From Bugula neritina (Eukaryota; Animalia; Bryozoa), in contig OZ037765.1 in assembly GCA_964035545.1 (NCBI GenBank), positions 29,387,504-29,451,503 of the forward strand: DNA of 64,000 bases. Direction: 5' to 3'. This document shows, piece by piece, positions 1-64,000 of this stretch. Numbering within the stretch: the stretch's first letter is position 1; each line of letters begins with the position of its first letter. The notes under the pieces are model-generated. The model did not search any database. It saw only the letters and a list, made by a program, of their open reading frames with translations, and was not told the DNA's origin. The position numbers and the translations under genes are program-made.

Positions 1-2381
1 TTGTGTCGTGCAGAGATTCTTTATTGGCGCTGGCTTTGCGATCATATACTCGGCTCTGCTCACCAAAACCAACAGAATATACAGAATCTTCTCTTCCGCA
101 TCAAAGACATCTAAACGGCCAGCCTACATTTCCCCGAGGTCGCAGGTAGCTTTTGCATCCCTCCTCTCCGCTGCTCAGATTATCGTTTTCGCCACATGGC
201 TAGCCGTGGAATCCCCGGGAACGAGAACTGAAGTGCCCAACAGCAGTGACATGTCGTATGTTGTGCTCAAGTGTAAGCTGAAGGAGTCGTCCCTTCTCAT
301 CTCTTTGACTTACAACATGGCGCTGATTATAGTTTGCACAGTGCACGCAGTGTTCACTAGGAACATTCCATCTGACTATAATGAGAGCAAGTTTATTGGC
401 TTCACCATGTACACTACATGCATCATCTGGCTGTCTTTCTGCCCTGTCTATTTCGGCATGAAATCATCTTACACTGTAAGTATCGATGACTATAAATATG
501 TATGTGTGTGTAAGTAAGCATAAGAACTCAAAAGAGGCGAATTATTTATGTTAGCATTACGTAGATAATAGTTGTCTGCCCTATGGGTGGTGTGACTGAT
601 ATTGAAGATAAAGTTTCAGGTAACTGCAACAGAGTATCAATTGTTATGGCATATCTGGCTTTGCAAAAGGTTCATATAATTTGAAAATAGACTATATTTG
701 TTTATTGACCATTTGATGTGTGCTAAAACAAATCATTAAGAAGAATCAGCTCATTAAACTTTACATTGTAAACCAACAAGAAGAAATATTTAAACTGTAG
801 TAATAAAACATAACAAAACAAGCAGTACAAGTTTCAACTGCCGTTGTAGATTCAAGTGACCACCCTCTGTACCGCCATCATACTGAGTGCATCAGTAGCT
901 CTGGTCTGCTTATTCGGGCCCAAGGTTTATATTATTTTGTTTAAACCGGAGAAAAACAGAAGAAAGACAACTGTTGATCGGCAGCGGTTCAGCAGCGTCA
1001 TGAAATCACAGTACACCAGATCAGGTGAGTCAGCTACTTCCTGTTTAGTTAGTAAGCAATCTTACCTTATAAGTAACTAATTCAGGACATTGCCCCCCAA
1101 GTTGCATAAGCTATTGTTGATTTGTAAAGGGCTTGATAAATGTTTTATTTTTGCTCATCATTATCAGCTTCAGAAATTTTCAAATCTATAATAATAATGG
1201 ATTTATTTGCTGTAGTTACAAAGCTGGTTATGGTTATATGAAATTTGCACATATATATAATATATGCCACATTGATGGATAGTAAAATTTGTGATTATTT
1301 AAATGGCAAACATAAGCTGTTGAAGATCAGGTGCAATGATTGTAATTTTAGACTCTGTAAACAATGAAACTGCGGCCAATAGAAGCCCACACTCATCCGT
1401 CACTAACTCATCAAACAATGGTAGTGGCACAACTCCAAGGAAAAGCAGCTATTCTAAAGAGATCACCATCCCTGAAGAAGTGAGAATTTTAAATTGGATC
1501 AGAAATAAAGCATATCTCCATTGTTGATATCAATGGATTTGCATGTATCATTCAACCAATTGGAAATAGCTTTACATAAACGAAATATCAACTCATATAT
1601 AAGCTGAAATTGGTTTTAATTAGGGTAGATAAATAGAAGGGGCAGTCATACTGTTTTGACTGATGAAAAAATTCATCATTTGGGCACAACTAGAGAATTT
1701 TCCTAGCAGGATAAGGAGCATCAAGTTTGTGGTAGAAACAAGCACAAAAATGTGCAATAGATTTATATAAAATATGTTTTATTTTCTATATGTTAGTTTT
1801 TTCGCAGATGTTGTTGTCAATATTGTTCTAAACTAATTTTCGTTCTTATTTTATCTAAATGTGTAATATTTCTAACAAGACACATTGTGTTACTGTAGGA
1901 GACACCGATACTAGCAAGCTGTGAGGAAGGAGAACGTCTGCAGAAGCAAGTCTCAAATGGTCGTGAACGAATACTTAGTGTTGAAAGCGCAGTCCAAAAT
2001 TCTCGCTCTCCAAAATACAGCAGTGATATTAACAATAGCATTATTACTGACGACCTTTCTATAAACTCATCTACAGCTGTGCTGCCTTTAGCTGATGACG
2101 CTAATCTTTCAATGACATCCGACCCACTTGACTTGTACAAACTTAAACAGTCATCACCTGTGACTAGTACAGCGCAGTCATTGAACGAAGTCAGTAAAGA
2201 TGGCATACAAGACACCTCAGAAGATGGTTTACATAAAATATCCAGTAGATTTAAAAATGGCGATAGTGGAATAGCAATATACTCATCGAAAGATGATCCT
2301 ACAGTGGAAGTACATAAGAACCAATCACAGAGCTGGGATGAGAATCAGAGTGAGTCAGAATTACCGGAACGCCTTATTTAG
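1..2381 (+). CDS. GRM: Metabotropic glutamate receptor (class C GPCR), 3' part: TM3-TM7 and C-terminal tail; exons <1-475, 850-1024, 1352-1479, 1899-2381
   Basis: Class C 7TM motifs IIYSALLTKTNRIYRIF, YISPRSQ, TRNIPSDYNESKFIGFTMYTTCIIWLSFCPVYFG and LFGPKVYIILFKPEKN. GT-AG junctions join in phase (0, 1, 0). Stop TAG at 2379-2381, AATAAA at ~2581. Subtype not assignable. Confidence 0.93.
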
Positions 2382-3335
2382 AGGATGACTAACGACTACT
2401 ATTATTTTCCTTGTAGACTATAGTTATCTCCCCTACCACTTTGTCTATCAATAATTTATTCACTATATAATAACATTTAGATATTTACTCTATGATGTGT
2501 TGTTATTTAAATACAGACAGCATTTATACATCGATCTTTGTGTCCACTTTGCTTACAACATTGTAGTGCTTTTAGATTTAAATAAAACACACACACACAA
2601 CACATAACACTCGCTGAATATTAGTCACGCTTTGGACTTGAGAGTTTTCACCCAAGTGAGCGGTGTATGATTATCTCTGTCATATAAATGGCCATTTATA
2701 CATACATACATGTTACATATATATGTGACTACCTTACTAAATAGGAACTGAAATATAAATGATATGTGTATATATTTTTAAAATGCATAATAAAGACTTC
2801 TAACTCATTTATATCCTGGATGTAAATAAAACACTTGATGTTACTTTGCTTATAGTTTGATTATACTTTTTATCTCCATAATATGTTACAAGTTATAGCT
2901 GTAGGTATTCCGTTTTGCAGCATGAAGCTGACTAAAAATAAACCATTTCTTATGAACATGGTTAAGTAAGACACCTTCAAAGAGATTTTAACTTTACTTA
3001 TGAAATTATCATTGAATTTGCAAAGTAAAATAAACATGCCATGTGTGAATGTTTATAATTACTACAGCGTGGAGTCCTAATACTAGTAGAAACTTACAGA
3101 AGCCCTGGTAGGTATGGAAACATGTGACATTAGTTACTGTGGTCAGATCAAGAAAATGCCAATTATTTTATCTTTTCTATAGAGCAGATACTGTATTTAT
3201 TTTAATACTAATACGGTGACAACTAAAATGCCAGTAATAATAATAATTATAAGAAAGTTTATAAGTTAGAGTAAAACTGGTTGACATTAAGGGTAGGTTA
3301 CGTTTTCACAAACAGTTACTTTAAAAATAACACTA

Positions 3336-3568
3336 CCCCGTTGTATGCTAATTAGATCTAGAACAGCTGCAAGCATCACCCAAGTTTATTGGTACCAGAG
3401 GTGAAACAAGACTCATGACAGCTCTTACAACTTTTTGGAATATATTACCCCATTGTATACAAATTAGATCTGGGACAGCTAAAAGTCTCACTCACATTTA
3501 TTGACATCACGGATGACAGTTCTTTGGGACAAACCAGTCTATTGTGTACAAAATTAGATCTGGGACAT
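3336..3568. repeat. Diverged direct repeat, 3 copies of a core ttgtrt..aattagatct(a/g)g.acagct
   Basis: Core seen at ~3341, ~3453 and ~3542. Confidence 0.6.
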
Positions 3569-4870
3569 ATTATGCAAATAAGACTAGGATACAATGGAAC
3601 TTCTATAGAGTCTGTCAAGACCATTTGCAGGTGCATGGTGCAGCTAAATTTGCAATCAGAGTGAGCTTTCTGCAAAGTCTGCAAAATGGAATGTTTCGTT
3701 CATATTTTTATATTTTTTTACTTCTATATTTTACAAGCTATGTCTTCAAGAAATGTGGTTCATTTGGTGTTGAAGTCTCCCCGTTTTTTAGACTGGTGAG
3801 ATGACTTCGGTGACAGCTAGGTTGATAAATTGTTATTATCTGCTCTGTTACCGTGTGTGGACTGCGGTGTACCTACAGAGAAGTATGAAATACATATTTG
3901 AAGGTGGTAAGCTTTCTGTTTGGATAGAGAAGTTGAGATATAGAAAAAAATTTAATTGCTCTTGATAAGAAATTTCATTAATATACCAGACATATAATTT
4001 GAATGAATTAAATTTAATCTCACATAGAAATTTGTTTTACATGGAAATTTCATTAATACACCAGACATATAATTACTAACCTCTTAAATAATGCAACTAT
4101 GATATGCTTATATAGTAAAGTTGTTTTATGCAATTATTTGTGGAATTTGGGATAATATTATATTACCATGTGATGTTTGGGATTTTGGCCTTTTTATATA
4201 TAAACATTAACTGATAAACGAACAGGAATAAATTAAGCTTGGATTTATATATGCATGCATGCAATCATGTTAACATATAGATGATATACAATACCTTATG
4301 CTTGATAAATCATGCAGCCTTGAATAGTTTGATGGTGACATCATGTTACAAAAGTCAGCACGTGAACAAGTGGCCAATGCATTTTATATATATGGATATA
4401 TAGTTATTTATTTTTAGCTTTAAAAGAACTTATACATCAGGTTGTGGCACAATATTAATATTGATGTGACCTACGTAATTCAAAGATCCTTATACAAAGA
4501 TGAGCCAACAACCTATCACCAACAACTCCCATTTCCGTCAACCAACCTCCCATCTGGTACTGTAAGCCAACTGGCAACTTACCTAACAAAGTCAATTTGC
4601 CGATGTTACCAATGCCCTGGAGGTTACCTATAAAACAGCCGACAGAATCAACATCAGATTAAGAAGGAATTGAGGGAGAAGGAAAAGAAAAAAAGGAGAA
4701 GAGAACAACATTAACACCATCAGAAGAAGTACAGCAGCAGGCAGAAACAGCAATAGTGTAAAGAAAACAATATTAGTAGTAGTGCAGTTAATATAATTCG
4801 ACGAGGATGTTTTACAATTTTAAATCTTGTATTACGACTATACAACATAGCTAGTTCATCAGTACCATCA

Positions 4871-7343
4871 TTGTCTGAAGGAGGAGTGGAAGTGTTCCTA
4901 GAGCGCCTAGGTAGTTACTATTTTGCAGTGCAAAAAGTCAAGGCCGAGGCGAAGGTGCATGTGCTAATTCTAGGTCTAAGTGAGAAACAGTACTCACTAG
5001 TTAGAGACCATGCAACTCCAAGAATTCCCTCAGAGATAAGTTACAAGGATTTGGTGGATATTTTGAAGTGACACTTCAAGAGTACGCACAACAGACTGAC
5101 AGAGAGAGGACAATTCCGAGAGATCAGAAGGTCCAACGGTGAGTCTGTCAGTGACTTTGTTGCTAGATTAAAGAGTGCTTCAAGATATTTTGAGTTTTAT
5201 GAGAAGCTCAATGAAAACTTGGTAGAGCAGTTCCGCATGGGGATAAATGACAGTTAAATAAGGGAAAAGCTAATTGACATGCCACTTACTCAGCAAGAAG
5301 ATTCTGAGGAAGTGATAAGGAAGGCTCAAGAAGTAGAATTAAATAGAAAGATGAGTAACCTTTCTATGAATGACCAACCAGCAGTACAAGCAATACAACG
5401 TCGCAGAAGAAACGTGAAACGTGAAACGTGCAATGCCAGCATCGAAGGTGTAACAGTTGAGTTCATTGTGGACGCTGGTGCTTGCGACAACATTGCATCT
5501 GCAGCTACATACCACAAGATTGCTAAGAAGGTGGAATTATTGTTAACTGACAAACAGCTTAATTATGGCTATGGCGCAGAGAGTAAGTTAAACTTACTAG
5601 GCTATTTTAAAGCTAACATTTATGTAAATGGGAAAATAATTGCTAGCAAATTTTATGTGTTTAATGGTAGTGCCAGATGTTTGATGAGTTATAAAACTGC
5701 ATGTGAACTATAAGGTATTTTATATATTACTAGCAGTTTGATTTCTAATGTTTTACCCAGTAATGTTGATGGCATAGTTAGCCAGTTTCCTGATGTTTTT
5801 CAAGGCGTGGGTAAGCTGAAAGGTGTGAAATTGAAATTGCACATTGATCGGGCAGTGAACTCAGTAGTACAACCTGTAAGAAGGTTGCCTTTTGGCTATA
5901 GAAATAAGGTCAAGGCCAAAGTCCAAGAGTTGGTAGACAACGACGCCGTTGAGCCGGTGTCTGGCATAGGTTCTACGCCGGTGAGTCCGCTTATGCGCAT
6001 TCTGCGGGACTCTGGGGAGATCCGACAAACCGTTGATATGCAATGTGTGAATAAGGCAGTTGTGTATAAAGAGGGCAACTTTAATATTGCTGACCCTTTA
6101 TCTAGGCTAAGTTCAAAAAGTAATTGCCCTGCGCCAGTTAATTTTGTAATGAAGATAACAGAGGCACATGCTGACTGCGTGGCAAAATCAGCTGTTCCTA
6201 TTGCTATGACATAGGAGGAGATTAGAAAAGCATCTCTTGATTGTTTATAGAAATAAAACATGTCATTGAGTCATTGAGAGCAGATAGTATGAAGACATGC
6301 AGCACTGCGTATCAAGCTGTAACATGCGAGTTAGCCGAGTGTAATGGGGTGTTGCTAAGGGGTAATAGAATAGTGATGCCAGTTAAGTTAAGGAGTAAAG
6401 CACTTGAACTAGCAAATGAAGGGCACCAGGGAATAGTTAAGACAAAACAGAGAATTAGGACTAAGCTATGATGGCCTGGAGTAAATAAAGATTGTGAGAG
6501 AGTTTGTAGGTCATGTCTAGATTGCTTGAAAGTAAGTTCCCCTGAACCACATACACCCCTGTCTATGACGAAGTTTTCTGAAAAACCATAGGATTACCTC
6601 AGTGCTGATATTCTTGGCCCATTGCCAAATGGCCAATATGTTTTGTGATAGTAGATTACCATAGCAGGTATTTTGAGGTAGGGTTCATGAGATAAATTAC
6701 TGCCGATAGAATTGTAGACTTTCTAGATGTTACTTTCACTAGATATGGTTTGCCAAGTGTATCGAGAACTGATAATGGCCCTCAGTTTATCTCTTCAGTA
6801 TTTCAAGATTTTCTGCATGAAAATGGAGTGAAGTGGCTATCCACTACACCTCTTTGGCCCCAAACCAACGGATAGGTTGAGAGAGTGAATAGAACACTTC
6901 TCAAGTCATTGAAAATTGCTCATAGCAAAGGTCTGTCTTTGCATAAGGAACTAAGGCAATATCTAGTGGCGTATAGGTCTACACCACATAGCACAACAGG
7001 TGTTGCACCATTTTCTCTAATGTTTGGGAGGGAGATGAAAACCAAACTACCTAGTATAAATAGTGAGGTCAATGCTAAATTATTGCAACAGGCAGCTGCT
7101 GACACAGATGCAGTAAACAAAGCAAGAGCCAAAAACTACCCTGATGCCAAGGCTAAGGCAATAGAGAGTGAAATTTCTGTAGGTGACAAGGTATTGTTAA
7201 GGCAGAATAAAACATGTAAACTTGATGCAAATTTTGGGGAGAAACCATGCATTGTGATTGGCAAGGAAGGGTCTGAGTTAGTTTGTGAGGATAAAGATGG
7301 GGTTAGTGTGCGGTGTAATATGACGCTTACCATCGCAGGATAG
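4871..7343 (+). mobile_element. Degenerate Ty3/Gypsy gag-pol relic with stops, frameshifts and the RT/RNaseH core deleted
   Basis: Gag-like VFLERLGSYY...SYKDLVDILK*HF...ERGQFREIRRSNGESVSDFVARLK. Protease VEFIVDAGA. RT N-terminus VRRLPFGYR...DMQCVNKAV fused directly to RNaseH C-terminus VYKEGNFNIADPLSR. Integrase remnants NEGHQGIVKTK, RTDNGPQF, YRSTPHSTTGVAPF. Several in-frame stops. Confidence 0.9.
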
Positions 7344-7698
7344 TGGAGTGGCTGGAGACACTCAGATGATCGCGGATGATGCCAGCGACTTGCCAGTGGG
7401 AGACCAAGTTCAGCGACAGCGTTGTCTACCCTCTTGATATGGCAACTATCGGGTCCACTAAAATTTCACACCCTCAGCTAATCCACCTACAATTGATTAG
7501 AAAGCAAACTTTTATGATATGCTTATATTATCTTTCCTACTATATAGTATTTTATAGCACATGCCACATAATATTATATTTCTATAAGTTTATGCTACAT
7601 ATTTGACTAACTGTACTTTGCATATTATTACAATTTCTGCTGAAGCTAATTTGTATTTTATATCCAGTACAATTATATGTTTATGTGATTTTATATCT

Positions 7699-7935
7699 GA
7701 AGAAAGGAAGGGTTGTAGTGTTTGTGTTACAATCACCCACTTGCACAACTTGTTGTTGTTATTGTTGCTTACTATAACTTGTTCGTAACAACAGAATATT
7801 GCAACAGGAAGTAAAATTCCTTCATATTGTTTTATAATAATGTATGATTGTACACCACCTATATATAAATGGTTTAGTTTATAGAATAAAACAGTTTATG
7901 TTATAACAGTACTGCTGTGTGTTGTGTCAATTGTA
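7699..7935 (+). mobile_element. Putative polypurine tract and 3' LTR remnant of the degenerate Gypsy
   Basis: gaagaaaggaaggg (7699-7712) is followed by TGTAGTG at 7714, with AATAAA at ~7885. No matching 5' LTR found, and the 3' end is approximate. Confidence 0.45.
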
Positions 7936-9736
7936 ATAGAACTTGGTGCATTGTATATAACGGAAAAAATATATACAATACAAAATACATATATATATAA
8001 AAAGTATATACGTATGTAATATTTGTCATGATGATGCAGAGGTGCAAGACAAACTGAAACAATTATAGTAAGTAATTTTATTTTATATTTTTGTTGTTGT
8101 TGAGAAGATATATTAAGAAAATTTATACTTAGAGAAACTATTATTGAGAAAAATTGTATCTGAAGAAAACTATTATTTTGAATTGAGAGAAAATTTATTA
8201 ATCATTGAATGTTAAAGCAGCACAAAATTCATATTTGGAGAAATTATTATTTTGAGTTGAGAAAATTTACGTTTGAAGCTGCACAAAATTTATATAAACC
8301 ATCTTATTTTTATTGAGAAATTTTATTAATTATTGTTGTTGAAACTGTATAAACTATAGCCCTATTTGAAGGCTCATTAACTTTGTAAGTTGCTAGTATT
8401 CTATTGCGCAGCAAGATTTCAAAGGATCGCTGGAATTGTTTTCTTTTCTTTTGGTTAATTGGTTATCATCTTTATTATTACTGTAATTTTGTTTCCAAGT
8501 TATTATCATGAGATAGATATTTATAAACAAAGAACATAATCTATAGTTTCATTCCTCGGAGGGACAGGTCTTAAATTTGCCTCCCAAAAATTAATATCCA
8601 GAGTTGCTACCATTACACACATAGAGCCACATATATTATCCCTGCATGAATAATTTTGTTAAAGCCAAACCAAAATTTAACATTTGTGGAGCAAAGATAA
8701 CTCTAAGATTATGCTACATAATATCCTAGTTTTAACTAAATGACATTCAAAATTTTTGCTCATGCAAATTAGGTTTGAGCTTGATTAGTTACGAGCATTC
8801 CTTTATACTGTTTACATGTATCATACACATTTCAGTTACATATATTCATTCACATACTTTATACTACACAACAAACTTCATTTGCATATTCCATACATTT
8901 TAATAATTTAATTTAAATTTATGTTTTTTTAATTTTCGTTCGACACTATGTTACATAAAGTCACGCCTGAAACAAAAAATATACATGTTAATATAAAACA
9001 ATGCAAATAAAATAGGCCAATATCATTATTTGAATAGAAACTCACTAAATGGGCTGATCATCACAAAACATAAATGCAATGCATGCCTATATATAGACTA
9101 GCCACAGTTTAAGTAGCATTGGTTGTAATAGCTGTATTTAAGATAAGAAGTTATCTATCCTGGAACAAAGCATCAAACTATTCAATCCCAATAAAACCTG
9201 AAGGCTCAATGCCAACATATAATTTAATACTTTCACATGATTATAAATGCGATCTTATAGCAAATTATTAGTCATTTGGCAAGGTACTGTAACACTAGCT
9301 TAACATTATGGTAACTTTTCAGTATATAGCAAAACAACTATGATACAACAAGTTTTAGCTCATACAGCTTACCAGCATTGTCTTGACAGCTAGTTCTCAG
9401 TCTAAAGTAAATATCATTACATGAAAGAGGGGATAACTCTAACCTTGAGTCTTAGTAAGATTCAGGCAATTTTAAAGAGAATAAGCTTTAAAACTGGGTA
9501 CTACTGCCCAACACTACAGTATATATAGACTACTTGATACATGTTTTAGCTGAAGCATATTATTCATGCATGTAACTGACTGTGTTCACTGTGGAATAAG
9601 TTAGAGCTTATAGACCCAGTAAACTTTGCTAATCTGATTTTCAAAGGAGCCATGTGAGTAGAACAGCCCTGCAACTCAGCTTAAAAACTCATGGAGATAA
9701 TAACTCCTAGAGGAAAGTGCACGTATACTTTTACAG

Positions 9737-9905
9737 AATAAGTGGATCTGAATCAGTAAGTTGAAGCTATCTTTTGTATCTCTTCTCAGCAACAATACAT
9801 TTTATAAAGTCAACAGACAGTGTTATGTTGTCAAAGATTTTATTCTCAAACTACTAATTCTAGTATACATGCAGATGAGAAGTGTCTGCAGAGAGCACCA
9901 GTCTA
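9737..9905 (+). pseudogene. Decayed extra copy of the nuclease gene's first micro-exon and intron (ATG>ATA)
   Basis: ata agt gga tct gaa tca|gtaagttgaagctatc...tttataaagtcaacag parallels atg agt gga gct gga tca cca|gtaagttgaagctatg...tttataaagtcaacag at 10747-10900. Confidence 0.65.
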
Positions 9906-10026
9906 TAGAGTGCCAAATAGTCAAAAGTTTGCTTATTATTGCATCTCATATGCTTATAATAAAGTATATAGCCATTATTCTCTCTCATATGCTCACAAAA
10001 CGCTCTCATAGGTTCATAATTTGCTC

Positions 10027-10116
10027 TCTCTCTCACACGCACACGCACACGCACACGCACACACACACAAGCACACACAAGCACACACAAGCACACACAC
10101 ACACACACACGCACAC

Positions 10117-10162
<46 letters not shown>

Positions 10163-10197
10163 GCACACACACACTCAAGCACACATGCACACAAGCA
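10027..10197. repeat. Compound (CT)n/(CACACG)n/(CA)n microsatellite
   Basis: Seen directly. Accounts for the spurious HT/VC ORFs at 9761-10237. Confidence 0.97.
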
Positions 10198-10746
10198 CTC
10201 AAAATATATGGTCGCTGAGAAGCTAAACAAACATTGAATTAATCATTCAAAAATATTATAAAAAGTTAAGAAATACAAATTCATCTGCTTTTTAAAGTTA
10301 ATTTCACTTGCACTTAAATTGTACTATAAGATCATAAATTGCTTATTTATCAGCAGTTTAGTGTCTCAACAGAAACAAAATCGAGATTTATAACCTTCAG
10401 CAGTGTAGAGCATCTCTATCACATTATCAACATTGTTGTAAACACATAACATATATGTTGAGTAGGTCAAATACTTTATTAAGCCATATCATTCACAGAA
10501 TTGTTCACAAAAACAAATATAGATCTATTAAGATATTTGTGTAGCATATGTTCTTTAAAATAATATAATAGGAAGATGAACAATGCTTTATTTATTTTGA
10601 TTAAAAAGTCTTCACATTGCTGATGCCAGGCTGCTGCCGGGCAACGTGTTGCAAATAGACAATTGAAATTAATCCACTGCTGACTGTAGGTAGAAGAAGC
10701 AAAACTTATAGCTGCCAAGTTTTAGAGAAAAGTGTACTTTAGCAAA

Positions 10747-11574
10747 ATGAGTGGAGCTGGATCACCAGTAAGTTGAAGCTATGTTTAGTATCTCTTCTCG
10801 TTTCAGCAACAATTGGACGTTTTATAAAGTCAACAGATAGTGTTATGTTTTTTTAAGTCAAGGTTTTTCTTTTCGAACTACTAATTTTAGTGTGTGCAGA
10901 TAAAACTGACTTTAGAGAACAAAAACAACTAATATCTGATTAGCAGTCTACAGGCTAACCTTGTCTGCATTTTACTAAAGCATTTTGAACATAATATATA
11001 CTTTTAGCAGTGTAGCTGCCTTAACAACAACAGAATAGTATTTAAGATGTCTTATGTTATTGATCTATAGGGTTCAAACAGCCCCAACATGCGTAAGGAT
11101 ATCGCGCATGGTCGAAAGCATGAAAAAAATGCTTTAAAAGCTGCTAGCGAAGTGCTTGAGACTGAAATTCGGCCTAAAAAGTGTTTTAAGGATTCCAACG
11201 ACAAAACTGTAATACCAGATGGAGTGACCGAAGATGGTAAGCCAGTAGAAGTAAAGTGTCCACGCCCACGAGATGATGAAAGTAGCCTTTCTGATATGGC
11301 CATAGAAAGAAAAAACTTTTACCTCACCTCAGATGGTGATGTCAACAAGAAAAACTCTGCTTATGATCAAGTTCAAAAGCAAATAGATGCTACAGGTGCA
11401 GATGAAGGTTATCTGGTTGTTTACTATAATGATGATGAAGGAACTGAAGAAACCAAAGTAGTTCCAGTACTAAGAGACCAGGATCGTATCAACCAGCTGT
11501 TAGAGAGAGAAAAAGATAAAGATGATCTTGTGTCTCAGTTCTCTTCATTAAATGTTGCTGATAAAAAATACTAA
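10747..11574 (+). CDS. Spliced lambda-exonuclease/YqaJ-like PD-(D/E)xK nuclease, copy A (~174 aa); exons 10747-10767 and 11071-11574
   Basis: ATG micro-exon MSGAGSP|gtaag splices in phase 0 at ctatag|GSNSPNMRK. Motifs in YqaJ order: HGRKHEKNA, IPDG, VEVKCP, AYDQVQKQI, GYLVVY, VPVLRD. Confidence 0.8.
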
Positions 11575-13811
11575 AAGGTATTCAAGCACTTAAGCAGTAA
11601 CATAAAACAATCAGTAGTATATAGACGTTTTGCACACTTACATGTTGATTTTGATTACATAATAAGTAACTTAAGTTTTGTTTTTTTTATAATTATATTC
11701 TTTTTACTATGCTTAGATTACAATTATATTTTTAAAGCAGGGCAACATTTTCTAAATATTTTTTGTTGGCTCGTAGATAGTTGATTGAGTAGATTTACTA
11801 ATTTTGTAGTAGTAAGTTTGTTAATATACCAGGTGACTGTGAAATCCAAAAGCATATGATATTATATAGTATTATATGGTGAAATCTAAAAGTATGCAGT
11901 ATTATATAGTGAAACTATATATATGCAATTATTATACATAGATTATTTGTCATTTAGTAAAATCTGTTACATGACAAAAATCAGTTTTAGTAAAACAGAA
12001 CCATGATGCAGAGATTGCTATAAGAAATTTAAGCCTACAAGAGAAGTGCAGAAAAATGCGTATGGAAGCTAACCTTTGCTTGCTAGTTTTTCAAATTTTT
12101 ATGCCTGTATAATATTTACATGACTTTTCTTATGTATAACGATAATTCATATATAGTTTCTATAATTTGTGCCAATGTTAGTTTTTCACACCCATGCAGT
12201 GTGCACTATTTATTTGAGAGTTGATCAGGAAAGGTGGTTGAAATATCAGTGACCAAGCAAGGTATGCAAATTGCCACTGAACAATGTCTCAACTCTACTG
12301 TAGACCTCGTAATAAACAACAAGTGACAGAAACACAATTCTCTGAGTCCCAACTCTCTAAACAGCTGGTTATCTGCATTACTTGGTTAAATATATTTACT
12401 GACTAGCTTCCTCAGATTGGATTTTTATGCTTTGTTATAACCTTGAAATATTTCTGTTACAATATGTATGCTTTTTATGATTTCTATGAGTTTACTAGTT
12501 TTATATATTAAATAAAACGTAAACATATATAAAATTATGTTACAACAAAACTATTGCTTGTATACATCAATTGAGAGAATAATATTGTGGTTTGTAGCTT
12601 TGTGACGGACCAATGCTGTTTAGTACTGAGATATTTGTAACTTAAGGGACATATTAGCAATTTAGTTTATTATGTAAACCTAACACAAAGGTGGGTGTAT
12701 GTTACAAAGTAGTTACTGAGTAAGATAGCTACTTCATGTTTATTGGCACTTAATCTTCATATCAATTAAGTGCCATGAGCTTAACTAAATATCTATCAAT
12801 ATTCTGATATATCAGTTCCTTGATGAGAGAAAATTAAACAGCTTCTTGAAGTTCGGGTTTAATATTCAAATATTTGCAATAAGTTCTCTCAACTGCTATA
12901 ATAATAGGAAATCCAGACTTCTTCAAATATACAAAGTACCATGATGACTTGAATTTTCAATGCTATACGCTCTGTATTAGACCAACTATAAATTATTGAT
13001 CGTTGATGTTATTCAAATATCTAGTAATTGACTACCCATGTGAACCTAGTGCTCTAGCTGGTAGACTAGTCATGTTAATAGCATTTCATACTAACAATTA
13101 ACAGTAAGTCCTATTGAGGTGGTTTATCTGTAAAAACTCAAACATCTGGCGTCTCTTGAGTAACTATAACTAAAGTTTTGGCTCGCAGAAAAAGTTTGTG
13201 TTTTGATATAATTTTATTAATAATAAATACAATATTATTATATCCATGCAGCACAGAGTAATAGATCTATATCCCCACAATTATTTTATGCATATAGATA
13301 TTATATTTTTTGATAAAGTACAAAGTAAATGGCTTGAGAAAAGTGAAGCAAAATAAAAATTCAGTATAACAATTACTTAAATTGTAAACTGGCTTAAATT
13401 GTCAATTAATCTTTTTCAAAAAATCTTAAATATAATTTCAAATGCATGCAGGCATTGTTTGCTTGTTGACAATCTAATGACAAAATACCAAGAGTACATG
13501 TGAGTGTATAACAGCAAGAATGCTCAAAGAATTTTAATATAAAATAAATACCTATTATACATTCTAGATTCTATTGGCAGCAATAAAACTGATGAATACG
13601 ACTTGAAGTTGCAAATCAGCTGTAACAGAACATGTTATGGACAGTCTCATTGGTCAGCACAACTGTTGGTTTTAGTATTTGTGAATTCATTCTCTTATGC
13701 ATATTATTCTCTCTGCATTCTTATTACAGTGCTTGCTCTTGCTCACCTGCATTAATAACTATCTTACTGTTATTATTAACCAGGTACTACTATTCTGACA
13801 GCCAGTGTATG

Positions 13812-13872
13812 TGTATAGTCACAATATTTGAGTACAGTCACAATATTTGAGTATAGTCACAATATTTGAGTG
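13812..13872. repeat. 20-bp tandem repeat x3 (gtayagtcacaatatttga)
   Basis: Seen directly, in the spacer between the two duplication units. Confidence 0.85.
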
Positions 13873-15592
13873 TGTACATGACTAATGAATAGACTAAGCT
13901 CCGCCCCAACTTTTATCAAATATTTGCTTATAGCTCCAATGCGTATTTAGTTAGCCATTCTTCATTAATCTATTATCAACCAAGAGAGTGAGCAAGTTAT
14001 ACCAGAATTGTATCAGCTAGATTTGTATTCTATAATCTTGTATAGCTGTAACAAAAAAAATTTCCGAAACCAATAAAATGATTAGTTCCAAATTGTAAAA
14101 CTAAACTTGCCCTGATAAGTATGAAAGCATGTGAAATTAGTTACCAATGTTACATAAAAGTATGCATGAAAGAAATATGCATATGTTAATATAAAACCAC
14201 GCAAATAAAATAGGCCAATTTCTCATTATTTGAATAGAAACTCACTAATTAAAGTGGGCTGATCATCATAAAATGTAGATGCAATGCTGAGACTATATAG
14301 CCACAGTTTAAGTAGCAGCTGTTTGTAATATAATAGTTGCATTTAAGATAAGAAGTTATCTATCCTTGAACAAAGCATCAAACTATTCAATCCTCACAAA
14401 ACCTAGAAGCTCAATGCCAAAATATAGTTTAATACTTTCACATGATAAATGCTAAGTTAGCAAATTAGTAGCCATTTGGCAAGGCACTGCAACACTAACA
14501 TAACATAATGTAACTTTTCATTATATACATTATTAAAATAACTATGATCCAACAACTTTTCTCATACAGCTTACCAGCATTGTTTTGACAGCTAGTTCTC
14601 AGTCTAAAGTAAGTCATCATTACATGAAAGAGGAGATAACTGTAACCTTGAGTCTTAGTAAGAGTCAGGCCATTTCAAAGAGAATAAGCACTAAAACTGG
14701 GTACTATACTGCCCAACACTACAGTGTATATATATAGACTACTTGATACATATGTGTTAGCTAAAGCTTATTATTCATGCATGTAACTGACTGTGTTCAC
14801 TGTAGAATAAGTACGATCTTATAGACTCAGTAAACTCTGCTAATCTGATTTTCAAAGGAGCCATGTGAGTAGAGCAGGCTTATTCAACTCAGCTTAAAAA
14901 CTCATTGAGATAATAACTCCTAGTCTCATGGCCTAGTTTGGAGGTAAAACAGTATATGGAAATTAAAAGAACTCCCTACAACTCTGCTATACCACAATTT
15001 TCAGATATATACAGACACACACATGCACGAACTCTCAGAATATGATTCACAGAGAAGCTAAACAAACATTGAATTAATTATTCAAAAATGTTATAAAAAG
15101 CTAAGAAATACAAATTTATCTGATTTTTAAGTTAATTTCACTTGCACTTAAATTGTACTATAAGAGCATAAATTGCTTAGTTATGAGTAGTTTAGTGTTT
15201 CAATGGAAAAAACATCGAGATTTATAACCTTCAGCAGTGTAAAGCATCTCTATCACATTATCAATCCTGTTGTAAACACATAACATATATGTTGAGTAGG
15301 TCAAATACTTTATTAGGTCATATAATTCACAGAGTTATACACAAGTACAAATAGATCTATTAAGATATTTGTGTAGCATATGTTCTTTTGAATAATATAA
15401 TAGGAGGATGAATAATGTTTTGCGTATCAATTATTGATTGAAAGTTTTTCTACATTGCTGCTGCCTGGTTGCTGCTGCATTGCTGCCGGGCAACATGTTG
15501 TAAATAGAAAATTGAAATCAATCCACTGCTGACTGTAGATAGAAGAAGCAAAATTAGCTGCCAAACTTTAAGGGAAAGCGTAATCTTTCAAA

Positions 15593-18500
15593 ATGAGTGA
15601 AGCTAAAGCATCAGTAAGTTGAATTGCTATATGTTTTGTATCTCTTTTCAGCAACAAGGCATTTTATAATGTCAAAAGATCGAGTTATAATGTTGAGTTA
15701 AGGTTTTTATTTTCAATCTACTAATTCTATAGTGCATGCAGATACCAACTGACTTTCAGTGACAAAAACAATCAATATCGATCAGCAGTCTCGAAATTAC
15801 AGTTTACTATAAATGTTTTTGAATATAATATATATTCAGAAACCAGTGTATATACCAATAAGAGAGAATTAGTCTTTAAGATGGTCTTACGTTTTTTATT
15901 TATAGGGTTCAGCTAATCCCAACAGAGCTAAAGATACAGAGCATGGCAGAAAGCAGGGAAAAAATGGTAAAGAATTAGCTGCTAGAGATGATCCTGAGAC
16001 AAAAATTCCAACAGCACAAGATACGAGTGGAAAGAACGAGCACAACACAAGTGAATCTAAATCAGTAAGTTAAAGCTCTGTTTTGCATCTCTTTTCAGCA
16101 ATTTAAGTTGTTTTATTCTTTATATAGTCAACAGGTGAGTTATGTTAGTCATGGTTTTTATTTTCAAGTTATTAATTCTAGTGCAAGTAAGAACGATTCT
16201 AGAAAACAAAAACAATTAATATCTCAGCAATCTACTTTATTATCTTTTTCTAATTTTACTATATATGTCTTTGAACTATAATGATATACATATCTTCAAC
16301 AGTGTAACTACATTAACAAGAAAGAAAAGTTAGTTTCTAAGATGATCCTATGGTTTTGATTTATAGCGTCCAGGTAACCCTAATATAACACGCGATACAG
16401 CACATGGTCGAACACATGAAGGAAAAGGCTTAAGAGCTGCTGAAGCAGAGTTAATTGAAGTAAAAATTTCACGAAATACAAAGCGTTTGCCAATTTCCAA
16501 TAACAAAACTGTAATACCAGATGGACTGACTAAAGATGGTACGCCAGTCGAAGTAAAGTGTGTATCCCCAAAAGACGTTAAAAGTAGCCTTTTAGATATG
16601 ATCAGAATTAAAAAAAGTCAATTTTACATCGCCGTTACCTTCAACAAAAGCCACAATGCTTACAATCAAGTTCAAGAGCAAATCCATGCTACGGGTAAGC
16701 AGAAAGGTTATTTGGCTGTTCACTACAATGATGGTAATGGTAAGCACGAAACTATAGTAGTCCCAGTACCAAGAGATCAGGAGCGTATCAATAAGCTGTT
16801 ATTGGAAGAGGAAGAGAAACCTATTTGGGATATTAGATATTTGTTCTCTTCTGATCTTGAACCTCATTGCTCTGATGCAATTATAACTGTTGAGAATCAT
16901 GAAAGAAAAGGTTTCAAAGCTGCTAGCAGGGAGCTTGGGACAGAAATGTGGATTTACTTAGATGTAAATAGATTATTCAGTTTAGCAATATAGTTCAGCA
17001 ATTTATTTTAATGGAGACACAGGAACAAAAGAGAGGGATTATGGGTAAAAAGGAAACAGGTTACAAAATGATGTAATATGGAATATATAATTATACAAAG
17101 AACATAACTCCAAAGTAGTAATATAAGTCACTGATTTTCACTATATTCAATACTCCCACATAGTTTAGTTATGACATAAATGAGAAAAAGAAAACAATCC
17201 AAACAAAAACTAAACTAAATACAGAGAAAATAAAGAAAACTAGGTAACAACACATTTAATGCCCAGCATGTTGCGGAGTGCTTGAAATTTATCTCGAGTG
17301 AGGGGTTTTGTAAAAATGTCAGCAAGCATATTTTCTGTAGGACAATATTCAGTTACAATATGTTGATTTTGCACTTCTTGTCGAATGTAATGGAATTTAA
17401 CATCAAAGTGCTTGCTTCTTTTGCTTACATTTGTATTGTTTGCTATACTGATGGCGGATTGATTGTCAATGCAGAGTTTTATTGGGCTTAGTGCCTTGTC
17501 AGTGACATCAAAAAGTAACTGCCGAAGCCATGTAGCTTCTCTGGTAGCATCGAAAGCAGCTATATATTCTGCCTCTGTTGAAGATAAGGCCACAGTTGAC
17601 TGTCGTTTACTGAGCCAGCTAATAGGACCTTTGTTTGCCATAAACACGTTGCCAGAAATGGAATGTCGATTCTCATCATTTTCAGCCCAGTTAGCATCTG
17701 AATATCCAACTAGCTGTTCACCAGATTTGCAGAAGATCAACCCATAATCCATGGTACCTTTAAGATACCGAAGTACACGCTTTGCAGCTGTTAGGTGAGT
17801 TTCAGTAGGAGTTGCGTTGAACTTCGATAGTACTCCCACAGAGAAGGAGATATCTGGACGAGTGGCAATAGATACGTACAGAAGACTACCTATGATAGAT
17901 TGGTATAGATTTCGATCTACCAGTTTACTACCATCATCCTTCACCAGCTGTACGTCACTTGCAAATGGGGTAGCTGTAATGTTGCATTCTGACATTCCAT
18001 ACTTTTTGAGTATCTGTTGAATATAATGCTTCTGATGCAGTTTTAGATATGCACTGTTGAACTCAGCATTTATACCTAAGCAGAAATGAAGTTGTCCCAA
18101 ATCTTTCATTTGAAACTTTGCACGCAGTGATTCCTTGGTTTCTAGCATTGACTGTTCAGTGTCACTTAAAATAACAATGTCGTCAACGTACACTGCTAAA
18201 ATTGTTTTAACATCACCAGCATTACGAACATAAACACATGAATCAGCACTAGATGGGGTAAAGCCAAGAGATTGTAGGTATTCGTCTAGAACGATATTCC
18301 AGCAGCGTGGTGACTGTTTCAGGCCATACAAAGATCGTTCTAATTTACAAACAAGATCTTCATTGCCAGCAGCTACAAAGCCTTCTGGTTGCTTCATATA
18401 AATTTCTTCAGTGAGCTTACCATTTAGAAAGGCAGTGACTACATCCATCTGGTGTATTCTCATACCACGGTTGATTCCATAAGACAGAAGCGCTCTTAAT

Positions 18501-21500
18501 GATGAGCGATGAACAACAGGGGAAAATGTTTCATCATAATCAATACCTGGTTTCTGAGAGTAGCCTTGAGCCACCAATCTTGCCTTATATCGGTCAATGG
18601 TTCCATCAGGTTTACATTTGGTTTTGAACACCCACTTACTACCAATAGCGTTACGTCCAGGAGGTAGCTTTGATAGAGTCCAAGTTTGACTGTTCATTAG
18701 TGCCTCATACTCTTCTTCAGCAGCTTCACACCATTGTTTTGATTGCGGACTAGACATAGCTTCTGACATTGATAGTGGTTCTACAACATCACTAGCAAGG
18801 CAAGCAACATGATTAACATAATCATCAATTCCATACCTAATGACTGGAGAAATATTGCGCTCAGATCTACGAAGGGGTATTTGTTTGTCTTTTGTTGAAG
18901 GTAGGTCAGTTGTGAAGGTTTCAGAGTTATTTTCACTTTGGTTGTTTGCAAGTGCTGGCAGTCCTAATTTGCTTTCATCAAAAACTACATCCCTTCGTAC
19001 TACAACTTTACCATCTTTTGGGTTGTAAAGTCGATATCCTTTTGACCTAAGGCTATAGCCAATCATTACCATCACTTCTGCTTTCTCATCAAGCTTCTGT
19101 CTCAACTCACTTGGTACATGAGCATAAGCCAAAGAACCAAACACCTTCAAGTTACTTAGATCAGGTTTTGAATTATGCCATTTTTGATACGGAGTTGTAT
19201 CCTCATTGCGGTGTGCATTTGTGGGGGCACGATTTCGAACATATACAGCTGTTGATACAGCTTCTGCCCAAAAGGATTTTGGTAGATTTGAATCTATGAT
19301 TAGTGCTCTTGCTAACTCACATATTGTGCGATTGTATCTTTCTGCAACTCCATTCTGCTGTGGGGAATACCGTACAGATAGCTGATGCTGAATACCATGT
19401 GCTCGCAAATATTCTTCAAAACTGCTTGATATATATTCCCCTCCTCCATCGGTCCGCAGCGTTTTCATAGTTTGGCCTGTTTGGTTGGTTACTAAAGCAT
19501 GAAAATCCTTAAAAACATTAAACACATCAGATTTCTCATTAACAAAATACACATAAGAAAACCTACTGTAATCATCGATAAAGCTCACAAAATATTTACT
19601 GCCACCAATAGATGCATTTTGCATAGGGCCACATACATCACTGTGAATTAGCTCTAATGGTCTAGTAGATGTGATAGCATCTTTAGCTTTAAAAGATTTT
19701 CGAGCCATTTTTCCTTTTATACAAGAATCACACAATCCTACACTCACATTGGATAAGTCAGCGCCGGTGACTAGCTTCTCATTGGCCATTCTTCTGATTG
19801 TGCTATGATTGATGTGCGCAAGTCTCTTGTGCCAGACTGTGTTACATGATGCTAGATTTGCTTTGTGATCTGATGTAGTTAGATCTAGGAAGTAGAGTTT
19901 ATTAACAAGTGTTCCCATAGCCTGCACTTGGTTTTGCTTGTTTTTCACCCAACATCTAGAGTGGCCAAACTGTACAATCATACCTTTACTTGCTGCAGAT
20001 TGTACTGAAAACAAATTTTGTCGTAAGTCAGGTACATGAAGCACATCATATAGTGTAGCCTTTCTTTGTACATGTCGGCTGACACGTACTGATATCTTGA
20101 GAGTACCAGAGCCAATGGCATCAACTACTCGACCATCAGCTATTGAGACTTTTTCTGGTTGGTTGAACTTAGTATATGTGACAAAGGTATCAGCAAGTGG
20201 AGTCATGTGACGAGTTGCCCCACTGTCTATCAGCCATTCATGATTGTTTATGTCATACAGAGCTTCTCCCACATCAAAAGCACACTCTTCAGCCTGTGTT
20301 TCTGACTCAGACATTCCCTGGTTAGATTCACCTGCAAACCTGGCTCCATGTTGCTGCCAACTACCACGATTTCTACTATTGTTAGTTGCATTGAATTTAC
20401 CTTTAAATCCTGTGGGGCAATGTCTAGCCAGATGCTGTGGTGAATCACAATTATAACATCTTCTTTCAAGGTGTTGCACATTTCTATTTGGCCTATGCCT
20501 ATGATGACTATCAGCATGCAGAGCAGTATCAGTGTTTTCTAATGCTTTCCCACTGCAGTTTATACTTGCACTATTCAGAGCTTGTTGCACCTTCTTCTTT
20601 TGCTCTTCATTAAGCAATGCATTCTGAACAAATTCTAATGTTAGTGTTTCTGGTTTCTGAGCTTCTAGAGCAGTAACCACGGTTTGATATTCACTTGGCA
20701 TACTGCCTAGAAGAGTAACCACTTGATCCTCTTCAGTTACTGGAGCTTTGATCGCTGTTAGTTTGTTAACAATGTCTTTCATATATTTGAGATGGTTTTC
20801 TACAGAATCACTACTTTTCATAACAGCCCTGAAATACTGCTTCTTTAAATATATTCTGTTAGCCAAAGTATCTCGTTCAAAATGTGATTGTAATTTCTCC
20901 CATGCTTGCTGAGCAGTCTCACATTCAGTTATTAGGTAAATAAACTCGTCACTTACGCTAAGGACAATTTGGCTGAGAGCTTTCTGAGCATTCAGTTTGA
21001 ATGCTTTCTTAGCTGTTTCACCTGTAGTAGGCTCCTCCATACTGCCATCGCAATATCCAAACAGCTCCTTGGCTATCAGCAAGTGTTTCAGTTTAAATTT
21101 CCAGGTAGCATAGTTATTAGCTGTAAGCTTATCTACAACCAGTTTATCTTCCATTTTCTTCTTTTCAGTGTTATGCATTAACTGGGCCCATAACCTGTGG
21201 ATTTACTTAGATGTAAATAGATTATTCAGTTTAGCAATATAGTTCAGCAATTTATTTTAATGGAGACACAGGAACAAAAGAGAGGGATTATGGGTAAAAA
21301 GGAAACAGGTTACAAAATGATGTAATATGGAATATATAATTATACAAAGAACATAACTCCAAAGTAGTAATATAAGTCACTGATTTTCACTATATTCAAT
21401 AAGAAATTCGGAGTTTGATATTTCACAACAGGAAAGTAACACTAGATGCACTGACCAAAAGTGGTGAGCCAGTAGTGTTAAAGTGTGTAAAGCCAACAAG

Positions 21501-21840
21501 CAGCGAAAGTGGCCTTCTGGATATGATCAAAAAAAGTGATTTTTGTATCACCGTCATCGCCAACAAAGGCCAAAAGGTTTACAAGCAAATTCAAAAGCAA
21601 ATTCATGCTACAGGTAAGGATAAAGGTTATCTGGTTGTTTACTACAATAATAAAAAAGGTAAGCAAGAAACCATAGTAGTCCCCGTATTAAGAGACCAGG
21701 AGTGTATTGCTAAGCTGTTAAAGGAAGAGGAGAAGAAGACAAGTAAAACTGGTGAAAAGAAAAAGAAAAAAGGTTTTGAAGCTGCTGAAAAAGTGCTTAA
21801 GAAGGAGGCAAAAGAGGGAAGAGGAGGAGGAGGAGTTTGA
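15593..21840 (+). CDS. Multi-domain YqaJ/lambda-exonuclease-like gene, copy B, interrupted by Copia; exons 15593-15613, 15906-16064, 16367-16946 [Copia] 21407-21840
   Basis: MSEAKAS|gtaag. Exon 2 GSANPNRAKDTEHGRKQGKN...SKS is a truncated module. Exon 3 reads RDTAHGRTHEGKG...IPDG...VEVKC...AYNQVQEQI...VPVPRD, then a second domain NHERKGFKAASRELGTE. Removing the Copia and one TSD copy restores the frame (GTE-IRSLIFHNRKVTLDALTKSGEPVVLKC...VYKQIQKQI...VPVLRD). All introns are phase 0. Confidence 0.78.
17240..21178 (-). CDS. Copia gag-pol polyprotein (1312 aa)
   Basis: Gag with zinc knuckle CYNCDSPQHLARHC, protease WLIDSGAT, integrase (WHKRLAH..CDSC, HSDVCGP, RTDGGGEY, NGVAER), RT (QMDVVTAFLNG, YVDD), RNaseH (YSDANWA, ADIFTK). 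PR-IN-RT-RH order is diagnostic of Copia. Confidence 0.98.
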   Translation of the reverse strand: MHNTEKKKMEDKLVVDKLTANNYATWKFKLKHLLIAKELFGYCDGSMEEPTTGETAKKAFKLNAQKALSQIVLSVSDEFIYLITECETAQQAWEKLQSHFERDTLANRIYLKKQYFRAVMKSSDSVENHLKYMKDIVNKLTAIKAPVTEEDQVVTLLGSMPSEYQTVVTALEAQKPETLTLEFVQNALLNEEQKKKVQQALNSASINCSGKALENTDTALHADSHHRHRPNRNVQHLERRCYNCDSPQHLARHCPTGFKGKFNATNNSRNRGSWQQHGARFAGESNQGMSESETQAEECAFDVGEALYDINNHEWLIDSGATRHMTPLADTFVTYTKFNQPEKVSIADGRVVDAIGSGTLKISVRVSRHVQRKATLYDVLHVPDLRQNLFSVQSAASKGMIVQFGHSRCWVKNKQNQVQAMGTLVNKLYFLDLTTSDHKANLASCNTVWHKRLAHINHSTIRRMANEKLVTGADLSNVSVGLCDSCIKGKMARKSFKAKDAITSTRPLELIHSDVCGPMQNASIGGSKYFVSFIDDYSRFSYVYFVNEKSDVFNVFKDFHALVTNQTGQTMKTLRTDGGGEYISSSFEEYLRAHGIQHQLSVRYSPQQNGVAERYNRTICELARALIIDSNLPKSFWAEAVSTAVYVRNRAPTNAHRNEDTTPYQKWHNSKPDLSNLKVFGSLAYAHVPSELRQKLDEKAEVMVMIGYSLRSKGYRLYNPKDGKVVVRRDVVFDESKLGLPALANNQSENNSETFTTDLPSTKDKQIPLRRSERNISPVIRYGIDDYVNHVACLASDVVEPLSMSEAMSSPQSKQWCEAAEEEYEALMNSQTWTLSKLPPGRNAIGSKWVFKTKCKPDGTIDRYKARLVAQGYSQKPGIDYDETFSPVVHRSSLRALLSYGINRGMRIHQMDVVTAFLNGKLTEEIYMKQPEGFVAAGNEDLVCKLERSLYGLKQSPRCWNIVLDEYLQSLGFTPSSADSCVYVRNAGDVKTILAVYVDDIVILSDTEQSMLETKESLRAKFQMKDLGQLHFCLGINAEFNSAYLKLHQKHYIQQILKKYGMSECNITATPFASDVQLVKDDGSKLVDRNLYQSIIGSLLYVSIATRPDISFSVGVLSKFNATPTETHLTAAKRVLRYLKGTMDYGLIFCKSGEQLVGYSDANWAENDENRHSISGNVFMANKGPISWLSKRQSTVALSSTEAEYIAAFDATREATWLRQLLFDVTDKALSPIKLCIDNQSAISIANNTNVSKRSKHFDVKFHYIRQEVQNQHIVTEYCPTENMLADIFTKPLTRDKFQALRNMLGIKCVVT
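21182..21195 (-). other. Copia primer-binding site GGTTATGGGCCCAG (internal/half tRNAi-Met type)
   Basis: Directly adjoins the 5' LTR on the minus strand. Same motif as the Drosophila copia PBS. Confidence 0.88.
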
Positions 21841-24469
21841 TGTTCATCGCTTAAATATTGATCATGATAAAAAATAATGGAAGGTACTTGAGCACTTGCA
21901 GTAGTATATATATATATAAAACACGTAGATAGCGTAGAGGTTTTTTATACTTATACTATTTATATATACTATGTATACATTATAGTTTTCTATAATGAAA
22001 TATATAAATTATATTGATTTTTATCATATTAAAGTAATTTAACTTTTGTTTTTAATATATATTTTTGACTATACTTAAATTATAATTATATATCTTTTGA
22101 GAGCAAAATTTGGTGAATACTTCTTGTTAGCTCCTGGATAGTCTGTAGAGTAGAAATACTAATTTTGTGGTATAATTTATACCAATTGACTGTGATATCT
22201 AAAATTGTGTAGTATTACATGGTGAAGCTACATAAGCAAACACTATGCATCATATAATATATGATGTTTAGTAGAATATATTATATGACAAAAATCAGTT
22301 TTAGTAAAACATAACTATGATGAGGAGATTTCTATAAGAAATTTGGGCTTACAGAAGAAGTGCAAAAAATACGTAGTTAAATCCTAACCTTTTCTTGTTG
22401 CTTTTTTGAATTATTATGCCTGTAGAATATTTATATGAATTTTCTTATGTATAATGACGATTTATATATAGTTTCTATAGTTTGTGTCAATGCTAGTTTT
22501 TCACACCCATGCAGTATACACTATTTATATGAGAGTTGATCAGTATAGGTGGTTGAAATAACAATGACCTAATAGTTAGATACGCAAATTGCCACTGAAC
22601 AATGTCTCAACCCTACTACAGACCTCGTAATGAACAACAAGGGACAGAAACACAATTCCTCGAGCCCCAACTCTCTGAACAGCTGGTTGTCTGCATTACT
22701 TGGTTAAATCTATTTACTGACTGGTTTCCTTTATGCTTTGTTATAAACTTGAAAGATTTCTATTACAATATTTGTGACTTTTTAGGTTTTTATGATTTTC
22801 CTATCTTTATATATAATAAATAAAACTATAAACATATATAACTTAATATTATAACAAAACTATTGCTCATATATATAATTTGATGAAATATTGTGGTTTG
22901 CAGCTTTGTGACGAATCAATGCTGCTTAGTACATACTGACTGAGACTGAAAATTACACAGCTCCTTGAAATTTAGGTTTAATATTCAAATATTTGCAAAT
23001 TCTCTCAACTTCTAATGATAAGTAATCTAGATAGACTTCTTCATATATACAAAGTTATGATGACTTGGATTTTCGATGCTATACACTCTGTGTTACACAA
23101 CTAATGCATGTTGTTGATGTTATTCAAATATTTAGTAATCGTCTATCCATGCAAACCTATTGCTCTAGCTGGTAGACTAGCTGTGTTGATAGCATTTCAT
23201 ACTGATAACTTACAGTCATATTGAGAATGCAATGATTTGTCTGTAAAAACTCAAACATTTGGCGTCTCTGGAGTAACTAAAGTTTTTACAAGCTGAGAAT
23301 GTTGAAGTTTTTATATAATTTTATTAATAAATAATACAATAATATATCCTGCACTGAGTGATAGATCTAAAGCCCCACAACCACTCTATGCATTTTATTC
23401 TGTTGAGAAAATACAAAGCATATGGCCTAAAAAAGGTAAAGCAAAATATAAGATAAAAATAAAATATAATAATTATCTACATTGAATGTGTGCTCAGTTT
23501 GTTGATAATTCTTTTTTCAAAAACTCTAAGATATCATTTCAAATAGAGGAATTGTTTGCTTGTTTACAATTCAATGACAAATGTAAGAGTAAGTATAGAT
23601 GCATAATAGCAATAAAGAGCAAAGAACCTCAATATAAAATAAATACTCATTACATTTAGCCTTCATGATATCTGAAAAGTATGTATATTAGATCTTTTGG
23701 CACTTGAACATTATCTTGTTGAAAATTAAATTCATTTAAATATAAAAATCTTTTTCATATGAACTACGGGTTAAGCTACAAAGCTACAGACTTACAGATT
23801 AAAGTTAGAATAAATAAATAGATATAAAAATAATAATCTATTTGTTTCAAGCAATTTCATATATGATTATTACCATATAAGATTTAATAGTAAGACATAC
23901 TGTCTGTTGATATATATAAAGCTAGAAATTGGCTAAATGAGTGTATAACACCCTGATTGGCTATAACAACCTAGCAGTTGATATATTACTGGCAGCATAC
24001 AGCTTCATCGCTAACAATAAAGTCCTGGCAGCATGATGTAATGGCACAAAACATGATTTGTATTACTTTATGTACTGTGCAAAGCAAACTACATTTTCAC
24101 ACTTTGATCTCATGTTTTTACAATTTAAATTCACCGAAAGAGTTGCTTTTAGTGACAGCAATAAAGATAATGAATGCATGCGGAGTTTTCAACATGACTC
24201 ATGTTTCTGGGTAACTGTTTGGCTTTTTGAGATTTTCTAATTGCAGTGAAGACAATACAACTCGAAGTTGCAAATCAGCTGTAACAGAACATGTTATGGA
24301 CAGTCTCATTGGTCAGCACAACTGTTAGTTTTAGTATTTGTGGATAATAATAATGGTCTTGGTAGGTCAAAGGTCAGAGGAAGAAGGTCAAATGACCAGA
24401 CCAATGACAGGAAATGCACAGAAACTTGACAAACAAGGAGTAGGTGTATCCAGCAGTCAGCTGTTGTTC

Positions 24470-27400
24470 TTAACCTCTCTCCAGGCGGCAGTTTGTCAAA
24501 CTGACATCATAGCCAGAATAGCCGAGATCACAAACGGCAGCGTTATTGGAGAACGACAGCTCGGGTACATCCATGTTTGGGTTTACATTCAGCTATAAAT
24601 AAAGTAATTATTGGTTATAAAATCAAAGGTTTTAGTGAATAGTTAAAGTTTTAATAAAATGCTTGAAGCTGAAGGTTATATAGAAACATATACAGAATGG
24701 CGAATGAATTTAACGATTGACCAAAAAAATAGGTAGAAATGATCGTCGAGTTTGCGAAAGTAGAGGTTTTTGGGTTTTAACTTCAAATTAAACCAACAGC
24801 ATAACTCAACAGTTTTAAAGAAAAGCAAATTTGATTGGATACTCTTTCTAACATCGACGATAATGCTGGGGTATGATTCACCAGCCTAACTCCGCAAATA
24901 TTATGAGACCAGTGATTCTTACCTTCATGCTCATTGGTCTATAGCTACTTTATTTAACCAATGACAGGACACAATATATTTACAGATTGAGTAAATCAAC
25001 AGACTAACCTTGAAAATATAGTTTCCTGGCTTAAGATCTGTAATATCAATCCATTGGCAGTCAATGTCATGTTTGTACACATCCGCACAGCCAACAGATA
25101 TGCCTGCAAAATTGTATGTGGAAATCATCTAAAGAGATGTTCATATTATTTCAGCTTAAACAAGACTCGCAATAACCGTCAACGTGTATTAAAACATTAT
25201 GTATACAATATTCTATAGAAGTCAATGGTAGCAGATTTATAAATAGCTGCAAAATTACCAGATAATTAGATAAAAAAGTTATTTACGTAAAAATGTATTG
25301 TGCAATTGACTATAAATCATTTCACAGTTTTAAAGAACTATGTATTTGCATGTTCTGGGAATATCATCTTGGGTTTCCATCTAATTAAAGATCCATAGTT
25401 GTTTAAAATTAGCAGACAATTAGTTTAGTTTCAAAATATATTTTTATTTTAAAGATTGATGTTAACTCTAGTCTTCAAACTCTCAAATTATCCTTGAACT
25501 TTCCTTGAATCTGTTAGCTATGATCAAATGTAGTCACTTTATACAGTAGTACCTTGCTCACTGTGGCCTTCACAGGAGTACCTCTTAGAGACTCCATCTT
25601 GACAATGCACATCCTCTAAACAGAAACTAGCTTTGTGTCCTTCTGCTATCCTCACACCTCTGTGGTCCATGACATCATAGTGAGTGAATACATCCATGCT
25701 GTGGTAATGCCTGCGGTACAGCAACAGAGGGTGCTACAGAGTTATGTTGAGTTTTTCTCTTTTAGTATTTATACTGCACATGACTACATGACAGTACTAG
25801 CAGTTTAATTTTAAATGTGATATTATTTTCACCAGAATGGTGGCACACATGCATAGATGTTAACTTTTCAATTCACTAGTTTCAAAGAGCCAAATATATC
25901 AAGTATGGTATAGCATAGCATGCTACATTATCTACCTATCGGAGAGTTATTGCAATTGCCGAAACCCCTAAATAATTCTATTAAAACTTTATGGGTGCTA
26001 ATAAGTAACAACTGAAACTGATACACTACTTTATGCTATAAGAACAATAATCCATCTCTCACAATACTTTATCTTGTGTTCTAGTTATCAACCTCAAATA
26101 GAGATACTAAACAACTTAAGTGATGGTACTGAGATCGCATGATAACACACTCTTATACTGCACTATAAGGTATAATGAGGTTGAAGTGCTGCTGCCTAGT
26201 GACTCACATGTGACAAGAATGCCACTCCCACTGTGAACTGTGCTGTTTTGGTCTAAAGTCAGCAGTTCCATTGTTGAATATACTTGAAGAGAATCTCAGC
26301 AGTCTACGACTCATTTGATTCCAGTCTACAAAATACTGTCTGCTGTAATATATTACATAATATATAATGTCTAGTGCAATACGATATATATAATCTCTAG
26401 TATATACTGTGTTTGTTTGTGTTTGTAGCATTTATAATAAAATTGATGAGTATCTACTCAACTCCGCAAGTGGAATATGCATGTTATTAAAACTTAAGCA
26501 CTAATCTACATTATTCTCTATGGCTAATCAGTAAATACCACCACCACTTGGTCAAAAAAAATTGATACAATTAAATCACCTCTTCGAGTTTCTTTTAGCT
26601 CATATGCAGATGATGAAAGACAATTCTCTTCCATGGCACAGGTTAGATATGCTAAATAGAGGTCCTTTATCCGAACAGACTCGACCAGGCTAGTGATGTT
26701 TGGTATGAGGTCCGGTAGCACTGAAACAAACTGTCTTCGTGTAGTCATACAGTATAAACTAGATCTATGATATTATTGTAATGTGGAGTTGTCACCTTTT
26801 TTATTAGGGCAAGTTTACAGTTGCCCACCAGGGCATCATCATTTGAAAAGATTAATAACTATTTATTACATTGCACTCATGTTCAAAGTTTAATAAGTTT
26901 TTACATCATGAATATTTTGCTAGCTGCTTAATGTAGCGTCATGTTTAATAGGAAAGCCATACATTCTCTGTATATGCTTAAAGCAGTATACTAGCCAGTG
27001 AATAGAAACCACATGCTTAAAATTTCCGAGCATTGATTGTCTGAATAAAGTTATTTGCCTCAATTTCTGCCATGTGTTAAACGATTTTATTAAACCATTA
27101 GGAAAAAGAATTGTAACAATCAATATATGTAGCAGAACATTTGGTAATTATTTTCAGAAAATCTTCGTCATGGTTTTAATAATTAAATTCTCTAACACTG
27201 GTATAGCTGCTGGAACCAATTAGAAATTTTATTTCACGGAATTTTAAGGCAAATATTTCACTGTGGATAAAAAGTTGAGATGAATAAAATAAATAATAGC
27301 TATAAGGACTAGATGTGCAGATTGTACATGGTAAATACGTAGGCTGAAAATTCGTACTAGTGTTACGCCTTGCTGTTAAATGGACATGCATGGTACAACC

Positions 27401-30400
27401 TGCATGCATAACTACTTTATTTCTTCTATGTTGCAACACTTCATACAAATAGTGGGTATTTTAATGAAGAGACATGAAACGATGCCATTCCAGCACTTCT
27501 CTAACCTGAATTATACTAAAAAGTACTAGTAATATGTATAACATCACTGTTAGAGTCGGCCATTGAAATCATCACAGTAAAGTAGTACAGTATAGTAGTA
27601 TTTTAAATAAATGGTTTATAAGCTTGCAATAATAATATCTACACAAATAGCATACAATGAATTTGACCTTCACCTTTAGTACACACAGCACCAGCCACAG
27701 CCTGAGATCTGGAGCATTTGTTCAGGTTGGTGGCGTTTGCCCGGCATTCTAACAGACTATTTTCATTCCCGACGCAATCTATGCTATGTAAGATTTTCTT
27801 TTCACTCCTTCCTCCAAAGAAATCTGACTGTAATATATTTTATATCATATTGCTAATGTAGTAATAATTTGTAGGTAATATTTAAATAATAATTAATAGA
27901 TTTATAACAATTCCATAGTTTATATACAAGTTTCATGCTGGCTATAATTATCTTCATTTCCAACACTTATACAAGTTTATTTATCATTACCACACTCTAA
28001 AAGGGTTTTTACATTCAATTATAAAGTTATAAATCATAAAGTATATTGAAAAGAAATTAGTATGTGCATTGATATAACTACATCTTGTAGAGCAAACAAC
28101 TTCCAACAGCATGCTGTAGGTAAACTAAAACGTGATCTTAATAGCCAATCTAAAAATAAAATAATCCTGTTAGGCCCAATGTAGCGTATACACATTTACC
28201 AAGATAATCTAGCGTGGGGTGTTGGGGTGTGGCTAGGTTAAAACACAATAGCTTCTTGTAGAAGGTATACATTCAGATTTGAATGTTCGGATTTCCCTTT
28301 CAGAACTGCATGCTGAACAATATCATTGCTTCTTCCAAAAGCAAGTTGTATAAGTTTGAAACAAAACGATGCTACCTGCATATACATATATTATTAGCAG
28401 CCATCACACCTGTAGTGTGAACATGTAACAGAAGTCAGGCTGATTTTCAGTTCACTGGTTAAGGTCAAACATAAAATTCCTATCGATTAACCTCTCTATT
28501 ATCATTGATAGCGTCTTCACTTTTAAAGCTGTCATGGCAAATCCTGTTTCTTCTAGAATGTTCGAAGACATCTAATCACTAGGAAATGCAGACTTAGGTT
28601 TTTAAGTACAGCCATTAAATTATGTGCTTGAATTATGCAATTAGTCATACAATAATAGACAAGAAATAGTTTCTAAAATTTTTCTGACCCCAAGTATGAC
28701 CTCGCTGACCTACAGAAATGCTAATAGTCAGCATCACAATATCATTAACATCTTCAGCATTTTAGATGAAGATATACTGGATTTAAATCACTATGAAACC
28801 AATTTACAGTGAGCCTATGTAGCATTGCACAGTTACACGTAGCAACAAGTAGCACATACGTACTGTGTTCTATTCAATATATCAGCTATATAGGCTATAG
28901 ACTACTCATCTACAATTAAATGTTGTACCACAGGCTATTACTACCCTCTAAGTCATTACCATAATTATATGGTAAACTATTAAATGCTAAAAACCTACAT
29001 GTGAAGTCAAAAGACAGCTTGCTACAGAAACACCCAAACAGCTTTTTCAAGAGTTTCAGTGTTGATAAAAGCTTACAGTAATGTTTTAAGATATGTTCTA
29101 TAGACCAGTGAGAGTATATAATGGTTATTACATAGCAACCTAAAATACCTAGCAACACTTTAATAGAAAAAAACAAAACTTACTAGGCAATTGACTTATA
29201 ACGGAAGTGGAAATATCTCTATAAAATGCAAAGCTAGCTGAATACAATACTATATACTAACCACTGTAGCCCGACTTGCATAGTGTAGCCCAAGTTCTTT
29301 ACATAATACCATAGCCTCAGGCAGTCCCCAGTTGTCCGCACATACAGTTCCAGTGTCACCAGAAATCAGCTCTACACTGAGGTAGCCTTCATTGCGATTT
29401 CTCCCATTTTTAAGACTTACTGCTTTCATTATCTGGAAATTAAATCATATATGTTACCACCTATAAGGAAGCCAGTGCATCTCAATTATTGGTATTTAGA
29501 AGATGGAGTTCTTTTCTAAAGTTTATTTGCATGACAAAAATCTTCCTTCAATGATGAAAGTTTGGGAAGCAAGTCTTGTCCCCAAGCAATGACCAGGTAT
29601 ATATACATCCACTGTTGGTAAACTTAAATATAAACCTCCAAATTAAATAATTTCAAACACTCCTGTAAATATTTTCATTAACTTGGCAGTATTTATAGAA
29701 ATTAAAAATTCGCATCCGAAATTCTAACTAAAGATTTAAATTACAAATCATTGAATGAAAAATAAAAGTCGATTGAGAAAAAAAATTATTCAAAATTTAA
29801 AATTGAACATTTTAAATTCAGTTTATCTTACTGGAGGTGAAATTGTTTGCTGTAAAGAGGCCTTGTAAATCTTGTTTGTTGGAGGTACATTTGAGTTGTG
29901 ACCTTGAACTTGTCTTATTCTTGGTTGCCTGTTGTGAGGTGCTGCGAGGTTTCTAGCTTCAATGTAATCTAAAACCAGAGTATTGGGTTATAATGCATGT
30001 ATATACTATATGTACAGGTCACCAATAACTTTCTGCTTTATGCAGTGCTTAATAGTTGAAGCCAATTTTCAAATAAAGCACAGAACTATGCTTTGCAAAA
30101 AACTGAATTTATGTATTTTTATTTTCAAAAAAACTGATCCGAAATATGTGGCTAATATTCAATGTACTACAGATATTTTATTTTTCTCAGAGTTCCTACT
30201 TTGCTTGGAGTTATAATCAAACGGCTTTAACTAAATTATTTCGGTGAAGTTTGATAAAAGAAAACATTTTAACAGCGACAAAGAATAGAATAAACCGTGG
30301 ACAACCCAGGAATGCACTAACGAACTTGCATATAAGGTACCTGGTGTTGAGGTGGTAGTAGAGGCAGTAGTGGTGGGTGTAGTGGTTGGTGTAGTGGTGG

Positions 30401-32616
30401 TTGGTGTAGTGGTAGGTGTAGTGGTAGTGGCTGTCGTTGCTGTGGTTGGTTTGGTGTTTGACCTAGTAGCTGCTGCCGCACCATCGTAGTCGCACTCCAC
30501 CCCTGCTGCTTCTCTAGGTTTGCAGTTATGCTTGAGCCACCCCCTGTGACGGCACATTCCCAGGTTCTTCTCATACCCCACACAGAGAGTATCATCTAGG
30601 AATATCTTGTCTGCAACATAAGAATAACCAGCACCAGGGATTAGTCTAAGAATCTTTACTCAGTTTCTTCTGATTCAAGAGTTTATTAAGGAATTTTTTT
30701 TAGTGACTCCACAAAAGCTTCACTAATTTAATTTGAAACAGATACGTCTTCGGTTATAGAAGTTAAAAGCTGCTTCAAAGCTATTTGTTGTACACGTTTT
30801 CACTGGTTATGTAACAGTGAATATTTGATATGCTACGTGCTGAATACCTTACACAATCATATGTAGGCTGGAGAGTCGGCCTACATAATCATTATAGGTA
30901 ATGAGAAACAGCTGGGTTTAACATCCATCTGCAGGGGTTCAGCTGTTCTCAAACTTGCAAACTAAATTAAACTATAAAAATGAGTGAATCATTCACTGCA
31001 CAAGAATAATTTATACATCCAGTAAATCAGAGAGCTAGAGTATACAGGACTCTAGCAATTACTCAAAAATAAAAATTAAACACAAATTGAACAGATAAAT
31101 CACCACAAGTTTCTGCTAAAGAATAAAGTTCTATAAAATATTCAAATATTTTTATTCTTTCAATTTCTCAAGTAACTAAATGCAAACACAAACAGTAAAA
31201 CCAAATTTAATTTGTATTTTTCCAATTCTAAGCAATTGGGTGCCACTGCAGTTTTTTTTTTGTAAAACTGCTAATATTCGAGTAAAGAAACTTTGGAGCT
31301 AAACTCTTACAAATACCATCTATTACAAATAACAAAATACGGAACATTTGCATGCACAAACACAGTTTTGTTATTCTGTTTTAGCAAATTGAGAATTTTT
31401 TCACTAAGATCTTTCATATATTAACCAGATAATTCAGTTTGATTGAAGCTGCAGGTATTTTAACCTCACATATCGAGACTATAACATAGGAGCATCAGTT
31501 GGAAAATTAAACTGGAATTAAAAATATTTTCTATTGAAAAATTAAATCTTAGAAGCTATTCAATTTATTTCTGTTCACAATAATTGTTGCTAAAAGGAAA
31601 CTTTATGCCTGAATATATTTTGAGCTAGAAAAGACTTGAATGGATGCAGCTATAGTAGGCTTACAGGCCCAACCAATGCACTAAAACTTTCTTAGTTAAG
31701 GTATTTATAGTTCAATCAGTCCAACCCTGTAAAAATTGCAATTTATACTTTATTATGGCGTCAGAGTCTGTCTAGAACAATAAAAGCACAGATTCTTATG
31801 TAACCCAGTTTTAGATATAATAGCTATTGCCTGGCACACAGCTGTTTTACTCTTCAATTGCACTTCCGATAGGAATTTGATGCGTGAACTTCATGTGCCC
31901 AACATGAACTTTAATGACGTATACAAAATTTTGTAAATGAAGATTTTGTAACCAAAATACTTATTTTTCATGAGAAAATCTAATTAATGTTTACAATTTA
32001 CCCTTCAAGGATGTATTGAAAAAGTTCCCGGTGGTGACAGCCTTAACTCGGCCATATCCTAGTTGGTTGCAGACGACAGTAGCAGCTCGGATTTTCCAGT
32101 TGTCATCACAAACGATTCCCCATTCCCCTCTGTAGCTCACGTATACTGTACCTTCATACGGCCCCCTTTATACAAATTCAAGTAACGTTGTAAATTATTT
32201 TGGATTTGCAGCTACGACACAGCCTTTTAAAAATCACATCATATTATTTGTAACTTTTACAAATTGTTGATAACCTATAGAAACGGTTGTAGATGCACAA
32301 ATACAAATTATTATAGCTGCCAATTTCTACATATAAAAATAACAATCGGGTCAATAAATTAAACCACATTTTGAACTCAGTGCAATTCCATTGCTTTATA
32401 ATATAATTACTTGGAAAAACACTTCAACACATTTAAAACCCAAATATTTCAGCAGTACACATTAAATAAGTTCAAGTGAAGGAAACAGGCAGATGATGAA
32501 ATAAACTAAATGCATGCAGCTTACCTTCCCCCAACCAACTTCACTTGTGTCATGTATCTTTGGGCTGCTGCTACAGCAATCAGGGCTAGAATCACAGTCA
32601 GCTGTATTGTGAGCAT
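24470..32616 (-). CDS. LOXL: Lysyl oxidase-like protein (signal peptide, SRCR, Thr-rich linker, SRCR, LOX domain); exons 32616-32525, 32165-32002, 30610-30341, 29968-29832, 29432-29262, 27827-27674, 26720-26580, 26325-26208, 25710-25553, 25103-25009, 24592-24470
   Basis: Signal peptide [22 protein letters not shown] motifs [17 protein letters not shown] and [12 protein letters not shown] motifs [24 protein letters not shown], copper site [17 protein letters not shown] Lys ([10 protein letters not shown]) and Tyr ([16 protein letters not shown]). All 10 introns are GT-AG and phase-compatible. Confidence 0.95.
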
Positions 32617-34208
32617 GATGTATTATGTCTATTACACAGTGTTTACTCAGTATTATACAAGATCTATAAGGTATTACACTATACTTTCTATCAAGTATTA
32701 CACAACTTCTACTTAGTATTACACTGTAGCTCTATGCTGACTATAAATGAAACAGCTGACTTGTGAGGTAACACACCGAACCCTGCTGACACGGCTACTA
32801 CAACTGTTTGATATACAAAACTAGCACTGCATTTATTAGCAAATATCCTATCAAAAATGCACGTATGCTGTTGTAACAAATGGGAACCATATGATTGCAT
32901 TAAACTTATCATCATTGCATACTATAATCACAAAAATGCAGCAGACTTTGAAAGGTGTGTGTAGTGTCTGGTAAAATGATTATAAATTAGGTTTTTGTTA
33001 CAAAGTTCACACCTAATGTGAATAAATGGCACATGTATGTGCAATATGCAGCACCCCTGTTTATTAGTCATTGCAAAAAGTAATAACGCACGTGCAGGTG
33101 AAAAATTAAATTGTGTGCGAATGGGTCTCCTGTATTATCACTGGTTCACATTTTTAGTACAACAATAAACTACAGCTATTAAACTGTTTTAAGTGATTAC
33201 AAAATCTAGATTCTAAATTCTAGAAATACATTTACATGTTAAACTTCAATTTACACTTGGAGCAGATATAAATAGACCTATATTATATATGGAACTACAC
33301 AATCAATACAGAGATCAGCAGGTTATAAGTTAAAATATATTGTAGTAGTAATCAATAGCAAAACTTACTAACATTTTGAAAGCCATTAAAACTTGAAGCA
33401 TGCTTTGCATAGTAAATAATAGTTTTGTTAACTGATTAAAGTAGTAATATTTTATTGAGCTGTGCATATGACTCAGCACTGAAGATAAGAATGCTGTTGG
33501 CTGTTGAGTATCTTGGTAGTGGGCCGTCATTAGTGAGTGAAAACAACCCAAATGCAAAATGTTACAAATGTGGAGTTATCTTCCCCATGATATATGCATT
33601 CAGTCTCATGTTACTAGAGTTATATGTAAATTTGTTCCCCCACTATCCTTTGTTTACTTTAGAAAGCCGAGGTCATCATATAATTTATAATGCTTTGTGA
33701 ATTGGTCAGAGAATGTATACAAACCGTTTTATTGCCAAAACAAACTGTATACTAAGTTGACCAACATATACATCATTATCACAGCTGATGAGCCACGGCT
33801 GTAGCAGTTGGGCTTACAGTTGCTGTATTTATAACACAGTGTTGAAGTGTATATTCAATATTGTTAGGAGTTATTCTCTCATGTAACTATTAGCCCGAGA
33901 CGAAACCTCTTTAGTTGACAGGATACGGGACTAAGACAGAAAAGCATTCCAACAAGTTTTACATAACAACAACTTTATTAATTAAATAGATAGAAAAGTC
34001 CGACACTTGTGCACCATGTTAATACATGTAATGTAGCCTACATGATGTAAAAGAAACACAAAATTAGCTTCAAAAACATTTCTGAATTAAGGAGGTTACA
34101 GACTATTGAAAAATGCTGAGCACAGATGACGGTACAGTGACATCCCCCTCCACAGTTGATCAAATGTCAATGAGTCAAAACCCTACAGAACACTAAAACT
34201 CTCCCAAG

Positions 34209-37200
34209 TTATAACTTGTGTGTGGTTCGGCTAGTAAAACCTCGGTTATAAAAGTCACCTCTACTCTTTTCATGATAATCTCTAGAGGGGTTCTCTGGGA
34301 TTTCTCCCTACAATGAGGTGAGGTGCAGTATTATAACACTCGTGTCATCTTCAGCAGTCAGTGTGAAATTGCATTTTTCAGCAGCCATATTAAAAATTAT
34401 ACCAAAAGATGTTTTTTATATTTCATTTACATAAACTACTTCTAGCATAAATTCCATAATAATTTAAAAACTAAACACATTCAAACAGTTCATGTTTAAA
34501 ATAAATTTGATCTAACAGGCCATCTAGGGACTGCATGAGTGTGATAATTTCAAAATTTAAAAATGGAGATTTTAAACCTGAACATAAATATTTCTTGAAG
34601 CCTGGATATCTGCTAGCACTGTCCCAATGCTTCATGCAATCTAAATACTATTTAGGGTGACCATAAGTTCAAGCAAAAAATCTTTTGAAACATCCATTCT
34701 AAAATTTAAATATTCTGCATTTTAACTTTTAACATAAATCCCGAGGGATATAGAGGCCACAAGGTCTGCCCACATTGGGGTGTTTCCTGAGAAACCAGCC
34801 GTCACTAAAATAGAATCGTGGTCTTTCAAATGACCAAGTTTCAACATGATGCTTTTCTTAGAAAGAATTCTGTATTTAATTGGAATAGACAATTTTTTTG
34901 CACAACATATTCAATTTTGACCACAGCAAGCCTTGAGAGGAAATACTAATTGTGCATAAAAATACAAGTCTTCAGCTGCTCAGCCAGTTTTAAAACAACT
35001 TCAGTTTATGCAGACGTTTCTAAAAGTGCAAAACCTGCAGTGTTTACCATGTCACTGGTTTATCCAAAGTGATGACGGCCAATAACAGGGTTTCTATAAA
35101 AACACCTCAACATTGCCAGACCTCTACCCTGTTAGTGTAGACTACATGTTACCTGACAGCAACTGTATATAATGTGTTAGATAGTTGATACTTACATTAT
35201 AGATGGGCAGCTTGTTAGAGTATGTATTAAATCCTTTGGCCTGTTCCCAGCTCTAAAATCAGACAAACAATAATATAACTTTGCAGAATGAAAATAACGA
35301 AAAACAGCGTTTCCGGTGTAGATGCTCAAACTTCCAGTATATGCAGCATAACTTATCAAACCCTTCATAAAATTCCATTACTTTAAATACAGTTGCCATC
35401 AAGATTGTTAAAAACACCCAAAAACAACAACAGTTAGTGTATTACATAATTTACAAGGGTAGACAACTTTGAAGTGTGTTTCGTTTAACATAAGATTTCT
35501 TTAATTTCAATACGATTTCAACTGTGATTATGAAAAATGTTGAAATTCCGAAAGTAATTTAAAATACGGAAACCCACTTGTAGAGCCACGAGTATAAGCA
35601 AAATCACAATTTAACATTATTCTCATCAGTTTAACCTGGCTTCTATGCACACAACTACACAGACGTGGACATGCACACAACTACACAGACGTGGACATGC
35701 ACACAACTACACAGACATGGACATGCACACAACTACATAGACATGGACATGCACACAACTACACAGACATGGACATGCACACAACTACACAGACGTGGAC
35801 ATGCACACAACTACACAGACATGGACATGCACACAACTACACAGACGTGGACATGCACACAACTACACAGACATGGACATGCACACAACTACACAGACGT
35901 AGTCATGCACACAACTACACAGACGTGGACATGCACACAACTACACAGACATGGACATGCACACAACTACATAGACATGGACATGCACACAACTACACAG
36001 ACGTGGACATGCACACAACTACATAGACATGGACATGCACACAACTACACAGACATGGACATGCACACAACTACACAGACATGGACATGCACACAACTAC
36101 ACAGACATGGACATGCACACAACTACACAGACATGGACATGCACACAACTACATAGACATGGACATGCACACAACTACACAGACATGGACATGCACACAA
36201 CTACACAGACATGGACATGCACACAACTACACAGACATAGTCATGCACACAACTACACAGACATGGACATGCACACAACATATTATTATCAGTACTGAGC
36301 ATCACTTACGGATTCGTTGTGTTTCATGTAGTCATTAAGGAAACAGAGCCCTGCTATAAACATAGCTGCCTTGGGCGCCATGAATCTGAACACACGAGCC
36401 TTCTCAATGCCCTATAAAAATGAAACAAGAAAAATGGTATGAACACATTATTTCATACTAAAGTATTGCATGGGAAGGAAGGGGGCTGGTATCACATTTA
36501 CTATATCAGTATGAGTATTAGTATGACGGGGTGAAGGTCATTTCGCACACAAGTCGTTTGGTAACCAATTTTTCAGGTCGTCTCTTACACATCAACATAA
36601 ATTAACTAAAATACATATTATTTGATATTTTTTGATATGTATTTATGATTTGTGGTTTGGGGTTAATTCATTATTCATTTTGTGTACAGCAGTTTGTGCA
36701 CAAAACGACTATTTTGAGCACGAAACGACTTGTGTACAAAATGACAGGAAGCCATATTAAGGCACCACTAAATCATTTTGATTTAGTATAGCAAGATGAA
36801 ATGGTGAATCAATATCAATATGCCCAAACTATAATACTAATAGTAATAGCCAAAAGGTTACTGATACTCGTACTAGGTACTGCTACTATTTAGTACTTGA
36901 CATGTATGGCTAGCAGTAACTGACTCTAACTCTTAATCTTAATCTAACAGTTACTCTAACTATTCTAGTTATTCTAAACTAGTATTAGTATTAGTATTAG
37001 ATTAATAATTAGTAAATATTAAACAAGTAATACTTTTAACTTATTAGTATTACTATAAGTTATAAATATAAGTATTCCTAATACTATTGATATTACTATT
37101 AGTATTAGTATAACTTCAAGTCTATAGGTAACTATAAGATTAAGTATTGTCTAAGTATAACTTAAACACAGCAGTAGCAGTAACAGTAAGTCAGTAACAC

Positions 37201-37623
37201 TAACACTATGACTATGAGTATGAGTATGACTAACAGCATAAGAATTAAGTTGAACTTGAAGAAGGCTGAGACTCAAAAAAAGTATCTCACCACGGACGCA
37301 GTGACATAGTTTGTTACATAATCCCAAGGTGCGCCGTATATACGTCTAAAAATGTTTTTTGGATGTAACTCTGGTATATATCTTGGCTCATTTTTGGATA
37401 GAACTTGATCTTGGATCCACTGGTGTCTCAACGCTCGGTCTTCGGCAGTCATTTTAAAAGGTAATCGTTCTCTTTCAAATGGAAAAGGTTCTATAGTCAT
37501 AGGAGGCAACTTGCTCTTTGAATAGTACATCTCTCGAAAAACTCTCTGCCTTCGCAACCATTCTGCTTTAGTTGCTTCTACATGAGCTTTTGGATCAAAC
37601 TTTGCTACACTATCGCCGGCCAT
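34209..37623 (-). CDS. NDUFB6: NADH:ubiquinone oxidoreductase subunit B6 (B17); exons 37623-37291, 36411-36310, 35252-35196, 34307-34209
   Basis: ERERL..MTAEDRALRHQWIQDQVLS.NEP, NIFRRIYGAPWD, a TM segment followed by YMKHNESSWEQAKGF, and C-terminal DFYNRGF match invertebrate ND-B17. All introns are phase 0. Confidence 0.9.
35645..36279. repeat. 26-bp minisatellite (~24 copies, atgcacacaactacacagacrtggac) in NDUFB6 intron 2
   Basis: Head-to-tail units without spacers. Accounts for the repetitive ORFs at 35665-36338. Confidence 0.97.
36528..36753. mobile_element. MITE-like element with imperfect terminal inverted repeats in NDUFB6 intron 1
   Basis: gtcatttcgcacacaagtcgttt (~36537) is inverted as aaacgacttgtgtacaaaatgac (~36723-36745), with extra aaacgact subrepeats. 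No clear TSD. Confidence 0.55.
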
Positions 37624-38868
37624 TTTTGACTTCTAACAGCGATTTGTATTGAAAAAAGATATTCGTATTCGGTGATTGCTGCGTTGCAAGATTAGCAACA
37701 GCTGGCAGTAAAGAAAAGACAACTCCATTAAAAATGGTTAGATACTATATTTTATTAGTAAAATAACATTATTGTATTATTTCTATTGCAACAAATAGAA
37801 ATCAATGTAGTGGAATGTTATTATGATCTTAATCTAGCTGAAAGGAGCAAAAATAGAACACAGATATTTTTTGTAGGTACGCTCTAGTTTTCCAAATGAT
37901 TCTAAAAAATATAATTCTCAGTGCTGGAATGAAGTAGAAAATTAGTTTTGTAATATTTTATTATACACATTCAAATTCTCTGTTACCATAATGTGTATAA
38001 TCTTTTGCAATCATTTTAAAAAATACTATTTTTACATTTTTAGTGCAAAATACTTATATGTATTGCATAAAATTAGCATCATGAATTTTTTAAAGCTGCT
38101 AATTTCACTATTATATTGTAGTAAACTGTGGGTTCTGAATGCAACTAGTGCCTACATGCTCTAGAAAGAATAAGCCAAGTATTTGAGTACAAATGAGGAT
38201 AACCTTTATTGTATCAGATACAGCTCATGTGGTCCTACTACCAGCGAGCTCCAGTAGTAGTCTGAAGCTACACTGGAAACTCGCCTGCTTTTATACACAA
38301 GAATTCACATCTAGAATGTTCCAACAGACAAAAGAAAGTTAAGCTTGACAGTAACAAAAGAAAAATAGACAAAGGAGAATGAATAATTCAATAGGCCAAG
38401 AATTTAGCTATAATAACAACCTATTGAAGGCATTCATAAAAGCTACACAAATTTCCAGTATCAGTATTAATGCAAAACGATGAAATAGCAAAAAGGGAAA
38501 ATAACTCTGGAAATGCGTATTTAATGAAAATTACATTATACTGAAAGCTTAATCACAATAATAAGGCATTAGAAAGCTAGTGCAACTTAGCTATAATTAC
38601 AGCATTCAAAACGATACGCAACAGTAGTTATAATACTGACTCACGCAGTTAAAAACTAATAGAGGGTGAAAATCCATTACATTCTCCCCCCATCGAAAAG
38701 CATCCCCTTTTCGATAGCAAAACAATGATTCCACACACAAAAAATAAAACACAAACGTAGAAAAATATGCGGTTAACAGGAAAGTATTATGATTAATCAC
38801 ACGTAACACGAGAATATTTACAGTTCAGTTGGCTATTGCCAGCGGCCCCTGGTTGTCCGGTTTTATCA

Positions 38869-41800
38869 TTAGAGGTAGTGCACCAGGCTTCCTATCTCTT
38901 CTGTACTTGGATCGAGGATACGGGACCAGGCCTCGATTGCGCTATCCAGGATGCACTCTCGGTAAGGAAGTGCCATACTCTGCCCGTGACGGGGCAATTG
39001 TGGGTGGGTTGGCTGAGTCTGTTCTTCTATCTGGCTGCCTGGTGCTCCAGATATCCAATACTGGCGGGCGACCAGGGCCCGAGGCATTGCCAGTATTGGA
39101 GAGTCCTCTTCGTCTCTGCCTGCGAGGTGGTCGCCGTATAGAGTGCCCTGCTCCTCCCCAGCTGTGAGCTGGAGCTCAACCGGTTCGGGGTCAGGGCCAC
39201 TAACGCTGGCGGAACACACCTCGGAAGAGGGGGTGTCGTACTGCTGGCTGCGGGGAGCCGAAACAGGAGCTGGTGGGGGAGGGGAGTCGGATCGACTGGC
39301 CTCCTCGGTATCCTTACGCTCCTCTGTTTGGGTATCTGGCGAGGTAATTCCCATAGCTGATGCTAGTGTCTGAATAACAGTGTTTAAATTATACTTAGGG
39401 GTATCAGGATTAGAATTCAACTTGAGCTGTAACTCACGTGCTAGCTGTGTGAAATCTTCTTTTTGGTGGAATTCTCCGGGGTGATGGAGGGAATTTCCAG
39501 CCAAGATGGGGTGGTCGTCCGTACTGGGTGGGTTGTCCTCATGAGGGGGCCACTCCAGGTGCCCTACAGCATAGTCTGCCAGATACCTGGGGGGTCTTCT
39601 TGACCGCTGGCTCCTCTCAATTGGAACAGGCACCGGTGGTGTTGGTGGCTCCTGGGCTACCCTAGTAGGGGGGTCCCCGCCTTCACCCAACACGGGGGTG
39701 GGGGTGTCCTCCCCCAGGGAGGGTGGTGGTCCTAGGGCTTGCCGCTGTTCCTGTTCCCGCTCCTCTCTCTGCTGTCGCTCCAGCTGCTCTATCAAGGCGG
39801 CCTGCTCCTGGTCCGACTCTCTGGGAACCATAATTTCCACCTCTCGGGGCTGGGTGGCCCGTCCTCGACGGTTGGGCTGACGGTGGGGCTCCAGGAGGGG
39901 TGGAGCCTGACCCACCGCGTCTGGGCTGGCATGGTAAGGTTTGAGGCGCTGCTCGCTCTGGACGGAGATCTGTCCAGAGCGCTCCACACGGTACGTGTGG
40001 TTGGGCAGCACCTCCACTACGCAGTAGGGACCGACGAACTTGGGCTGAAGCTTAGCCGACTGTCCGCGTCGCCTACGGTAGCTCACCATCCAGACCCAGT
40101 CTCCCACCTGGTACAACGGGGGCTCCTCTGAGTCCTCTGTGCGGGTCTGCCACTGCTGGGTGCGCAGCGCATCATGAGCTTTGCCCATGATGTCCATCAG
40201 ACCCTCCACATATTCGTGTACCGGTGACTCGGGGGCAGGAACATGGTATGTCAGGTGTTCCGGGACCCGCGTCTCTCGGCCTAGCATCAGGAAGTTTGGG
40301 GTCTCCTGTGTGGCGGAGTGTGGTGTGCTGCGGTAAGCCCGCATGATCTGCGGCAGCACCACGTCCCATTCTTCCTGACCTCGACCAAGGAGCAGGCTCC
40401 TGAGCGCGTCACCCAACATCCTGTTGTTCCGCTCGACGACTCCGTTCCCTTGCGGGTGATATGGGGTGGTCCGACTCTGGTTCACCCCCCATATCCGGCA
40501 GAGGTCTCCCATGAGCTGGGACTGGAACTGGGCGCCCTGGTCCGTATGTATCTGCTCGGGCAAACCGAGGTAACAGAACACATTTTGGTCCAGGGTCCGG
40601 GCCACCGTGGGGGCGGTTGCGTCTGGGATAGCCAGAGCATCCGCCCACCGGGTAAAGTGGTCCGTGAGCACCAGTATCCAGGTGTTCCCTCTGGCGGATA
40701 ACGGCATAGGCCCGACGAGGTCTACCGCCACTACTTGCCACGGTCGACCAGCGTACAGCCGGCGTCGACCAGTGGTTTCCGTGGGGCGGCCATGCTTGCT
40801 AGCTTGGCAGACCTCGCATTGCCGTACCCGCAGTCGTACGTCCCGAGTCATTCCGGGCCAATACCAACGCAGCCGCAGACACCTGATGACCCGACTGACT
40901 CCAGAATGAGCCTGCTTATGGGTGTCCCAGATCAGTTCCCGTCGGAGGGCGCGTGGACAGACGACGCGGTCCCTCTCCTGCTGACGGTTGTCTGCTGCTA
41001 ACATTATCATCAGGAGGCCATTAGGACTGACCTTGAGGGCATCCCAGCGACGACAGAGGAGTTGGAACTCAACGTCTCCCTGCCGCTGCTGTTCCTCGCT
41101 AGGTCGTCGGCCCTCCTTCTTGGCCCGGAAAATGTCCGCTACCGCGCCGGGTAGCGTCTCCTGGAGTCGGCACAGCTCCTTGACATTCTGGTACAGAGTG
41201 GGGTTGGCGTGAAGTGCCTGGACGTCGTCTGAGTGGGTTTCGGTCCGAAGATGGCCGTGCTCCCACCGATAGACGGCGCCCTCCCCTAACTCTGTTTCCA
41301 CGTCAAGGCGAGCGGGTCCCCCGTCCCGCTTCTCAATGTGCAGGCATTGCTTACAGTCCTCTACCGGCCGGCGGCTCATGCCGTCGGCGTTCCCGTGCTT
41401 CCGGCCAGCACGGTGCTCTATCCGGTAAGAGAACTCGGCAAGAATCTCTAGCCAACGAGCCACCTGGCTCGAGGGCTCCGCACGTTTACACAGCCATATC
41501 AGTGATGCATGGTCTGTTCGCAAACGGAACGTTCTCCCATACAGATATGGCCGAAAGTGCTTGACCGCCTTGACTACTGCTAGGAGTTCCTTCCTAGTGG
41601 TGCAGTAGTTCTTCTCGGCGGCCGCGAGAGTCTTGCTGTAGTAAGCCACGACCACCTCACTTCCACCCTGGACTTGAGACAGGACAGCTCCCACGCTGTG
41701 GTCGCTGGCATCGGTGTCCAGGATGTACTCTTGGGCTGGATCAGGATACGCCAGAATTGGCGCCTCCATTAGCCGCTGCTTGAGGTGGTCGAATGCCTGC

Positions 41801-43968
41801 TGCTCCTCCTGTGTCCACTGCCACCGGACCCCCTTTGCGGTCAGCCGATTCAACGGCTGAGCCACTCCTGCGAAGCCAGGTATGTACTGCCGGTAGTACC
41901 CTACTAGGCCCAGGAACGCGCGCAACTCAGGGAGGTCACGGGGGACAGTCCACTCCTTCACAGCCTGTACCTTCTCCGGGTCGGTAGCGACCTCATCACG
42001 GCCAACCACATGGCCCAGGTACGTGACTTCCGGCTGCAGGAGTGCACACTTGGAGGGCTTCAGCTTCAGTCCAGCTGCCCGGAGACGGTCAAAGACCTCC
42101 CGCAGACGACTGACATGAGTCGAGAAGTCTGGGGAGATGACAATGACGTCGTCCAGATAGATGAGGAGGGTCTTCCAGTGTAACCCACTGAGGACCTGCT
42201 CCATGAGCCGTTGGAAAGTTGCCGGAGCGGACGTTAGTCCAAATGGCAGTACTTTCCACTTCCAGAGCCCGTCGCGGGTGATGAACGCTGCTTTGTCCTG
42301 GGCATCAGGACTGAGGGGTACTTGCCAGTACCCGCTAAGCAGATCCAAAGTACTGAAGTACTTGCTACCCGCGAGGGCATCCAGAGACTCATCTATCCGT
42401 GGGAGAGGGTAGGCATCCTGGATGGTAACGCTGTTGAGTCTGCGGTAGTCCACGCAGAATCTCCAGCTACCATCCTTCTTCTTGACCAGGACTACTGGAG
42501 AGCTCCACGCACCGTGGGCAGGCTCAATCAGATCCCGGTCGAGAAGATCCTGTACCTGTCGGCTCACCTCCTTCTCCTTCTCCGGGCCTAGACGCCGGGT
42601 AGGCTGCCTGATGGGAGTGGTGCCGGCTGCCAGGGGTATCTCGTGGGAGATGACCTTGGTCAGCCCCATGTCTCCATCGCCACGACTGAAGACATCACTG
42701 TACTCCGCAAGTAGTTGAGCCAGTACTTGGCGTTCAGTACTACTTGTACAGTTTCCACACGCTCCATCATACAGGTCAGCCATATGCTCCGGGACTGCTC
42801 CTCGTCTGGTGTGAGGGGGGTTCCCCTGGGTGTCGGCCACTGTCTCCAGTGCTGGACCCACATCCGCTTCCTGGATGGAGTGGTACTTCCCCACCAGCGC
42901 TCCAGCCGATAATCGGACAGGTTCCGTGAAAGGGTTGATGCACTGCACGAGGAGCTCCTGCCGACAATCTAGCCGATTTAGGCTGTTTGCTAGTCGGATC
43001 GCTCCGTGCGTTCCCTCAACCACCCCCAGGTCGGCGATCCCCTTGCAGTTGACTCTGCAGCGAAGAGTCGCCTGGGATCTCCCCGGAACCGTGCAGTCCC
43101 GCACTACCTGGACTCCGCCCACCAAGGGCCTTCCGAACTTGTCGACGCAGACAAGTTCCTTCCCAGCCATCACCACCACTGACTTCTGGAAATCCATGTG
43201 ACACTGGTGTTTCTCCAGAAACGGCATTCCCAGGATGGCGTCCTCCTTCAGCTGGCTGACTATGAACGTCTCGTGAATTGCTTGATCACGGACGCGTCCA
43301 GGTAGTGAAATGACGCCGTAGAAAGGAATGCATGATCCGTCCGCCAACGTACCATGCGCACCTTCATACGGCTCGAGGCTCGCCCGCTCTCGTGCACCAA
43401 GAGTGTCAAAGAGACGCCTACTCAGCAGGTTGGTAGTGCACCCAGTATCCAGTAGGAATGTGGCAGCTTTACCCGAAATCTTTCCGGGTAGGAAGTAGCT
43501 GCTTCCATACGGCTGGGTGCTCCTGGAGCGGTCAGTCTCTGGGGGAGACACAACTTGGGTCCGCACAGCGGGCCTCCTCTTCGTCTTAGAGACAACGGGG
43601 GTTTTCTGAGGTCGGGAGGGTAGCTTGGGGTACTCTTGCGAGTAAGCTGAATCCTCCTCCACAACCTCCTCGGGCAACCCCGCGAACCGGTTCTGGAGTG
43701 GCCAGGCCGGAGGATCGGGCAGACCTTGCGGTCTCCGAGATCTCCGAGGTGCCTGCCATCCTGCTTCTTCTAGCTGCATCCGGGTCTCGAGTGGCACGGC
43801 CGGAGGATCGGGTAGACCTTGCGGTCTCCGAGATCTCCGTGGCCTCTGCCACTCGGTATCGGCAGACCCTGTGGAGGTCTCTTCTTCTCCTCTCCGAGTC
43901 CTATCCCGGATGGGATTGGCGTGAGGCCCACGGTTGGCGGAAGTTACCGTGAGCCTTGGGTGTTTAAA
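38869..43968 (-). CDS. Gypsy Pol (PR, RT, RNaseH, IN, long C-terminal extension), reached by -1 frameshift from gag
   Basis: FLLDTGC, WRFCVDYR, YLDD, LDTDAS..ELLAV, HKQAH..CEVC, AVDLVGP/HTDQG/VVER and the GPY/F module (KFVGPY). The frame is open upstream of the GTG at 43797 up to the slippery site at 43968. Confidence 0.96.
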   Translation of the reverse strand, partial: FKHPRLTVTSANRGPHANPIRDRTRRGEEETSTGSADTEWQRPRRSRRPQGLPDPPAVPLETRMQLEEAGWQAPRRSRRPQGLPDPPAWPLQNRFAGLPEEVVEEDSAYSQEYPKLPSRPQKTPVVSKTKRRPAVRTQVVSPPETDRSRSTQPYGSSYFLPGKISGKAATFLLDTGCTTNLLSRRLFDTLGARERASLEPYEGAHGTLADGSCIPFYGVISLPGRVRDQAIHETFIVSQLKEDAILGMPFLEKHQCHMDFQKSVVVMAGKELVCVDKFGRPLVGGVQVVRDCTVPGRSQATLRCRVNCKGIADLGVVEGTHGAIRLANSLNRLDCRQELLVQCINPFTEPVRLSAGALVGKYHSIQEADVGPALETVADTQGNPPHTRRGAVPEHMADLYDGACGNCTSSTERQVLAQLLAEYSDVFSRGDGDMGLTKVISHEIPLAAGTTPIRQPTRRLGPEKEKEVSRQVQDLLDRDLIEPAHGAWSSPVVLVKKKDGSWRFCVDYRRLNSVTIQDAYPLPRIDESLDALAGSKYFSTLDLLSGYWQVPLSPDAQDKAAFITRDGLWKWKVLPFGLTSAPATFQRLMEQVLSGLHWKTLLIYLDDVIVISPDFSTHVSRLREVFDRLRAAGLKLKPSKCALLQPEVTYLGHVVGRDEVATDPEKVQAVKEWTVPRDLPELRAFLGLVGYYRQYIPGFAGVAQPLNRLTAKGVRWQWTQEEQQAFDHLKQRLMEAPILAYPDPAQEYILDTDASDHSVGAVLSQVQGGSEVVVAYYSKTLAAAEKNYCTTRKELLAVVKAVKHFRPYLYGRTFRLRTDHASLIWLCKRAEPSSQVARWLEILAEFSYRIEHRAGRKHGNADGMSRRPVEDCKQCLHIEKRDGGPARLDVETELGEGAVYRWEHGHLRTETHSDDVQALHANPTLYQNVKELCRLQETLPGAVADIFRAKKEGRRPSEEQQRQGDVEFQLLCRRWDALKVSPNGLLMIMLAADNRQQERDRVVCPRALRRELIWDTHKQAHSGVSRVIRCLRLRWYWPGMTRDVRLRVRQCEVCQASKHGRPTETTGRRRLYAGRPWQVVAVDLVGPMPLSARGNTWILVLTDHFTRWADALAIPDATAPTVARTLDQNVFCYLGLPEQIHTDQGAQFQSQLMGDLCRIWGVNQSRTTPYHPQGNGVVERNNRMLGDALRSLLLGRGQEEWDVVLPQIMRAYRSTPHSATQETPNFLMLGRETRVPEHLTYHVPAPESPVHEYVEGLMDIMGKAHDALRTQQWQTRTEDSEEPPLYQVGDWVWMVSYRRRRGQSAKLQPKFVGPYCVVEVLPNHTYRVERSGQISVQSEQRLKPYHASPDAVGQAPPLLEPHRQPNRRGRATQPREVEIMVPRESDQEQAALIEQLERQQREEREQEQRQALGPPPSLGEDTPTPVLGEGGDPPTRVAQEPPTPPVPVPIERSQRSRRPPRYLADYAVGHLEWPPHEDNPPSTDDHPILAGNSLHHPGEFHQKEDFTQLARELQLKLNSNPDTPKYNLNTVIQTLASAMGITSPDTQTEERKDTEEASRSDSPPPPAPVSAPRSQQYDTPSSEVCSASVSGPDPEPVELQLTAGEEQGTLYGDHLAGRDEEDSPILAMPRALVARQYWISGAPGSQIEEQTQPTHPQLPRHGQSMALPYRECILDSAIEAWSRILDPSTEEIGSLVHYL
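43924..43968 (-). promoter_or_regulatory. Programmed -1 ribosomal frameshift signal (U UUA AAC plus stem-loop)
   Basis: Heptamer TTTAAAC (43968-43962) lies in the correct gag phase. A 5-nt spacer is followed by an 11-bp stem aggctcacggt/accgtgggcct. The -1 frame is the pol frame. Confidence 0.85.
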
Positions 43969-44849
43969 GGCCCTTGGCCTCTAGGGCAGTGCCTCCTCAC
44001 GTGCCCTTGCGCCCCGCACCCCCAACAGGTTAGCAGAGATGGGCGGACAGGGTTGTCCCGTGATCGGGGAGCCCGCCTATCCGCCTGTTCGCTCTGCAAC
44101 TTCGTCACCGTAGCCTGCAGGCCTTTCATCATGTCCATTAACATGGTGAGCTGCATCTGCTCGGGTGATTTAGTTGCAGCTGCTGCTACCTGTGGAGTTG
44201 GAAGTGGGGTGGTCTCCTCATGCTCCTCGACCACTTGGCGGGCTGTATAGCTCGGTCGCCTAGGCTCTTCCACCTGGAAGTAAGCCTTCCCCATTTCCAG
44301 TGCTTCTTCTATACTGTTGACCTTGGCGGCCAGCCAGTATCGCTGCAGGTCCGGGTGATTAACGCTCCGGAAGAACGCGTTATAAACGAGGCGCTTCCGG
44401 TCGTCGCCAGTGGCTTGACCGAAAGCAGCCTGAGCCAGGCGCTCTACCTCGTTAGCGTGATCTTCCAGAGGAGTCCTCCGGTCCCTCCTCATTATCTGCA
44501 AATGATCAGCTGCTTCTTCGGCTGTTAGGCCAAACCGGGCTCTGAGAGCCCGCATGATGTGCTCTTCATCAGGCCCAAGAGCGAAGCTCTTGGCCCGGCC
44601 TGTCAGACAGGCCCGGAGTTGGAGGATGCGCACCCGTACTGGCCATTCAGCGATGGTGGCCACATCCTGGAACTCCCTGATGAATTGCTCTACGTCTCCT
44701 TCTCCTCCGAAATTCGGGGGCTGGAGGCGATACCTGTCACCAGGTGATGCCTGTCCTTGACCCCGCAATCTCTGGAGGGCTGTGACCAGCGCCTCAACAG
44801 TGAGGGCTGGTGGTGTTGCTGCCTCAGGGGCTGAGTCCCCTGGGGCCAT
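43944..44849 (-). CDS. Gypsy Gag (301 aa)
   Basis: Capsid-like PPNFGGEGDVEQFIREF...W...LTGRA and zinc knuckle CWGCGAQGHVRRHC. Confidence 0.93.
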   Translation of the reverse strand: MAPGDSAPEAATPPALTVEALVTALQRLRGQGQASPGDRYRLQPPNFGGEGDVEQFIREFQDVATIAEWPVRVRILQLRACLTGRAKSFALGPDEEHIMRALRARFGLTAEEAADHLQIMRRDRRTPLEDHANEVERLAQAAFGQATGDDRKRLVYNAFFRSVNHPDLQRYWLAAKVNSIEEALEMGKAYFQVEEPRRPSYTARQVVEEHEETTPLPTPQVAAAATKSPEQMQLTMLMDMMKGLQATVTKLQSEQADRRAPRSRDNPVRPSLLTCWGCGAQGHVRRHCPRGQGPLNTQGSR

Positions 44850-44880
44850 TGCGCACCGCTCGGCAACTAGTTATTCGAAA

Positions 44881-44898
44881 ATCCCACCGCTGCCACCA
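44881..44898 (-). other. Gypsy primer-binding site complementary to the tRNA-Leu(AAG/UAG) 3' end
   Basis: TGGTGGCAGCGGTGGGAT, 1 nt from the 5' LTR. The plus strand reads ATCCCACCGCTGCCACCA, the conserved metazoan tRNA-Leu 3' end plus CCA. Confidence 0.9.
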
Positions 44899-46300
44899 AT
44901 GTAGTAAACTGTGGGTTCTGAATGCAACTAGTGCCTACATGCTCTAGAAAGAATAAGCCAAGTATTTGAGTACAAATGAGGATAACCTTTATTGTATCAG
45001 ATACAGCTCATGTGGTCCTACTACCAGCGAGCTCCAGTAGTAGTCTGAAGCTACACTGGAAACTCGCCTGCTTTTATACACAAGAATTCACATCTAGAAT
45101 GTTCCAACAGACAAAAGAAAGTTAAGCTTGACAGTAACAAAAGAAAAATAGACAAAGGAGAATGAATAATTCAATAGGCCAAGAATTTAGCTATAATAAC
45201 AACCTATTGAAGGCATTCATAAAAGCTACACAAATTTCCAGTATCAGTATTAATGCAAAACGATGAAATAGCAAAAAGGGAAAATAACTCTGGAAATGCG
45301 TATTTAATGAAAATTACATTATACTGAAAGCTTAATCACAATAATAAGGCATTAGAAAGCTAGTGCAACTTAGCTATAATTACAGCATTCAAAACGATAC
45401 GCAACAGTAGTTATAATACTGACTCACGCAGTTAAAAACTAATAGAGGGTGAAAATCCATTACAATATACACTGTATATCCATTTATATTAAAAATAGGG
45501 AAACAACTTAAATTCTGTATTATCAGAATATGTAATTTTACTGTTTAACTGAGCAATATATGTTTTGCCTTGTTTCTGAGGAAAGCATAACACCGTACTC
45601 AATTTTACTAAAGGCCCATAACATTCATATTAGTTTATAGTCGCCATCTCTGTGAAAAGGGTTTAATAAAGCTAAAGGCTTGATTTCTACTTTTGGCAAA
45701 TGTGCAGTTATATTCTTGCTAACATCACCAATAATGTTTACTGGGATTTAAACTACTGACCTCGTGTTTACTAAGCCAACGCTCTACCACTATAGATCTA
45801 AAAACCTTAACAAAAGCCCATTTCATACAAAAATTGCATTGTATTTTTTTGTAGTTAAAAAGCAAGGCTTTGTAGTATATATGAAATTTATTACAATATT
45901 TATTTTACAACATGAATTGTTTATTCTGGAATAAAAATAAAGGTAGCCTAGTACTAAACCGATTAAATGATTATAAATTATTTATACCCACCTACGCATA
46001 ATATTATACAATAATGTACTGAAAGCCATAATCACTTTCATAGAGGTTATTTGGTATAGAGATTAACATACAATAAAATATCGCATTTTTCAACTCAAAT
46101 CAAAACAAAGTTTGATAAATACTTTTGCATTTAAAAGGCACCAATAATTGTGCAGAATTCATGTGTCATCTTAGACACTCATTAGTGTAAAGATACTGTT
46201 TTATTTATAGTTATTAAAAAAATACAAACATAATTCTGCCTTTATAAAAAGGAAACAGGGATCATTCTTAGTGGTGCGGAGTTGTTAGCTAATGTAACAT

Positions 46301-57982
<11,682 letters not shown>

Positions 57983-60900
57983 ACGCTGTGATAGTTACAA
58001 GTACTGCCAACTAGCTAGCAGAGAACTGACTGTGTGCACAAGGGCTGTAGACTAATACACTGACACTCTGCTCTCTGTTCCCTCTTATATACTCTTCCAG
58101 TACCTCCAGTTGAATGATAGCAATCTATTACAATCAGAGCTATCACAGACTTGAGTACCTACCAACTGGGTGGAGCCAATGATGTGGAGATAACATAGGA
58201 ACAGTTAACAATGGTGGTATTTGATATATAAGCTTACTTTATTTATTTAGATAAACAAACTAGTAAACAAAAAGTGCTTTTTGTGTACTTATTTTTAATA
58301 AAGTTGCTTGCTAGTGAAGCTATATTTAAATTAACAATATGAGTTATTTTGACTATTGCCTTTAAATTGTTGATTTAAGTAAGTAGAAAAAAACGCTTGC
58401 CAAAATGCCACAAAACTAAATATTTATTTTAACAATATTGGCTGATTTCAAGTCACAGAGCTATGTTAATCAGTTTCTTTTCTTCCACAGGTTGCAGACG
58501 TAAGCAAAGACAGTCTCTTGATTCCAGTCACAATCTAGAAGTCGTTGACCCCACAAGAGGTGAATGAAACTAAAGCCAATCTAGTTTATTTGATATTAAA
58601 GTAAACAAATGACGCATTAAAAGCTGATTGACCCTTTGTAAAGTTCATTAGCAATGGGTGTGTATTGAGCAGCTACTATGTCGGAAACTGGGGATAATAA
58701 GAAAAAGCCATTTACTTAGCAATTAGTTGACTGCTATATTTAGATAGAAACTGCTTTATAGCTGGTTTTAAGAGAACAGCAATGTCAGCCACCTCATGAA
58801 TATTTTTAAATAAATAAAATAGCGAAGGCAGAATTCCAGTATCAGATGCCTAAGATATTCTGACCACAGTCATCTGTCAAGTCAAAACACTGAAATTATT
58901 GGCATCTAGTTAGTCAGCCTTCTGTTGTATTTGTGTTTAAACCAGGCTATTCTATACATTATTGCATTCAGTCTTATGAATGAAGTAATACTTTTACTAA
59001 CTACATATCTAGTAACTTTTTGTTATTTGTTTGTTATTTTTAAATTCATATTTTGACTAATTGTACATTGCTGTTTCATATTTTGAACTTCGTGAAATCT
59101 TTTGCATGATATTATACATATTTGTATGCCTTGATGAACACGAGATATTGTATTTCAGTTTTCCTATATTGTAAGGTTTACAAGGAACTCTAGTAATATG
59201 AACATACCAGTCACTCCACAATTAAACATAACATTCATTAAATTGTTCCAGCTAACTCTGGGGAAATTTCTTACACTCTTGATGTGAAAAATACCCTCTA
59301 CTAATTTCCTCTGTAAGCCCCCAACCATATAACTAATTTTTAACTGAACTCTTTAAATAGTGAACTAAAACGAGAGTGTGGCCCCCAATATTTTATCAAA
59401 AATAAGCAGTAGCATTGCTATAATATTGGTAACGTAGAAGTTTAGAATGTAGTATAATATTTAGAACATAGTCTAAAGATCTGGCAACTTCAAACATTTT
59501 CAGGCAATTATATGGAGTGCCAACTGGTCAAAAATTGACCTATCTCTTAACCTCATATGCTCACAATAATGTATCAATAATCACTATTCCTCTTCATTAG
59601 CATGTGATAATGTTTTTCATGACATCATGACTCAACAAGCTTTTCATAGTTTGTCTCTGCGGCTTCATATTATTATGTTATAAGATATATAATATGCTAA
59701 TACATTAACCAATTACTTTCCAGACTTGTTTACACAGCAGACTACGTACCTGCATGTTTAAAAACGTGAAATGTAATCAACATAATTTTGAAAAAATGCA
59801 CAATGGCATAGTAATCGTGCTTTCTGTAGTATTTCATTGACAAGCATGAGTAGTTTTCTTATATAATGTGTTCATAGTAAAGGAATTTGATTGGTTGCTT
59901 AATAAATAGGCCAAACAACAAATTTCATTTTTGACTTAGATTTATCATTTTTTATTCTGTTAGTCACTCTTTCATTGTTCGATGTTTTGTAACAGTTTAT
60001 ACAAGATAATGATTTCAGGTTTCAGGCTCTTAGTTAAACTGGATCACACAAAAACAAGTTTCTACCCCTGGTCTACCATGCAGTGGTAGAAACTGGATGT
60101 AATTTTGATTAGTTTTGTCAAATATTTGATAAAATGTTCATGTGATGGTACCAATATATGTTTTATGTAGGATTTATAGAGCAAAAATATCAAATAAATA
60201 TTTATTTTGAGCTTTTATGTAGTAGAAATGCTGAACAAAATATAAATAAATGGCTGAACAAATTTTTGTTGTTACAAGAAATGATAACTCCTGCACACAG
60301 TAAAGTTTTTTTCAAATAAAGTGAGACATGTTGCAGGCATCCACTTTTTCAATCAATTTAAAAGTTTAAAAGTTATTATTTCTTAAAATCATTTTTTTTC
60401 TTAAGCATCAAATTAGTTTTGATTACCTGTGGATTAGTTTTAATTACCTGTAGCATATAGCTTGTGGCAAGTCATTGATATTCGCTCTGCTATCTCAGCT
60501 TTAACAAATATGCCTCAATAATATTTCCACAGGTTATAAATACAATCTATAAGAATTTTTGAGTTAGTTCAGACTAAGAACTAGTTTATACACTTTCAGA
60601 AAGTTCCAGCACCCCTCCCATGTTCACATAGTAAAAAGACCGAGGTTCTAGTATAAGGAAATATACTACATTGAGTAGTACTAACTTCGTAAGCCTAGAG
60701 TTTACTTCTTTCACTATCTGCCACCAATCAGCTTGTTTATATTTGTAAGGTATTTAAGCTATGCAGTCTTCTATTTGCAGTGAATTCACAAGTTTCATAA
60801 TAGTTGAAAACTTTATAAGAAAATAACAATGCTGGCAGATCACAGAATATTGATTATATAAATAAATCTCTTTTTCAATACATTGCTTGTTAGTACAATG

Positions 60901-62287
60901 ATACTCTTCACCAGTATATAGAGTAGCTATGCCAAGAATTATAAATAATATAAAAAAGCTATCTTTAGCATGACAGTTTGATAAGTCATATAACAGTATT
61001 GAGAATGCATATTAAATCATTGAGTTCATTGCAAATGCCTGTTGCATTACAATTTATATCATAAATATATGACGTAATATTGTCAATGTACTACAGTGAC
61101 CCTTTTTCAGTCAATAAGAGCATTGTCCACTGTACATCTTCTGTTCCCATGTTATGCAACTTAACAGAAAATTGGTTTAGGACATGCAGGAAGCGTACAA
61201 GTTACAAAGAGCAAAACACATTACTTTGCTTGAAGAGGAAACAAAGCCTATTCTCTCCTTAATGTTTCTTGTAATGCCAAAGTAGATAGTAATTAGTCAT
61301 AACTACGCATTCTATTTACTTTCTGATATATCTTAAAGTATTTTTCAAATCAAATAATTCATACTACTTGAAAAAATTAAAAACACAGATAAATGTATGT
61401 CAAACTTTGATTAGGTTAATATAATTATAAAATAATGTACTTCCATTTACTGAATAGATTCATTCATGTTTCTTTGTTACTTTTTCTAATTTATTCAGCA
61501 TGTTTGATACTAATAAGTGATCCCCTCTCAAATTATATTGCTTGCATAACTATTTCTTCACATGTGTTTGCAGGTTGTGTTGCAGCTGTACCATTGGAAT
61601 GTACCGAAAGCCTTGATTACAACTGGTCTATTTGAATTGCACTTGATTTATGAAATAAGTCTGCGTCAAAATCTTGCCTTGCAGCTGGTAGTTTGTATAC
61701 AAGTTCTTTTTGGCAGGCAGTCAGCTATAAACCTTAGAGGTGTAAATTATAATATTATCAGTTTCTGCTTACATATATGTACAATTATGATATTAATATT
61801 GTTTATGCTGGTAGTTATGGCAACCTAGGGTTTATGTCTCAAAATGCTAAATCTACCAACATGTTGTTTTACTGCCAAAAGAAAAACCTCAAAACTTTGC
61901 ATACCTACAACCTCTCTGCATTGATTTAAGTTTTTATATGCAAAAAATGCAAGGATTAAATATGAGCAAAAAATTTTTGACTTAGAGGGACTAAACCTAA
62001 ATGACAAATGCTATAAAAATTACCAAATCATATTTAAAAGAAATAGTGTAAGGGTGGTTTTGAAAAGAAATGTCCAACATCCCATACAAACATAACTGAA
62101 CTTAGATTTCCTGTATTTTTTAGGTATAGTTTCAACACATGCAATGTGAACTAACAAAAAATATACACATTTTGTACATGATTTCACATTGTTTAAACAG
62201 TTCGATTATAAATGGCTATAACTGGTGTCCTTTAAAAATTATTGATCAAAAACTTTTACCTTTATGGTAAATATGAAAATAAATTTC

Positions 62288-62810
62288 TAGAGATATGCTA
62301 TCAACAGCACAACTCTATATTGAAGCAATCAGTAAGAAAATAACTATAGTGGAGGCTGCAAAGTGTTGCACCACCTCCAGTTTATTATTATATAGGTCCA
62401 ATGATGATGAGCCTGGTTGTAACATTAAAGTAAGGTAGCAGATGGCAAATGTTTGTATTGAATGCACAAAACTCTTTATCTATATAGTGGCAGCTTTTAC
62501 AAAAACCTAGTTGTAAGATGACTTTTAGACTGTATTTTCTTCATTGTTTAACCATTCTAAAGCATTACAGAAGAAATACTATGTTTTTTCTAACCCTTGC
62601 CCCTCACTACTGCCCATTATGAGGTTTTAATCACTGTCTTTTAATATCAAGCAAACAAGCTAAAGGCAAGAACTCCTACCAGAAAATTCATTGTAATACA
62701 AGTTTCCAGCCTGTATTTTACATTGTAGCTTTTGGACATACTTGATGCCTCTCCACTGAATAGGCTTCGCCACTCTATGTATAATTTTCCTTCTGTACTC
62801 AGACTTAGTC
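62288..62810 (-). other. Possible terminal exons of an unidentified minus-strand gene
   Basis: Candidate exons ~62808-62682 (TKSEYRRK...NLYYNEFS, phase-1 donor) and ~62412-62315 (GSSSLDL...FAASTIVIFLLIASI*, hydrophobic end). No recognisable domain. Confidence 0.2.
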
Positions 62811-64000
62811 TATGCACATTACAGCTATGCACCTGCATGTTTGCCTATATTTAAGCCTCTATAACCTCTGCAGTTATAGATGTTTTCAAAATATATTGGG
62901 TAATAGTTTTGTTGAGGTGTGAATACGTCATTTTTTGCACTCTGGGTTCACCGCACATTATATTGACTATCTTTTTTGCAAAAATTAATAACCCATAAGA
63001 CTTTTTGATTGTCTACTTCCAGCTTTGTCTTACATAAAGCTTGTGCATTTATTTTGAAGGTTTAAAGTTTTCTTAAAAGCCTATCACTGGTGTTTAGTTT
63101 TGTACTGGTTTAGAACTTTGCCATTTTTTTATTTAGACTGAGTAGCAACTATAAATTTGATAACTGCGAATTTACAATTAGATTCGATAAATTATGCAAT
63201 GCAATCTAGCACTATCTTTAGAGTGATATGTCTCCGTGTTTCAACATTTTACTAATACGGATATTTGTTATGAATCTGATCAGAGCTACTAAAAATACCA
63301 TTTGTGTTCATGCAGGGAACTAGTACAGTTAGGCTGAATTCACACCAGTTATAAAAGCTTGTTTTTTGGCAAGCAATTGAACTTTGATTTTTTTAACAGC
63401 TCAGTGTCACAAGTTATAAGCCCTAATTATTCACATTAGTGCAGCAAGCATATAACACCATTGAACTAGAACATAACTTAGTATAGGTTCGGTTTGCTAA
63501 TACACTGCTCTATTCTCATGTTGGAAATAAACAACTGTTAACTTTTACAGACTGTAACATTTTGCTTAAAAAGTTGCCTAAAATAGATTTACCAGAGTTG
63601 ATCTATCAAAATCTATAGATCATTCAACTGTTTGCTTTCAGAAGTAGGGTTTACTCTTTAATGCTATAATTGAGGCAAAGTGTGAGCTGTTTCTATTATT
63701 CTGTGCAATTTCAAAACTCAAGGCGATGGTATATTAACTTAACATAATCTTTTTAAAACTCGATCCTTTATGGCAAAATTTGGCGATCAAGTCTCAGCAA
63801 ACTAAAAGCTATAAACATTAAATTTAATAGCTTAATCTTGATAAGAAAGGGGCCAAAAAATCTCAGATTGTAGGGTTTGACAAAAGCGAAACTATATAAA
63901 AAATATTAATATAGTACTTTCACCGTAAGATTAGATCTAAATTTATCTTTTTTTGAAGTCTATTGTTATTATATAAACTTTTTTCTAAAATATCAACTTG

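Follow-up and report, generated by a model that had tools for sequence, protein, structure and literature searches.

The window analysed here, a stretch of 64,000 nucleotides from a Bugula-type bryozoan genome of 216 Mb, raises the question of whether a nuclease of viral or transposon type can become an ordinary spliced gene of an animal. YqaJ nucleases are known in phages, large DNA viruses, and animal transposons. An earlier note, made from the DNA letters, had described two such genes here and read them as a domesticated nuclease that is amplifying as a host gene family. Its core observation stands, and as a whole it is partly confirmed, with its interpretation partly supported. The locus is a small tandem family of intron-containing genes for a shortened nuclease of the lambda-exonuclease/YqaJ type. 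The reading that we prefer, at a probability of about 0.55, is that these genes form a lineage-restricted host family derived from a transposon-type YqaJ nuclease, in which gene A and the first domain of gene B (B1) encode nucleases reduced to a minimal catalytic core.

Organization of the locus

The local tandem duplication described earlier is real and consists of two units, the second of which is divided by a retrotransposon.

~9126 to 13686, plus strand: tandem unit A (promoter region, gene A, and a long 3' region), collinear with unit B at 70-88% identity
9731 to 9876, plus strand: relic upstream of gene A, a piece of exon 1 and intron start, matching 15586-15743 and 16049-16182 at 75-77%
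14331 to 16946, plus strand: left part of tandem unit B by blastn against unit A, ending at the Copia insertion
21407 to 24345, plus strand: right part of tandem unit B (second domain, B2, and 3' region), matching 11209-13686 of unit A by blastn at 71-96%

Unit A is syntenic with, and 90% identical to, the B. neritina contig L007, and the left part of unit B is collinear with the Copia-free orthologous contigs L004 and L021. Protein and family-profile searches found three family domains in the studied genome, all at this one locus.

Gene A and its transcript

Gene A is compact and begins with a very short coding exon.

10747 to 11574, plus strand: gene A, two exons, 174 amino acids
10747 to 10767, plus strand: exon 1, an ATG micro-exon of 7 codons (ATG and six more, MSGAGSP), phase 0, read from the sequence and from RNA-type contigs
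10768 to 11070, plus strand: intron, GT..AG, phase 0, 303 nt, missing from contigs of X1, X2, and X5
11071 to 11574, plus strand: exon 2, 167 codons and a stop, an N-terminally truncated nuclease domain of YqaJ/lambda-exonuclease fold
11575 to 12533, plus strand: 3' untranslated region, inferred, with an approximate end; the X1 and X2 RNA-type contigs cover 11071-12533 and then stop

The proposal of two paralogous spliced genes holds for gene A, in which the predicted junction 10767/11071 could be compared with RNA-type contigs; these are contigs rather than reads, they come from a diverged sister lineage, and they cover gene A only. They run from ~10703 to 10761 and continue at 11071. The joint 10761(+CCA)/11071 is present in X1, X2, and X5 and absent from the DNA run X16, which retains the intron, as does the B. 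neritina genome contig. Gene A is thus transcribed and spliced, as seen in contigs of the sister lineage. The protein P0001 begins MSGAGP, close to the gene A start, and the 866-nt spliced contig holds no further 5' exon. The product is of cytosolic type and has no signal peptide.

Membership of the lambda-exonuclease/YqaJ nucleases

The ordered motifs reported earlier are present in exon 2 of gene A (HGRKHEKNA, IPDG, EVKC, YDQVQKQ, YLVVY, and VLRD, within 11071-11571) and recur slightly altered in B1 (16367-16945). Against the Pfam profile PF09588, exon 2 attains a score of 20.0 bits (E 8.8e-4, profile positions 50-149 of 150), below the curated cut-off of 22 bits, and the Pfam search gave no PF09588 match for B1 or B2. 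Other comparisons are positive, and the assignment to the YqaJ/lambda-exonuclease type of PD-(D/E)xK domains is supported. With phmmer, exon 2 reaches bona fide YqaJ proteins that themselves score 57-102 bits to PF09588 (P0017 at 5.6e-10, P0021 at 2e-6, and also P0022, P0023, P0027, P0031, and P0032). When hhalign compares a Bugula-only profile with a profile of genuine YqaJ proteins, the result is 99.6% and E 5e-25. The motifs are not a chance resemblance, since a custom HMM made from seven genuine YqaJ domains detects gene A at E 1.3e-29, B1 at E 1.7e-18, and B2, from position 90 onward, at E 4.2e-14. Language-model features likewise place the family with YqaJ clusters.

The predicted structure agrees with this assignment. 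An AlphaFold (AF2) model of gene A has a pLDDT of 93.8, from an alignment that contained true YqaJ domains, and Foldseek pairs it with lambda exonuclease (E 2e-6, probability 1.00, TM 0.63-0.67). Structural Z scores are 13.4 to residues 52-206 of LHK-Exo and 12.1 to residues 70-218 of lambda exonuclease. Gene A and B1 keep E18, D50, E60, K62, Q100, and Q102, in alignment with E85, D119, E129, and K131 of lambda exonuclease; B2 does not. The long-branch relatives P0009, P0010, and P0014 keep the catalytic residues, and P0012 keeps the Asp and the Glu-x-Lys with a Cys at the motif-I Glu.

Gene B, its two domains, and the Copia insertion

Gene B is longer than gene A, and its last exon is split.

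15593 to 15613, plus strand: exon 1, MSEAKAS, predicted by reading the sequence, of the same form as exon 1 of P0047
15906 to 16064, plus strand: putative middle exon, 53 codons, from repeats D8 and D14 and comparison with L021
16367 to 16946, plus strand: last exon, part 1, holding domain B1 with intact motifs (custom HMM E 1.7e-18) and the first helix of B2 (NHERKGFKAAS)
21406 to 21840, plus strand: last exon, part 2, holding domain B2, a Lys/Gly-rich tail, and the stop, in frame with 16946 across the target duplication
16947 to 21401, minus strand: Copia-type LTR retrotransposon in the last exon (Pfam RVT_2, Retrotran_gag_2, rve, and others)
16947 to 17152 and 21196 to 21401: Copia LTRs, 206 nt, 100% identical
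17240 to 21178, minus strand: intact Copia gag-pol ORF, 1312 amino acids, with integrase and reverse transcriptase
16942 to 16946 and 21402 to 21406: 5-bp target duplication AGAAA, read from the sequence

The spliced structure proposed for gene B is not confirmed. No RNA evidence backs its junctions 15613/15906 and 16064/16367 in this material, one contig of X2 is unspliced across 15743-16123, and only two exons are annotated in P0047, the B. neritina orthologue. The putative middle exon arose from an internal duplication of about 461 bp specific to the studied genome; at its 3' end lies what used to be an exon 1, with ACA in place of the ATG. Part 1 of the last exon is 87% identical to P0047 at the amino acid level, and both P0008 and P0047 run uninterrupted through the point where Copia splits the exon. 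The segment 21406-21840, taken earlier for a separate third copy, is instead the second domain of this exon, severed by the element.

The earlier statement that no transposase lies nearby has to be withdrawn, as a complete Copia element with integrase and reverse transcriptase occupies 16947-21401 of the interval then described. The insertion is missing from L004, L005, and L021; it is very young, and gene B is freshly broken in the studied genome. About 18 copies of the LTR at 90% identity or more are found across that genome, and the locus thereby also marks very recent Copia activity. Copia is unrelated to the YqaJ family and a later arrival, and its genes are the sole transposition genes near the locus.

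By its motifs B2 is catalytically degenerate (PDG to LDA, EVK to VLK), and it is basic, with a pI of 9.8. Comparable domains in P0008 and P0007 (P0008d2 and P0007d2) share the Lys/Gly-rich tail, and the pI of the dead domains spans 9.1-9.8. Gene B-type paralogues combine a motif-intact, presumably active domain with a dead, basic one. This architecture is old: B2, P0008d2, and P0007d2 form a clade with support of 100/99.

Selection and retention of the catalytic core

Do these genes serve the animal, or are they a trapped transposon-derived ORF, duplicated by unequal crossing-over and still transcribed, that decays without organismal function? The domain is truncated, the B. neritina array holds degenerate copies with stops, gene B has here suffered both the internal duplication and the Copia insertion, and dN/dS between orthologues is 0.69 for B1 and 0.79 for B2, as such decay would leave. 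For gene A the orthologue value is 0.445, and all three derive from small numbers of substitutions and would also fit weak constraint. Against decay, dN/dS between paralogues is 0.53-0.62 (about 0.55, not about 1) at dS ~0.55, on small counts. The gene A orthologues are identical over their last 72 residues at dS 0.12, all 18 changes falling within the first 95 residues. A, B1, and their orthologues retain the catalytic residues, as do P0009, P0010, and P0014 (P0012 has the Cys at the motif-I Glu), the mRNA is spliced, and the fold is predicted with confidence. We therefore regard decay as rather unlikely.

A second possibility is that the family has kept the nuclease fold alone, as a non-catalytic protein that binds nucleic acid or regulates, as B2-type domains already do. 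B2, P0008d2, and P0007d2 have lost the Asp and/or the Glu and are yet conserved as a clade, with their basic character and Lys/Gly-rich tails, and the 5'-phosphate pocket is lost. This reading is improbable, because A and B1 retain every residue of the catalytic core and would have little reason to do so without catalysis.

The missing N-terminal segment

All family matches begin at about position 50 of the profile, or at residue ~70-76 of the lambda enzyme, and the whole family lacks a counterpart to residues 1-~70 of lambda exonuclease. The custom HMM found no N-terminal YqaJ piece in six frames of the window, L004, L006, L007, L008, and L009. The gene A protein comprises the catalytic core only: helix 1 with the motif-I Glu, the strands with the Asp and the Glu-x-Lys, and the Y-x-Q-x-Q helix. 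In lambda exonuclease, Trp24 and Arg28 form the 5'-phosphate pocket and Arg45, Lys49, and Met53 line the channel (PMC7496540). The earlier description of the products as lambda-exonuclease-like is too simple, since the family lacks the N-terminal third that carries this pocket.

Lambda exonuclease and LHK-Exo are the best structural and sequence matches, which would favor a true recombination exonuclease of the lambda-Red type, that is, a processive, toroidal, 5'-phosphate-dependent enzyme acting with a single-strand annealing protein. The region of lambda residues 1-~70, with Trp24/Arg28 and Arg45/Lys49/Met53, is absent from the family, and a processive toroidal exonuclease guided by the 5'-phosphate is therefore unlikely. 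As the ORF list of the window (not a profile search) also shows no evident gene for an annealing protein, we consider this reading very unlikely.

A host gene family at a single locus

The window and the B. neritina contig L007 are collinear over a region that includes the 7tm_3 receptor gene upstream and everything up to and including gene A, with ~90% identity. The B. neritina array is larger and variable, with all of its genes annotated as 'hypothetical' and several degenerate copies carrying stops or frameshifts; copy number differs between lineages. In the studied genome the unit DNA has local matches only and no dispersed copies, no inverted repeats of at least 40 nt were found in 9000-25000, and no relatives of the family were found in IMG/VR. 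The short family forms one clade (94/88), separate from the dispersed full-length YqaJ copies of the same genome. The single locus, the non-dispersed unit, the synteny, and the spliced intron of gene A bear out the proposal of domesticated host genes, and the alternative of a dispersed transposon, when checked, found no support in the flanks.

The idea that a mobile element carries the ORFs as cargo, be it a transposon of ISL2EU or Mutator type or an insertion derived from a virus, could appeal to animal Mutator-YqaJ fusion proteins among the nearest non-family relatives and to those dispersed full-length copies, but it is already largely refuted by the single position, flanks that are not dispersed and lack inverted repeats, conserved synteny, the intron, the separate clade, and the absence of an IMG/VR relative, and retains almost no probability.

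On the preferred reading the locus is a lineage-restricted host gene family. It sits at one syntenic position and changes through duplication, both tandem and internal, and through decay. The amplification claimed earlier is not evident in the studied genome, where one gene is intact and one freshly disrupted, and the array of the relative contains degenerate copies.

Relation to known nucleases

YqaJ is the second ORF of ISL2EU transposons (PMC4482050). The eukaryotic transposon YqaJ proteins (ISL2EU, and the Mutator-YqaJ fusions P0023, P0027, and P0032) are the closest sequence relatives outside the family and share with it a common core and an animal-type insertion before the Y-x-Q-x-Q helix (..dG..lNKk.H..). 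Transposon YqaJ has the full domain of 150 positions with a W..R..TAS start and is multi-copy, dispersed, and transposase-linked, whereas the bryozoan family is truncated, single-locus, syntenic, and spliced, and forms a clade of its own. In PF09588, the YqaJ-like viral recombinase domain found in phages and bacteria, the gene A match takes in positions 50-149 of 150 and lacks the first third.

Lambda exonuclease (Red-alpha) and LHK-Exo (PDB 1avq, 3sm4, 3syy) share the PD-(D/E)xK fold with the bryozoan proteins (Z 12-13.4, Foldseek E 2e-6), and Glu85, Asp119, Glu129, and Lys131 of the lambda enzyme, with its Y-x-Q-x-Q helix, have counterparts there. In contrast, the bryozoan proteins start at about lambda residue 70-76 without Trp24/Arg28 and Arg45/Lys49/Met53, and their genes have an intron, lie in an animal chromosome, and have no partner annealing protein seen among the window ORFs. 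The herpesvirus SOX/UL12, baculovirus AN (PF01771), and Cas4/MGME1-type nucleases have the same fold and are more distant (Z 7-10); they are much larger, carry extra domains or Fe-S clusters, and show no specific sequence relationship.

Proposed function and significance

Under the preferred reading of a host family with a minimal catalytic core, the genes would descend from a YqaJ/lambda-exonuclease-type PD-(D/E)xK nuclease of the kind carried by eukaryotic transposons. A and B1 are predicted to be metal-dependent nucleases with two-metal PD-(D/E)xK chemistry, for which distributive cutting or trimming of nucleic acid seems the more likely mode. The dead basic domain of gene B-type proteins, together with the Lys/Gly tail, may serve as a built-in partner that binds nucleic acid.

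The biological role may be the degradation of foreign or mobile nucleic acid, a guess made because copy number is variable and protein evolution fast; even granted the preferred reading, it would be wrong about twice as often as right. The defence effector or selfish toxin module suggested in the earlier note would likewise be conjecture. A more ambitious version is a long shot, namely a bryozoan-specific genome-defence system in which a minimal YqaJ core that no longer depends on a 5'-phosphate, and that evolves in a birth-and-death tandem array, would pair active and dead basic domains as a built-in asymmetric dimer targeting foreign or mobile nucleic acid.

The locus by itself does not reveal a new kind of system. 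As an example of a nuclease from a mobile element that has become a host gene it is of moderate interest, and the literature searched yielded no account of a YqaJ nuclease domesticated by its host. The case is a clean one: the family occupies one syntenic position, has gained an intron, yields a spliced mRNA, and shows a stripped-down catalytic core, an old form with active and dead domains, and a change in copy number between sister lineages. It offers a tractable entry point for studying how the core of a lambda exonuclease works once the 5'-phosphate pocket is gone.

Assignment to the YqaJ/lambda-exonuclease nucleases

Three plus-strand open reading frames (ORFs) in the ORF list for 9000-24000 (11089-11574, 16487-16993 and 21415-21840) carry the motifs from which the earlier note had proposed a tandem cluster of YqaJ-like nuclease genes. 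They belong to gene A, a two-exon gene of tandem unit A encoding a truncated protein of 174 residues, and to gene B of unit B, whose last exon fuses a domain with active-type motifs (B1) to a dead, basic domain (B2).

Pfam recognizes PF09588 in gene A only, over positions 50-149 of 150 and at 20 bits, below the cut-off of 22. A hidden Markov model (HMM) of seven bona fide YqaJ domains, however, recovers all three domains (E 1e-29 for A, 2e-18 for B1, 4e-14 for B2), and a Bugula-only profile aligns with a profile of seven such domains at 99.6% probability (E 5e-25). The Bugula-only profile found nothing significant among PDB sequences, lambda exonuclease standing at E 1.5. When 1.8 billion representatives were searched exhaustively with phmmer, 31 proteins matched, and seven of the ten that were scanned with Pfam have strong PF09588 domains (57-102 bits); one of the 31, P0019, is a long repeat protein and a spurious match. 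An earlier AlphaFold run on ten Bugula sequences only reached pLDDT 65, and its model had no significant Foldseek match, though lambda-exonuclease-type chains ranked on top. It was replaced by a run on a deeper, 31-row alignment (pLDDT 93.8). The gene A model matches lambda exonuclease with Foldseek E 2e-6 and TM 0.63-0.67, and gives Z 13.4 to LHK-Exo and Z 12 to lambda exonuclease. Language-model features and ESM-Atlas shapes likewise point toward YqaJ clusters. Residues E18, D50, E60 and K62 align with Glu85, Asp119, Glu129 and Lys131, the active-site residues of lambda exonuclease (PMC7496540). Borderline as the Pfam score is, these profile comparisons and predicted structures are taken as decisive for placing the domains of genes A and B among the YqaJ/lambda-exonuclease nucleases.

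Gene A is a spliced gene

Features of gene A
10747-10767, plus strand: exon 1, ATG plus six codons
10768-11070, plus strand: intron, GT..AG
11071-11574, plus strand: exon 2, 167 codons plus stop

Position 10761, followed by an extra CCA, is joined to 11071 in contigs of three runs from a diverged sister lineage, whose RNA nature is guessed except for one labelled RNA-Seq. One spliced contig of 866 nt extends from the 5' leader to the 3' region. The joint does not occur in the DNA run of this organism and the spliced form is also absent from genomic contigs; lacking a genomic counterpart, it is best read as mRNA. The extra CCA fits exon 1 of the orthologue, which begins MSGAGP. The gene A intron, predicted earlier at 10767/11071, is therefore spliced out, and the coding sequence has no additional 5' exon. 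Contigs of the RNA-type runs continue as far as about 12533, and the 3' UTR may accordingly be long. In homology searches the exons were used singly, exon 1 with its seven codons being too short as a query. Just upstream lie a dispersed, SINE- or MITE-like repeat of ~125 bp (9904-10028; at least 40 genome copies, 88-94% identity) and an adjoining (CA)n-type microsatellite (10023-10214).

Gene B is a two-domain gene interrupted by a Copia element

Features of gene B and of the Copia insertion
15593-15613, plus strand: candidate exon 1, read from the sequence
15906-16064, plus strand: candidate middle exon, read from the sequence
From 16367, plus strand: candidate last exon, read from the sequence
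16942-16946 and 21402-21406: target duplication AGAAA, 5 bp, read from the sequence
16947-17152 and 21196-21401, direct repeats: Copia LTRs, 206 nt each, 100% identical
17240-21178, minus strand: uninterrupted Copia gag-pol ORF, 1312 aa, with Pfam Retrotran_gag_2, Pol_BBD, rve and RVT_2

A complete and very young LTR retrotransposon of the Copia type is inserted in gene B. The claim that no transposase lies nearby fails on this element, which occupies 16947-21401, within the interval reported for the cluster, and has an intact gag-pol with rve and RVT_2. About 18 further copies of its LTR occur elsewhere in the genome at 90% identity or more, and the Copia family looks recently active.

The reading frame of gene B at 16946 resumes at 21406/21407, across the target duplication, and enters the third ORF. 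B2 itself is split, with its first helix (NHERKGFKAAS...) to the left of the element and the remainder to the right. Two Copia-free relatives, the B-type JGI contigs L004/L005 (protein P0008) and B. neritina EB796_024635 (P0047, 309 aa), are uninterrupted at the insertion point. The ORF at 21415-21840 is therefore ruled out as a third independent gene copy; it is the second domain of gene B. In this genome gene B is truncated by the element, its frame stopping in the LTR at 16993.

In B2, PDG has become LDA and EVK has become VLK, and the domain has a pI of 9.8. A dead, basic second domain of the same kind is present in P0007, P0008 and P0047, and the dead domains form one clade in the tree (support 100/99), so that the combination of an active and a dead domain is old. 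Whereas the P0047 gene consists of just two exons, gene B has a candidate middle exon derived from an internal duplication of ~461 bp; a former exon 1 within this duplication has ACA where the orthologue has ATG. No splicing of gene B was seen, coverage in the RNA-type runs being empty at 16300-16699 at a likeness threshold of 85%. This is weakly informative at best, since the lineage of these runs has diverged from gene B here (L004 ~83% identical; the NCBI orthologue contig L021 92% over B1).

A probably domesticated nuclease rather than mobile cargo

Across the whole 216-Mb assembly, a protein search and the family profile gave no match beyond the three domains at this locus. The DNA of the 5.2-kb unit matches local copies only, save for the 125-bp dispersed repeat, and no inverted repeats were found flanking the genes. 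At about 90% identity, the window runs collinear with B. neritina VXIV02000638.1 over a stretch extending from the 7tm_3 receptor gene, past an old retroelement remnant common to both, up to and including gene A. Full-length PF09588 domains, by contrast, occur as at least ten dispersed copies elsewhere in the genome, some of which have 334-aa frames identical to one another. The tree places the short family, four marine-metagenome relatives among its members, in a single clade (94/88) that contains neither these copies nor the Mutator-YqaJ fusions. A scan of IMG/VR with the family profile returned no relative. With a single locus, a unit confined to it, no inverted repeats, conserved synteny and a clade of its own, the locus is best read as a transposon-type YqaJ nuclease that has been domesticated, as the earlier note had proposed for a virus- or transposon-derived enzyme. 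No host-domesticated YqaJ gene is described in the literature searched on YqaJ in Bugula, on domestication and on eukaryotic genomes.

Loss of the N-terminal region

Every match begins at about profile position 50, equivalent to lambda residue ~70-76. A six-frame HMM search did not find the N-terminal YqaJ piece in any frame of the window, of L004, of the B. neritina contig syntenic with unit A (L007), or of L006, L008 and L009, which carry short-form relatives. In lambda exonuclease, Trp24 and Arg28 form the 5'-phosphate pocket and Arg45, Lys49 and Met53 line the channel (PMC7496540). The family is without the region of all five residues. Its catalytic chemistry would thus be retained, whereas the parts needed for processive digestion guided by a 5'-phosphate are gone; for this reason it is classed as a variant, with no claim that its mode of action matches that of lambda exonuclease. 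An uncontrolled complex prediction with three copies of the gene A exon-2 protein scored 0.01, which speaks neither for nor against a trimer.

Neighbouring genes and other repeats of the window

Other features
8-517, plus strand: class-C GPCR 7tm_3 domain, ordinary host exon (E 3e-40)
37273-37623, minus strand: NDUFB6-like subunit, ordinary host exon (E 3e-8)
38117-45199, minus strand: complete Ty3/Gypsy LTR retrotransposon
38869-43797, minus strand: Gypsy pol ORF, 1642 aa
43944-44849, minus strand: Gypsy gag-like ORF, 301 aa

The two Gypsy LTRs show 100% identity across at least 300 nt, and the LTR recurs on all large contigs in dozens of 100%-identical copies, paired at a spacing of ~6.8 kb, which points to a very recent burst. 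The element's G+C content of ~60%, against ~33% for the genome, raises the question of a recent arrival from elsewhere. Broken retroelement ORFs at 5279-7343, by eye protease-, RT- and integrase-like and with no Pfam match at E 0.001 or below, are common to the window and the B. neritina contig at ~90% identity and hence represent an old insertion, older than the lineage split. Long artefactual ORFs at 35665-36337 arise from a tandemly repeated 26-nt unit (about 25 copies, 93-98% identity).

Evolution and reach of the family

The units are more numerous in B. neritina than in this genome and spread over two contigs, part with intact motifs and part with stops or frameshifts. Between orthologues, dN/dS is 0.445 for A, 0.69 for B1 and 0.79 for B2; between paralogues (dS ~0.55) it is 0.53-0.62. 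All 18 replacements in gene A fall within the first 95 residues and none within the last 72. These values fit a gene A that is fast-evolving but constrained and a gene B under weak constraint. When the two units of the array are compared, their upstream non-coding sequences (9126-9710 and 14331-14923) are 88% identical and the flanks 75-88%, whereas the coding parts (10766-11520 and 16063-16819) are 70% identical, with dS ~0.55. This excess of coding divergence could reflect either gene conversion in the flanks or faster evolution of the coding sequence; flank conversion explains it equally well, so positive selection is not concluded.

A defence or toxin role for the family is a guess. Word-indexed protein searches name relatives from Bugula neritina only, every one a 'hypothetical protein'. 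The marine short-form relatives P0009, P0012 and P0010 (L006 and L009 from one TARA metagenome sample, L008 from a Logan run) are 34-43% identical and share the same truncated start, and the family may therefore extend outside Bugula.
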